DNA of 55,472 nt, filler included, from Jimgerdemannia flammicorona (taxonomy: Eukaryota), in the NCBI GenBank assembly GCA_003990765.1. It is 3 parts of 3 records of this genome, joined end to end, with 100 filler letters (N's around TTAATTAATTAA, not from the genome) between each part and the next. Parts side by side here need not be neighbours in the genome. Positions count along the whole stretch, not along the records: positions 1 to 18,430 come from RBNJ01002212.1; 2 more parts are not named here. One strand, given 5' to 3'. Shown here piece by piece: positions 1-55,472 of this stretch. How positions within the stretch are numbered: the stretch's first letter is position 1; each line of letters begins with the position of its first letter. The translations under genes were made by a program, and so were the position numbers. The notes under the pieces were generated by a model, which saw only the letters and a program-made list of their open reading frames with translations, ran no database searches and had not been told where the DNA came from.

Positions 1-124
1 TTCTCGTGCTCGTTGGTGATAACGAACTGGTGGAGATATCTGATATATCCTCCGATATATCCTCCGATATATCATCCGACGGTTCCGAGATTTCTCCTAA
101 ATGTACTTCTTGATCTTTAGACAT
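1..124 (-). CDS. hAT transposase N-terminus (partial)
   Basis: ATG at 124 gives MSKDQEVHLGEISEPSDDISEDISEDISDISTSSLSPTSTR. The homologous frame in copy 2 continues to SWVWNH (BED finger). Confidence 0.65.
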   Translation of the reverse strand, partial: MSKDQEVHLGEISEPSDDISEDISEDISDISTSSLSPTSTR

Positions 125-454
125 TTCGAATGTTTGATGATGGCAGAGACTGGGAGCTTGAGTGGGAGGCCGAGAGCTGGAAAGTGGCTAGGAAGTGGTG
201 AGCTAGGGAGTGGCAAACTGGGAAACAAGCTGGGGGGGCAGTGAACTAGGGGGCAGGGAGTTGTGGGGAGGCAGCGAGCAGCGAGCGGCAGGAAAAGCCA
301 GGAACTGTGGGGGGCAGCAAGAGGGAGAGCAGCGAGGTGGCGTGCGATAGCCAATAATCGATTGTGGACAGAGGATGGATGAATAAATACATATGGGTGG
401 TGAACTGGTACTCATCACGCAACTGCAAACAGCAAACAGCAAACATACTTTGGA

Positions 455-843
455 GATTCAGCGTATTCTGCATTGAGCAAGGTTTGTAACAACGTTTGAG
501 CAAGGTTTGTGGTGCGTTTGAGTGAGATTTGCAGCGAGGTTCGAGCAAGATTTGCAAGCGAGATTTGCAAGCGAGATTTGCACGTAAGATTAAAGCGAGA
601 TTTGCATAAGCCAGGCTTTGCAAGCCTTGTGCTTGCAAGCCTGGACAAGCTCAGTCACAAGCTGATATGACGTGTATATAAGCTGATATCACATGATATC
701 AGCTATCGGCTGAGCTTGTAAGTGTAAGGCTTGCAAATCTTGCTCGAACCTCGCTGCAAATCTCGCTCAAATGTACCACAAACCTCGCTCAAACGTCGTT
801 GCAAACCTTGCTCAATCGGGGCTTACGCAGAACCCGCTGAATC
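455..843. repeat. Palindrome 1 inside hAT element
   Basis: About 472-559 is the imperfect reverse complement of about 729-816. Centre AGCTGATATCACATGATATCAGCT near 681-704. Confidence 0.9.
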
Positions 844-850
844 ACGCAGA

Positions 851-1066
851 GAGGAGTGGAACACAGTGAGAAAAGCTCCAGATTGCAAGCGTAAGTGTAA
901 GCATAAGCATAAGCATAAGCTTTGCTCCGCTCAGTCTGACAAGCTGATAATAAGCTGATATCATGTGATATCAGCTATCAGCTGAGCAGAGCAAAGCTTG
1001 CGCTTGTGCTTACGCTTACACTTATGCTTGCAATCCAGAGCTTTCCTCACTGCATTCCACTCCTCT
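851..1066. repeat. Palindrome 2 inside hAT element
   Basis: GAGGAGTGGAA...GCTTTGCTC arm mirrored by GAGCAAAGC...TTCCACTCCTC. Centre AGCTGATATCATGTGATATCAGCT near 953-976. Confidence 0.9.
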
Positions 1067-1520
1067 TGCGTTCCACTCCTCTTGCGTTCCACTCCTCTTG
1101 CGTTCCACTCCTCTTGCGTTCCACTCCTCTTGCACAACCCTCACGTATTCCTCCACCTCTCTCACCCTCATTCCTCAGATTACAAACAACATGCAATTTA
1201 GAAATGGGTTTCAAAAGAGATTTCGAAGAGATTCCGAAAGAGATTTCGAAGAGATTCCGAAAGAGATTTCGAAGAGATTCGGAAAGAGCTTCTGAAAGAG
1301 ATTTCGGAGAGATTCCGAAAGAGCTTCTGAAAGATATTATAGCTTTTGAACATTTAAGATATCGAAAGCTTACTTTCGCCTCTTGTTCTTTTCGTCTCGT
1401 CCTTCGCTTCGCCTCATCCTTCGCTTCGCCTTGTCCTTCGCTTCGCCTCGTCCTTCGCTTCGCCTCATCCTTCGCTTCGCCTCGTCCTTCGCTTTGCCTC
1501 ATCCTTCGCTTTGCCTCACT
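1055..1520. repeat. Short tandem repeat tracts (TTCCACTCCTCTTGCG; GAGATTTCGAAGAGATTCCGAAA; CTTCGCTTCGCCTCGTC)
   Basis: Directly visible tandem units, with fewer units in copy 2 (about 20310-20640). Confidence 0.85.
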
Positions 1521-1532
1521 TAATTCACCACT

Positions 1533-2804
1533 ATGTTGAGAAAACGTGGATATGAGTGCCCGGCCAATAAGTATTTACTTGGCCCCCCCCAAGCTCAACG
1601 CACTTCAGCTCGCCGTCCCAAAGCTCGGCGCCCTAAAGATGCCCAGCTTGCCGACACCCAGCCTGCTGAGCTTACCGACACCCAGCCTGCCGAGCTTGCC
1701 GACACCCAGGTTGCCAAGCTCACCGACTCCCAGCTCGCTGACCCTCAGCTCCCCAATCTCCAGCTTGACCGCCAGCTCACCGCCAGTCCGCAAGCATAAG
1801 GTCCCCCACCAGATCTCAATAACGCAGCTCAAAAAAGTTAGTTTTTTTTTTTTTTTCTTTTTAAATCAATGTCTGAATTTTTTTTCTAATAACATTCGAA
1901 ATATACATATCCTCCAGCTTCTAAGCCTGGGCTGGAGCGCAAATCTTGCTACAATTGCCATTTTTGCCATCAAGTTTGCCCAAACACCACCTGGAAGCAT
2001 TGCCAAATCAATTTCCCGGATGCCCCAAATCTCACAGAGAAAAGGCCTTACAAATCGGACATTAGGCATGCTTTCGCTGCGGCCAACAAATGCATTAAGA
2101 AAGTACATAACGACCAACTGAGGCAAGAAGTCATAAGAGCGATAGAAAACCATACGAAAATCATGGAATGTTTGTCATACCACACCGGCTTCAAGGTGAA
2201 TGCCAAAGCGTGGAACAAGCAAGGTTGTCCAGATGGAATTGTCGTCATGGATGAACACGAAAAACTGCTGGCCATATTTGAACGAGTACCGGTGAAGAAC
2301 GACAAAATGCTTTATACGTGACTGATGGATAGCAGGCTTGTGCATTTTGTTGAGGGGGGTGGTAGTAGAGGAGATGGAGAGGTGGGAGAGGTCGGTGCCA
2401 GTGGAGGAGTCGGCGCTGGTGGAGAGGTCGGTGGAGAGGTTGGCGCGGGGGTGGTCGGCATGGGGGAGGTCGGCGCAGAGGAGGTCGGTGCGGAGGAACA
2501 TGGGGAGGTCGGCGTGGGGGAGGTCGGCGCAGAGGAACATGGGGAGGTTGGCACGGAGGAACACAGGGAGGTTGGTGTGGAGGAACATGGGGAGGTCAGC
2601 GCGGAGGAACATGGGGAGGTCGGCATGGAGGAATACGGGGAGGTCAGCGCGGAGGACGAAATGGAGGTTGGTGCAGAGGAGGTCGGCCCAGAGGAGGATA
2701 TGGAGGAGGAGGATATAGAGGAAAGCGGTTCGGAATATATGGAGGAAGATGGTTCGGAATATGAGAAGGAGGAGGATCAGTTGGTTTATAGTGATGAAGA
2801 GTAA
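1533..2804 (+). pseudogene. Spliced second gene of the hAT element: repeat-rich N-terminus, C-x2-C-x6-C motif, acidic Glu/Gly-rich tail (exons 1533-1836, 1918-2804)
   Basis: Intron GTTAGT(1837)...CTAAT...CCAG(1917) joins the 1533 and 2325 ORFs in one frame. Stop TAA at 1797 reads CAA in copy 2. Stop TGA at 2319 is consistent with decayed CGA. Confidence 0.65.
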
Positions 2805-2959
2805 GATCTGTTCACACCGGTAAGTTCTTTATTTTTCTGATTTACTTCCTATTTATTTCCGATTTCATTTTGATTTCTGATTCCTAATTATGTTTCTGTT
2901 TGTTTATTCTAAATATATCTTAGATGTGCAATATTTTTTTTTTGGTGCCTTGTAGCTTA

Positions 2960-3320
2960 AAGACGGATTAAAGACAGGTCTGTGTTGGGTTAAATATGGG
3001 TCAGGGTTGGGTCACATATATTTCTTGGGTCGGGTCACGTATATTTCTCGGATTGGGTTAAAGACGGGTTACGTATAATTCTGGGTCAGGTTAAAGACGG
3101 GTGACGTACGTTTCCAGGTCGGGTTAAAGATGGGTGACGTATAATTCCGGGTCGGGTTAAAGATGGGTGACATATTATTCCGGGTTGGGTTAAAGATGGG
3201 TGACGTATTATTCCGGGTCGGGTTAAAGATGAGTGACGTATAATTCCGGGTCGGGTTAAAGACGGGTGACGTATAATTCCGGGTCAGGTTAAATATGTAC
3301 ATGGGTCGGCTCGGGTTGCG
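2960..3320. repeat. hAT subterminal 33-bp tandem repeats
   Basis: Unit GGGTCGGGTTAAAGA(C/T)GGGTGACGTATAATTCC, also at about 22190-22570 and 38230-38560. Confidence 0.9.
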
Positions 3321-3519
3321 ATGCACTAGACCAGTAGTAGTCTCATTGGATATTCTTAATAGTCTTCTCAGTTTCAAGGTGACCAGCTAGTGGAGAGTCA
3401 AGATGTTCATGAAGAATCTTATACTGTAGTTCAGGATTGGCAGAAATATATACTTTGTCTTGATAGTATACAAGGTTGTCCTTAATGGTGTACTATTTCT
3501 TGAATTCCTTAGTATTCTT

Positions 3520-4130
3520 TTATAGAACCAGAGAGTCTTGTTTGTATACCTTCTTGATCTGATTGAGGAATTCAGGTACCATGATGACTTGTAAAATTGC
3601 AGTAAGGTCAGGTCTCCTTGAAAGTACATCTGGTATAATTAGAGTTTTACCAGGCTTATAGGTGATGTTTAGGGTAAAGGTCTGAAGTAGTTGACTCCAC
3701 TTGGCTTGTTGGCAAGAAAGGGTTGGTTGAGTATTGATGTACTGAAGGAACCTGTGATTAGTGATCACATTAAACTCAACTCCTTCTAGATAGTATTGCC
3801 AAGTCTTGAGGGCATGCATGATTGCCAGGAGTTCCTTTTCATGAGTAGCCAGCTTTTATTCTACTGGGGACAATTTTCTTGACTCAAAGGCAATAGGTCA
3901 GTATTCTTGACCATCATCTTGAGAAATGACTGTACCAATAGCAAAGATAGATGTATCTGTAGTGACCATGAACTTCAAGTTTGGGTCCATATTTCTAAGA
4001 ACAGGTGCATGGGTCAGGCAGTTCTTGAGATCTTGAAAAGCTTGTTGACAGAAAGCATCCCAGATGTAGGGGACATAGAGGTCAGAGTTGGGTTTCTTTT
4101 GCAGGAGGTTTGTCAAAGATTCTGCAATAT
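3520..4130 (-). pseudogene. Gypsy A RNase H
   Basis: ORFs 3898-4116 (VTTDTSIFAIGTV) and 3520-3819 (ITNHRFL...YKPGK...DVLSR). Confidence 0.88.
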
Positions 4131-4960
4131 TAGAGAAGTTCTTGACAAATCAACAGTAGTATCTAGCCAGACCAAGGAAGGACCTGAGTTCAGTGAGGTT
4201 TGCTGATACAGGCCACTGTTAAATGGCTTGTATTTTCCTTGGGTCTACTTGAATTCCTTTGGCTAATACATACAATGTATCTAAGGTATTCGACTTAATC
4301 CTTGAAAAATTCACATTTCTTGAGCTTTGCATAGAGCTTGTTCTTATGGAGGATCTTGAGGACTTATTCAGTACCACTGAAGATCAGGATGTCATCAATG
4401 TATACAAGTACAAAGATATAGAGCTGATCCTTGAAGATGGTTTGCATAAGATCTTGAAAGATTGCTGACATATTGGTGAGACCAAAGACCATAACTAGAA
4501 ATTCATAGAGTCTGAAAGGTGTCATAAAGGCAGTCTTGGGTATGTTTTCTGGCTTAATTTGAATTTGGTAATACCCAGAGGTGAGATCAATCTTGGTGAA
4601 GTACTTTGTATTTTTGAGAGCATCAAAGATTTGATCTATAAGCAGTAGTAGATAATAGTTCTTGACTGTGATCTTGTTGAGTGCTTGGTAGTCTATGCAC
4701 ATTCACAGAGTATCATCCTTTTTCTTGACAAATAGGACTGAGGAGCCAAAGGGTGACTTGCTTGGCTGAATAGCTCCTTGCTCAATGAGTTCATTGAGTT
4801 CCTTCTTAACTATTTCAATTTCAAGTAGGGATATATGGTATATTTTCTTCTTAGGTATAGCTGCATCAGGTACCAACTTGATTTCATAGTCATGGTCTCT
4901 TGAAGGTGATAGATCAGGTAGTTTGTCTAGAAAGATATCCTTGTATTTGTTTAGTAGTAA
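4130..4960 (-). pseudogene. Gypsy A reverse transcriptase
   Basis: CIDYQALNK, KIDLTSGYYQI, KTAF, FGLTN, YIDDILIFS in ORF 4364-4702 and flanks. Confidence 0.92.
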
Positions 4961-5179
4961 TTTGATGCTTTCACTAATTGATAGCTTCTTGTCTTCTTTC
5001 TTCAGTTGGATCAGTGTTACAAAGGTATAGGTAGCTTTCTTGAGGGCCTTCTTGAACTAAATTGCCAAAAGGGTAGCAATTGGAGTTCTTGTCTGAGTCT
5101 TGTCTGGCTTGATGATAATGTTGGTTCCATCCTGAATCAAGGTGACTTTATTCTTGGTCCAATCAATCTAAGGGTTGTG

Positions 5180-5467
5180 TCATATAAGCCAGGGTTTGCC
5201 TAGGATCAGGTCATGGTCTCTTAGTAGTACTATCTCAAAATCTAAATATTCCCAGTACTTCTGGATCTTGAGAGGGAGTTTAGCAGCAATTGAGTCAATT
5301 GGTAAAGTAGTGCCATCTGTAGTGACAACTCTATCATTCTTGCTAGCTGGTTTGGTGAGAATCTTGAGCTTATTAATGAGGTTCTTGTTGATGAAGTTTC
5401 CAACAGCTCCACTGTTTATGAGAACATCTAGCTCTTGTCCCTTGACTAGACCTTTGAAAATGAGCAT
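5180..5467 (-). pseudogene. Gypsy A aspartic protease
   Basis: VLINSGA (decayed DSGA) and DLILGKPWL. Confidence 0.85.
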
Positions 5468-5559
5468 TGAATTGACTCAGTTCTTGGCTATGCTTGCAAC
5501 TTTATCAGTGCTGCCAAAGCCTTTCTGATCTTACTTAGTTGAAGACAGCTTGGTGACTT

Positions 5560-5900
5560 CTTTGATGACTGGTAGGGTGGCTTGCTCCAGGATGAGCTGC
5601 ACAATTCTGTCACCTTTATTGACAGTATATGGTTGGTTCTTGTAGTTGACTAGCAGGACTTGCATTTTACCTCAGAAGTCAGAGTCAATGACTCCAGCAC
5701 TAATATCTAATAAGTGCTTGAAACTGAGGCCAGATCTTAGTACAATCCTTACATAATGTTCCCTGGGGATTTCAACTGAAAGGCCAGTTGGAATGAGCCT
5801 TCTTTCATGTACCAGAATAGTGACTTGTTGTACTGCTTGAAGGTCCAAACCAATGGCTCCTTCTGACTGTTCTGGGTCTTGGGAGTTGACTTGTATGAAA
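5560..5900 (-). pseudogene. dUTPase domain between Gag and protease
   Basis: GAIGLDL, IPTGL, RSGL, GVIDSDF, followed by GDRIVQLI. Confidence 0.88.
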
Positions 5901-5979
5901 TTGAGTACAACTTTTTGTTCAACTAGTTGAACTTGAGTATCTTTGGACAGGACCAGAATCCTCTTTGGTTTGGCAGTTT

Positions 5980-6933
5980 TCTTAGGACATTTGGTTGCAA
6001 TGTGACCAGGCTGATGGCAAAAGAAGCAGGCTCCAGCCTTCTTGAGATGCTCCTTTTCCTCAGGTGTAAGCTTATCTTTCTTGCTCTTATTGATGGTATC
6101 TAGGTCCATGAGAGCAGATCCAATAGTTCTGACTTTGGATTCCTCTCTTTTGTAGTTGTTGTTGAAGGGAGTCTCTTCTGTTCAAAGTAGTGACCATAGG
6201 TGATGATATCAAACCTATCAGCAATCTTCATTACTGTATCTAGGTTCTTGGATTCTTCTAGTTCAATATGAACTCGGGTTTGACCTTTCAGGCCTTGGAT
6301 GTACTTGTCAACCTTCTTGTCTTCAGTGACATGTGATAATTCTAACAGGATTGACAGGAATTATATATTGTATACTTGCACAGACTTGAGTTGTTTGACA
6401 TTTGCCAGATAGTCTCACACAGCCTTAGTGCTGTTGACTGGTTTGAATTGACCTTGAATGGCATCAGAGAATTCATTCCAGGTTCTGATCTGGTCAGCAA
6501 ATCTGGTATTCTGGACATAGTTTTACCACCAGATTGCAGCATTCCCTTGGAGGAGTGTGGCAGCGAATTGGACTAGTGTTGCTTCTTCCAAATTGGTCAG
6601 TTCTCCATATTGCTCCAATTGGAAAAGCCAGGCATCAGTAGACAGTCCTCCTCTTTGACTATCAAAAGTGTCAGGCTTCTGAGGCTTAATGGTAACTGCT
6701 GTTAGATATATTGATGTCAGTGGAGGTACAGAGGTATGAGCAGGGGCCTTGCTTTTCTTTCTTTCTATACATTTTTGAAGTTGAGCAATCTGAGCTAATG
6801 TAGTCTACAAAAGACTCTCAATGGCCCTGGTTGACTGAGTAGGGTTTTTCTGTTCCTCTTCTTCTTGCCAATTATAAGAGACATTGCCTGGGCCATAGGT
6901 ACTATATGAAGGGTTCTACTTATTGTCCTCCAT
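5980..6933 (-). pseudogene. Gypsy A gag with CCHC zinc knuckle
   Basis: KPDTF, YIQGLK, MDLD and CFFCHQPGHIATKC read on the minus strand with internal stops. Confidence 0.8.
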
Positions 6934-7001
6934 AGTATTGTGACTGATATCTTGAGAGGTGTCTTGATAAGACTAGGTGTAACTTAACCACTGCTACCAA
7001 G

Positions 7002-7395
7002 TGTAATGATTCTAGTTTCTAAATGAGGAAGCAACTAATTCTAGTAGTTCTAAGTAGCTTAAAGAGATACTTAAAGGTTCAAGTATTCTTGAAGGATTTC
7101 TGAGAGAAAATATTCTGAGCTTTATTTATAAGAACAAAGGGGATATTTATATAAGATCTGAAAGAAGAATCTGGAAGGATCTGAGAAATCAAAGGAAAAA
7201 AAAGTTCTTGACAAAGATGACAAATGATGACAAATAAAGTTCTACAAGTTTTCAAGACATTCAGTGACTAGCTAAATAAGTACTAGTGGATGCTTAGCAT
7301 TAAGAAAGAATTTCTAAGTGTTTGGAAAGTACTGGAAGGTTGTAGAATATTGAAGAAAGATAAAGAAAAGAAATAAACTATGCTAAAATATTACA
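7002..7395 (-). repeat. Gypsy A 5' LTR with adjacent PBS (about 6987-6999)
   Basis: TGTAAT...ATTACA termini. The minus strand continues TGGTAGCAGTGG, resembling an initiator tRNA-Met PBS. Confidence 0.8.
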
Positions 7396-7871
7396 AACTA
7401 AGATAGTAATAGTTGCTGCCATTATGGCTACCTGAGCTATAAGGTCTAGAATCTGTTAGTTTGCTATGTTGTTTATTAGAGGTGATTTAACTACTGATAG
7501 TAGTATTACTGATACTACTTAAGATACTGGTGTAGAGTGTAATAGTGTTCTTTAAGTCTATTGTCATGTAGTGGTCGCTGAGTCCTTCAAATATACCAGA
7601 TTCTCTTCAAGGTGTATCTCTTAGACTAACTCAAGTTGTTATAAGCAAGTTCTTATTGGAGTGCCTTCCCAAGGTCTTATAGTCCTCAAACTTCTTATCT
7701 TTTAACTGTCTTGTTATCTTTTAGATTGCTTGTAAGGAAGTGTGTATATTGCACTGAGAAGACTGACTTTATTTCAGAGGAAATAAGAGAGGTATTTATA
7801 CAAAATATAATTCAATGGCTGCTAAGATATAAAGCTAAATATAAATTCCAATAACTAAAACTACTAAGTTT

Positions 7872-8037
7872 CAGGGCTGGCATTATTTAGTGTCACATCA
7901 AAATACCAGTGCTGGAACAATTTCACGTCACCTCAGAATGCCAGTGCTGGCATTATCCAGTATTACATGAGAATACCAGTGCTGGTATTATCCAGTATTA
8001 CATGAGAATACCGGTGCTGGCATTATCTAGTGTAACA
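7872..8037. repeat. 35-bp tandem repeat in LTR-C between ORF and TATA box
   Basis: About 5 units of CCAGTGCTGGCATTATCCAGTATTACATGAGAATA. Confidence 0.85.
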
Positions 8038-8043
8038 AAGAAC

Positions 8044-8847
8044 TTAGAGCAGAAAGTTCAGGATTATGGGGGCTTCATCATCATCATTACTGAAGGAGAT
8101 AAGATCCATGAATTCATCATTTTCACATACTTCGATATCATATGGGATGATATCATCAATGACATCATCATGTTTGGCTATGGCAGGGAAATCGGGGACA
8201 AGGTCTGGAGCTCTCCAGTCTATGAGGTTCTCTTCCACAAAATAAGGAACAAATGTGGGGTCTTGGGGAGATCTAATCCAGATGCTTGGGCCTTGGAATA
8301 CTGAGATCAATCCTTGCAGGAATTGATCTGGGTTGTCCTGAAGGATAGGATGCCAGAAGTCTTCTACTTCTTCGCTGTTGAGGGTGATAGTGGACTGGAC
8401 TTCTGTAGCCACCCTGGCTTCTAGTGTATTGATACGGTGGGATGATAGGTCTCTGAAATCTGAGACTTTAACATACTCCAAGTTGGGGATTGACCATGGT
8501 GCATGCCTGAAGATCTGATGGATCTTCTTAGCTGTTCTTGTTTTGTGTATATCCATGGGAGTGACATCTTGTAGCTCTTGGGTGCTAGTCTGTAAGAACT
8601 CCTGGCAGAGGAGGTTTCCTATTTCGTACTCCTGCCACATTTGGAGGCATTTGGTAGCAATGGTGATCCTTGTTTCCATTTCATAGCAGTAGAGAATAAA
8701 GTGATAAGAGTCTGCAGTACCTAGGTTAATGCTAGGAGTCCTTCTTGAGCAGGTCCTCATGGCTCTTCTGATGTCTTGGAACATCCTTTCCTTAACCAAG
8801 ATACCTTGGTGATTCCTTGACCTTAAGTTTTGGCAGGCAGCAGGCAT
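8044..8847 (-). CDS. LTR-encoded protein of unknown function, 267 aa, open frame
   Basis: Uninterrupted, non-repetitive ORF that aligns by eye to the LTR-B ORF (22994-24091). Confidence 0.75.
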   Translation of the reverse strand: MPAACQNLRSRNHQGILVKERMFQDIRRAMRTCSRRTPSINLGTADSYHFILYCYEMETRITIATKCLQMWQEYEIGNLLCQEFLQTSTQELQDVTPMDIHKTRTAKKIHQIFRHAPWSIPNLEYVKVSDFRDLSSHRINTLEARVATEVQSTITLNSEEVEDFWHPILQDNPDQFLQGLISVFQGPSIWIRSPQDPTFVPYFVEENLIDWRAPDLVPDFPAIAKHDDVIDDIIPYDIEVCENDEFMDLISFSNDDDEAPIILNFLL

Positions 8848-9096
8848 TTTGTTTGTAGTAAGTCTTTGAGCTATTTTGGGATTAGTGGTTCTTGTTGGTT
8901 GCTGCTACTGCAGTTCCTTGATCCTTCTTTTATATTCTTCAGGATGCTCATGCTGTGGTCACAATGACTCACAGTTGGTCATCATTGCTTATCTCATATG
9001 CCATATGACCTTCTTGTGCTCTGATCTGGTGGCTTATAAGGAAAGACTGTCTCCTGTGCTGATGTCATCATTCTGGGGTCACTGTTACACTGTATA

Positions 9097-9958
9097 AGTT
9101 GCTGGAGTAATAGTTGTGAGTCTGGAGTAAGGGCTTGATAGATAGCTATCTATTGCTATATAGGTATATTTTGTCCTAATAGAGGTGTATCTTCTTCAGT
9201 AGTATCTCTGAGATTGAATTTACTGAGATACTCCTCCTCCTCTTGGCTTTGACTCCATGTAGTTGGGTTTTCTCAGCATCAAAGTAGATAGAATCAGTTA
9301 TATATCAGATTTTGGATGGGCTTAATTCAAAGTCTAGTCTGGTTCAGTATTAGTCTCAGTTTCCAGTAGAGTTATAGCTGGGCCTGCTTCTGGTTCAGAG
9401 TCAGATTATTCATAAAGAGTTTCTCTTACTTCTTCTTTAAGAATATAGCAGGCCTTATAATTCTGGAAGTGATAGTATAAGGCAGTCTTGGTCTTGGTAT
9501 GGTGAAAGTTAGTAGAGTTAAGCCACTTAGCTATAGAGGCTTGGGCTTTATAAGAAACTAAGGTCAAAAAGATAGCTGCTGGTTGTCCTAGGTTGCTCAG
9601 GTTTGTAAAGCTGACAAAACTCTTATTAAGAAGAGTAAAAATGGCTTCTATAAGACCTTCTTCATCTTGACTTGTGAGTGTAGAGCACGGAGTTTAATAA
9701 ATAGAGTTTCACTTATCTGCTGATTTAATTGGAGTACTTCTTTTTGTTAATAAAGTCTGTTCTACTTATTGTAGGTATAGAGGTCAAATTGTCCTTATAC
9801 ATCAGGTTCAATTCTCTTCAGATTGTCAGATGGTTCAGAATAAATTCCAGTTCAGAGATTGGGCTTTATACTAACTTATAGAAATTCTCATAGAGGTTTG
9901 TAGCAGGGTGAGGAAGTATCTTGAAGTAGAATTAGATTGTAAACTACTGCTATCAAGT
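9097..9958 (-). mobile_element. 5' internal region of LTR-B element with PBS
   Basis: TTGATAGCAGTAG PBS-like motif at about 9945-9956. About 9530-9958 is the reverse complement of 48915-49089 plus 54858-55160. Confidence 0.7.
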
Positions 9959-11984
9959 TATAAGAGAGTTACTTATTAAGATAACCATTACATAGTTCTG
10001 AGAGGGTTTTCTGAAAGTTCTGGATATTCTGAAAGACTATTTTCTTTAGGTCAAGATCAATTTTATATATAGTATGTCCTCTATGCTTATTGATTTTAAG
10101 ATCAGATTAATGTCTCAACCAAAGTCCTTTTTCAGACTAGTTCTGAATGTTCAGAATTTTCTATATTTCAGAAAGTTCAAGAAACTAAGACCAGCTTAGT
10201 TGATTTGGTGTATCACTGCAGACAATATCCAACTAGGAAATTTCATAATATGGTTAAGAGTGGGACCTAAAGAGTTCAGATTTACTTAAGAGTAGTTTGT
10301 GAGTTATTAAATAGGTTTATTCACTATTCATGATATTGCTATACTAGGAGTAGTTATATAAAGGAATATTGTAAGGAAGTGTTCAGGATTGTTTTTGTCT
10401 ATTTGAGTCTGAGATTCTAAAATCTGGGAGAAGGGATATTTATACTAGTGGAAGGCTATCTTAACTAGGCTGAATATGGATATAGCACTTAGTGCCTTGT
10501 TGAGTCAGAATGCAGTCACATAGTATAAGTGTGATCTGACATATCAAGAGATCATCTGACTACTGAGTTAGTTTACAGTTACATCATATGAAGCTAATCT
10601 AACTATACTAATGACTGCTAGGCTATCTATAGATTTAGATACTGTTTGAATAGTCTTTGATTATATTACTATTGATAATATCATCTCTGATAAAGTAGTC
10701 ATTTAGAAAGAGTGGTTCTTAGATTACTTCTCTCTATTTATTCAGATAATAATATATTAAGACCTCATCACCATTCCATAGGATAGCATCATCTGTTTCA
10801 TATACTGAATAAGATATTGATAAACAAAGGAGAGGTATATTATCTTTACTTTTATCAGATTTGCTATCTGTATACCTTTTATAGATTATAGTACTATATG
10901 TTACTGAGTTGTAGTAAGCTAGTGGCTGTTGTTCATATTACTTATACTTAGGTGATGGAGTTGTCAGTTCGATTTCAAGAGTTGTCTGGAGATACAGGTT
11001 GTATTCTCTAGTCTCTTCATTATAGTTGAAGTAATTGAGAGTAAATATAAGTTAGTACTCATACATACCAGTGATCATTGTTCCAATAGGTCTTATAGAT
11101 AGTTATAAACTGTTATAGGTTTATTGGTAAGGTTGGCAGGGTAATCAGGATTGATAGAAATCCTTGGCTCAAGGTCATGTCAGTATCAGAGGGATTATTA
11201 TCTTTTACTTCATCATCATCAAATCAGATTATAGCATAAACATCCTTCATAGCATATTCAACTTGGGATATTTGTAGAATGTGGTCATTGGGGTGTAAGA
11301 AGATTCTGTCTATAGTTTAAACATACTCAATATACTTGTGGTTGAGTTATTATACTATATTATCAATTTGGCCATAAGATAGAGTAGTAATCATTTTAGT
11401 AGTAATAACTTAAAGATAGAAAATAAAGGAGCTATACTTATAAAAGAGTTCTTGGTATTTATGGGTGATAAATTTCTGATATTGAGACATCTGGATAATG
11501 TTTATATCATAGTAGTGTTTGACTATATCTTCTAGGAGATAACTGATCTGATAGTAGCTTGAGATTTGTCTGATTTAGTGAATCTTACTAAGTATATTCA
11601 GAGTATTCCATTGGGTTTCCATAAAGTAGAGAGGTACCAGACTATGAATATTCATAAGAGATAGAGAGAGTATAGCTTGGTTGACAATGGCATTCCAAAT
11701 GTCAGTACAGATACAGTTGTAGATATATTGTTCAAGAGTTATGATTATTTGTTTTATTTGTTATAGTTCTCTATTTTGATATATCTGAGAATTGGGTATA
11801 TATACATTTGGTTCTAATTGATAAGATTTTATTTATATAAATCTTATATTCTATGACTTTAAGTTGACTTAGCTTTATATACTATGACTTTGGTTTAACT
11901 CAGCTTTATAATCTTATATATGATTTCCAGATTTATTCAGAGAGTGATATGTAATTTCAGTAGCTTGGAGGTTATACACTTATA
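9959..11984 (-). repeat. LTR-B, about 2.0 kb 5' LTR with decayed internal ORF (about 10620-11740)
   Basis: Reverse-complement copy of 22703-24789 over its whole length, adjacent to the PBS. Confidence 0.85.
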
Positions 11985-12169
11985 TTTTGATATAAAGAAG
12001 TCTATTATTTTGATCTACTTATCAGATTAAACCTAAAGAGAAGTTCACTATATTTTGATATAACTAAGCTAGTCAGCCAGACAAACCTTTATAGTGAACT
12101 TATTCATATAAATAAAGCAGATAACTGATATAACTTTATTTATAAAAAGAAGTCTGCTGATTTTGATAT

Positions 12170-13596
12170 TGTAATATATCCAGCTCAATGGAGACAAATT
12201 ACAAGGTTGGGGTTGATATAGTTTGGCTTGAGCCCCTAGTTACTTTGTTAAAAGCAACAAAATGTTCTTGATATTTAGTGGTATAATAGTTAAAGCTAGA
12301 TATCTGCAAGTGATTTATATGTCTATTTTCTAATTAGGACAGTTCTCTGGGTATAGTGGCAATTTGGATATAGTGCAGACATTTCTTATACATAATGGTC
12401 TGGCAATTTGACAGTTCTCTTTATATAATTTCTGTATAATAATCTCTGTGTAGTATAACAATCTTTAAAAGTATATGATTTCTGCATAATAATATCTTAT
12501 ATAGTGTGATGATCTCTGTATAGCATAGCAGATTTCTTATGCAGGATAATCTTGATGATATTCTTTATGTAGATTTGACAGATAACTTGATTTGGTGTAG
12601 ACTCTCTTAAATTGGATTCACTGGGAGTAGAGAATGGTACAGATCCTTCCTGAAACAGCTTTACTGGGAATTATACTAGCAGCAGATTCTTCCTAAATTA
12701 GGCTTACTAAGAATAAACTAATAACTCAGATGGTGTGAATAGCTCAGATAACTCAGATATCATGGATCTTCCTGAATTAGTAGAGTATATTACTTAGGTA
12801 GTATGAATTCTTAGCAAGTTGTATCAAAGACTGGCTTTATTTGCACAGAGTTACATTATTGGACTGGCTCTACTGTAAAGTTGTATTAAGAAACTGGCTT
12901 GTGGCAAGGTTCCTTAAAGCAGGCTCTCTGGAAATGCAAATAACTTAGAAATGGTAGCTTATTCCTTAAGTGGTAGATTACTCAAAAGGCAGCAAAGTTC
13001 TTTCTTGAACTTTGACAGTAAATCTTCAGACTTATCTGATAAGTGAACCAAAAATAGACTTGTTCTTTATATTGAAAAGTAGACCAGAGTGGGAAAAGGT
13101 AAAGCTCACAATCTCCTAGTAGTAGCTGTAGAGTTCCTCTTAAAGTATGATAGGCAGACTTGTCTTTTGCTTTGAATTCAGACTTTTCAGACTCTTCTTT
13201 ATATTGAAAAGTGAACCAGATTTGAAATATATTCTGAATTTTGGACTAAGGTTTATTTACTCTTGTCTCTGAGGTATTTTATACATTGTGGTTACTATCT
13301 AGTTACTATATTGCTAACTATAGATTGCTATATATGACAGATATACTAGTTTGACATAGGTGTGTAGGTCTAGCACAAGTGTACAGATCTAGTACAGATG
13401 TACAGATCTAGCACAGATGTGCAGGTCCTGCACAGATATACCTTATCTGATAGTCTGGCTATTTATACAGTTTTCCACAGCAATGATTGCTATGTCTGAT
13501 TACTATGCTATATGTTTATATTATATGGCTAAGTTACTAATTGTTCATGTCATCTGACTAAGTTATAATTCAGATAATATGTTTTGATTTGTCATA
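12170..13596 (-). repeat. Gypsy D 3' LTR (copy 1)
   Basis: Starts TGTAATATATCCAGCTCAA like 47242. Ends just before the TCAG...AAAG(A/G)ATGGTCTG internal sequence shared with 39683. Confidence 0.75.
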
Positions 13597-16500
13597 TCAG
13601 CCCACACTAAAGAATGGTCTGTCCTCAGACTGTCCTTTAGTCATCACCCCAGTGTGGGTAAGCATCTTCTATATCAATATCTATTCTATTATCTTTATCA
13701 TCTGTACCATAATTGCTCCATTCTAAGGGTTCTTCTTCTTCTTCTAGGAATAGGATGTTGACAGCATTGATGATGCTCAGGTAGATGGTCAGATTCATTC
13801 TTCATACATTACACCAGGGGAATTGTACTTATAACAAGGCTACAGAGTTACATTTATAAAGGATATAGAGCCTGTCTGCAGCAGTGACATCTCTTCTTGA
13901 TAGTTCTGTGGTATTTCTGATATATGTTTGTTCTGGGGCTGGAAGGTCTGCAATTGTTCTCCAATTATATAGTGGGCCTGAAGTTGATAGATCTGTAACA
14001 ATTGTCTAGCCAGAACAAAATTCTCTTGATGAATCTGAATTCTCTGGAGAGTGTTCCCATTGACTTCTCAGAATTGGGGTAGGAGAACTGGCAGTAATTA
14101 AAATGAGCTGAGGATAAGAGTCTGAAGGTAGTTGTCAACTCTCTGATTCATGATGTGGGAAAAGGTATATCTTGAGATGATTGATGTACACTAGTGTCCT
14201 CAGAGTTCATCCATCTATACCTCTTAAATAGATGCTGATTCCTCTGATGTTGTATACAAGATAAGATCCTTCCCATTTGAGCTCCAATTTGGTGACAAAG
14301 TTTATTTCAATTATGCTTCTCCAAACTAGTACTTGATCTCCAATCTTGATCTTCTAGTCCTTCTATTTCTGATCATAGTACTTCTTTTATCTTTCTTGGG
14401 CTTTGGTAATCTGAACTTAGGCCTGATTATGTAACTGTTCTGCCTTCTTGAGGAGGTCTCCAAGACTCTCATAGTTAGTAGTTCTGGTTTTTTTTGAGAA
14501 ATATCATTTCGAATGGCTTTTGTTTGGTAGAGGCAGTAGGGGTGTTCTGAATTTCCCATAAGATCTCAGGTAAGCAGAGATCCCAATTGGTAAGATTGAC
14601 TTGAGCAAGTTCTTTCTTAATGATCTGGTTCATTCTTTCTATCATACCATTAGTTTGATAGTGGTATGGTGTGGTCTATTTGAGGTAGATCTTGTGAATT
14701 CGAGCATAACTTATAATTATATTGTTGATGAATTCTATGTCTTGGTCAGAGATAAGTTCTTCTGGAGATCTATATCTGAGCATGAGTCTATGGAAAAAGT
14801 CTACAATAGTTAAGGTATCTGTGATTTCCATTAGAAAAGCCTCAGGCCACTTAGTCAGATATTCTATAAATACAAGAATATATTTATTTCTTTTTGGTGT
14901 AACTGGTAGGGGACTAATTATATCTACTCTCCATCTCTGAAAGATGTTGTCTGATAGTGTGATTGGTTATAGCAGTGCTTGGTAGTTCTTCCTTCCTTAG
15001 TACTTCTGGCAGGTGTCATATTTCTTAAGTATGTCTCAGACTTGTATTCTGAGATTAGGTCAATATTGGTGTGTTGTTCACAACTTTTTTTCTATATTTG
15101 CTTGTTCTTGGTGGGCTTTCTAGTATTCCTTTTGGATGAGATCTTCTTGTGCCTTAATGGTCTAAGAAGCTTCCTTTAGGGTATAGTTCCTCAGGACACC
15201 CTTTTTCTGATTCATTGGGGCTGGTGGGAAAGTACATCAACATTGTTGTAAGCTTTCTCTGCTTTGTGGATGATGGTGATTTTGTAATCCTAAAGGATAA
15301 GGATCCAGCAGACTAGGATTATGGTGGGTTCCTTATAGTTAAATAGCCATTTGAGGGCTGCATGGTCTGTAATCAGGATAAACCTTTTTTCAATGAGATA
15401 ATGCTTGAATAGGGTGACCACCCATATGACTACAAGGTATTCTAGTTTGGTGCTGCCATAGTTCATCTGCTGCTGATTGGTAGCTCAGCTTGTATAAGCT
15501 ATTACATAGTATTATTTGTCAGGTCTTTCTTGGGCTAGAACTGCTCCTAAGCCATCTTTAGAAGTATCTGTATATAAGATAAATAGCTTTTGTGGATTGG
15601 AGCACACAAGAATTGGTGCTATGGTCATATGGTTCTTGAGTTCTTTGAAGGCTTTCTCTTGTGATTTTGTCTATTTGTAAGATACTCCTTTCTTGAGAAG
15701 AACTTGGATTGGGGCAGCAATTTGGGCAAAGTCCTTAATAAACCTTCTGTAGTAGGATACTAGTGTCAGAAATGATAGTGTTTTCTTTGGAGTCTTGGGT
15801 ACTGGCCAATTGTTGATCTTCTCAGTTTTCTTTGGGTCTGTATAGATTCCTTCTTTTGAAACTATAAATTCAAGGAATTCAAGTTTCTGTTTCCTGAAGT
15901 AGCATTTCTTTACATTGAGTCTTAGATAGTTCTTGTGAGTGAGCTTGAAGAATTCTTCTAGATAGTACAGGTGTTCTTCAAAATTTGCTGAATAGATATT
16001 GAAATTGTCCATGTATACAATTAGATAGTAGTAGATCAAGGGGGTATAGACTGAATTCATCATTCTCTAAAAGGTGGGAAGTACATTACAAAGTTCAAAG
16101 GATATTTGGAGATATTCAAACAGTTTTCCTAGAGCAAGGAAGGCTGTCTTTTGAATATCTTTGGGATCTCATAAAATCCTGCAAAAAGGTCTATACTGCT
16201 GAAGTATCTGGCATCTTGTAACTGATCCAAAAGGTCATCGATTCTGGGCAAAGGATAGGCATCCTTTTCAGTGACTGAGTTAAGTTTTCTGTAATCTATA
16301 TAGAGTCTCCATTCTTCTTTCTTTGGTACAATAAGTATAGGGCTGACCTAGGGGCTGATAGAGGGTCAGATAACTCCATTGTCTAAGAGTTCTTAAATGT
16401 GCTCCTTTTCGAATATTTTTAAAGTAATGAGGTATTCTATAGGGTTTCTGCTGAATGGATATTGTATTTTCTATATTTATGCTGTAGTGATATTATGAAT

Positions 16501-18031
16501 TGTATGGCAGGTTGCCATAATCAGTAGTGAAGATATCTTGATATTTTTTGAGGAGTTCTACTAGTTATTGCCATTGTTGGGGTGTCAATTCTTCTCCAAT
16601 GTTGGTAGAAGGCTTCACTGTCTCCTGGGTCGCAGAGGGGCCTTTCCTTTCTTCTGAGATCTTTTGCTGTTTCCTGATAGATTTAGTTCATAAACTTCTC
16701 TATGAGTTTGGTTGAGAAAAGGCACCAGATGCCCTATGATGGTTCTTTTTAGCAAAATGATAGTTTCCCAACCTTGGTTAGTTGCTTGGGAGTGTACTGG
16801 ATTCATCTTGTTGGAGAATGTGTGTCCCTCTATATCCAGGTGTGGGATATCTTTATTGGGTTCAAAGAAAAGGTTTCTGGGATCAGGTGGTGCAAAGATT
16901 TCAAAGGTAGTTTGTTCTCCAGGCTTCAGAATGAGATTCTTATACAGTTTGACTAGTTGGTGGTATACTTGCTGGGAGATATTCCTCTTGAGGTGGTTGA
17001 CTTGAAGAAGATATACTTTCTTCTTATCTAAACTTCTAAATCCTTTGGCTTGTCTTATTTCTTCAGTCAGTTCAGAGACTTCTTATAATTGTGGAATCTT
17101 GACCTTCATGAAGACTGCTTGGGCAATCTTCTGTCCTCTAATAATTCAGTACTATTCTGTACTACTGTTGTGTAGAATGACCTTGATTTCACCTGTATAT
17201 CCTGGGTCAATGATTCCTCCTTCTACAGTTATTCCTTATTTAGCAAGTCCAGACCTTGAGGTCAGTTAGATATAAACTCCTTGGGGTGGCTGTATGGCTA
17301 GTCTGATTCTGATTATGAATGTTTTTCCAGACTTGATAGATTCATCCTCCAGACTGTAAAGATCATATCCCATATCTTCTGGGTGGGCTTTGGTCAGAAG
17401 TTTGGCCTTGGGATGTAGCAGAGCATACTGGGCAATATCCATGCTGAGTTTGGGCTGTCCTAGGGCTGAAGCTCCACTAGCAGAGAGTCTCCAGACTCTA
17501 AAATTGAGGTGTGGCCATCTGGCTCCAGTAGAGAGGTCTTGGAGATAGTTGATTCCTCTTCTACCTGTAGGGTCTAGGGCTTCCATGAAGTTGGTGGCAT
17601 TCTCTACCCATTCTTGGTGGATTGTATGTCTGATAAGAGCTAGGATGTTTTCTTCTAAATTATAGATCTTGAGTTTCCTTCTTCCTGGCTTCTTGATCTG
17701 GCTTTTTCAGATCTGGTCTCTGTTGTCTCCTCTTTCTGATGTCTGCAGTCTCAGCAGTCTGAGTGTCTTCTATGGTTGCAATATCCCATTGCTTAAAAAT
17801 GCTGTCCCTAGTTATTGATCTCTTGTTGTCTCAGGAATCAGTACACATCTTGGTCATAAGTTGGGGGAAGAGTAGATAAGGAATATACTTCTGTTTGGAT
17901 GAAAAAGCCTTATTCTCTAAATCAGCTTTGCAATCTGATAGTAACTTCTTGGAAGGTAGTTAACTGTATAACTGTAGTTAGGGGTTCTGGTCTCTGAGGT
18001 CTCTATCTCTCCTGTTGGTCTAGTAGATAGC
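12170..18031 (-). mobile_element. Ty3/Gypsy family D copy 1 (dUTPase-RT-RH-IN-3' LTR), degenerate
   Basis: RT YMDNF at 15671-16063, dUTPase GYDLYS/RSGL/GIIDPGYTG at about 17110-17410, integrase core at about 14250-15060. Collinear with 38570-44150. Confidence 0.92.
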
Positions 18032-18430
18032 TGTAAGAGGGTTACTTTTTAGGGTGACCATTATGTAGTTCTGGAAGGGTTTTCTGGAAGTTCTGGATGT
18101 TCTGGAAGACCGTTTTCTTATGGTCAAGATCAATTTCATATGGAGTACATCCTCTACACTTATTGATTTCAAGATCAGGTTGACATCTCAACCAAAGTCC
18201 TTTTCTGGACTAGTTCTGGATGTTCAGGATTTTTCCATATTTCAGGAAGTTCAAGAAACTAAGACCAGCTTAGTTGAATTGGCGTATCGCTGCAGACAAT
18301 ACTCAATTAGGAAATTTCATGATGGGGTTAGGAGTAGGACCTAACAGGGAGCAGATTTACTTAAGAGTGGTTTGTGGGTTATGGAATAGGTTTATTTGCT
18401 ATTCATGATATTGCTATGCTAGGAGTATTT
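18032..18430 (-). repeat. LTR-B end inserted in Gypsy D, cut by assembly gap
   Basis: TGTAAGAGGGGTTAC... matches 9959-10350. Confidence 0.88.
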
Positions 18431-18530
18431 NNNNNNNNNNNNNNNNNNNNNNNNNNNNNNNNNNNNNNNNNNNNTTAATTAATTAANNNNNNNNNNNNNN
18501 NNNNNNNNNNNNNNNNNNNNNNNNNNNNNN
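18431..18530. other. Artificial contig spacer
   Basis: N-run containing TTAATTAATTAA (stops in all six frames). Confidence 0.97.
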
Positions 18531-18539
18531 ATACAGTGA

Positions 18540-18723
18540 TCCCACCCCCTATTCAATCCCCCTAGAGGGCCCCCCTAGAGGGCCCCTTCTTGATGAAAGA
18601 CCACTTTGTCTAACACTATCACCACCCTCCCACCACTCTGCTCACAGATCCTTACCACCAAACTGTGACGTCATCCCCCCTGAGGACCCCAACCCACCCA
18701 CCATCCAGTCAGCAGATCCCCCA
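18540..18723. repeat. Unclassified dispersed repeat (inverted copy at 55305-55472)
   Basis: GAAAGACCACTTTGTC...CCCTCCCACCACTCTGCTCACAGATC...CAGCAGATCCCCCA is the reverse complement of the window end. Confidence 0.8.
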
Positions 18724-18839
18724 ACAGCTCCTCCCACCTTAACACCTTTTCTCGCAGCCCCAACCACTGCCCCTCCTCAAATACAAAAAGCCAATGTCCT
18801 GCCAGTCCCACCACCTCCTAAGTACTTCCCGAATTCCAT

Positions 18840-19330
18840 TCTATCCATACTCACAATATCATCTTTCTTAGATCAGTGAGGATTCTCAGCATGCTGGAGA
18901 GGTAAAAGCATGGCATTGTGATACTTCCAGAGATGTCATTTAAGATTGTTGATATTGCCATCCTTTGATATATAGCTCTAAGTTGTATAATGGTTGCAAC
19001 TGATGAGCTTACTTTGTAAATTCTATTTGAATAGAGAGATATGAGACTATATTAGAACCTCAACCACTTACAACTGACCACCCACCCTTATGACTGATGA
19101 GACCAATTACTCCTATGAATGCAACTATTAGCACAATGTATAAAACTACCTTTGTGGTATGATTCCACACCCAGCTATCACTAGGTTTTGTTTTTATTTT
19201 TATTCTCATGCTTGTTGGTGATAATGAACTGATGGAGATATCTGATATGTATATCCTCTGATATATCCTCCAATATATCATCTGATGGTTCTGAGATTTC
19301 TTTTAAATATACTTCTTGATCTTTAGACAT
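18840..19330 (-). pseudogene. hAT transposase N-terminus with BED zinc finger (intron 19023-19149)
   Basis: SWVWNHTTK | NLQSKLISCNHY...SKDGNINNLK*HLWKYH fits the BED pattern W...CxxC...G-T-N-L-x2-H-L-x3-H once decay is allowed for. Confidence 0.75.
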
Positions 19331-20650
19331 TTTGAATGTTTGATGATAGCAGAGACTGGGAGCTTGAGTGAGAGGCTGAGAGCTGAAAAGTAGCTAGGAA
19401 GTGGCAAGCTAGGGAGTGGTAAACTGGGAAACAAGCTGGGGGGCAGTAAACTAGGGGGCAGGGAGTTGGGGGGAGGCAGCAAGTGGTGAGAAAAGCCAGG
19501 AACTGTGGGGCCTGGAACAGGAGTCAGTGAGCTGAAGGGCAGCGAGAGTGAGAGCAGCGAGGTAGCATGCAATAGCCAATGATCGATTGTGGACAGAGGA
19601 TGGATGAATAAATACACATGAGTGGTGAACTGGTACCCATCATGCAACTGCAAACAGCAAATATACTTTGGAGATTTAGCATGTTCTGCATTGAGCAAGG
19701 TTTGTAATGACATTTGAGCAAGGTTTATAGTACATTTGAGCAAGATTTGCAGTGAGGTTCGAGCAAAATTTACAAGCAAGATTAAAGTGAGATTTGCAAG
19801 TGAGATTTGCATGTAAGATTAAAGCAAGATTTGCATAAGTCAGGCTTTGCAAGCCTTGCACTTGCAAGCCTGGACAAGCTCAGTCACAAGCTGATATGAC
19901 ATGTATATAAGCTGATATCATGTGATATCAGCTATTGGCTGAGCTTGCAAGCACAAGGCTTGCAAAGCCTAGCTTATGCAAATCTCACTTGCAAATCTCA
20001 CTCAAACCTCACTGCAAATCTTGCTCAAATGTACCACAAACCTCACTCAAATATTGTTGCAAACCTTGCTCAATTGGGACTTATGCAGAACCTGCTGAAT
20101 CATACAGAGAGGAGTAGAATGTAGTGAGGAAAGCTCTGGATTGCAAGTGTAAGCATAAGTATAAGTGTAAGCATAAGCTTTGCTCTGCTCAGTCTGACAA
20201 GCTGATAATAAGCTGATATTATGTAATATCAGCTATCAGCTGAGTGGAGCAAAGCTTGTGCTTATGCTTACACTTATGCTTACGCTTGCAATCTAGAGCT
20301 TTCCTCACTGCATTCCACTCCTCTTGCATTCCACTCCTCTTGCGTTTCACTCCTCTTGCACAACTCTCACATATTCCTTCACCTCCCTCACCCTCATTTC
20401 TCAGATTGCAAACAACATACAATTTAGAAATGGGTTTTGAAAGAGATTTCGAAGAGATTCCAAAAGAGATTTCGAAGAGATTCAGAAAGAGCTTCTGAAA
20501 GAGATTTTGGAGAGATTCTGAAAGAGCTTCTGAAAGATGTTATAGCTTTTGAACATTTAAGATATTGAAAGCTTACTTTTGCCTCTTGTTCTTTTTGCCT
20601 CATCCTTCACTTCACCTCATCCTTCACTTCGCCTCACTTAATTCACCACT

Positions 20651-22027
20651 ATGTTGAGAAAACGTAGATATGACCACCTGGTCAATAAGTATTTACTTGG
20701 CCCCCCCAAGCTTGACGTGCTTTAGCTTGCTGTCCCAAAGCTCAGCACCCTAAAGATGCCCAGCTTGCTGACATCCAGTCTGCTGAGCTTGCTGACACCC
20801 AGCCTGCTGAGCTTGCCAATACTCAGTCTGCCGAGCTTGCCAACACCCAGCCTGCTGAGCTTGTCAACACCCAGTCTGCTAAGCTTGCCGACACCCAGGT
20901 TGCTGAGCTTGCTAACTCTCAGCTCACTGACCCTCAGCTCCCCAATCTCCAGCTTGATTGCCAGCTCACCGCCAGTCCACAAGCACAAGGTCCCCCACCA
21001 GATCTCAATAATGCAGCTCGAAAAAGTTAGTTTTTTTTTTTTTTTTCTTTTTAAATCAATGTCTGAATTTTTTTCCTAATAACATTCGAAATATACATAT
21101 CCTCTAGCTTCTAAGCCTGGGCCGGAGTGCAAATCTTGCTACAATTGCCATTTTTGCCATCAAGTTTGCTCAAATACTACCTGGAAGCATTGCCAAACTA
21201 ATTTCCCAGATGCTCCAAACCTCACAGAGAAAAGGCCTTACAAATTGGACATTAGGCATGCTTTTGCTGTGACCAACAAACACATTAAGAAAGTACATGA
21301 TGACCAACTGAGGCAAGAAGTCATAAGAGCAATAGAAAACTGTACAAAAATCGTGGAATGTTTGTCATACTACACTGGCTTCAAGGTGAATACCAAAGTA
21401 TGGAATAAGCGAGGTTGTCCAGATGGAATTGTCATCATGGATGAACATGAAAAACTGCTGGCCATATTTGAACAAGTACTGGTGAAGAACAACAAAATAC
21501 TTTATATATAACTGATAGATGGTAGGCTTGTGCATTTTGTTGAGGGGGGTGGTGGTGGAGGAGATGGAGAGGTGAGAGAGATCAGTGCCAGTAGAGGAGT
21601 TGGCACCAGTGGAGAGGTTGGTGGAGAGGTCGGCATGGGGGAGGTCAGTGCGGGGGAGGTCAGTGCAGAGGAGGTCGGCATGGGGGAGGTCAGTGCGGGG
21701 GAGGTCGGTGCAGAGGAGGTCGGCACAGGGGAGGTCAGCATGTAGGAATATGGAGAGGTCAGTATGGGGGAGGTCGGCATGGAGGAACATAGAGAGGTCA
21801 GCATGGGGGAGATCAGTGTGGAGGAACATAGGGAGGTCAGTGTGGAGGAACATGGGGAGGTTGGTGTGAAGGACAAAATGGGGGTTGGCATGGAGGAGGA
21901 GGATATAGAGGAAAGTGGTTTGGAATATATAGAGAAAGATGGTTTGGAATATGAGAAGGAGGAGGATCAGTTGGTTTATAGTGATGAAGATGAGGAGGAT
22001 TAGTTGGTTTATAGTGATGAAGAGTAA
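20651..22027 (+). pseudogene. Second gene of hAT element, copy 2
   Basis: Same ATG context (ATGTTGAGAAAACG), same intron, same SCYNCHFCHQVC motif and acidic tail. Confidence 0.6.
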
Positions 22028-22702
22028 GATCTATTCACACTAGTAAGGTCTTTATTTTCCTGATTTACTTTCTATTTATTTCTGATTTCATTTTGATTTC
22101 TGATTCCTAATTATGTTTCTATTTGTTTATTCTAAATATATATCTTAGATGTGTAATATATTTTTTTTGGTGCCTTGTAGCTTAAAGGCAGATTAAAGAT
22201 GGGTCTGTGTTGGGTTAAATATAGGTCAAGATCAGGTCACATACATTTCTCAGGTTGGGTCATGTATATTTCTTGAGTCAGATTATGTATATTTCTCGGG
22301 TTGGGTTAAAGACGGGTTATGTATAATTTCGGGTCGAGTTAAAGACAGGTGACATATGTTTCCAGGTAGGGTTAAAGATGGGTGATATATAATTCCAGAT
22401 CAGGTTAAAGATGGGTGATGTATTATTCTGGGTCAGGTTAAAGATGGGTGACATATTATTCCAGGTCGGGTTAAAGACAGGTGACATATAATTCCAGATC
22501 AGGTTAAAGACAAGTGATGTATAATTCCAGATTAGGTTAAATATATACACAGGTTGGCTCAGGTTGTGATGCACTAACTATGAGCATACCACTTTCTGAA
22601 AAAATAGACTTTACCAGACTTTTGACCTCCCAAATGGTATAACAACAATAGGACAAATTAGAAGGCTCCAATGAGGATGTTGAAAGCTAAAAAGGGGAGA
22701 GT

Positions 22703-24789
22703 TGTAAGCACACAACCCCCAAGCCACCAAAATCACATGTCACCCTCTGAACAAGCCACTGAAATTACATGTGACCTTTAAACAAATCTGGAAATCACCT
22801 GCAAAGATCACGAAGCTGAGTCAAACCAAAGTCACAGCATACAAAGCTGAGTCAATATGAAGTCATGGAACACCAGACTCATACAAACAGGATCTTATCA
22901 ATCAGGACCAAATGCATATATACTGAGCACTAAGATATATTGAAACAGAGAACCAAAACAAACAATAACCACAACTTCTGAACATATACAAACATGACCA
23001 CTGAGATCTATAACTACATCCATGCTGACATTTGGAATGCTATTGTCAACTGAGCCACTCCCCCTCTGCCCCTCATAAATATCTATAGCTTAGCACCTCT
23101 CTACTTCGTGAAAGCCTGATGGAATGCCCTGAATATGCTTAGCGAGGTCCACTAAATCAAACAAATCTCAAGTTACTATCAGATCAGCTGCCTCCTAGAA
23201 GACATGGTCAAATACCACCATGATATGGATATTACCCAGATGTCTCAATACCAGAAACTCATTGTCTGCAAACATCGAGAACTCTTTTATGAGTACAGCA
23301 CTGTTATTCCCCATCTCTGAGTTACTACCAGCAAAATGATTGCTACCCTATCCTATGGCCAAATCAATGATATGATACAAGAACTCAACCACAAGTATCT
23401 CAAATATGTCCAGACTACAGACAGAACCTTCCTGCACCCTGATGACCACATCCTACAAATGCCTCAAGTTGGATATGCTATGAAGGACATCTATAATATA
23501 ATCTGGTTTGATGAAGATGAAGCAGAAGACAATAATCCCTCTGATACTGATATGACCTCTAGCTAAGGATCTCTGCCAACCCTGATTATACCACCAATCT
23601 TGCCAATGAACTTGCAATAGTTCATAACCACCTATGAAACCTACTGGGACAATGACCACTAGCATGAATACCAACTCGCATTCATCTCTGATTACTTCAA
23701 CTATAATGAAGAGACTGGAGAATACAATCTATACCTTCAGACAACCCTCGAGATTGAACCAACCACTCCACCACCTGAGTATGAGTGACATGAACTACAG
23801 CTGCCAGCTTACTACAACCCTGCAACTCATAGTGCTGTAACCTATAGAAGGTATGCAGACAGCGAATCTGATGAAAGCGAAGATGATGTACCTCTCCTTT
23901 GCCCACCAATACCTTATCCAGCATACAAGACAGATGATGCTATCCTGTGGAATGGTGATGAAGTTCCAATGTATTATTACCTCAGTGAATAAGGAGAAGT
24001 AATTCGCAAACCACTCTTCCTAGATAACTACTTCATCAGAGATGATGTCATCGATGGTGATATCATTGAAGACTACCCAGACAGCATCTAACTATAAATA
24101 GCTTAGCAGTCATAGTATAATTAAATTGGTCTTATATGATGTGACATAACTGTAAACTGACTCAGCAGTCAGACAATCTCTTAACATGTCAGATCACACT
24201 TGTACTACATGACTGTAATCTGACTCAGCAAGGCACTAAGTGCTACATCTATATCTAGTATAGTCCAGATAGCCCCTCACTAGTATAAATACTCCCTCTC
24301 TCAGATCTCAGAATCTCAGACTTGAAGACTTGAATAGACTCAAACACACAAGAACACTCCTGAATACTTCCTTACAATATTCCTTTACACAACTACTTCT
24401 AGTATAGTAATATCATGAATAGCAAATAAATCTATTTAATAACCCACAAACCACTCTTAAGTAAAACTGCTCCCTGTTAGGTCTCACTCCTAACCCTGTC
24501 ACGAAATTTCCTAATTGGGTATTATCTGCAGTAATATGTCAATTCAACTAAGCTAGTCTTAGTTTCTTAAACTTCCTGAAATATAGAAAATCCTGAACAT
24601 CCAGAACTAGTCTGAAAAAGGACTTTAGTTGAGACATCAACCTGATCTTAAAATCAATAAGCATAGAGAATGTACTCTATATGAAATTGATCTTGACCTT
24701 AAGAAAACAGTCTTCCAGAATATCCAGAACTTTCAGAAAACCCTTCCAGAACTACATAATAATTATCCTAAAAAGTAAACCCTCTTACA
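22703..24789 (+). repeat. LTR-B, 2087-bp 3' LTR preceded by polypurine tract
   Basis: AAAAAGGGGAGAGT then TGTAAG...CTTACA. TATA box TAGTATAAATAC at about 24281. Confidence 0.9.
22994..24091 (+). pseudogene. LTR-B-encoded ORF, about 365 codons, unknown function
   Basis: One frame from ATG 22994 to TAA 24091 with no frameshift. Three internal stops checked read CAA in the 9959-11984 copy. Confidence 0.78.
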
Positions 24790-25120
24790 CTATTGCAGAG
24801 TAGTGAGAGAGAGACAATAGTGATGGATTGCCCCTTTATCAGTATCAGATCAGTGTCTTCTCCACTTTTTTGCAGTTTCTAGTACCTTTGGCTACATCTG
24901 GAGTGTATCTATTTTGATGTAATGCCTTCTTCTTTTTGCTGTTGCCAACAAGGTGCTGTCTCAGTATATCATGGGCTATGTAGAGAGTCAGCTGACCTTA
25001 AGCATCAAGTGCTTAGTGTAGGTTACCTATAGGTCCTCAGTACCTGTGGTGGGGCTCTCTGACTTTGGTAAGCTTTCTGGCAAGCACAGTTTTGACATAG
25101 GTGACTGCTTTTCAGATATT
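24790..25120. repeat. Unclassified dispersed repeat (direct copy at about 35997-36330)
   Basis: CTATTG(C/T)AGAGTAGTGA...GACAATAGTGATG...GCTTTTCAGATA shared. Confidence 0.75.
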
Positions 25121-25329
25121 GTTGGGATGGGAGGGGAGATAGCTATCATAGATAAGAGAAAGAGTGATAATGGTGAACCAGTAGGGTATTAGGCTGTAGG
25201 CAGTTGTTAGGGCTGGGGCAGATGCTGCTTCAGTGGGGCCTTTTGATTGATACAGAGTAGTTAGATAGTAGGTGTCACTCTTAGCTTCTTTTAGTGATTT
25301 GGTGGGTTGGGCCTCAGTCATTAGGGGGG

Positions 25330-25859
25330 GTTGGGGGGCCTGAGACTACCTATTTCAGGTATCTTGGCTACACTCAACTAGAACTAGGAGCTGATATAGC
25401 AATGTGATCAAGGCCTATAGACTTAAGTAGTGGAGTATTGGGGGTCTCCTCCTGCCTCATATGTAAGTCCTTTACTTATCTCGACTAAGAGAACCAGGCC
25501 CTACCCACTGTGATATACTTTGATGAGGGTTTTTCTTTACCTGTCATTCTCTTTGGAGTAGTGGAGGCTATTCTATTTAGCTCAGATATGGTCTTATATA
25601 TATATTGGGGTCTCAGATATATACTTTTAGTTGTTGACATATGGCTGGGTTCTCCCTGGTGATAGAGAGAGCATGGTGTACAAAATGAGATGAGGCCAAC
25701 ATAGGCCCTGCTACATCTGGTATAGTCAAGCTGCTGGACAATAGCTAGTCTAGGTTAATGGAAGAGCAGTGCTTGATGAGTAGTAGAAGAGGGTTTTGGC
25801 CTATATAGTCTAGATTCTCTTCCAATAAAAATCCATAGGACATTGAGTCCATTAAAAAA

Positions 25860-25890
<31 letters not shown>

Positions 25891-25904
25891 GGTAAAGTAA
25901 AGTT

Positions 25905-25940
<36 letters not shown>
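25330..25940 (+). mobile_element. Probable 3' fragment of a LINE with (AAT)n and poly(A) tail
   Basis: Decayed coding-like sequence with CLIC, ending in (AAT)n and a long A run at about 25906-25940. Confidence 0.35.
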
Positions 25941-25943
<3 letters not shown>

Positions 25944-25944
25944 A

Positions 25945-28395
25945 TAAGATCATTATCTCTAGAATACTTATTGTCAGACTTCTTACTGAGCACTTGAGAA
26001 ATATACTAATTATAGATATATATCACTATGTTAATAGCTTCAGCCCAATAAGAATATAATAATCTAATCATATTAATTATCATTTAAGCTATTTTAATAA
26101 TTATATACAGCTATATCATTCTGCTGAAGTATATAAGAAGCTATCATTTGATGGTATATGCTATATTTTCTTAGTAACTGCTTGAACACATTATTGATAT
26201 ATCTATATCTATTATATAAGTATATAGCATATACTCTATGTCCTATCTCATTTTTGATAATTGTTTTGAATTCTTTAAATTTGTCTAAGATTTTACTCTT
26301 TACTGATAGGAAGTATATATATGATTATTGATAAAGATAATAAAATACTTCTTCTTAGAGTATGATAGCATATATATCAGCCTACATATATCTGTATAAA
26401 CAAGGTTGAGAATTCCAGATATATGATTTAATCATTCTTCAAATAGTTGCTAGAATACTTTATTTTTCATATATACTATATAAAAATTATTTCTGGGATA
26501 TATATTTAGTAATCTATTGATAGATATACTCCTTATCATATGTTCAAGACTTGTCTTGTTAATATGTTCTAAGCATTGATATCATATATATATTAGATAT
26601 ATCCAGTATAGTTATTATGTATGTTGAAACTTTTATATCATTTGGTATCTCATTGATCATATAAAGATTACTATATTTTAAGACTATCATTAGCTCATTA
26701 TTATTTGAATCATATACTGTTATATCTTTTAAATATATATATATCTCTTTATTACTACAAGATATTATCTTTCCCATTAAAAAAATATTTTTACCAATTT
26801 CTGATATATATAATATATTAAGAAAAATACTGGCAGATTCTACAATATTGCTATAAAGATATATCTCCACATTTCTCTTTCCTTAAGTGTAAATGATATT
26901 GTTATCTCCTAGTTTGATAGATATAGAGTACTTAAAAGACTTATATATAGAGAGCTATTTTTTATATAACATTATATATATATTATATAACCTTAGAATC
27001 CATGAGCTAGACATTATTATTATCAGTAATATTGGTATTTTTACTGCTGGTAGTACTGATGTTATTATCACTTTTTATTAGTCTAAAAGTATTTTACTGA
27101 CCAGGATTTATAGATGATAGATTAGTAGATTTGGTAATAAAACTACTCATAGATATAGATCTCATACTAGTGATAGAACTAGTAGTAGAAATATTATTAT
27201 CTATATATATTACTTACATAAAGAATATATCATCATTGTCAGTTTCAGTAGTATTTATATTATCATACTTCTCTTTATCTTGATAGACCCTCATATTACC
27301 AATACTGACTTCTACATTATTACTTATTTTTACTATTCTCCTTATTATTTTTTTAATTATAATAATAATATTTTCTATATCTATACTTACTGCAGTATTT
27401 ATAATAGTCATTATATTTAGTTGATTAGCTGCTATTATATTGATTTTAGGTTTAAGTTTATTGGTCTTATTATATATACTTTTGACCTTATTTGGTACCA
27501 TATCTATGAGATTTATAGAAGGTGTTTTTATTATTGTCACCACTATTTCCTTAGTATATTTTCTCATTATAAAGCTCATTATCATGTAGATATAATCTAT
27601 AAGTCTGCTACTTTTATATAAAGCAGTAATAACAATATTATATATATTCAGAAGTCCTCTTGTAAGTACTATAATCTTATCTTCATTGTCAATATAATCT
27701 GTAGATATATTGAGAGAATTAACTCAATTTACCAGATCATCAATATGATAGACATATTTATAAATACTCTTCTTAGACTTTATTCATAAATTGAATAGCT
27801 GAGATTTCAGGTGAAATTAATTCAATATGAATACTTGTATATAATAATTACATAGACTTATAAACTATCATAGTATATATTATAAGTTTTGTTTGAGAAT
27901 TTGAAAATATAAATATATATAATCTTACATAATACTCAGTGATTATTTGTAGTATTGTATTCTTGAATCAGTGCTTGTAGTTTTATATACTCTGTCAAGC
28001 TATATTTGTCAAGAAGATTCATTATATAGAATACTCAGATTGCATAATCTTTTCCATCAAAGATCAGAATAAATCTCTTGGCTATATTTATACTTATAAC
28101 TAGAATTATATTTTCTATATTTATTGTGATTATATCTTTAAGAATACTCATAATTGGTATATCTATATTACTAGGTTGATCATTGTTTGATATTTCTAGT
28201 ATAGTATATATTAAAGAGGTGGGGGTTTTTTTTTCTTTTGTTATAATCACTTAGCATTAGTGGGGCTTATAACCTTTATTATAAAAGAGAGGTTGATTTA
28301 TTAAAGTTATATAGATTATATATTTACTAATGAATGATATAAAACTGATAGAATAATATAATCACATATTAATATATTGAGTTGCTATCTCAACA
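25945..28395 (-). mobile_element. Ty1/Copia relic (short LTR about 28277-28395, gag-PR-IN), extremely decayed
   Basis: Minus strand GGTTATAAGCCC after the LTR (Copia GGTTATGxGCCC). Residual FDGKDYAI, NILYISEIGKNI, LVYTDI, QQND and WAEA motifs in Copia order. Confidence 0.75.
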
Positions 28396-29599
28396 GATAG
28401 TTATTTATAATTATTTATAATATATTAATTTTATTAGCTATAGTTTTATTATTTAATCTTTAGTTATTTTTAATTTGAACTTTATCTTAATATTTCTGAG
28501 TATTATTTTAGTTTTAATTTTATTATTATTATTATTATTTTTTATTAATTAAAATCTTTCTGAATTCTTCTTTGAGATCTTATATAAATATTTTCTCTTA
28601 TAAGAACTTTTTAAATCTAAGTATTTCTTTAGACTATCTAGATTCTATTAGAAACTTTCAAAATTAATTAAAAAGCTAAACTATTATAGATTAAATATCT
28701 ATTTTCTATTTAGAACTATATATTACAAGAGTTTAATTATAATATTAATTTAAAAAAATTCTTTCAAATTTTGAACTTCATTTAAAACTTTAATATAAAA
28801 TAATTAATTGATATTTTTAAATAAATATTTACTTATGAGATATATTTTTAAAATTTTATTTTAGTAATTTTAGAAATTTATAATTTCTTAATATTTATTA
28901 AAAAATGTAGAGATTTATAATTCAATATATGTATAATATATTACTTTATATTATTAATAAATTGCTTCTTCTATTTAGTCTTATAAATTCTATAATAATA
29001 AAAATAAAATACAAAAATACAAAAATACAAAAATTATATATTATTATTATAATAGTTGATCTAAATTAGAAATAATAATCAGAAGATAGATATTTGATCA
29101 TAATATCTAAATTTAATTCTCAAAATATAGTTAGCAGTCATCTGATCTTACAGATATAAGAAATATTATAATTATAGGAAATCTTACAGTTGTAAAATAA
29201 AAAGAAGTTATATACTTAACTATATCTAAAGCTAGCAAACTTGAATAAATGTCTCAATATCTAGAGTAAATAAATCTCAGATCAAAATAGTTCAAAGTAA
29301 AGAGATAAGAGAACTAGTAAGTCTACAGATAGAGATACTTTGAACTTATCCACCTATCTCTAAGAACTATGAGAAATCAAAAAAGATCAAGTATTCAAGA
29401 TAAAGAAATCTGCCACACTTCTAAAATTATGCATCTGCTATATTATACTATATTGATCAAATCAGTTTATTTGAAAAACTGTTTACTACTTTATATATTA
29501 TTTATAGTAATTGGAATATTACTAAATTATTTCATATATATATGCTATTATATATATAATCAATAAATATAAGTAGATAAATAGAAATGATGTAAGTTG

Positions 29600-29812
29600 T
29601 CAACAACACTTTCTTATCTGGTTCACTTTACAAAACACAAACGAACTCAAGTACAGACCCAGAACCCACACCCCAGAACCCACAAAAACTATGTATGGCC
29701 ACCACGGAAGGTCATCCGCACCTAAAGTAGGCGACGGGGTGGCAGGAGGGGCAACGAGGTGGGCGACAGTGTCGGGAGTGATGTTGTAATGGTTAGGCGT
29801 GGTAGCCGCCAT
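29600..29812 (-). CDS. 70-aa Pro/Thr-rich single-TM ORF in frame with the upstream E3 ligase
   Basis: ACCACCATGG start context, hydrophobic stretch, CpG-rich like the adjacent gene. Confidence 0.4.
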   Translation of the reverse strand: MAATTPNHYNITPDTVAHLVAPPATPSPTLGADDLPWWPYIVFVGSGVWVLGLYLSSFVFCKVNQIRKCC

Positions 29813-29827
29813 GGTGGTCGAGGTGAA

Positions 29828-30976
29828 TTAATTGACAGATGTTTCATCTTCCCTCAGAGAATTCATCCACCCCAACACGGCTGTAAAGACTATAATAACC
29901 AGGAGGAATACGAATAAGACGATTTTCCAGTGACGTGTTGCCACCGACAACCAGCGTGCAATCCTTCTATTCTCCTGAAGCAAATACTGCTCCCTCTGAC
30001 GAAGCTGCTCAACTAGTACCCGCTGTTGTTCTTCTCTATGAAGAAACCCCTCAACCATTACCCGCTGTTGTTCTCCCCTTCGAAGAAGCTCTTCAACTGT
30101 GACTCCATTAATCACGTCCGTAGCGAAAACCTCGGGGAGAAGAACCCGGATCTCTTCAACATTCATACCGAGATCAGTCAGGTCCCCACGAAGGGCATCT
30201 AATAGGGCTCCACGGTTACAATCCGCTCCCGGGCCGCGAAAATATTCAAGTAGGTGGCCTTGCCGCCGACGGTTGTGGTGCATTTTCCACTGCTCTTCGG
30301 AAATGAAAACGTTCCCGTGTTCAGCACGCACGTGCTCGTGGGCATCACCACCACAAGAAGCAAGGCAGATGGCACAGAAAGCATTGAAAAGGGGTGGACA
30401 ATTCGGGCAATAGAGGGCGCAGCACCCGGTGAAGTCGACGAAGGCCATCTTGCAACAAGGGCGCTTGATGGTGAGGATGTTGTCGAGGACATGCATCCGT
30501 CGGCGCTCAATGTCGTCGTGGGGGGAAAGTTGAGGAATCTGTCGCGCGTCCTCAGCCAGATATTGTTGCTGCATTCTCTCTGTGAACACCTCTAAAACAC
30601 TGTTCAGGTTGTTGAGGATGAGGCCGGCAGCGACGGGAGGCAGATGAGCAGCGATATCTCGGAGGGGGGCAAAGGTAGGGGCGTCACAATTGGATATGGG
30701 ACATGGGAGCTTTAGGCGGTGGGTTTGGATGTTCTCGATGTTGGCTCGTGACTCAAAGTAGTTTCCGAGACACTCATCACAGATGAAATGTCCGTCAGGG
30801 CATGTCAGTCCCTCATCGGTAGGCTTATCTTCAAAGCAGATGCAACAATGGGCGAGATTTCTCTGGCCCAGTTCATCGGAGCCACCGCCGCCATCTCTCG
30901 GCTGCAAGGGATGATCCTTAACAGGAAGACGTGGCCGGTTTTGAGTTCTTCGACTTCTTTCAGCTGGGTCAGTCAT
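29828..30976 (-). CDS. RBR-like E3 ubiquitin ligase (RING1 + IBR/Rcat-type domain, coiled coil, C-terminal TM helix)
   Basis: CCICFED...CPDGHFICDEC...CPISNC RING, then DFTGCCALYCPNC...FCAIC...HEH, an E/Q/R-rich helix and IVLFVFLLVIIVFTAVLGW. Intact 382-aa ORF. Confidence 0.88.
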   Translation of the reverse strand: MTDPAERSRRTQNRPRLPVKDHPLQPRDGGGGSDELGQRNLAHCCICFEDKPTDEGLTCPDGHFICDECLGNYFESRANIENIQTHRLKLPCPISNCDAPTFAPLRDIAAHLPPVAAGLILNNLNSVLEVFTERMQQQYLAEDARQIPQLSPHDDIERRRMHVLDNILTIKRPCCKMAFVDFTGCCALYCPNCPPLFNAFCAICLASCGGDAHEHVRAEHGNVFISEEQWKMHHNRRRQGHLLEYFRGPGADCNRGALLDALRGDLTDLGMNVEEIRVLLPEVFATDVINGVTVEELLRRGEQQRVMVEGFLHREEQQRVLVEQLRQREQYLLQENRRIARWLSVATRHWKIVLFVFLLVIIVFTAVLGWMNSLREDETSVN

Positions 30977-32237
30977 ATTTGCGGACTTAGGATTGTATTA
31001 TTTCGAGAAATTTAAGCAAATGGTGGTTATGTTCAAAGAACAGGGTTAGACTTTCCGTTCTTGGCCAGCATCGCATGGTCAGAAAACAAAATGTTCTTAC
31101 TGGAAGCTGCGATGCAATAAATATTCTGTTGTGCTTTGGAAGATAAGTGGCAAATAATAGTAGAGATTTTAATCTCTATCAACGTAGTCTTCCGGAGTAG
31201 TGTGTGTGCTGTGGCGTGTCGGTGTCGGAGTAGGAAAAATCACATGATACCTCAAAGGACGCCAATCAACTTCACCGTTTATATTAGACTAGTATGGGTA
31301 ACGTGATGGGGTTAGAATGTTTTACAATACCCGTTAGATTGTGTGCGCAAATACCCTATGAATACAACAGTATGCTAGTAACTCCGCCGTGTATAACCTC
31401 ATTGAAGGTATCGTGGTTGTTATTCCAGTTCTAGTATTGTTATGTCTGTCACTATAATACAAGGTCCAAGGTGAGCACTTCGGCAACGTGAGCGACAAAA
31501 AAATTTTGTTCCAGATACTTCTTTCTCGCTCAATAATAAACCTTCCCATACATCCTGAGACGTATCGTTAACCACACACACACCTCGACTTATTATGCTA
31601 GTGAGAGAATTTTGCAAGATTCAACAACTCTCCCACTTTGTGAACTGTCACCCTCACACCGAGGCTGCTGAAGAATGAAGTTCTATAAAATACAAATCCT
31701 TTCACTTGTAACATTTCTATAAAGTACTCTGAGATAATAATAGCTATCCGCCATTTTAACACTCAACCAGCTTTACTTCCTCCAATTACTTTATACACCA
31801 GACTGCATATATTTCTCTGATGTTTACTTTTCTCTCTCCACCTATGATAAATCTGTATTACTTTAAGCAAACTTATTATCTCCTCTTCTAATATTATTCA
31901 TCTTACAGCACTTCTTTCTAATACTTAAACCTCTCAATTTACTCTATTATTATAGTTATTACTACTATATATTCTATTATATTAGATCAGTTTTTACACT
32001 TTTATAACTCTACTTTCTCAAAATTACTAATATTTATATTCTTATCTAAGATATCATTTATAGTTATATTAAGTAAAATATAATTATAATATTTTAGTAT
32101 TTTTTAAATATTTAAAAATTTTCTATTAGTTATATTTAATTTTATTAAAATATCTAATACAAATTTAAAAATCTATTATAATTAGTTATATAAATCCAAA
32201 ATAGCTAATAATAATAATAATAAAAGTACTTATATTA

Positions 32238-33802
32238 AAGTGTGTTCCAAAACTGAACTAATATTATATTAAATTTTACATTTTAATTATTTTAAATATA
32301 TATACTATATATAAATATATATATAATTATACTATATTATAGCCCTATATCAGAGGTATCTAAGAATACTAAATTTAGTTTAATTAATATTAATTTAACC
32401 ATAAAAGGAAATTCCCAAAAAAAATTATTGGTTCAGTTTTGTAATAGTATTGTCAAAAGATATATATTTGGTAGTAGACTGACCTATAGTTGGTTTATAT
32501 ATCTGAAACTTTATATGGTTGTTCTTTGATCATTTCTCTATCTTTTCATATAATTTATTATCTTTAAAATAAGTATAAAGAAACTCTCTTTAGATATGTA
32601 CAATATTGTTATCAATATGCTAAATTCTAGTATAATAATAAGAAAAATTACAAAAGAGACTGGCATTAGCCAAACCTCTATTATCAGAATTAGAAATGAT
32701 TATTATATTAATAATGTTATCTTGAAAAGAGACCATCTGATCAAACTCTCTACTTGTGATAAGTTATGACTCATTTATCAAGTAATTAGTAGCAAGGTAG
32801 ATATACTGCTAAAGATCTCAAAACTATTCAAAATTGATAGCAGATAGACTATAAGTACTCAAATGATATATTAGATCCTGAAAGAGGCCAGTTTAAAGGC
32901 TGTAGTCAAGTAAAAAAAAGTCAAGATTATTATACTGATATATCAAAGCTTGTTATAATTTTATATACAAGTATAGAGACTAGATGATTAATGACTATTT
33001 TCTCAGATGAGACCAAAATCAATTATTTTGAGTCTAATAGATGAGAATGAGTGTGGAAAATATCAGATATCCTACTTGAAGAGTAATATATAACACTAAT
33101 AATAAAATTTAGGAGTAGATTAGTTATAGTTTATAGATATATGAATTACTATAGTGTGAGATATATATGCAAAATTGACAGAAGAATGGATGCTGAGCTA
33201 TACAAATTAATCTTTAATGATAAATTGAAAAAATTGATTAAATATTTCAAGATTGGTCAGGGGTAAATATTTTAATATAATAATGACTCTAAGCATACTT
33301 CATATAATATCAAGAAATAATTCAAGAAATACACACTTCATCTTTTAAACTGGCCCATGCAATTATCTGATCTCAATCCCATTGAGCATTTATGAGCACA
33401 TATTAAGAGATAGCTTAATATATATAAAGAATATCCAAAGAGTATATATGAGCTCTGAGATAGAGTAGAAGATGGATAGAATGCTATTCTGGATAAAGTT
33501 TATAAAAAATTATTTAAGAGTATACTCAGACACATCCAAGCAGTATATAAAGTAAAGAGAGGATATATTAAATACTATAATATCTATGAAATATTCATGA
33601 TTATAAAACTAAACCAATAATTTTTTTTTGAAAATTTCTTTTTATAGTTATATTAATCTTAAATAAAATAAATTTAGTATCCTGAATACTCCTGATATAG
33701 GGCTACAATAAAGTATAATAATATTTTTTTTATATAACTTATATTTAAAATAATTAAAATATAAAATTTAATGAAATATTGGTTCAGTTTTGGAACATAC
33801 TT
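32238..33802 (+). mobile_element. Tc1/mariner DNA transposon with about 200-bp TIRs, degenerate
   Basis: AGTGTGTTCCAAAACTGAAC and GGTTCAGTTTTGGAACATACT termini next to TA. Transposase motifs FSDETKIN, NDSKH, WPMQLSDLNPIEHL at about 32550-33580. Confidence 0.9.
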
Positions 33803-33899
33803 ATAGTTAATATATAATGGTTCATTATATATTAACAAGCTACTGAAAATTACAATAAAATTTTTAATAATATAATTTTTAATATAATAGTCATAAATA

Positions 33900-35885
33900 T
33901 TATATATAGTATGTATAATGAGTAAATAATATAGTATAGTTAGATAATATGAATACTCAGTATAGTATAGTTATCTATACCTAGTTACTCATATATATTA
34001 TAACTTATATAATTATTTAATTAGATATATTGATCTGTATTCTAAGAATATATCTGTATCTAGCAGATATACTTATACCTATCAAACACATCTGTCTCTA
34101 GTAGATAGATCTGGTCACTTCTCCCTCTAAAGTAGTATTATTATATATTCTATAATTAACTAGATAGTAACTATAATAGTATAAAATACCCTAGAGCCCA
34201 GAGTGAATAAACCTCAGTTCAAAATTTAAAACTAAAAAGCAAATGACAAGTCTGCCTACTATATTTTGAGAAATATACTTATCAAAAGCTACTTGATCTA
34301 GAAAAGATTATAACACTTAGAAGAAATATCGACTCTAAAGCTACTTTTAGGAGATTGTGAGCTTAATGTCTAATTTGTACTCTGGTTCACTTTCTGATAT
34401 AAAGATAGAATTTACTAATTTAAGAAGAATCTATATTATCTGAGTTATTTATCGAAGTTTGCTGATTTAGAAAGAATTTGCATTACCTACCATATTTAAG
34501 AATCTGCTTTACTCAAGAGTCTACTAAATTTGTTATATTATACTAATTCTGTCTAATTAGAAAATATCACCAAAATTATCTACTAAAATTATCTATTAAA
34601 ATTATCTGCATTATCTAAATAAAACTTATATCTATTTTAAAAGAATATTTTGTTATATTTTGATAAAGTATCTGAGGACACAGATCAATCTACATAGTAG
34701 TCTCAACTTTGTAATTTATCTTTATTGAACTGGTATATTATATTTGGAGACTCAATTGAAAAGATTTTTAAAAATCTATAACTTTTTAGCTTACAAGAAC
34801 CCAATAGCTAAACTGGATACATTTGATATAATACTAATCTCTATTACTACTGAAGAATGGGTCATTACTAGTATTTGAACAGAAAGAGAAGTAATTATCT
34901 CAAGACTTGCCAATTATCTAGTATTAGAAGAATCCTAACCAGAAGTCAGTATAGCAGTGAATCTGAAACTAGCACTAGTCCAATTACCAAAAGTTTAGCC
35001 TATAAATATCCCAGAAGTACTAGTAGATATACTGCTAAGAGTAAGAAAATATAGAAGACCACACTCAAAATTTTGACAAACTTATATAAGAACTTAAAGA
35101 TCATATTACTCAATATCGGTTTCTTATAGTAGAAGTACTATTAATCTCACTACTACTAGAACTAGCAAATCTTCTCAGCTTAGTATCTTCAAGAATATTC
35201 AGACCTACTATATCTTATTTGAGATCAATAACTCTATCTTCAGAATATTCAAATATCTACAACTTCAGCAACCAGAATCAGAACTAGAAGACAATAATAA
35301 TAAAATGATCACTCTAATGCCAATCTTTGCAGAATACTCAGAAGAAGACTCAAGAGAATTTCTTGATAGAATTAAAGAAATTACAGCTTTAAAGAATCTT
35401 ACTATCTAGAGAAAAATTGCTATCTTCAAAGTCCAACTCAGGAACCAGCTAAGGGAATTTTCAACTAAGTAGTAAATAATGCATATATAGATATTAGAAC
35501 AGCCATTTAGACAGCAGCATCTTGAAATAAAGAATACAAATCCATGATTTACTAGATTATCAAAAAATATATAGAAAATGAAACCCACTATAAGGTTCAA
35601 GAATCTATCATAGAAAAAAGATAAATCTTAGAGAATCACCTAGAGCATTCTTTATCTGAATCCAGAAAAGAATATATATAGTCAGGTTCAATATAACCAA
35701 CCAGAATATTATAGATCTAATAACCTTTATAAATAGAATTTCCCCAAATATTACTTGGCATATCTATACTCTAGATATCAGAAGGTCTAAAGAATAAGTA
35801 GATATAGCCTAAGAAATTTTCAATATTAGATAAGAAACCACCTACAGTAATTATAATAAGAAAGATGACAAGGAAGACCTCTTAG
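33900..35885 (+). mobile_element. Gypsy D fragment (LTR remnant, PBS, gag start), heavily decayed
   Basis: Reverse-complement similarity to about 46100-48400. TTTGGAGACTC at about 34743 corresponds to the TTTGGGGGCTC PBS. Confidence 0.75.
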
Positions 35886-36601
35886 TTATCTCTTTCTCAG
35901 CTACTACATATATAAGTTATAATATTTTGGTAGGTAACTTTCTGAGTCTATTTTATATAACTTATACTCTCTCTATCTCAGATTAGTTTGTTATATCTAT
36001 TGTAGAGTAGTGAAAGGAAGACAATAGTGATGAGTTACCTTTTTATTAATATTGAATTAGTACTTTCTCTACTATTTTATAGTTTCTGATACCTCTAGCT
36101 ATATCTGGGATATATCTGTTTTGATATAGTACTTTCTTCTTTTTGCTATTATGAGATATCATTTCAGTATATCACAGGCTATATAAAAAGTCAGCTGATC
36201 TTAAGTGTCAAGTATTAGTATAGATTACCTATAAGTCCTTGATATGTATAATGGAGTCCTCTGAGCTTTGGTGAGCTTTCTGGTGAGTGTAGTTCTAGTA
36301 TAGGTGGCTGCTTTTCAGATAGTATCAGAATGAGAGAGGAGGTGGCCATTATAGATAGATAGAAAGAGGAGGAAGAAGGCCCAGCGGGAGCCAAGGGAGC
36401 GAACCCAGAGCCAGTGTCAAAGTGAACGGAAGACATGTGGAAGAGCGTGTATAAGGGGGACGAACAAAGAACGTAACCGAAAATGCATCAGCCATTTATT
36501 GCCATGTAAAAACGCGGTCCTTATATACAAAATACGACGTCCCAAAAGGGAGGACACGCCACAACTCGGGGCAAACCGAATTAGGAACCACATGACCGCC
36601 G

Positions 36602-36952
36602 GAGATAAGCGGAGATAAAGGGGGAGCCAATCCCAGTTGCAGGATAAAAATCACAAACAAACACAAACAAAACAAATCCAAATCGAGATTAAAAAACATC
36701 CTTGCCCCCTCCGGGGTCTCGCGCTCGCTCCGGGGTCTCGGCCTTACTCCGCTCCCCTCCGCTGCCTTCGGCCCCTCGCTTCGCTCGGGCTCGCTGCGGC
36801 TCGCTCCGTTTCGGCCTCACCCCTCGCTCACGCTCACCCCTCCGGGGTCTGCGGATGTTTTTTAATCTCGATTTGGATTTGTTTTGTTTGTGTTTGTTTG
36901 TGATTTTTATCCTGCAACTGGGATTGGCTCCCCTCTTATCTCCGCCTATCTC
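36602..36952. mobile_element. Young foldback/MITE-like element
   Basis: About 100-bp near-perfect inverted arms (36602-36701 and 36853-36952) around a GC-rich GCTCGC/GCTTCG spacer. CpG intact. Right end abuts the gap. Confidence 0.75.
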
Positions 36953-37052
36953 NNNNNNNNNNNNNNNNNNNNNNNNNNNNNNNNNNNNNNNNNNNNTTAA
37001 TTAATTAANNNNNNNNNNNNNNNNNNNNNNNNNNNNNNNNNNNNNNNNNNNN
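36953..37052. other. Artificial contig spacer
   Basis: N-run with TTAATTAATTAA. Confidence 0.97.
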
Positions 37053-38160
37053 GGAATTCCCATTTTGAAGCCTCTCTTAGATGTTACGACGAGATGGAGT
37101 TCTATACATGAAATGTTAGTGCATGCTCTAGAGATTTGTAAGGTAAGATTTTGAATCTATTTGTATAGATTTTGGAATACAATTCAGAAGTATTTTGGTA
37201 CTAAATAAATTGATATTACATCCAAATAGGGCTTGGATATATTGTGTGCTATGGATAAGCAAATGAGCGATATATCTGAAGATGCATGGCAACAATTTGA
37301 ATTGATTTGCCAATTTCTCGAACCTTTTGCCAAAGTGACAACTGTGATGTCAGCTTTGAAGTATCCTATAATAGCGGCTGTTATCCCACTATTTAATCAG
37401 CTATGTGATCACCTCGAAGATGTCATCGATATATATCAAACTAGTGAACATTTTAATCAGGTATATATATGATTTTGAAAGTAATTTTATTTGTGAATTT
37501 AGGAACTAATTTAGTAAGTAATTGGGAAGTAATATGTGTATATTTTTATTTTTTATAGATAATGCTTACCACTGCTGAGAATGCACATACGAAACTTCTA
37601 AAGTATTACTGCAAAATGACACCATTATACAGCATAGCTTTGGCCTTAGATCCACATATCAACATGCATTATTTCTGTCATGAGCAATGGAAAAAATCCT
37701 TAATTGATGAATGGAAGAATCAGATGGAACGTATCTGGGAAAAGGAGTATAAGCCTGTTAATGCTATCATTATATCCTCAATATCTCATGATGCCAATGA
37801 TTTTATCAACTCAATATATGAGAAGAAACAGCGTGTTGATGTGGATGATGAGCTTGAATGGTGGGTGTTGTTTTTATGTTTTTTGATTGGCTTGGTTAAT
37901 TTTCACTCATATTTCTCTGTTTCAGTTATTTATCAGAGAATTCAGCTGATCCTCATATAGATATACTGGATTGGTGGTGGCGAAATCAGTCAGTATATCC
38001 TAATCTTTCACGAATAGCTTGCAATTATCTTGCTATTTCGGCAACATCTGTTCCATCTGAACATATTTTTTCTATTACTGGTGAGCTAGTGACTGAACAT
38101 TGAAACAGCTTGTGTGTAAATACAATTCGTGCATGTATGTGTTTGGATTCTTAGTGGTCT
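37053..38160 (+). pseudogene. hAT transposase C-terminal part, spliced (introns about 37143-37229, 37461-37558, 37861-37925)
   Basis: LDVTTRWSS, FLEPF, KLLKYY, ALDP and dimerization domain ILDWW...YPNLSRIA..YLAISATSVPSEHIFS. Confidence 0.9.
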
Positions 38161-38569
38161 TCAGATATTTTTCACTTTCAATTACTCTGAATATTATCCA
38201 AATATTTTCCGAATCATTTTTTCAGAGCAGAGTTCAGAGGGTCAGGTTCAGGGTCGGATTCAGGGGTCGGGTTCAGGGTCAGGTTTAGGGGTCAGGTTCA
38301 GGTTTGGGTTAAGGGTAAATAATGGGTCGGGTGACATACATTTCCAGGTTGGGTTAAAGATGGGTGACATATTATTCCGGGTCAGGTTAAAGACGGGTGA
38401 CATATAATTCTGGGTCAGGTTAAAGATGGGTGACGTATAATTCCGGGTCAGGTTAAAGACGGGTGACGTATAATTCTGGGTTGGGTTAAAGACAGATGAT
38501 ATCTAATTCCGGGTTGGCTGTTTTATGGGTCGGGTTTCGGGTTAATCAGGTCGGGTTTGCAGAGCACTA
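37053..38569 (+). mobile_element. hAT transposon 3' end, inserted in a Gypsy D LTR
   Basis: Transposase followed by 33-bp subterminal repeats and the GCACTA terminus. Confidence 0.88.
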
Positions 38570-39682
38570 GTTCTAAGATTCCTAAGATTCTTGGTGTTTA
38601 GTAGTATAATAGTTAAAGCTGGATATCTGTGAGTGATTTTCTTATTGGGACATTTTTTGGATATAGCAGTGATTTTGTATGATATGGGTATTTCTTATAA
38701 TCTGGCAATTTGGCAGTTCTTCTTATATAATTTCTGTATAATAATCTCATATAGCACAATGATCTCTATATAGTATAATGAGTTCCTTATATGATTTGGC
38801 AGATAACTTAATTTGGCATGAATTCTTCTGAATTGGGCTCACTGGAAATAAAGAGTAGCACAGATTCTTTCTAAATTAGTGACTCACTGGAAATAGATGA
38901 ATAACTTAGATAGTATGAATAACTTAAATAACTCAGATATTGCAGATTCTTTCTAAATTAGTAGCTCTCTGAGAATATAAATAACTTAAAAATAGTAGAG
39001 AATATGGATTCTTTCTGAATCAGCAGACTTCTTAAATAACTTGGATTCTCTTGACAAAGTTATATTAAGACTAGCTTTATTTGTATAGAGTTATATTAGA
39101 TAGACTAGCTCTACTGTAAAGTTGCATCAACAAACTGGCTTTATGATAAGAGAGATTTCAGGCTTATCTAATAAGTGAACTAAAATATAGTAGACTTCTC
39201 TTAAAAACAGTGGCTTATTTCTTAAGTAGTAAATTACTCAAATAGCAGCAAAGTTCTTCCTTAAACTCAGCAGTTTCTTTAAGCTTATCTGGTAAGTATA
39301 CTAATCAATCTTTATATTAGAAAGTAGACCAGAGTGGAGAAAAGAGACCAATGCTCAATCTTTAGAGACTTTTTTAGTTTACTTCAACTTTTTGGACTAA
39401 GGTATATTCACTCTTATCTCTGGTGTATTTTATACAATTATGATTACTATCTGGTTACTATGTTGCTAACTATAGATTGCTATCTATGGTAAGTATTTTT
39501 GAATAGTACAGTGTACCCACTCAGTATAGTATATCTACTTAATACAGATAAACATACTGTTTCTGATATCTCTGACTAATTATATAGATTGGTACAGTAA
39601 AGCAGTCTTGATTGCTTAGTATACTAGATATGGTATATGGCTAATTTATGAATTTGGTGATACAATTCTATTGTTCATCACA
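38570..39682 (-). repeat. Gypsy D 3' LTR (copy 2), end cut by hAT
   Basis: Direct repeat of about 47340-48471, ending TCATCACA. Confidence 0.88.
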
Positions 39683-42600
39683 TCAGTCTCTACTAAAGGA
39701 TGGTCTGCCCTCAGATAATCCTTTAGTCATCATTCCAATGTATATAAGTATCTTCAATATCAATATCTGAATCAGTATCTTCATTGGGTTCAGAATCACT
39801 CTACTTGACAGGTTCTTCTTCTTCCTCTAGAAACAGTATTTAAATATGGTTGATAATACTCCAATAGGTAGTAGTATTTATGTTTTATATATCATTTAGA
39901 GAGAATTGGGCCTATATCAGTACTGGGATGTTTTGTTTGTAGATTATATATAATCTGTCTATAGCAGTGGTATTTTTCCAGATGAGGCCAGTGAAATTTC
40001 TAATGTAGGTTAGGTCTGCTACTGGAAGGTTCTACAACTGTTCTCCAATTGTATAGTAGGTCTGTAGCTGGTGGATTTGTAGTAAACATCTGGCCAGAGT
40101 GAGGTTCTTCTAATGAATCTGGATTTGCTGAAGGGGGTTTCCATTGGCTTGTTGGAATTATAGAAGGAGAACTGAGAGTGATTGGAATGAACTCAGAACA
40201 AGGGTCTAAAGGCACTGGTCAATTGTCTGGTTCATAATAAGAGAGGTATATCTTGAGATAATTGATGTATACTAGTATCCTAAAAGTTCATTCATCCATA
40301 CTTCTTAAATAGATACTGGTTTCTCTGATATTATATATAAGATAAGGTCCTTCCCATTGAGCTCCAGTTTGATGGCAAAATTATCTCAATCATACTTTTT
40401 CAGACTAGTACTTGATCTCCAATCTTGATCTTCTGATCCTTCTGCTTCTGGTCATAGTACTTCTTTTATCTTTCTTGGGCTTTGATAATCTGAGCTCAGG
40501 CTTGATTACATAACTGTTCTGCCTTCTTAAGGAGGTCTCTGAGATTCTCATGGTCAGCAATTCTGGTTTTCTTAATAAATATCATTTCAGAGGATTTTTG
40601 TTTGGTGGAGATAACAGGGGTGTTTCATATTTCTCATAAGATCTCAAGTAAGCAGAGGTCCTAGTTGGTAGGGTTAACTTGGGCAAATCTCTTTTTGATG
40701 GTTTGGTTCATTCTTTCTGTCATACTATTAGTCTGAGGGTAGTATGATATGGTCTGTTTGAGGTGAATCTTGTGAATTTAGACATAACTTATGATTATAT
40801 TATTAACAAATTCTGTATCTCAGTCAGAGATAAGTTCCTCTAGGGGTCTATATCTGAGTGTGAGTCTATGGAGAAGACCTATAATAGTCAGGGCATCTAC
40901 AATTTCCATTGAAAAAGCCTTGGATCACTTGGTCAGATATTCTACAAATATAAAATATACTTATTTCTTCTTGGTATAACTTGTAGAAGTCTAATTACAT
41001 CTACTCCCCATCTCTGAAAGATGGTCTGATAGTATGATTGATTGTAATAGTGCTTGATGGTTCTTCCTTCCTTGGTACTTCTAGTAGATGTCACATTTCT
41101 TGAGTATGTCCTGGACTTATATTCTGAGGTTGGGCCAATATTAGTATATTGTTTGTAGCTTCTCTTCTATATTTGCCTATCCTTGGTGGACTTTCTGATG
41201 TTCTTTTTGGATGAGGTCTTCTTGTGCTTTAATGATCTGTAGAGCTTCCTTTAGGATGTAGTTCTTTGGTATACCCTTCTTCTGATTCATTGGGGTTGGC
41301 AGGAAAGTATATTAATATTGTTATAGGCTTTCTCTACTTTGTGGATAATAGCAATTTTGTAATCCTGGAGAATAAGGATCCAGTGGGCTAGGATTCTAGT
41401 GGATTCCTTATAGTTAAATAGCTATTTGAGAGCTATATGGTCTGTGATCAGAGTGAACCTTTTTCTGATGAGGTAATGTTTAAACAGAGTAACTGCCCAT
41501 ATGACTGCAAGGTATTCCAATTTAGTACTACTATAGTTCATCTGCTACTGATTGGTAGCTTAGCTTATATAAGCTATTATATAGTACTGTTAGTCAGATC
41601 TTTCCTAGACTAGAACTACTCCAAGGCTATCTTTGGAGGTATCTGTATATAAGATAAATAGCTTCTATAGATTGAAGTAGATAAGAATTAGTACTGTAGT
41701 CATATGGTACTTAAGTTCCTTAAAGGCTAGTTCTTGTGATTTTGTTTATTTGTAAGGCACTTCTTTCTTGAGAAGGATTCAGATTGAGGCAGCAATTTGG
41801 GTGAAGTCCTTGATAAATTTTCTATAGTAGAATATAAGTATTATAAATGATAATATTTCCTTTCAGGTCTTGAGTACTGGCCAATTGTTGATCTTCTCAG
41901 TTTTCTTTAAGTCTGTATAGGTTCCTTTTTTTAAGACTATAAATCTAAGGAATTCAAGTTTCTGTTTCTCAAAGTAGTATTTCTTAGTATTGAGTCTCAG
42001 ATGGTTCTTGTAGGTGAGCTTGATGAATTCTTCTAAATAGTACAGATATTTCTCAAAATTTTCTGAATAGATGTTTGAATTATCTATATATACAATCAGA
42101 CAGTAGAGGATTAGGGGAGCATAGACTGAATTCATCATCCTCTAGAAGGTGGGGGGCATATTGCAAAGTCTAAAGAGAATTCAGAGGTATTTAAATAGTT
42201 TTCCTAAAGTAAGAAAGACTGTCTTTTGAATGTCTTTTGGGTCCATGGAGATCTTATGGAATCTTGTAAAAAGGTCCATACTACTAAAGTATCTAGTATC
42301 TTATAACTGATCCAAGAGGTCATCGATTCTGGACAAAGAATAGATATCTTTTTCAGTAACTGAATTGAGTTTCCTATAGTCTATACAGAGTCTCCATCCT
42401 TCTTTCTTTGGTATAATAAGTATAGGGCTGATCCAGAGACTAGTTGAGGGTCAGATGACTCTATTGTTCAAGAGCTCTTGAATATACTCCTTTTCAAATA
42501 TCTTTAAGTAATAGAGTATTTTATAGGGTTTCTACTAGATGGGTGTTGCATTTTCTGTATTTATACTATAGTGATATGATGGGTTGTATGGCAGATTGTC

Positions 42601-45600
42601 ATAGTCTGTAGTGCAGATATCTTGATATTTATTGAGGAGTTCTACTAGTTGTTGCCATTGCTGGGGTATCAATTCTTCTCCAATGTTAGTGGAAGACTTC
42701 ACTGTCTTCTGGATTACAGAGGGCCCTTTCCTTTCTTCTAGGACTTTTTGCCATTTCCTGATAAGTTTAGTTCATAAATTTCTCTATATGTTCAGTTGAG
42801 AAAAGGCACCAAATGTCCTATGATGGTTCCTTTTGGCAAGATGATGGTTTCCCAACTTTGGTTGGTTGCTTGGAAGTGCACCAGGTTTATCTTATTAGGG
42901 AATGTATATTCTTCTATGTCCAGATTTGAGATATCTTCATTGAGTTTGAAGAAGAGATTTCTGGGATCAGGTGGTATAAAGATTTTGAAAGTGGTTTACT
43001 CTCCAGGCTCCAGGATGAGGTTCTTGTATAGTTTGACTAGTTGGTAGTATACTTGCTAGAGAATATTCCTCTTGAGGTAATTGATCTAAAGGAGATATAT
43101 TTTCTTCTTATCTGAGCTTCCAAATCTTTCAACTTGTCTTATTCCTTTAGTCAGTTTAGAGACTTGTAATTGTGGGGTCTTGACTTTCATAAAGACTGCT
43201 TAAGCAATCTTCTGTCCTCTCATAATTTATGCCATTCTATACTATTATTATATAGAATAATCTTGATTTCATCTATATATTCTGGGTCAATAGTTCCTCC
43301 TTCTACATATAGTTATTCCTTATTTGGCAAATCTGGACCTTAAGGTCAGTTGGATGTAAGATCCTTGAGGTGGCTATATGGCTAGTCTGATTCTGATTAT
43401 TAGTATTCTTTCAGGCTTGATGGATTCATCATCCAGACTGTAAAGGTCATATCCTATATCTTCTTAGTAGACTTTGGTCAGAGATTTGGCTTTGTAGTGC
43501 AGTAGAGCATACTGGGTAATATCTTTGCTGAGTTCAGGCTGTCCTTGGGCTGAGGCTTTACTAGCAGAAAGTCTCCAGGCTTTGAGGTTGAAGTATAGCC
43601 ATCTGGCTCTAGTAGAGAGATCTTAGAGATAGTTGATTTCTCTCTTTCCAGTAGGGTCTAGGGCTTTCATAAAGTTGGTAATATCTTCTATCCATTTTTG
43701 GCAAGTTGTGTATCTGATAAGGACTAAAATGTCTTCTCTCAAATCATAGATCTTAAGAGTCCTTTTTCCTGGCTTCTTGGTCTGGCTTTTTCAGATCTGA
43801 TCTCTATTATCTCCTCTCTTCAAGGTGTGGATCACAAAATCATAATTAAGGTAAATCTTCTGATGTCTGTAGTCTAGACAGTCTGAGTGTCTTCTATGGT
43901 TGCAATATTCTATTGCTTAAAAATACTATTCCCAGTTGTTGATTTCTTATTATCTCAAGAATTAGTATCCATCTTGGTCATAAGTTAGAGAAAGAATGGC
44001 CAAGAGATATACTTCTGTTTGGATAAAGAGATCTTGTCCTCTGAATTGGCTTTGCAACTTGGTAGTAACTTCTTGGAAGATAGTTGACTATGCAACTGTG
44101 GTTGGGGGTTTCAATCTTCAGGGTTTCTGTTTTTCTTATTAGTCCTATAAATAGTACTGATAGCAGTAGTCTCAGGAATAGTGAAAGACTATTTAGTGTG
44201 GGCATCTTCCTAACTAAAAAGCTCTTTCTTAATGTGTTTCTTACTTAGAAATAAGGAAGATTATACTGGGTCCTTCCTCAATACTCCAGGGGTCATTATC
44301 TTTAGGTGGTATCCAGTAAGAGTTATTTCAGAGAATGAGTTCAGAGACCTCTTCTTCTTCAGGTACTTTTTGTTCAGAAGCCTTCTGTTCAGGGATTTCT
44401 TCTTCCTCAGATTTTTTTGACCCCTAATTGCTTATACTTCTGCAGCTTCAGTTGCGAGTATCTCTGGAACATGTCTGTATTTCTTCTTCTTTCTTCTACA
44501 CTTGGGGCAGACTGTTCCAGACAAATTTCATATCCCAATGATCTTGGAGGAGTGCTCAGAGCACTTATATCTCTTGAGGTAGATAGGGCATCCTTTGATT
44601 TCTCCTGCAATAGCTCTAATAGTGATGGAGATAGTATTCTTAGCTCATATATTATCTTCTGGTCTATCATCCACTAGGTTGATTCAGGAATTGAGTCTGG
44701 GATCATTTCTATCTTCAGATTCTTCTTCCTCTTCTGTAGTAGATTCTTCACTACTGATATACTCTTTCTAGATGGTGAACTTCTTCTTCTTTGATTACTT
44801 ATAGCTGATTACCTTAACTCTGTACTTCTTGCCTCAGTAGTCAAACTTGAGTACTTGTTGACTGATATCAACAACTACATTCATTTCTTTCATCCAGTTA
44901 GTGCCAAGGATCATATTATAGGTGACAGCTTCAGTGACAACAGCTTTTGGAATGGAGAACTGAATGTATCTGAGGGAGATAGTGATGTTTTATACTTCTC
45001 TAAGGGGTTGAGTCTGGGCTCCATTTGCTACTATGATGCTGAGATTGGATGGTCCATCAATGGGCCATTAGAGGGTATCTAGGAATCATTTAGTAATGAT
45101 ACAGATAGCTACTCCTATGTCTATGAGGATTTTTGTCTTTTGTTCTCTAATATCTCTATGTAGGTAGATACTAATATATCTCTCAACTACTTAGATAGAA
45201 ATGGAAACTGGTTCTTGCTGTAGGATTGGGACTTGGCCAGTGCTAGATCTAGTGGTCCTCAGCAATTTGTTTCAGACTCCAGCTGATATCAGTTGCAGAA
45301 ACTGTAGAAGATAGACTTCTATCTTAGCTTCTTGAATCTTCTGTCAGACTTCATTATAGATATCTCTAGGCATGGTCTTCAGGGTGTACTTCTTCTTGGG
45401 CTTTGGAGTAGCAGGCTTCTGTTCTTCTTGTTCCATTTCTTTATCCTCTGAGGGCAGTTCATTTGTCTTAGGAACAAAAGGTAAGGGAGTCTGAAGAGAT
45501 ATTTCTACTTGCTCCTCTTCATGTTCTTCATCTTCTTCTTGGATTCTTCTGCTGATATTCCTGAATGGCCTTCCTACAGGTCTCTGTCTCTTCTCTGCTG

Positions 45601-47241
45601 GATAAACTGTCCTTCAGGTAGTAACTTTGGCTGAGTACAAATCTAGGTCACTGTAGTCTTCACTATTGCTTTCTCTTTTAAAGTCTTTGATAGGATAGGC
45701 TTCAGTCTTCTTATACTGGGTTTCATTCCTTCAGTTTGGTGGTTCTGAGTCTCTTCAGTCACTTCTTCTGTTATCATATTCAGTAGCATAGTATCTGAAT
45801 TATCCACAGTAGAAGTATTGGACTTAGGCTCTGTCTCAGATAGAGTATCTTCTTTTTTCTTATTGGTAGTTCCTGTTATCTCTGGGTAGATAACCTTGGC
45901 TTCTTTGTAGTGGGTATCCTCTGTTATCTTGATAACTCCAATTTTTGTACATAGTAAGTTTTTCAATTTGTCTAACCAATTAGTTCAACTTGAAACTGAG
46001 GTCCTGAATTTCACTCCTGTTCTTCTTTTCTTCTTTGGCTGGTCTTCTTTCTTCAGATCTTTCCTGTCCTTGAAGGAGTCCTTGTAGGGCTTTGACCAGG
46101 ATGTCCTCTTTGTCATTCTTCTTATCATAGTCACTCTAGGTGGTTTCTTGTCTGATATCAAAGAATCCTTAGGCTGCATCTACTTGTTTTTCAGACCTTC
46201 TAATGTCTAGAGTATAGATATGCTGGGCAATGTTCAGGGGAATTCCATTTATAAAAGTCATTAGATCTATGATGTCTTGGTTGATACATAGTATTGAACC
46301 CAGCTACATACATTCTCTTCTGGATTCTTGTGAAGAATGCTCTGGACAATTCTCTAAGATTTATCTTTATTTCTATGATAGATTCTTGAGCCTTGTAGTA
46401 GGTTTCATTTCCTATATATTTTTCAATGAGCCAGTAGACCATGGCTATATATTTCAGCTCACAAGATACTGTTACTTATATTTGTGCTATCAGTTCTGAG
46501 TGTGGGTCATTTGCTGTTTGGTAAAAAATTCCTCTAACTGGTTCTCTGAGCTGGGCCTTGTAGATGGTGATTTTTCTTTTATCTGAGAGATTTCTCAGAG
46601 CTGTAATTCTCTCAATTTCATCAAGAAATTCTCTAGGATCTTTCTCTGGATACCTGTGAAGGTTAGCAATGGGTCATTTCATCATCACTTTCTTCTGATT
46701 CTAGTTCTGGTCTGAATTCTGATTTAGATTCTGACTCTGGTTCACTTTCTGAACTATTACTAGAAATAGGGGTACTTGGGTATCTTGAGGATAGTGTTAT
46801 GGACCTTGGACAAAGTAGAATGAGCCTAGGTATTCTTGAAGGAGTTACTTCTAATTCTGTAAGAACTGATAGTAAGGGCTCAATATATGAGATTGGTGGG
46901 ACCTCTCTGGAGTGTCTGGCTGCAGGATACTGGGCATATATAATAAGATCTTCTAGTTCTTATACAAGCTCTTTGAAGTTTCCAATAGGGCCACCTATGC
47001 TGTCTGGTTAATCTGATTGGAGATTTTGAGCTGTACTAATTTCTGATTGAGATCCTTCTAATGCTGAGTAGTTGGCAAGTCTTGAAGTAATTACTTCTCT
47101 TTCTGTCCAAATGCTGGTGATGACTGGTTCTCTTATAGTGGTAGAGATTGATGTTATATCAAATATATCCAGTTTGACTGTGAGTTCTTATGAGCTAAAA
47201 AGTCATGTTGATTTTAAAATCTTCTCAGTTGAGCCCCCAAA

Positions 47242-48471
47242 TGTAATGTACCTAGCTCAATAGAGACAAATTACAAGATTGGGGGTTGATGTAGTTCAGC
47301 TTGAGCCTCCAGTTACTTTGTCAAAAAGTAACAAAATATTCCAAGATTCTTAAGGTCCTTGGTGTTTAGTAGTATAATAGTCAAAGCTAGATATCTGTGA
47401 GCAATTTTCTTATTGAAACAATTCTCTAGATATAGTGGCAATTTTGTATAGTATAAGTATTTCTTATATATGATGGTCTGACAATTTGGCAGTTCTCCTT
47501 ATATGATTTCTGTGTGACAATCTTATGTAGCACAATAATCTCTGTATAGTACAATAGATTCCTTATATAATTTGATAGATAACTTAATTTGGTGTAGATT
47601 CTTCTGAATTGAGCTCACTAGAAATAAAGGATGGTGTAGATTCTTTCTAAATCAGTGGTTTACTGGGAATAGATAAATAACTCAGATGTTGTGGATTCTT
47701 CCTGAATCAGTAACTCTCTGAGAATGTAGATAACTTGAAAATAGTAGAGGATGCAGATTTTTTCTTAATCTGCAGACTTTTTAAATAACTCAGATTCTCT
47801 TGGCAAAGTTATATCAAGACTGGCTTCATTTGTGTAGAGTTATATTGAATGGACTGGCTTTACTATAAAGTTGTATCAATAGACTGACTTTGTAGTAAGG
47901 GAGATTTCAGGCTTATATATTTGGCAAGTGAACCAAATTATGGCAGACTTCTCTTGAAAATAGTAGTTTATTTCTTAAGTGGTGGATTACTCAAATAGTA
48001 GTGAAGTTCTTCCTTGAACTCAGCAATTTCTTCAGACTTATCTAGTAAGTATACCAATCAATCTTTATATTAGAAAGTAGACTGAAGTGGAGAAAAGAGA
48101 CCAATGCTTAATCTTTAGAGACTTCTTTGATTTACTTCAACTTTTTGGACTAAGGTTTATTTACTTTTGTCTCTAGAGTATTTTATATAATTATGGTTGC
48201 TATCTGGTTACTATATTGCTAACTATAGATTACTATCTATAGTAAGTATTCCTGGATGATATAATGTATCTACTCAGTATAGTATACTTACTTGTTACAG
48301 TATACCCACTTGGTATAATATACCTACTTAGTATTGATAAATATACTATTTCTGGTATCTCTAACTAATTATATAGGTCAGTATAGTAAAGCAGTCTTGG
48401 TTACTTAATATACTAGATATAATATATAGCTAATTTATGAATTCAGTAGTATAATTCTGTTACTCATCACA
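47242..48471 (-). repeat. Gypsy D 5' LTR (copy 2)
   Basis: TGTAATG...CATCACA, flanked by the PBS complement GAGCCCCCAAA. Confidence 0.9.
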
Positions 48472-49089
48472 ATATACAAGAACTCCTGAACACTTCCCCA
48501 TAATATCTCTTCTTACAACTACTTCTAGTATAGCAATATTATGAATAAATAAATAAATCTATTTAATAATCCACAAATTACTCTTAAGGAAATCTATACC
48601 TTATTAGATCCTACTCCTAACCATATTATAAAATTTCCTAATTGAGTATTATCTATAGTAATATATCAATTCAACTAAGCTGGTCTTAGTTTCTTAAACT
48701 TCTGGAAATATAGAAAATCCTGAATATCTAAAACTAGTCTGAAAAAGGACTTTGGTTGAGATGTCAATCCAATCTTAAAATCAATAAGTATAGAAGATGT
48801 ACTCTATATGAAATTGATCTTGACCTAAAGAAAACAGTCTTCTAGAATATCCAGACCTTTCAGAAAATCCTTCCAGAACTATGTAATGGTACTTTTATAA
48901 GTAACCCTCTTACAACTTGATAGTAGCAGTTTATAATTTAATTATACTTTAAGACACTTCTTCACTCTACTACAAATCTCTATGAGAATTCTTATAAGTT
49001 AGTATAAAGTCCAACCTCTGAACTGGAATTCATTCTGAACTATCTGATAATCTGGAGAGAATTGAATCTAATATATATGGACAATTTGA
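48472..49089 (+). mobile_element. LTR-B 3' portion (to 48914), PBS and start of internal region
   Basis: Matches 24343-24789, then the reverse complement of about 9785-9958. Confidence 0.87.
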
Positions 49090-52000
49090 TACCTTTCACT
49101 GGTAATATTTAGATGACACAAGACTCAGACAATACTTTTTATAATATTTTTGGTAAAAGAAGACTATCAACATAGATAGCAACAAATATACTATTGAGTA
49201 TGCAGACCAGGGGGGCAGCAGTACCTTTGACTAGCAGTATGTAGAGAGGAGAAGAGATGGTTTGGGGATACCAGGGCCTTCTATGGCTGGCCATAGCACT
49301 AGTAGTAGAGAGAGGGGTAGATTGAGACAATGAGGAGAGGAGAGGATGACCTTTGCTAATAAGGTCAAGATGGGAAAAATGACATCTAGTCTGAATAGTT
49401 GGTTGGGACTAGGAAAGACATTGACAGCCTCAGTTGGGGCCCAGGGAGGGGCCCCTATGGAAGGGTCAGATAGTAGAGAGAGGGGGGGAGTAGGGGCTGA
49501 AGATGTGACTGCTGATAGAGCCATGACTGGAGATCTGAAAAAAAATCTAGATGTGATGGTAGCTGGTGGATCAGGACAGAGGGAGAGCATGAGGCCTGGG
49601 GATCTGGCAGATGGTATGATGGGCATAGTATCAGCACTGTTACTCAAAAAGTTGAGATTAGAATTCACCATCATGTTATACTTCTAAGACTTAATAGTGA
49701 CTGTGAGGATGATTTTGGGCCTGGTGATGTAGGAAGTAAAGGGAGCAGCTTTAGTGAAGTTCTTGAAGGAGAAAGAAGGGGTTGAGATAGAATTTGAGGA
49801 AGAGGTATCATTATTAGAGACTGTGGAGAAGGGGGTAATAGTGGGCAGAGTAGTGGTTCCTATGACCAAGTACATACACTGGGACCCTCAAGTGGTATAG
49901 TTGATGATATTGGATCTTCCTATGGTATCAAGGGAGAGGACCAGAGAGCTGATTGTGGAGGTGGTCAAGGAGTATGAGGAGATTGTAAATATCAAGTTCT
50001 GAGTCTGAGAGGGTACTGAACTCAGGATGAGAGACATTGATGTCAGAGTGAGGCTGGCTGGAAGAGAGAACATGGGGAAGGCAAGGGACTGGCCTGCTAC
50101 TCTTAAGTGGAGCCAAGTTGAGTGCAAGGTTTTGAGAGTGAAGGAGACACTTGAGGAAGAGGAGGACTTGCTGGAGGCTCTGGAGAATCTGGCAGAAGTA
50201 GTTGAGAAAAGACAACTGGCTTAGAAAGAGTATAAGGCTAAGATAGTGGTGGAGATTATAAATAGTAAAAGGGTCAGGATGGACAAGGGGACCTGGAAGA
50301 AGATGCAGAGGAGACAAATCCAGAAGGAGTTGGCAAAGATAGGAGAGGGTGTGGCAGATAGTGGGATAGAAGAAGATAGTACTGGACTGAGAGAGAGTGT
50401 CTGGGTGGGGGAGCACAGGATGGCTCCAAATGTGGCCCTGGATAGATTGAGCAAGGAGGGTCTTAGTGGCATAGTAGAGGATGCCAAAATGGGGGAGGAA
50501 GTTTGCCCTCAGTATGGTGTTCTGAGCAGGGCAGGGGGGGAGGAGGAACTACTAGATATACTGGAGGAGGAGTGGGATGAGTCAGGAAGGAGGAGCACTT
50601 TGGTGGACCCTGTGGTGGGAGTTGAGGCAGTGGATGAAGAGAAGTGACTGTGGAAGACTCTGGAGAAAGTAGCAGCTGAGGAGCTCAAGGGAGAGGACTT
50701 CCAGATACTAAGTGATTGGCATTGGGAGGATTCTTCATGGGGAGGAAGTGCCAAGAAAGATTAGGAATGAAATCCTGGCAGTACTCTTAGAGTCAGAGGA
50801 ATATCAAGTTGATGATTAAAGGGAGGAGGCCCTTTAGAGAATCATGAATGATCGAGTGATATACTTGTAGGACTCAAGGAAGGAGTTGGAGAAGTGGAGA
50901 GTGGTATGTACAGATTATCAGGCAGAAATGGAGATTGTGGATGGAGTAGAGTGTTAGGAAATCTTGGAAGCACTGGATACTCAGGCTGTATCAGAGGATG
51001 ATTTGGAGGCAGAGCAGTATTTGGATCTGACTAGGGACAGGATGAGTATAGAATTCTAGACTGGGCTCTCATTTTCAAACATTTTATCAATATGAACAAT
51101 ATAACTAGAATCTTTTCTTTGAATGTGAATGGGTTGAGGAGAGTGGCACAGTGAAGGAATATCTTTAGCTGGCTGAGGGGACTGGATGCAGATCTCTTCT
51201 TACTGCAGGATATATAGTATGAGGTAGACTTGGACTTACTGGACTGGACTAGAGAATGGGGTGGGGCAGCAGTATGGACTAGATGGGTGGGTATTCTGGT
51301 TTGAAAGGAGATAGACATTGGGGACATTGGGGGAGTAGGTTGATGTGAAGAGTATAAAAGAGATCTAGGTAGAACCCTTTGACTGTTGAGTTGTATTATT
51401 GCCCAGCTGAGAGGGGGGAATATGTAAATTGGGTCAGAGGCCTGAGGGAAGCTGGTATTATGGGTGAGGCAGAGATTGATTGCCTGGGGGAGGGATTTCA
51501 ACATAGTATATAATAATGGAATAGATAGGACTAATGGTGGGAGAGAAATGAGAGGCAGAAGTGGTGGGATAGATAATTGGATGGAGATTGAGAGGTTGAG
51601 CTCCTTGGTGGACTTGGGGCAACATTTTTGGGTGAATTACCAAATTTATATCCACTGGGTTGTAGGGCTGGGCTCTAGGATTGACTGGGTATTAATAGCA
51701 GAATACTGAGGAGTGGATGTCTGGGACACACTGGAGGTGGTTTGGTACCTATGATCAGATCACTGGGGTCTGATAAAGTGTGGGAGATTTGGGGGAAGTG
51801 AGGATGGGCTCAGACATTGGTGACTGAATTCTTCTTTGTTGGAGGATAGTGCCTTATAGATAGACTGAGAGGTAGAAGTTATTGAGAAGATTGGTAGGTG
51901 GTGGGAGCAGGGACTAGTGATTAGGGATCACTGGTGGTAGCTGAAATCAAGTGCTCAGAGGTTCTGGAGGGAGGCAGGGAAAGGAAGGAGTACTCAGTAG

Positions 52001-54824
52001 TGGCAGCAAGTGCAATGAGCTTTGCAGAGATTGGCAGTACTTCTGGGGAGGTGGGCAGAGTCACTGGAGAGATGGGGGGTGACTGATTGGTATATTCTGT
52101 AAATAAAAAAGGAAGTAGATGAGCTTAAGAAAGTGCTATGAATGGAGGAAGAGGTTCAGCTAAAGGGGATAGTGGTGAGATTGTAGTGGCAGAGGTTGGA
52201 GGAAAAGGAGAGATCTATTAGGTTTCTTTCATAGTTGCTCCAAGCTCAGAGAACCAGATAGTGGTAAGATGGTATTTTGGATAAGGATGGAGAGATGGTG
52301 GCAGGGACTCCTAAAATTCTGGAATTGCTGAGGACTTACTGGGAGAATTTATAGAGTGAGAAAGAAGGAGGTAAGGATGCCCTGAACATTAAATGGCAGT
52401 TGGAGGAGTGGCATTCAGACCCAGCACTAGACCTGGAGACACTGGGAGATCCAGTGTGGGGGGAGAAAGTATGCAAGGTCTTGGCTTTGACAAGCAAGGA
52501 GACAGCTCCAGGAGAGGATGGGCTTTCTTGGGATTTTTGGAAAAAGATGGCTGGGGTGGAGGTAGTATTGGAGAAGATGATAGCAATGTATGGTGAGGTC
52601 CTTCAGTCTAGAACTTGGATTGGGGGCCAGCACCTAGGGCTGGTCTCCTTGCTCTATAAGGATAAGGAAAGAAGGGAGATTGGAAGAACTGGCAATCAAT
52701 CATGCTCCTTGATATGGACCACAAGCTAGTGATAAAGACTTGGTAACTAGGCTGCAGGAGATCACTCAGCAGGTGCTAGAAGTGGAGCAGAGGGGATTTG
52801 TTGGTGGTCAGTTGATCCAAGATAGCACTGCCTGAGTTTATAGGGTGATTGAAGGGGCTCAGACAGCTGGGATGAATAGCTAGTTAGTGTTTCTAGATCA
52901 GGAGAAGGTGTATGACAGGGTGAGAAGAGTCTGGCTAGAGGGAGTACTGAAGCATGTAGAGGCTCTCTCAGTATTCAGAAGGTCATTGATTAGTTTATTA
53001 GAGGACAGTCAAGCAATATTGGTGGTGAATGGACACAGGAGCATGACTTTCCCATTAGGTTGTGGGGTGCTACAAGGGGACCCCTTGTTGTCCATCCTAT
53101 ATGCCTTTCCTTGGAGCCTCTATTAGATAGGATTCGGTATCGAATTGGGGGTTTGGATATTTTAGGGATTAACTGGAAGGTTGGGGCTTTTGCAGATAAT
53201 ATGGTGGTTGGACTAGATTCATTAGTGGATGTGAAAGAATTAAGAAGGACTGTATAATGGTATGAGAGAGACTCAGGTGCTCAACTCAACTAGTACAAAT
53301 GTGAGACTCTGGTACTAAGTGGTGGAATAGTTGGTAGTGATATAATTGGGATAGTAGTCCTAGCAGAAGAACTGGTATGATACTTGAGAATATACTTTTC
53401 AATATATGGGTCCCTTCTGCCCCATGTATGGTGGGAATGGTAGCTACTAGTATGGGAGAATGTTCTCTTGCAATGGGGTAGCCAGCATATATCCCTGGTA
53501 GGAAGAGTAATAGTACTGAATGTATATTAGATACTAAAGCTGTGGTATATAGAGTATTATCTGGACTTTCTAGCATAGATGGTCAGGTGACTTTTGAAGA
53601 TATTAAGATTGTAAATTTGGGCTGGATGGTGGAGTCAGATAGGCTGGAAGGTTCTGACTTTGCCTGTTGATAGAGGTGGGCTGGGCTTAGTAGACTTTAC
53701 TAAGTGCCTATACTGTCTACAAGCATGGTAGCTGAAGAGAGCAAGTGAGTTGTGAGACCAGGAGTAGGTGCCACTCATACAGAGGGTGTGGAAAGTCTAG
53801 TATTCTCCTTGTAGAGCAACTGGTGACCTGCTTGTGATGGTGGCCATGGATGGGAGCAAGAGGATATATTATAAAGGTTTTTAGTAGGGAGTAGTAGATA
53901 GTGCTAGAAGAATTGAACTTCAGTGGAGGGGTGATGAGGGGGTAGAGGTCTGGAGACTATGGATATAGATATAGGACCAGCTACTACTGGGAGAGATATT
54001 GGTAGAGAACTTTCAGCTTAGAGATGAAATGGAATATTTGAGAGGGCTTGAGGGGGACATGTGGCCTGAAGCATGGCAGAGAGTGGAGATTGGCAAGAAG
54101 TGGAACTAGAATAGTATTTGGCCTTGGAATAAGCAGGTGATGCAGTGACTTCCCCCCAAGTTCTGAGTGGTCTGGTAGAGATTCCTGAGACAGAATATGA
54201 TGCTGAACTATTGGTCTGGGTACTTGGTGGTAGATAGTATATTTGAGTATGAGAAATGTATAGATATTGATCAGGAGAGGGGAGTGGTATAGATGCCTGA
54301 ATATTGGCTAGAGGAGTGTGAAGTTTTGAGGGTGTTTTGGCATAATATTTCTAGCAGATTGGGATTTGGGCCCCTGGTGGGGGGGGAAGGAGGGAGATGG
54401 GGAGATCTCTGACAAAGGTTAGTAGGTAGAGTGGGGGATGAATAGTTGACCTTAAAATGGGCCCTGGAAATTTGGGTAGGGATGGTCAGTCATTGGCTTT
54501 ATGTCTTCAAGGAGAGCCAGTGGGTTACATTTGAAGCCAGGGTTGTATGTTGGGAATAGTTATTACTGGACATTTTGAATAATTGGTGGAGAGAGTGGGG
54601 ACTAGATGGGGGAGACCATCAGAATTGGTGAATTGTATTTGTGAGAAGAGTGGGAGGAGGGTTCAGGTAGTGAGTGGTTGGATTGTATTTTGGTAGAGAG
54701 TGATAGTAAGTGAGGAAAGAGATCTGAGGAGTATTAGCTGAGAGGTTGTGGGTATGTATGTCATATTGTTTATAGATTGAGATTCAATATTATATTAGTA
54801 TCTAGGTAATAAGTGACTATAAAA

Positions 54825-54857
<33 letters not shown>
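49090..54857 (+). mobile_element. Full-length L1/Tx1-like LINE, degenerate, with poly(A)/(AT)n tail and TSD
   Basis: ORF1-like region about 49346-51030, ORF2 from 51092. TSD TATA(T/A)GGACAATTTGA at 49074-49089 and 54858-54873. Confidence 0.92.
51092..54700 (+). pseudogene. LINE ORF2 (APE endonuclease + RT)
   Basis: SLNVNGL, DLFLLQ, DFN, RIDW, SDH, then APGEDG, FLDQEKVYDRV, GVLQGDPL, FADN. Confidence 0.9.
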
Positions 54858-54864
<7 letters not shown>

Positions 54865-55165
54865 ACAATTTGACCTCCACACCTACAACAAGTGGGACAG
54901 ACTTTATCTACAAAAGAAAGTACTCCAATTAAATCAACAGATAGATAAAACTCTATATACTGAACTCCTTACTTTATACTCTATAAGTTAAGATGAAGAA
55001 GATCTTATAGAAGTCTTCTTTACTCTTCTCAATAAGAGTTTTGTTAGCTCTACAAATCTATGTGACCTAGGATAATTAGCAGCAGTCTTTCTAGTCTTAG
55101 TTTCTACTCTCTTGAGTTTCTTAGTAATAAACTCTAAGTTATCCTAGTGTTTCTGACTAAACTCT
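54858..55165 (+). mobile_element. LTR-B internal region resuming after the LINE
   Basis: Reverse complement of about 9530-9800. Confidence 0.8.
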
Positions 55166-55304
55166 AAAAACCTAGCTAATTTCTATTAAAACTAAAAATT
55201 GATATATAAATCTAAAAAAAAAAACTTCTTTGAACTTGAATCATAAAAGATTCAGTTTGTATATAGTAAGAATAAGATCCTTATTACTAAAGAAAAGTAA
55301 CATC

Positions 55305-55472
55305 GTGGGGGATCTGCTGACCGGATGGTGGGTGGGTTGGGGACCTCAGGGAGGACGACGTTGAGGCTTAGTGATGAAGATCTGTGAGCAGAGTGGTGGG
55401 AGGGTGGGCATAGTGTTCGACAAAGTGGTCTTTCACAGGGAAGGGATAGAGGGGGGGGGACCCCCTAGGGGG
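55305..55472. repeat. Unclassified dispersed repeat, less decayed copy of 18540-18723
   Basis: Inverted similarity, with CpGs retained. Confidence 0.78.

Follow-up and report, generated by a model that had tools for sequence, protein, structure and literature searches.

Transposable elements of the hAT and piggyBac superfamilies, which both serve as tools for gene delivery, are regarded as having a single gene. A second element-encoded protein is familiar from other DNA transposons, such as TnpA in case of the CACTA elements. In PIF/Harbinger elements, this second protein contains a Myb/SANT domain (PMC12730594). As far as the main text and Table S1 of the same study extend, TET/JBP genes are carried by the hAT7 elements of fungi (Puccinia) and by other superfamilies, between which they have been passed, piggyBac being mentioned in neither place (Kojima 2025, PMC12730594). 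The statement of an earlier note on the DNA investigated here, that hAT elements normally encode only transposase, thus has a published fungal exception in the TET-carrying hAT7. For this TET cargo an anti-silencing role was proposed, which is untested there as well (PMC12730594). The VANC proteins of VANDAL elements combine conserved domains with repeat regions that vary, and their targets are tandem repeats within their elements (Hosaka 2017, PMC5735166).

The distinct organization of a hAT family in the fungus Jimgerdemannia flammicorona (assembly GCA_003990765.1) is reflected in the stretch of 55,472 nucleotides analysed in this study, termed the window, which contains three of its copies. 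The element is a two-gene hAT of about 6.0 kb, with the transposase on one strand and an accessory gene in divergent orientation. What appears to be new is that the predicted accessory protein belongs to a family common to hAT and piggyBac elements, and thus to a wider group than the earlier note had claimed. The features of the window to which we refer are the following:

1–124, minus strand: start of exon 1 of the hAT transposase; in the family its frame runs on into a BED-finger exon, and the remainder lies past the contig start
125–1532, no strand: intergenic region with fold-back arms at 472–816 and 844–1071 and tandem arrays of 13, 16, 12/23 and 17 nt
688–697, with a second copy at 960–969, no strand: E-box-like palindrome, family state ATCACGTGAT
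1533–1836, plus strand: accessory gene exon 1, with basic N-terminus, repeats of 24 nt (8 aa) and a premature TAA at 1797–1799
1837–1917, plus strand: accessory gene intron, phase 1, with GTTAGT donor, CTAAT branch and CAG acceptor
1918–2351, plus strand: core of accessory gene exon 2, about 140 aa, with predicted Cys/His knuckle, long basic helix and small beta-rich domain
1947–2003, plus strand: motif C-x2-C-x3-H-x2-C-x7-C, with Cys at 1947 and 1956, His at 1968 and Cys at 1977 and 2001
2352–2804, plus strand: accessory gene tail, a Gly/Glu repeat and an acidic part; stop at 2802–2804
3031–3293, no strand: subterminal array of a 33-nt repeat, inverted at the opposite element end
3303–3328, minus strand: hAT terminus of type A (TAGTG...)
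18813–22576, plus strand: second, more decayed family copy, with the gene at 20651–22027 and its intron at 21026–21107 (82 nt)
37053–38569, plus strand: third family copy, comprising the 3' part of the transposase and a type-B terminus

Two other features of the window concern different sequences. An LTR-type element adjoining the hAT end encodes a CCHC knuckle followed by a dUTPase domain (5675–6181, minus strand), and an open GC-rich and Cys-rich RING-like frame of 389 aa is located amid very AT-rich DNA (29831–30997, minus strand), its best Pfam match, at E 0.008, being below the cut-off.

The assignment to the hAT superfamily is illustrated by a Dimer_Tnp_hAT match of 74.9 bits in copy L033, by DDE-type motifs in the family frames and by a zf-BED match of 28.1 bits in the transposase of the relative L164. 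The terminal inverted repeats of hAT elements typically start with (T/C)A(A/G)NG, and the ends of this family read TAGTG on both sides, being imperfect and of two types, A and B. The transposase ATG at 124 on the minus strand is in frame with the BED-finger exon of the family and the element terminus at 3328 is located as the earlier note had claimed. The family comprises at least 150 copies, counted among the best 150 of 336 protein candidates and the best 40 of 262 DNA candidates. In the copies analysed, a non-random sample composed of the best DNA matches and 40 protein matches picked for long contigs, both ends were found in 25 of 45 long loci, mostly 5.9–6.1 kb apart, and transposase DNA lies upstream of the accessory gene in 41 of the 45, with three interrupted and one cut by the fetch. 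The 8-bp target duplications of the 25 complete copies match at 7–8 of the eight positions in 20 cases, at 6 in three, and at 5 and at 2 in one each. Since one pair of ends and one duplication enclose both genes, the idea that the accessory gene resides in a nested element with its own termini fails. The fold-back arms of the intergenic region and the presence of the gene in two superfamilies could be read in its favor, but the DNA flanking the gene in hAT elements has nothing in common with that in piggyBac elements, and the same layout recurs in L164, so that we consider such nesting extremely improbable. The order of the ends, with type B followed by transposase, accessory gene and type A, is found in 23 of the 25 complete copies, and the interior is flipped with intact duplications in the remaining two. 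Among 48 typed gene-side ends five are of type B, the switch falling into the inverted 33-nt arrays; both end types can be inspected in loci L034, L056, L060, L002, L005 and L033 and at 3031–3328 and 38200–38569 of the window.

The region between the genes (125–1532) is presumed to act as a shared bidirectional promoter. Within it, the stretch 640–1010 folds at a z-score of −6.2, and Rfam has no matches in positions 1–3400 of the window. Both fold-back palindromes are centered on the E-box-like 10-mer, a single copy of which is also contained in the intergenic region of L164; it is absent from the piggyBac copies and was thus found in the two hATs only.

The accessory gene itself is well defined by its sequence. 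Joining 1533–1836 and 1918–2804 results in a frame of 1191 nt, which confirms the plus-strand gene with a frame-keeping 81-nt intron that had been described before; the intron has GT–AG borders, and the exon-2 peptide reads as quoted in the earlier note. The frame contains premature stops at 1797–1799 and 2319–2321 (TGA), and three more would appear within 1837–1917 without splicing. The description of the gene as conserved in both copies of the window does not hold in view of these stops in copy 1 and of a 1-nt frameshift in exon 1 of the second copy. Across the family, the intron claim withstands a broader test: among the 62 of 77 copies where both intron ends are contained, 58 show GT..AG borders and 42 have a length of 82 nt (81 nt in the first window copy), with lengths divisible by three in just six. 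The phase is kept in 50 of 58 copies for exon 1 and in 40 of 51 for exon 2, and the periods of tandem repeats are multiples of three in all 16 rows within the gene, compared to 5 of the 18 rows outside coding DNA. Together, intron borders, exon phase and repeat periods provide good support at the level of sequence for the gene model, which describes what by all appearances is a real second protein-coding gene, spliced, of about 400 aa and divergent from the transposase. An alternative acceptor at 1926 was discarded, as it is out of frame. Exon 1 is not conserved outside the hAT family. The acidic tail claimed earlier was measured at 35% D+E and is also present in the homologs L163, P0004 and P0005.

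The Cys/His motif at the start of exon 2 was previously likened to the first half of a fungal zinc cluster. Its pattern, C-x2-C-x3-H-x2-C-x6/7-C, is invariant in nine of nine family-level sequences, with the last Cys in ten of ten, and the invariant residues of the core are C, C, H, C, C, Y, R and W; in the six frames of the window it is confined to the two accessory-gene copies. The proposed C-x2-C-x6-C spacing is thus retained in all nine, but membership in the Zn2Cys6 family is not, since cysteines 5 and 6 of the cluster (the C-x2-C-x6-8-C half) are missing in all homologs and Pfam scores remain below the cut-off. Zn_clus matches 2 of 16 members at 14.5 and 14.9 bits, compared to a cut-off of 21 (E 0.028–0.04), aligning positions 1–20 of the 39 in the model only, whereas the window protein and the core of the hAT family itself obtain no Pfam match to it, and the best PDB match, Put3, is found at E 0.63. 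We thus describe the motif as resembling a zinc cluster by sequence, without being a member of Zn2Cys6 (PF00172). In Gal4, the first four zinc-cluster cysteines ligate one of two zincs, and it is possible that the motif constitutes a one-zinc derivative of the fungal cluster. The reversion of CpG decay, by which the earlier note had arrived at CRFRH within the motif, did not stand up to comparison, with a G at 1960 and a C at 1965 each found in 0 of 77 copies, whereas the 27 true CpG sites of exon 2 keep C or G in 32–91% of copies. Arg occupies the first reverted position in 0 of 8 outside homologs and the second in 4 of 8, and this single second change may therefore predate the family. The extra Cys encoded at 1965 is confined to the hAT family (0 of 8 outside homologs), its place being taken elsewhere by Arg (4), Lys (2), Gly or Ser. 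With this additional residue, the hAT family shows a C-x2-C-x2-C-x3-C-P spacing which could suggest a ferredoxin-like Fe-S protein, and Fer4-type Pfam matches are found at E 0.02–0.06; all are under the cut-off, and as the third Cys is absent from all eight outside homologs, C-x2-C-x2-C-x3-C is not conserved and a 4Fe-4S ferredoxin is refuted at the family level, leaving this interpretation with a negligible likelihood.

Our searches of Pfam, PDB, atlas and by fold comparison have provided no significant match for the accessory protein. The best PDB sequence-profile hit, at E 0.024, falls on a low-complexity helix, the ESM Atlas contains no usable match, with leads only below 0.9, and searches for longer proteins with a single core or a 16-row alignment, which are weak evidence, found nothing. 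A single-sequence structure model reaches a pLDDT of 42 and a model from seven rows a pLDDT of 57 with a pTM of 0.26, values falling below 50 for residues 1–25, where the motif is located; Foldseek yields no E below 0.7 and the best VIA-align Z of 3.9 concerns long helices only. The predicted succession of knuckle, long basic helix and small beta domain is thus to be taken as secondary structure only, from a model with a pLDDT of 57. Since our searches of the freely accessible full-text literature found no description of the gene family, the protein appears, within this scope and with a prior annotation in Repbase being possible, to represent an undescribed family with a new domain.

A search of 1.84 billion representatives provided three matches with E up to 0.001 (best 1e-7), to which a profile search added three; these are singletons which share the core and, where their length allows, the acidic tail, and no relative was found in prokaryote genomes and viral contigs. 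From one of them, two metagenome contigs, L163 and L164, were reached (two confirmed of 592 pattern matches). The hAT in L164, which shows no decay (CpG o/e 1.1), has a TAGTG end. Its transposase is 53–65% identical in five segments, with the same exon layout, and its accessory gene is open, divergent from the transposase and in the same place as in the window hAT. The opposite end of this element and its tail, which is 46% acidic, are supplied by L163. Compared to the window hAT, the accessory core is 35% identical and the transposase core 54%.

A second pronounced feature of the gene family concerns its presence in piggyBac elements of the same genome. The check whether homologs always sit inside hAT terminal repeats has given a negative answer, and the description as a 'captured or element-specific regulator' stands in so far as the gene belongs to the element and a regulator is plausible, but not in 'element-specific', since piggyBacs carry the gene too. 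Searching the genome of J. flammicorona with an outside homolog gave at least 95 matches among the best 150 of 161 candidates. Of 17 loci outside the family lists, 12 show the gene head-to-head with a piggyBac transposase and four more share DNA with those at 83–90%, and nine further loci comprise seven decayed hAT copies and one piggyBac. The transposase is identified by DDE_Tnp_1_7 (84.1 bits vs a cut-off of 22.4) and a Cys-rich C-terminus. In locus L092 (1550–8199), the gene lies together with the transposase and a kinase frame between CCCT-type inverted ends that have a palindromic core in common; piggyBac flanks show TTAA at two ends and are elsewhere TATA-like or decayed. At least five piggyBac families carry the accessory gene, in versions that are 59–85% identical to each other and 30–36% to the hAT version, and they contain a phase-1 intron at the same position. 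The third gene of piggyBac family B is an open kinase frame of 381 aa located inside the ends (L092 6463–7605, minus strand; Pkinase 136 bits). Families C–F are 8–11 kb long with long tandem arrays and share another decayed conserved coding stretch without Pfam match (L098 3479–3787, L105 8337–8762, L095 and L103). A further divergent group (L148 4904–5323, L152 and L165), at about 26% identity, resembles the hAT family in intron and tail end.

In a tree of the genes, the piggyBac versions form one group with a support of 91–96, and midpoint rooting, which with the long hAT branch provides no true root, sets this group beside the hAT family of the window; L148 was left out of the later tree. 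A single shallow piggyBac group beside two deep hAT lineages leans towards transfer from hAT to piggyBac, as far as an unrooted tree can suggest a direction. The best reading of the sequences is that of a portable gene family, carried by DNA transposons and presumably passed between the hAT and piggyBac superfamilies.

The copies of the hAT family have decayed in a specific manner, with a C>T loss of 0.48 at CpG, 0.15 at CpA, 0.08 at CpC and 0.02 at CpT compared to transversions of about 0.3–0.5%, and a CpG loss of 31–58% in individual fetched copies. We read these rates as the mark of a young family on which a directed process, either RIP-like or driven by methylation, has acted. Inside the family, the decay of the accessory gene is neutral, with synonymous, missense and nonsense rates alike, and none of 36 copies has a stop-free spliced frame; among the fetched copies every one tested is broken and no longer active. 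Between families, the accessory gene is under purifying selection: dN/dS amounts to 0.17–0.34 in eight of ten pairs of family consensuses, the other two being saturated, and the 95% intervals of pN/pS are below 1 in all ten pairs, two of the families being based on two copies each. In a control restricted to transversions, which is unaffected by C>T decay, changes are rarer at 0-fold than at 4-fold sites in ten of ten pairs (p<0.05 in seven). It thus appears that the protein was functional while the elements diverged, and we are highly confident that the gene encodes a selected accessory protein of transposons. The idea that part of a host gene for a zinc-cluster transcription factor was captured passively and has no function for the element would agree with the faint Zn_clus and Put3 resemblance and the neutral decay of present copies, but is already largely refuted by these tests. 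It is also opposed by the open frame at 35% identity in the hAT of another organism and by a zinc-cluster resemblance that ends after about 20 residues. Moreover, with L104/L148 and L165 set aside, none of the loci that we examined contains the gene outside a transposon, and we regard such a capture as very unlikely.

The function of this protein may be approached from its layout and distribution. The Cys4/His knuckle and the basic helix could bind DNA or chromatin of the element, the acidic tail could serve as activation or histone-binding region, and the protein might thereby sustain transcription of the element in a host whose repeats are subject to methylation and C>T mutation. Since the gene accompanies two unrelated transposases, the most likely target of its product is the silencing or transcription machinery of the host and not the transposase, and as this genome mutates CpG in repeats, an activator or anti-silencing factor is our best guess. 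We hold the resulting view of an element-encoded regulator or anti-silencing factor with even confidence. It is consistent with the divergent gene pair around a 1.4-kb region rich in repeats and palindromes and with the host pressure reflected in a CpG loss of 48%. Conversely, the level of CpG loss hardly changes from one end of the element to the other (0.41–0.51 in 24 bins), showing no protected footprint, hAT and piggyBac have no candidate target motif in common in their non-coding DNA, and neither a fold or family match backs the predicted DNA binding nor are the zinc-cluster cysteines 5 and 6 present; the neutral decay within the family, without any stop-free spliced frame, equally counts against it.

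The missing footprint would be compatible with a co-factor of transposition, which helps the transpososome in end binding, targeting or, via its acidic tail, in nucleosome removal at the target without anti-silencing role, in the manner of the Myb-like Harbinger protein or the TnpA of CACTA elements. This proposal fits the constant position of the gene, which in both superfamilies invariably points away from the transposase and lies close to one end, as well as the subterminal arrays as potential binding sites and a tail suiting a histone chaperone. However, two unrelated transposases with unrelated ends argue against a specific partner contact, and the transposases of both superfamilies are known to function without a partner, which makes such a role rather unlikely. 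We attribute a similarly low probability to the alternative that selection maintained a cargo directed at the host cell or at copy number, be it a repressor of its own transposase, a host-fitness or a drive factor, instead of an activator. Purifying selection merely indicates that the protein mattered, and the open kinase gene of piggyBac family B illustrates that such elements gather varied cargo; still, a basic knuckle-helix combined with an acidic tail is the layout of an activator, and no secretion or enzyme signature was seen.

Collectively, the regulator reading places the accessory protein between several described systems. With Zn2Cys6 factors such as Put3 and Gal4 it shares the C-x2-C-x6-C spacing, a recognition loop with His and basic residues and a fourth Cys 6–7 residues further on, and their order of linker, long helix and acidic tail after the cluster recurs in the predicted layout of the accessory protein, whereas their cysteines 5 and 6 are absent from its homologs. 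As in case of Harbinger Myb/SANT proteins and CACTA TnpA, a second putative DNA-binding protein is encoded by the element, but those proteins each pair with a single transposase and define its superfamily, whereas the accessory gene spans hAT and piggyBac and shows no Myb/SANT match. The TET-carrying transposons are similar with respect to a second gene in a fungal hAT, a gene family passed between superfamilies and a methylating host, and different in their TET/JBP dioxygenase domain, for which core, exon 1, tail and the open L163 protein show no Pfam match, and in target duplications of 7 instead of 8 bp. VANC of the Arabidopsis VANDAL elements (MULE) offers the parallel of a non-enzymatic accessory protein with a conserved domain and variable repeats, encoded in an element rich in non-coding tandem repeats, although kingdom and superfamilies differ, the Pfam scan detects no sequence similarity, and VANC binds its own element sequence-specifically and hypomethylates it, whereas the indirect footprint result was negative here. 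By this analogy, the protein might do in fungi what VANC does in plants. As a portable factor without enzymatic activity, based on a truncated zinc-cluster module and swapped between superfamilies, it would counteract silencing by binding the repeats of its own element and thereby preventing CpG methylation and the ensuing C>T decay. We consider this tentative proposal somewhat unlikely in this complete form. In this respect, a conserved helper gene that crosses between hAT and piggyBac suggests a function independent of the transposase and most likely directed against host silencing, and the open copy in L163/L164 makes the question of a VANC-like, sequence-specific anti-silencing factor in fungi directly testable.

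Follow-up and report, generated by a model that had tools for sequence, protein, structure and literature searches.

Evidence for a selected gene inside a probable solo LTR in the genome of Jimgerdemannia flammicorona and for a probable N-terminal counterpart in a second LTR family

A solo long terminal repeat (LTR) in the genome sequence of Jimgerdemannia flammicorona (GCA_003990765.1) very probably contains, within the repeat itself, a protein-coding gene maintained by selection. The gene lies in a window of 55,472 nucleotides, filler included, which joins three parts of three records of this genome end to end and which is a nest of decayed retroelements with two gapped places. The explanation that best accounts for the whole, and towards which we incline on balance, is that the solo LTR, with the selected gene inside it, is nested in an older Ty3/gypsy element of a second type (LTR-B), and that the gene has an N-terminal domain in common with an open reading frame (ORF) carried by the LTR-B repeats.

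The ORF runs unbroken on the minus strand from an ATG at 8847 to a stop at 8044, giving 267 amino acids plus stop (the stop-to-stop span, 8044–8904, is 286 aa), as had been described from the sequence beforehand. The exact protein is absent from the protein collection searched; ten relatives at 29–88% identity were found by combining two protein searches. Six of the 145 candidates from a word-indexed search are relatives (59–85% identity, E 1.8e-132 to 2.4e-33), and an exhaustive phmmer search of 1.84 billion representatives gave five (E 5.6e-133 to 4.3e-9), adding three distant members at 44, 37 and 34% identity. The similarity of the ORF to its relatives is significant over the full length, and the resulting alignment of 11 rows conserves the MPA start, a strong block at residues 140–212, which is the best-conserved part of the family, and the C-terminal ...LNFLL. 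The relatives come from JGI or ENA contigs only, short and repeat-like (540–4848 bp), and the collections searched list none of the family members under NCBI or UniRef.

A metagenome scan with the family alignment yielded 33 pattern matches and one relative, L001, a contig of 1345 bp with an intact ORF of 323 aa. Over 266 aligned codons pN is 0.27 and pS 0.73, with synonymous sites saturated, and dN/dS is 0.126. When the LTR was compared with L001 by blastn, similarity was confined to the coding part (L001 51–715, 70%). Outside the coding part L001 keeps only short islands comprising both TATA boxes and the AATAAA, that is, GAATATAAAAG 5' of the ATG, identical in L001 despite the saturation of synonymous sites, and TGTATAAATACC with GAA(A)TAAA..TCAGTC 3' of the stop. 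Judged by these comparisons, the ORF is a genuine protein-coding gene and belongs to a small family without a name that is maintained by purifying selection. The sequence-only reading had proposed an old, selected family of LTR genes on the strength of a resemblance to LTR-B; such a family emerges here independently of LTR-B, from ten relatives reaching down to 29% identity and a dN/dS of 0.13 against L001.

The LTR status of the surrounding sequence was assessed over positions 3300–10000 of the window by comparison with contigs from four public runs, of which X1 is a soil metagenome, X3 is from organism A, and X8 and X12 are from organism B. All four consist of assembled contigs, and an RNA origin of X8 and X12 is only a guess. 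Loose contig ends occur at 9089 (three of X3, one of X12), at 7561 (nine of X1, one of X3) and at 7559 (two of X12), and other contigs pass into unrelated flanks at 9082, 9089 and 7559, as is expected for many insertion sites. The termini have the form TG...CA with short inverted ends. Past 9089, three X3 contigs read, on the minus strand, ...TTCAGGAGGAAGA followed directly by TGTAACAG, which is a polypurine tract touching the start of the LTR; a shorter form of this junction is ...CAGGAGGAAGA followed by TGTAAC, and the tract is given as AGGAGGAAGA. Beyond 7561, ten contigs (nine of X1 and one of X3) read ...CATGACA and then ACT-TGGTGCCCATTGG on the minus strand, where TGGTGCCCATTGG is a TGG-initiated, primer-binding-like site three bases past the LTR end. 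Both kinds of junction come from related copies in other samples and not from the window's genome. The repeat is multi-copy in the four runs, with many variant flanks, and at sites where the window differs from the other copies by carrying A or T, these mostly carry G or C. Summed contig depth in X1, X3 and X12 is several-fold higher across 7556–9123 than on either side, which is no measure of copy number and a weak hint only. The stretch 7562–9089 is best explained as the LTR of a high-copy LTR-retrotransposon family, which we call C. An LTR had been predicted at 7538–9089; the repeat is indeed an LTR and its 9089 end stands, while the departures of the contigs put the far end at 7561/7562 rather than 7538.

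The window's own LTR copy has no polypurine tract beside it, the primer-binding site has no match in the window with up to 2 mismatches allowed, and no second copy of 7562–9089 was detected in the window even at relaxed settings. Neither the window nor the short contigs of the runs showed a complete element bounded by two such LTRs. One X1 contig (depth 3.06; 27 letters on its shorter side) joins 7557 to 9090, thus skipping 1532 nucleotides, or 1528 + 4. The two candidate target-site flanks, CTAT and CTGT, are alike at three of four positions and differ by one G-to-A change; base 7561 is possibly the last base of the LTR, so the left boundary is uncertain by 1 nt. Since the copy is without tract and primer site, and since one contig shows a candidate empty site, the data point to a solo LTR flanked by a target duplication of 4 bp, the candidate empty site coming from that single X1 contig. 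The interval 7538–9089 was also considered as the 5' LTR of the adjacent gag-pol, and this was rejected, because it lacks the canonical primer site, its flanks are unlike those of other copies, and there is the empty-site contig.

The insertion site of the solo LTR most probably lies in the leader of a Ty3/gypsy element of the LTR-B type, because the LTR-B copy beside it (B-a) and a further fragment (B-d) share a 176-bp continuation past the LTR end and because gag-pol domains follow downstream. A Pfam scan of 128 stop-to-stop frames gave the order capsid, dUTPase, protease, RT and RNase H for this host element, downstream of the solo LTR and on the same strand, with E-values of 1.4e-12 for dUTPase, 2e-8 for RVP_2, 6.4e-17 for RVT_1, 3.6e-14 for RT_RNaseH_2 and 6.1e-15 for RT_RNaseH; Ty3_capsid, at 1.2e-4, fell below Pfam's cut-off. 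Beyond the solo LTR the leader of the host resumes at 9094–9960. Elements 1/2 of the window, like the host, carry a dUTPase between capsid and protease. A more decayed, inverted copy of the LTR-B frame lies at about 10641–11760 (minus strand). Rfam and tRNA scans of the window gave no match in either case.

GC content is 0.41 in the LTR and 0.44 in the ORF, compared with 0.33–0.36 in the surrounding leader and 0.30 in B-a. Nested in an older element and with a GC content above that of its hosts, the copy is most likely a young insertion, and its youth would explain why the frame is still open. The sequence-only reading had called it young or domesticated, of which youth is favoured on these two grounds, whereas we found nothing in favour of domestication. 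The ratio of observed to expected CpG is 0.0–0.16 in all repeats (0.12 in the C-family copy) as against 0.85 in an ordinary gene at 29831–30997, and TpA/ApT in the repeats is 0.77–1.37. RIP was considered as the process of decay and rejected in favour of CpG loss, given that CpG is depleted to 0.0–0.16 everywhere and TpA/ApT reaches just 0.77–1.37; on these base-composition ratios, decay of the repeats is CpG loss and not classical RIP.

Table 1. Coordinates of the LTR, the gene within it and the neighbouring elements, in positions of the window
Feature	Position	Strand	Basis or remark
LTR ends (5' end 9089, 3' end 7562)		minus	
Solo LTR, 'C' family, 1528 bp, TGTAACAG...CATGACA on the minus strand	7562..9089	minus	contig ends
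Probable target-site duplication, right copy, CTGT on the plus strand	9090..9093	.	X1 joint and sequence
Probable target-site duplication, left copy, CTAT on the plus strand	7558..7561	.	same X1 joint
Upstream TATA box TATAAAAG, 87 nt 5' of the ATG, candidate promoter of the ORF mRNA	8927..8934	minus	
Intact ORF, its protein basic at the N-terminus, helical in the core and acidic in the tail, which closes with ...LNFLL	8044..8847	minus	
35-bp tandem repeat, 2.8 copies, between stop codon and downstream TATA, candidate enhancer	7935..8031	.	
Downstream TATA box TATAAATA within TGTATAAATACC, probable genomic-RNA promoter, end of U3	7793..7800	minus	conserved in L001
AATAAA, candidate poly(A) signal for ORF mRNA and element RNA	7768..7773	minus	GAATAAA at matching place in L001
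Host Ty3/gypsy element, stop-ridden, cut off near 3330	3330..7557	minus	Pfam domain order
LTR-B copy B-a (GC 0.30), the more decayed one and probably the 5' LTR of the host	9961..11967	minus	
LTR-B copy B-b, reading frame 22991-24091 broken by 9 stops	22752..24789	plus	
Decayed LTR-B frame stretch (B-b) matching the N-terminal domain of the ORF family	23030..23386	plus	profile positions 5/20-125

Within the LTR (Table 1) a distance of 242 bp separates the ATG from the terminus at 9089, and the ORFs of the LTR-B copies start about 240–290 bp from their 5' ends. No ATG occurs between the upstream TATA and 8847. The downstream TATA stands 240 bp before the 3' end of the C-family LTR and is followed within 30 nt by the AATAAA; in each of the two LTR-B copies a similar motif, AGTATAAATAC, occurs some 500 bp short of the 3' end. 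The layout that the sequence-only reading had seen as common to the two families, an ORF beginning shortly inside the terminus with a TATA downstream (here TATAAATA at 7800–7793), was thus recovered. From the TATA and AATAAA motifs alone we infer that the ORF is located in U3, because the downstream TATA is read as the promoter of the genomic RNA. The tandem repeat is absent from L001. Contigs of X8 and X12 skip 80–171 bases within 7854–8042, which fits a differing number of repeats between copies. Skips of 65–183 bases are also seen within the ORF in contigs of X8; introns were set aside as their cause, and these contigs were taken to be badly fitting relatives.

The predicted protein is basic at its start (pI 9.7 over the first 60 residues) and acidic at its end (pI 4.05 over the last 52 residues, with 15 Asp/Glu amid bulky hydrophobics), and no membrane segment is predicted. 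A structure model has a mean pLDDT of 50.4, with helices at residues 47–149 modelled at pLDDT 60–85. The best Pfam match, EF-hand_EFHB_C, had an E of 0.21 and 11.9 bits against a cut-off of 27, and no Pfam match reached E 0.001. With a model of this mean pLDDT (50.4), Foldseek against the PDB gave a best E of 0.77 and nothing at E 0.001 or better, and a VIA-wide fold search gave a best Z of 4.8, which is below the noise level that the tool gives for models made of helices; VIA entries of winged-helix and DNA-binding type at Z about 3 were discounted as evidence. The best ESM Atlas score, 0.83, was within the range of shuffled sequences.

The protein had further been proposed as a distant homologue of the LTR-B protein on the basis of collinear motif blocks aligned by eye. 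All of the quoted LTR-B strings are indeed present in one frame, 23027–24067 (plus strand), in collinear blocks, and several recur in the inverted copy near 11290–11703. The pairwise alignment with shuffling that the sequence-only reading had suggested as a check is, over the full length of the ORF and the B-b frame, no better than chance: z ranges from -0.41 to 1.04 over 16 settings, with 46–199 of 300 shuffles as good, and in a separate alignment 111 of 500 shuffles reach the observed score. Restricted to a pre-selected N-terminal stretch, the pairwise comparison gives a marginal z of 2.2–2.8 (41/1000 and 20/1000 shuffles at gap 11/1), a signal that fades with softer gap penalties. When the family HMM was run against six-frame chunks of 600 residues, the LTR-B frame was not prominent (-1.6 bits). 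A single further relative of LTR-B, P0011, was found among 375 and then 2969 candidates; it is intact and 64% identical over 68% of the B-b frame, and it is without the N-terminal third. Comparison of the ORF family with P0011 by hhalign gave a probability of 0.39%, and comparison with a three-row LTR-B alignment gave a probability of 0.26% (P 0.23), the best alignment being the second of the blocks noted by eye. Against the family HMM, B-a scores -0.6 bits (reached by 94 of 500 shuffles) and P0011 -0.5 bits (113 of 500), and the C-terminal blocks of the by-eye alignment, FWHP/FLHP and DDVIDDII, are left without statistical support.

Profile comparison of the N-terminal region gives a different result. 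The first 160 residues of the B-b frame score 5.6 bits against the family HMM, a value reached by 3 of 500 shuffles, and in a scan of 5486 overlapping 160-residue windows from all six frames the top six non-self windows all fall in the B-b ORF frame, at 22922–23701. B-b also ranks first with an HMM lacking the window's ORF (5.3 bits) and with one built from the four most distant members (6.3 bits). The profile alignment covers positions 20–124 with a single 3-residue gap, in the register of the first two sets of blocks seen by eye. The LTR-B copies have undergone C-to-T and G-to-A change, so that a true match is predicted to gain score once this decay is undone. B-b and B-a differ by a transition at 108 sites. 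A mosaic with C or G at all of these, which is a reconstruction that assumes directional decay, scores 11.5, 11.9 and 11.8 bits with the three profiles, whereas a mosaic with T or A at the same sites scores ~0 bits. Random mosaics reach the C/G score in 0/500, 1/500 and 4/500 cases for the three profiles, shuffles of the C/G mosaic never do (0/1000), and its reversed sequence scores 1.1 bits. As for controls, the other five frames show no rise and C-terminal LTR-B stays at -0.8 to -0.5 bits; 45 pieces of elements 1/2 given the same treatment reach at most 1.6 bits, with a mean change of -0.73. No counterpart of family block 140–212 is detectable in LTR-B. These comparisons argue that the N-terminal ~110 residues of the ORF are likely to be homologous to the start of the LTR-B ORF, while, as far as the alignments extend, the ORF family and the LTR-B protein differ beyond the shared N-terminal domain. 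The original claim of homology is accordingly narrowed to this domain, where it is supported by profile methods only and not by pairwise shuffles, 600-residue chunks or hhalign. If the N-terminal homology holds, an LTR-borne gene would be common to two LTR families that retain no similarity in their DNA.

The similarity to LTR-B might instead be due to chance or convergence, unrelated LTR families having each gained an acidic-tailed ORF at the same place, which we consider rather improbable. Full-length pairwise z-scores below 1.1, the hhalign result (P 0.23, probability below 0.4%), a raw profile score of 5–6 bits, equivalent to about E 0.4–3 as a blind window scan, the non-significant scores of B-a and P0011 and the absence from LTR-B of the most conserved block of the family would all fit an accident. 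Yet an accident would also have to place the B-b frame first of 5486 windows with three profiles, one of them excluding the window's ORF, and to align it over one ~100-residue stretch with a single gap; moreover, the score doubles on undoing decay and vanishes on increasing it, no shuffle in 1000 reaches the decay-undone score, and the effect is specific to frame and region. Still less credible is the proposal that the C-family ORF is itself a chance open frame in non-coding LTR DNA, which we regard as barely tenable. A dN/dS of 0.126 with saturated synonymous sites, the retention of frame, start and C-terminal motif by ten relatives down to 29% identity, and the limitation of the L001 similarity to the coding part all speak against it, although the poor structure model and the lack of a Pfam, fold or Atlas match are what such a frame would produce.

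The structural reading has competitors of its own. The upstream TATA (8934–8927) might be the main promoter of the element and the ORF the first cistron in a very long R/U5 leader, comparable with ORF0/ORF1 of plant Tat/Ogre elements. Conservation of that TATA and the lack of any ATG between it and 8847 agree with such an arrangement, and upstream extra ORFs are described for plant elements in excerpts of PMC3485330. It is nonetheless unlikely, given a second TATAAATA that is conserved in L001 and occurs also in both LTR-B copies, 240 bp (C) or ~500 bp (B) before the 3' end, and an AATAAA less than 30 nt past it, a layout that suits a short R. An intact ORF in an immobile solo LTR among stop-ridden elements, 0 of 21 codons one transition from a stop being hit, and promoter-like and poly(A)-like signals of its own, could be taken to mean that the copy is a domesticated host gene whose solo LTR was retained since the host uses the protein. 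We think this very improbable: the four runs show many copies of the repeat with varying flanks, the copy is nested inside another transposon, its CpG ratio of 0.12 resembles that of repeats (0.0–0.16) and not that of the nearby gene (0.85), its relatives lie on short repeat-like contigs (540–4848 bp) with none in NCBI or UniRef, and the open frame is explained by youth. We therefore retain the reading of a gene belonging to the element and located in the U3 of its LTR.

On this arrangement the LTR would be a self-contained transcription unit, in which the TATA 87 nt upstream would start an mRNA of ~1.1 kb running through the ORF and ending at the LTR's AATAAA, just past the second TATA, while the second TATA would drive the genomic RNA of the element. 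As the LTR would carry a complete transcription unit, every copy, solo LTRs included, could make the ORF protein. The charge pattern, the private TATA and the repeats ahead of the element promoter lead us to the tentative suggestion, possible but doubtful, that the protein works in the nucleus as a trans-acting regulator of the element, for instance as an activator whose target is the repeats before the second TATA. It may instead have another role, for example in counteracting silencing by the host or in assisting the element during its nuclear steps.

Extra ORFs are known in LTR retrotransposons, but these are internal; an ORF within U3 is familiar from mouse mammary tumour virus (MMTV), an animal retrovirus whose LTR U3 contains the sag (superantigen) ORF, encoding a membrane glycoprotein. 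Like sag, the LTR ORF would be a sense ORF in U3, duplicated at both ends of the element and lying at the 3' end of the genomic RNA. Unlike Sag, its predicted protein is acidic and mostly helical without a predicted membrane segment, and unlike sag it belongs to a probably fungal retrotransposon and seemingly has its own promoter inside the LTR. Foamy viruses have the accessory genes Tas/Bet near or overlapping the 3' LTR, under a separate internal promoter, and one of them, Tas, a DNA-binding activator, has an acidic activation region and exerts feedback on the LTR. An accessory gene with a separate promoter is also what our working model proposes, the activator role being suggested here by the charge pattern only; in contrast to Tas/Bet, the whole gene is inside the LTR. 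No Pfam or fold match links the LTR ORF to Sag or Tas-like proteins (model mean pLDDT 50), and the likeness is one of gene position and charge pattern only.

Among plant LTR retrotransposons, excerpts of PMC3485330 place ORF0 of rice Retrosat2/RIRE3/RIRE8 before gag, in the internal region, and excerpts of PMC7264820 likewise place aORFs in the internal region, as does the abstract of PMC5408684 for additional ORFs of bdelloid LTR elements. As these excerpts describe them, such extra ORFs resemble the LTR ORF in being lineage-restricted, in sense orientation, of open function, faster evolving than pol and common to related long-LTR families; they differ in being internal, before gag or after pol, whereas the LTR ORF is inside the LTR and consequently persists in solo LTRs. 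Neither 'within the LTR' nor 'in the LTR' is used in the plant aORF review (PMC7264820). In fungi, Ty3/gypsy elements with dUTPase are described from Postia placenta, Phanerochaete chrysosporium and Tuber melanosporum in excerpts of PMC2864245, a figure legend of which lists 'add. ORF'. So far as these excerpts go, such elements match the host element and elements 1/2, with their dUTPase between capsid and protease, and not the LTR ORF; the passages of PMC2864245 around 'dUTPase' place no ORF in an LTR. A search of the open-access literature with a few phrasings found no ORF inside a retrotransposon LTR, and papers on Podospora crapaud and Entomophthora held nothing bearing on LTR-borne ORFs.

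LTRs are usually treated as non-coding modules, promoter and terminator, and are masked in annotation, with the consequence that a selected gene inside an LTR would be systematically overlooked; for the family described here the collections searched contain no entry from NCBI, UniRef or Pfam. A gene in this position would be present in two copies per insertion and would outlive the LTR-LTR recombination that removes gag-pol, which would alter the view of what solo LTRs cost and of how active they are. The LTR ORF would be to fungal elements what accessory genes are to complex retroviruses. Should the link to LTR-B hold, the gene would predate the LTR sequences in which it now lies, which argues for a function in the life cycle of the element. 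It is conceivable, although in our judgement rather unlikely, that some fungal Ty3/gypsy lineages are 'complex' in this sense, their LTRs serving as autonomous genes with promoter, ORF and poly(A) signal. The product would be a trans-acting regulator of ancient origin, its N-terminal domain being older than the divergence of LTR families that have since lost all DNA similarity, and each solo LTR left by recombination would be a potential source of the factor. If that were true, thousands of dead insertions could feed or titrate the activity of living elements.

Besides the host element, a decayed Ty3/gypsy element on the minus strand whose leader most likely holds the putative solo LTR, the window contains two more Ty3/gypsy copies (elements 1 and 2), which are 78% identical across 4.7 kb. 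Element 1 is without its 5' part and adjoins an end fragment of LTR-B, the probable 5' LTR family of the host element. A direct repeat of about 3.3 kb, its copies 80–82% identical, carries long open frames on both strands, either Pro/Ser/Thr-rich or Gly/Glu/Arg-rich; one frame gave a weak match to Pentapeptide (Pfam; 5.4e-5), and each copy terminates in a tandem array with a 33-bp unit. The window's 176 N lie in two pairs of runs, each run 44 bases long; these were counted as assembly gaps within the repeat nest, although their intervals are the filler joining the three records and not genome sequence; the LTR-B end fragment beside element 1, described as truncated by an assembly gap, stops at the first of these junctions.

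Principal features of the window
Feature	Position	Strand	Remark
Element 1	12000-18430 (with the adjoining LTR-B end fragment)	-	
Element 2	38571-48471	-	
LTRs of element 2	38571-39682, 47339-48471	-	1.1 kb each; 79% identical
LTR-B end fragment	18027-18430		
Fourth LTR-B end fragment	48471-49089		
Direct repeat	1-3328, 19203-22576		
33-bp arrays terminating the repeat	2939-3370, 22220-22585		
Further 33-bp array	38202-38600		
N-run pairs	18431-18530, 36953-37052		joining filler
Leader depth peak	6884-7107		
Contig loose ends	6922-7094		
Antisense profile matches	23672-24451	-	
Cys-rich gene	29831-30997	-	389-aa frame
Blocks flanking the gene	26000-29000, 32000-35000		GC about 0.2

When the profile of the LTR-borne protein family was applied, the next-best windows behind the open frame of LTR-B copy B-b (3.6–1.8 bits) were antisense to the C-terminal part of that same copy, and we take them as noise or composition. 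Within the host-element leader, summed contig depth, which is not copy number, reached 4290–6539 in one bin in the two runs from organism B (X8 and X12), far exceeding the LTR and the remainder of the element. Contig loose ends are numerous inside the surrounding region, 6660-7107, in which Rfam found no match; it is possibly another short piece, either high-copy or highly expressed.

The sole ordinary-looking gene of the window, a Cys-rich frame for which Pfam returned no match, has a GC content of 0.52 and lies between AT-rich blocks; its observed/expected CpG ratio is 0.85, against 0.0–0.16 in every repeat.

Base differences were compared between window positions 3300-10000 and the copies in the soil metagenome (X1) and in the runs from organisms A (X3) and B (X8, X12). 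Where these other copies differ, they mostly have G for A and C for T, the corresponding counts in X1 being 202 and 125 places, against 49 and 63 in the reverse direction. C-to-T and G-to-A changes are therefore over-represented in the window's copies.

Follow-up and report, generated by a model that had tools for sequence, protein, structure and literature searches.

Does the 2-kb unit at positions 22703 to 24789 of this stretch of the Jimgerdemannia flammicorona genome (hereafter the window, 55,472 nucleotides with filler) serve as an LTR over its whole length, and is the reading frame inside it a gene? An LTR is an unusual place for a transposon gene, the extra genes of LTR-retrotransposons normally lying between the LTRs. 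We consider it probable that the unit is a true 2.09-kb LTR of a dUTPase-bearing Ty3/Gypsy retrotransposon and that a 365-codon sense gene fills the middle of its U3, which would account for the length of the LTR.

Ends and copies of the LTR unit

The features that bear on the extent of the LTR are as follows.

22689..22701, plus strand: polypurine tract (PPT) AAAAAGGGGAGAG, a 13-nt purine run, one base before the LTR
22703..24789, plus strand: LTR copy A, in 3' LTR position, 2087 bp, TGTAAG...CTTACA
19203..22702, plus strand: non-coding, tandem-repeat-rich region before the PPT, with a second copy at 1-3328
9959..11984, minus strand: LTR copy B, the 5' LTR of element 1, with 79% identity to copy A
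11985..12169, no strand: 185 bp of AT-rich DNA, unrelated to the DNA upstream of copy A
9935..9958, minus strand: PBS-like sequence, one base past the end of copy B, in common with 48915-48938
3400..9934, minus strand: internal part of element 1 (leader, 286-aa ORF, Ty3 capsid, zf-CCHC, dUTPase, protease, RT, RNase H)
48471..48914, plus strand: LTR copy C, a partial copy of the final 440 bp, with the same PBS and leader behind it (48915-49089)
18027..18430, minus strand: LTR copy D, the final 400 bp, broken off at an assembly gap (N at 18431-18530)

The original prediction took a PPT followed by TGTAAG...CTTACA to define a 3' LTR, and both signals were confirmed: AAAAAGGGGAGAG stands one base before the TG, and the termini of copy A form a 6-bp inverted terminal repeat of the form TG...CA. 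The claim that the same 2 kb recurs in inverted orientation beside a PBS was also borne out, with a BLAST match of 9961-11967 to 24787-22752 in opposite orientation (79% over 2045 columns) and with a PBS-like sequence one base past the LTR end. Read in LTR orientation, copy B is followed by one base, by a sequence beginning with CTTGATAGCAGTAG and then by the leader, and the same sequence follows copy C. No tRNA genes were found in the window, and the PBS-like label is assigned from position and from recurrence after copies B and C. The two full copies are full of C>T and G>A transitions, and nearly all CpG sites differ between them; the load is heavier in copy B (GC of 30% vs 39% in copy A), the termini of which, TATAAG...CTTATA, differ from those of copy A by transitions only.

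The similarity between copies A and B ends at the same nucleotide, the TG of TGTAAG, and their surroundings differ. Copy B is preceded by AT-rich unique DNA, a spacer between this copy and the end of a family-2 Gypsy element, and is followed by the PBS-like site, leader, gag, dUTPase, PR, RT and RNase H. Copy A follows the PPT and is itself followed by other DNA. The window shows the unit in one 3' and two 5' settings. Because these ends are found behind a PPT in one case and ahead of a PBS-like site and gag in the other, the whole 2-kb unit, ORF included, behaves, as far as these sequence contexts indicate, as the LTR of a Ty3/Gypsy element. The domain order of element 1 is Ty3 capsid, zf-CCHC, dUTPase, RVP_2, RVT_1 and RT_RNaseH, with truncation before the integrase; within the window the Gypsy order of RT, RNase H and then rve is displayed only by the neighbouring family-2 element. 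The region at 19203-22702 is probably the 3' internal region of the element. Neither a complete element of this LTR family nor an env was found within the window. A 382-aa gene in the window falls into one 90% cluster with RUO96851.1, a Jimgerdemannia flammicorona protein, in keeping with an Endogonales host.

In soil metagenomes, summed contig depth steps from 88 to 586 at 22617-22817 and from 1601 to 224 at 24828, which agrees with LTR borders at these points, although contig depth cannot rank the parts of a stretch. Over the last 400 bp of the LTR, summed contig depth is two- to fourfold that over the ORF part, contig depth not being copy number. Given this higher depth and the lack of the ORF part in copy C, LTR variants without the ORF may exist.

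These short copies also favor a different arrangement, in which only the last 400-600 bp would be LTR, the ORF would be an internal 3' gene occurring a single time in each element, and copy B would be the tail of an upstream tandem element with which the LTR is shared. Of the four copies in the window, C and D comprise nothing but the last 400-440 bp, the last part of the unit has the highest metagenome contig depth, and copy C lies between tandem repeats of the 3'-internal type and a PBS, a tandem-like layout. We nevertheless hold this arrangement to be highly improbable. The shortness of copy D is no biological truncation, since the assembly gap cuts it, and in place of the upstream part of copy C stands a family-2 Gypsy element, the LTR of which ends (...CATCACA, at about 48468) exactly there; neither copy therefore represents a shorter LTR. 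Furthermore, the A-B similarity runs up to the TG of TGTAAG, and beyond it copy B has the unrelated AT-rich DNA, not the PPT and tandem repeats of copy A. Abutment of the 5' end of copy B on unrelated DNA excludes the simple form of this arrangement that the original prediction had set against itself (an LTR of the last ~600 bp, with the ORF internal). Finally, no purine tract was found before 24343, and with a short LTR the TATA box would fall outside it.

The reading frame within the window and outside it

The frame is represented twice in the window.

22994..24091, plus strand: ORF of 365 codons plus stop in copy A, with nine in-frame stops and no frameshift
10638..11724, minus strand: ORF remnant in copy B, with 11 stops, a 4-nt insertion and the start codon deleted

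No ATG intervenes in frame between the TGA at 22979 and the ATG at 22994; the latter lies 291 bp inside the LTR, and the stop codon of the ORF also falls within the LTR. The original prediction of a single frame at 22994-24091 without a frameshift stood for copy A, where nine stops nevertheless interrupt it (codons 20, 42, 54, 109, 191, 209, 223, 265 and 333), and failed for copy B, in which 4 nt are inserted behind the base that aligns to 23661 and the ATG is lost to a 17-nt deletion. The statement that three stops are CAA in the other copy was correct for codons 20, 42 and 191, and copy B also has CAG at codon 209 and TGG at codon 223; codons 54, 109, 265 and 333, in contrast, are stops in copies A and B alike. 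With nine stops in copy A, four of them stops in copy B as well, the earlier wording was too mild on decay, and both full copies in the window are dead.

Stop counts over the ORF segment of copy A were nine in frame +1, eight in antisense frame -1 and 17-41 in the other four frames. By stop count the frame is unremarkable within the window alone, and the window by itself is no proof of coding. The codon-position skew in the A-B differences (89/46/106) vanished once base context was allowed for (p = 0.28), and these differences are neutral decay. Ten A-B indels lie inside the LTR, one of which is within the ORF and a second at its last base. When the proteins P0003 and P0004 described below were compared with the window by tblastn, they matched copies A and B only, and no paralogue was found in other elements or LTRs.

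Judging from sequence comparison, the frame appears to be coding, a point carried by outside matches and not by the window. An exhaustive HMMER search against 1.84 billion representatives gave three matches, two of them real; the third (P0005, E 2.8e-5) is a tandem-repeat protein and was dropped as spurious. The metagenome protein P0004 (128 aa) is 80% identical to the frame over residues 1-128, with 0 gaps and 87% positives, has the same MTTEIYN start, and carries Arg at all four of the N-terminal stop positions. The metagenome protein P0003 (247 aa) is 64% identical over residues 115-365, with 80% positives, in-frame gaps only and the same C-terminus, YPDSI. Each comes from a contig of about 1 kb and is known here from its protein sequence alone. 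Word-indexed protein searches returned only P0003 among near lengths and only P0004 among shorter lengths, and P0003 as query in such a search matched itself only. A search of metagenome contigs with both proteins gave no relative, and a search of viral contigs gave none for P0003 and one reported for P0004. No cellular parent gene was found among 5.8 billion clustered proteins or the 1.84 billion representatives, NCBI and UniRef included. The protein thus appears from these searches to be a lineage-restricted orphan, no relatives having been found beyond P0003 and P0004.

Soil-metagenome contigs from three studies (X1-X4), aligned to copy A, restore sense codons at several of its stops. Position 23564 is C, not T, in a depth of 492.9 of 494.9 in X1 and in all depth in X2-X4, turning the stop at codon 191 into CAA. 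At 23786 the same change (163.2 of 343.4 in X1, 22.8 of 22.8 in X2 and 86.5 of 111.3 in X3) turns codon 265 into CGA, and at 23990 (374.9 of 405.7 in X1) it turns codon 333 into CAA; a loose contig end at 23152 gives CGG at codon 54. Among the indels listed (12 of 36), none lies between the start and stop codons, those listed being at 22803, at 22977-22986 and on the stop codon itself (24089-24091). Related soil-metagenome sequences thus appear to be still open over parts of the frame, so the element would have kept the gene while it was active. The original suggestion that the ancestor was probably open is upheld by these contigs, with C at three of the stops, and by the two proteins open in the same frame.

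It could be argued that a gene caller produced the metagenome "proteins" from LTR copies open by chance, and that the few stops reflect base composition. The eight stops of antisense frame -1 beside the nine of frame +1, the loss of codon-position constraint after context correction, and the lack of a structure model of usable confidence (see below) all fit this explanation. We consider it distinctly improbable, given that the chance of an open frame from the base composition of the segment is ~9e-7 for 247 codons and 7e-4 for 128 codons, that P0003 and P0004 are open in one and the same frame and match its end and its start, respectively, that their replacements are conservative, and that indels avoid the frame both in the A-B alignment and among those listed for the soil contigs.

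Candidate promoters and the encoded protein

The following signals surround the ORF within the LTR.

22815..22854, plus strand: two exact GCTGAGTCA 9-mers (starts 22815 and 22846) inside a 31-nt tandem duplication
22917..22922, plus strand: TATATA, 77 bp upstream of the ATG of the ORF
24093..24100, plus strand: first TATAAATA, directly after the stop codon of the ORF
24158..24229, minus strand: two exact GCTGAGTCA 9-mers in reverse orientation (starts 24158 and 24221) inside a 24-nt repeat
24284..24291, plus strand: second TATAAATA, presumed TATA box of the genomic RNA
24425..24430, plus strand: AATAAA, presumed polyadenylation signal in R

The placement of the ORF upstream of the TATA box, in U3, agreed with the original prediction, which had located that box at about 24281; it is the TATAAATA at 24284, which probably marks the U3/R border region, and another precedes it at 24093. 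Since the ORF lies upstream of both, it is in U3 by position.

Exact GCTGAGTCA sites number four in the 55-kb window, all in copy A, whereas a random 9-mer would be expected ~0.4 times over the two strands; the sites form two pairs, one ahead of each TATA-like box. The forward pair stands 100 and 69 bp before the TATATA at 22917, and the reverse pair 126 and 63 bp before the TATAAATA at 24284. Three of the sites are retained in copy B, each with one transition. The 7-mer TGASTCA was not enriched over the whole window (14 found vs 10.5 expected), so that enrichment holds for the 9-mer only. Because the 9-mer occurs twice before TATATA and twice inverted before the main TATA box, the pairs hint at a separate promoter for the ORF, in which the TATATA would be the candidate TATA box.

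Such a promoter would meet a need, since the genomic transcript includes U3 at its 3' end and nowhere else, and the gene would thus require a message of its own. The most likely source would be an additional promoter within the initial 290 bp of the LTR, comprising the two GCTGAGTCA sites and the TATATA and mirroring the two inverted GCTGAGTCA sites and TATAAATA that would drive the genomic RNA. The message would stop at the AATAAA of the LTR itself, and each LTR, whether 5', 3' or solo, would then be a self-contained transcription unit. Carried further, this leads to a proposal that we regard as doubtful, namely that every LTR of the family, solo LTRs too, is an autonomous gene for an acidic factor of 365 aa. 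Here the bZIP-type enhancer pair and TATATA of the first 290 bp would yield a message of roughly 1.5 kb ending at the poly(A) signal of the LTR, and the factor would act on the element, either by transactivating the twin promoter 1.3 kb downstream or by blocking the methylation-linked silencing of the host.

The predicted protein had been said to have no recognisable domain, and our searches agree. The read-through ORF (P0002) and P0003 matched 0 Pfam-A families at E up to 10, and the PDB sequence profile search gave 0 matches at E up to 1. In the ESM Atlas, P0003 gave no usable feature match, and its best structural TM was 0.30 (confidence 0.39). AlphaFold2 pLDDT was 30.1 for the whole ORF and 55.7 for the N-terminal 128 aa, modeled as all-helical; the N-terminal third is thus predicted, with low confidence, to be helical. 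Foldseek found nothing in the PDB at E <= 0.001 for the N-terminal model; its best match, Avd of a bacterial retroelement (E 0.48), was taken as a generic helical bundle. The C-terminal 247 residues, judged from the intact relative P0003, are acidic and Tyr/Pro-rich and have no usable fold model. The protein as a whole is acidic, inspection by eye showed no hydrophobic stretch, and it resembles a regulatory or adaptor factor more than an enzyme. With no domain, fold or motif found, these results speak neither for nor against the anti-silencing role suggested in the original prediction.

An orphan protein without a retroelement-type domain might also be a passenger, that is, a host gene or foreign fragment that was caught in the U3 of a founder element and amplified, open by descent only and without a role. 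U3 is the part of an LTR that is most tolerant of insertions, and relatives lacking the ORF would fit the deeper cover of the last 400 bp and the truncated copy C. This explanation is unlikely in our view. P0003 has diverged to 64% identity, yet its 247 codons are open, with gaps in frame and the same stop, which would be hard without purifying selection; the 5.8 billion clustered proteins and 1.84 billion representatives held no cellular parent; and a motif pair and TATATA of its own precede the ORF.

Comparison with known systems and meaning for the element

The gene in U3 that we favor has its closest parallel in a retrovirus. MMTV sag is a superantigen ORF of ~1 kb that lies wholly in U3, is present in both LTRs, and is expressed from a message other than the genomic RNA. 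The fungal unit resembles it in having a sense ORF of about 1 kb wholly within the U3 of an unusually long LTR, and differs in its fungal host, in belonging to a Ty3/Gypsy retrotransposon for which the window yielded no env, and in encoding an acidic protein. No likeness to retroviral Sag appeared among Pfam-A families for P0002 and P0003 at E up to 10, Pfam presumably including a Sag model. Foamy virus bel2/bet and lentiviral nef are 3' accessory genes with coding sequence partly in the 3' LTR, and foamy viruses have a second, internal promoter for their 3' accessory genes. Those genes start internally and overlap U3, whereas the fungal ORF has both its ATG, 291 bp in, and its stop inside the LTR, so that any one LTR contains the entire gene.

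A limited phrase search of the open-access literature for an LTR-borne ORF in a Gypsy or Copia element found none, and returned MMTV sag and foamy virus. To our knowledge, the only precedents for LTRs as autonomous regulator genes are the U3 genes of a few retroviruses, with none among retrotransposons. The extra ORFs of plant Ty3/Gypsy elements (Ogre ORF1, env-like ORFs, and antisense ORFs in Grande, RIRE2 and Retand) are family-wide, with function open, and in the part of the source considered here they lie between the LTRs, mostly from pol to the 3' LTR (PMC7264820), unlike the fungal ORF inside the LTR. Nowhere in the text of that paper does the wording "in the LTR", "within the LTR" or "inside the LTR" appear. 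Fungal Ty3/Gypsy elements that bear a dUTPase include PosPlaTy3 of Postia placenta, elements of Phanerochaete chrysosporium and Tmt1 of Tuber, according to the relevant passages of PMC2864245. Element 1 is like these elements in its dUTPase domain, which sits between the gag zinc knuckle and the protease, and unlike them in that those passages describe no LTR-borne ORF (PMC2864245) and in that its host belongs to Mucoromycota, not Dikarya. CERV of C. elegans Cer1 is, in the portion of PMC10309623 used here, an accessory, non-enzymatic protein of Gypsy type that serves the RNA biology of its element, and offers a functional analogy only, for what an accessory protein can do.

Altogether, the locus presents an orphan protein in an early-diverging, transposon-inflated mycorrhizal fungus, in which transposon control is almost unstudied territory. 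A gene wholly in U3 is copied twice per insertion and is left behind in each solo LTR after the element is deleted. Were the LTR to express it, gene dosage would vary in proportion to the number of LTR copies, and the gene would outlive the elements, which would change its evolution and its silencing by the host. Should every LTR prove to be an autonomous gene, the doubtful extension proposed above, the element would be seeding the genome with its own regulator in hundreds of copies.

The 2-kb unit as an LTR and its surroundings

The features referred to in this section are as follows.

22703-24789 (+): copy A of the LTR, with TGTAAG at its start and CTTACA at its end
9959-11984 (-): copy B of the same LTR
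48471-48914 (+): short copy, the LTR's last 400-440 bp, from self-BLAST of the window
18027-18430 (-): short copy, the LTR's last 400-440 bp, from self-BLAST of the window
9958 down to ~3400 (-): element 1, the Gypsy element that follows copy B, with part of a Ty3 capsid, then zinc knuckle plus dUTPase, aspartic protease, RT and RNase H (Pfam)
38571-48471 and 12170-17986 (-): Gypsy element of a second family (family 2)
29831-30997 (-): intact RING/IBR-like gene of 382 aa, by its cysteine pattern, with a hydrophobic C-terminal stretch

Sequence comparison supported well the identification of the 2-kb unit as an LTR. As originally predicted, the unit has a PPT and TGTAAG...CTTACA ends and recurs in inverted orientation as copy B; self-BLAST of the window aligned 9961-11967 with 24787-22752 over 2045 columns, of which 79% are identical. 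Copy B is followed, starting one base past the LTR end, by CTTGATAGCAGTAG and then a leader, and the gag/pol domains come after these, which places it in the 5' LTR position. The same CTTGATAGCAGTAG sequence was found downstream of the partial copy at 48471-48914. Ahead of copy A lie the PPT, whose purine run AAAAAGGGGAGAG ends one base before the LTR, and a 3.4-kb non-coding tandem-repeat region, and copy A is, judging from this flank, in the 3' LTR position.

One alternative, which the original prediction had itself raised, is that the true LTR is short and that the ORF is present once per element. The PPT and repeat region would then extend upstream of copy B, and this scenario was excluded because similarity between the two copies starts precisely at the TG of the LTR; beyond the TG of copy B is AT-rich DNA (185 bp) that has no relation to the sequence preceding copy A, and next to it another Gypsy family ends, with an LTR starting TGTAAT at 12170. 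The two short copies were also rejected as short LTRs, the one at 18027-18430 being cut by the N gap with its TTAATTAATTAA linker and the one at 48471-48914 starting where a family-2 LTR ends (...CATCACA). The window contains no element that is complete, with an LTR at each end and a target-site duplication around it.

The window consists of nested, decayed eukaryotic transposons and has two assembly gaps and an overall CpG observed/expected ratio of 0.22; in all, 225 stop-to-stop frames of at least 60 aa (122 + 103) were scanned against Pfam. A dUTPase domain was found in two Gypsy families without detectable DNA likeness, at 5675-6181 (-) and 17269-17706 (-), and that of element 1 lies directly behind the gag zinc knuckle and ahead of the protease. 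Gypsy elements bearing dUTPase are described from Dikarya fungi (PMC2864245). Between the element 1 leader and the capsid domain is a 286-aa open frame without a Pfam match (8047-8904, -), which represents either an exceptionally long N-terminus of gag or one more additional ORF ahead of it. Tandem arrays of 33-nt and 24-nt units (2939-3370, 22220-22585 and 38202-38600; also 2439-2680 and 21713-21897) sit in the non-coding region ahead of the PPT, and the third adjoins the family-2 element at 38.5 kb. The family-2 LTRs, of ~1.1-1.2 kb, share only 79% identity, and the left one lacks its first ~100 bp. This element borders a tandem-repeat region at one end and, at the opposite end, the middle of an LTR belonging to the other family, which suggests that two insertions recombined, losing ~1.8 kb.

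A 5.7-kb block (49090-54855, +) is inserted in the leader of the third element; it has an extreme G over C skew of +0.42 to +0.52 and many minus-strand open frames without a Pfam match, and related G-rich pieces occur at 18558-18723 and 55306-55472. A hAT transposase remnant lies at 37559-38100 (+; Dimer_Tnp_hAT, E 1.8e-15). Both assembly gaps (18431-18530 and 36953-37052) read N44-TTAATTAATTAA-N44, and the 100-nt inverted repeat next to the second (36602-36701 / 36853-36952, 97% complementary) may be an assembly artefact. The 382-aa gene, at 29831-30976 within the interval listed above, falls into the same 90% cluster as RUO96851.1 from Jimgerdemannia flammicorona, a member of the Endogonales (Mucoromycota), and lies within an island of 43-45% GC flanked by DNA of 20-24% GC. 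The assignment of the host rests on this match, which agrees with the occurrence of related sequence in soil metagenomes.

Decay of the frame in copies A and B

The predicted single frame of copy A, 22994-24091, was indeed free of frameshifts, its nine in-frame stops notwithstanding, while that of copy B has 11 stops and has undergone both a 4-nt insertion and a 17-nt deletion, the latter across the ATG. The proposal that stops in copy A are CAA in copy B held for codons 20, 42 and 191, and two more are sense in copy B, but the four remaining stops are common to both copies. The window alone gave no coding signal in stop counts (nine in frame +1 and eight in antisense frame -1 of copy A) or in codon positions of A-B differences, which numbered 89/46/106 against 88.8/52.1/91.7 expected from C/G placement (p = 0.28). 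C/G location fully explains the excess at positions 1 and 3, indicating that the A-B divergence is neutral decay. Transitions made up 373 of the 444 A-B differences, which were mostly C>T and G>A. Among cytosines, 92% differed between the copies in CpG, 48% in CpA, 48% in CpC and 14% in CpT, with the other strand mirroring this. The spectrum is RIP-like or methylation-linked, in an apparent Mucoromycota fungus.

Position in U3 and a candidate promoter

As predicted, the ORF lies upstream of the TATA box and, by position, in U3, since both TATAAATA sites (24093, 24284) and the AATAAA (24425) are 3' of its stop codon (24089-24091). U3 is present in genomic RNA only at the far 3' end, and the ORF therefore needs a separate message. 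The exact 9-mer GCTGAGTCA, the core of which, TGAGTCA, is the AP-1/Gcn4-type bZIP site, occurs four times in the 55-kb window, always within copy A; copy B retains three of the sites, each with one transition.

22815 and 22846 (forward): GCTGAGTCA pair in a 31-nt tandem duplication that precedes TATATA (22917) and the ORF's start codon (22994)
24158 and 24221 (inverted): GCTGAGTCA pair in a 24-nt repeat, upstream of TATAAATA at 24284

Because of this twin GCTGAGTCA/TATA layout, we favour an ORF-specific promoter within the LTR; on these motifs, such a second promoter would drive the separate ORF message.

MMTV sag is an ORF wholly in U3, and the ORF described here matches it in layout. It goes beyond the bel2/bet genes of foamy viruses and the nef of lentiviruses, which only overlap U3. 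No retrotransposon whose LTR contains an ORF came up in a limited phrase search of the open-access literature. In a review of plant LTR retrotransposons (PMC7264820), extra ORFs are located between the LTRs, and the wording 'in/within/inside the LTR' is absent from its text.

Relatives of the encoded protein

A word-indexed protein search returned one match, the metagenome protein P0003, and searching 1.84 billion representatives exhaustively with HMMER returned three: P0003, a second metagenome protein (P0004) and a repeat protein, dropped as spurious. P0004 (128 aa, encoded on a JGI/IMG contig of 1180 nt) aligns to residues 1-128 without gaps at 80% identity and begins MTTEIYN like the ORF; each of the four N-terminal stops is replaced by Arg in it, as predicted by decay of CGA to TGA or TAA. 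P0003 (247 aa, from a 998-nt ENA contig) shows 64% identity and 80% positives over residues 115-365, with two gaps, both in frame, and a common terminus, YPDSI. In sequence of this base composition, a frame would be open by chance over 247 codons with a probability of ~9e-7, and over 128 codons with one of ~7e-4.

The ORF protein had no recognisable domain, in keeping with the original prediction: Pfam (E up to 10) gave zero families, the PDB sequence search no match, the Atlas no neighbour and Foldseek no match at E <= 0.001. AlphaFold2 modelled the whole protein at a pLDDT of 30, whereas the N-terminal 128 aa, predicted as all-helical, reached 55.7. The product is an orphan protein. Given the composition of P0003 (pI 4.05; 46 Asp+Glu vs 10 Lys+Arg; 23 Tyr, 24 Pro, no Cys) and the failed structure models, a regulatory or adaptor protein would fit better than an enzyme; these results speak neither for nor against the anti-silencing role originally suggested.

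Logan contigs from four soil-metagenome runs in three studies were aligned to 19200-25200 at a likeness of at least 80%; one run (X1) gave 3664 contigs, of which 257 were at least 99% alike. Among the substitutions listed, the contigs have C in place of T at 23564, 23786 and 23990 (stops 191, 265 and 333) in nearly all of the depth, except that in X1 this holds for about half at 23786. Codon 54 is CGG in one loose contig end, and among the 12 contig indels listed, of 36 in all, none falls between the start and stop codons. Together with P0003 and P0004, which are open in the same frame, these contigs bear out the prediction that the ancestral frame was open, and the coding status of the ORF is well supported by the outside sequences. 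We conclude from these comparisons that active relatives of copies A and B have, or had until recently, this frame open as a 365-codon gene.
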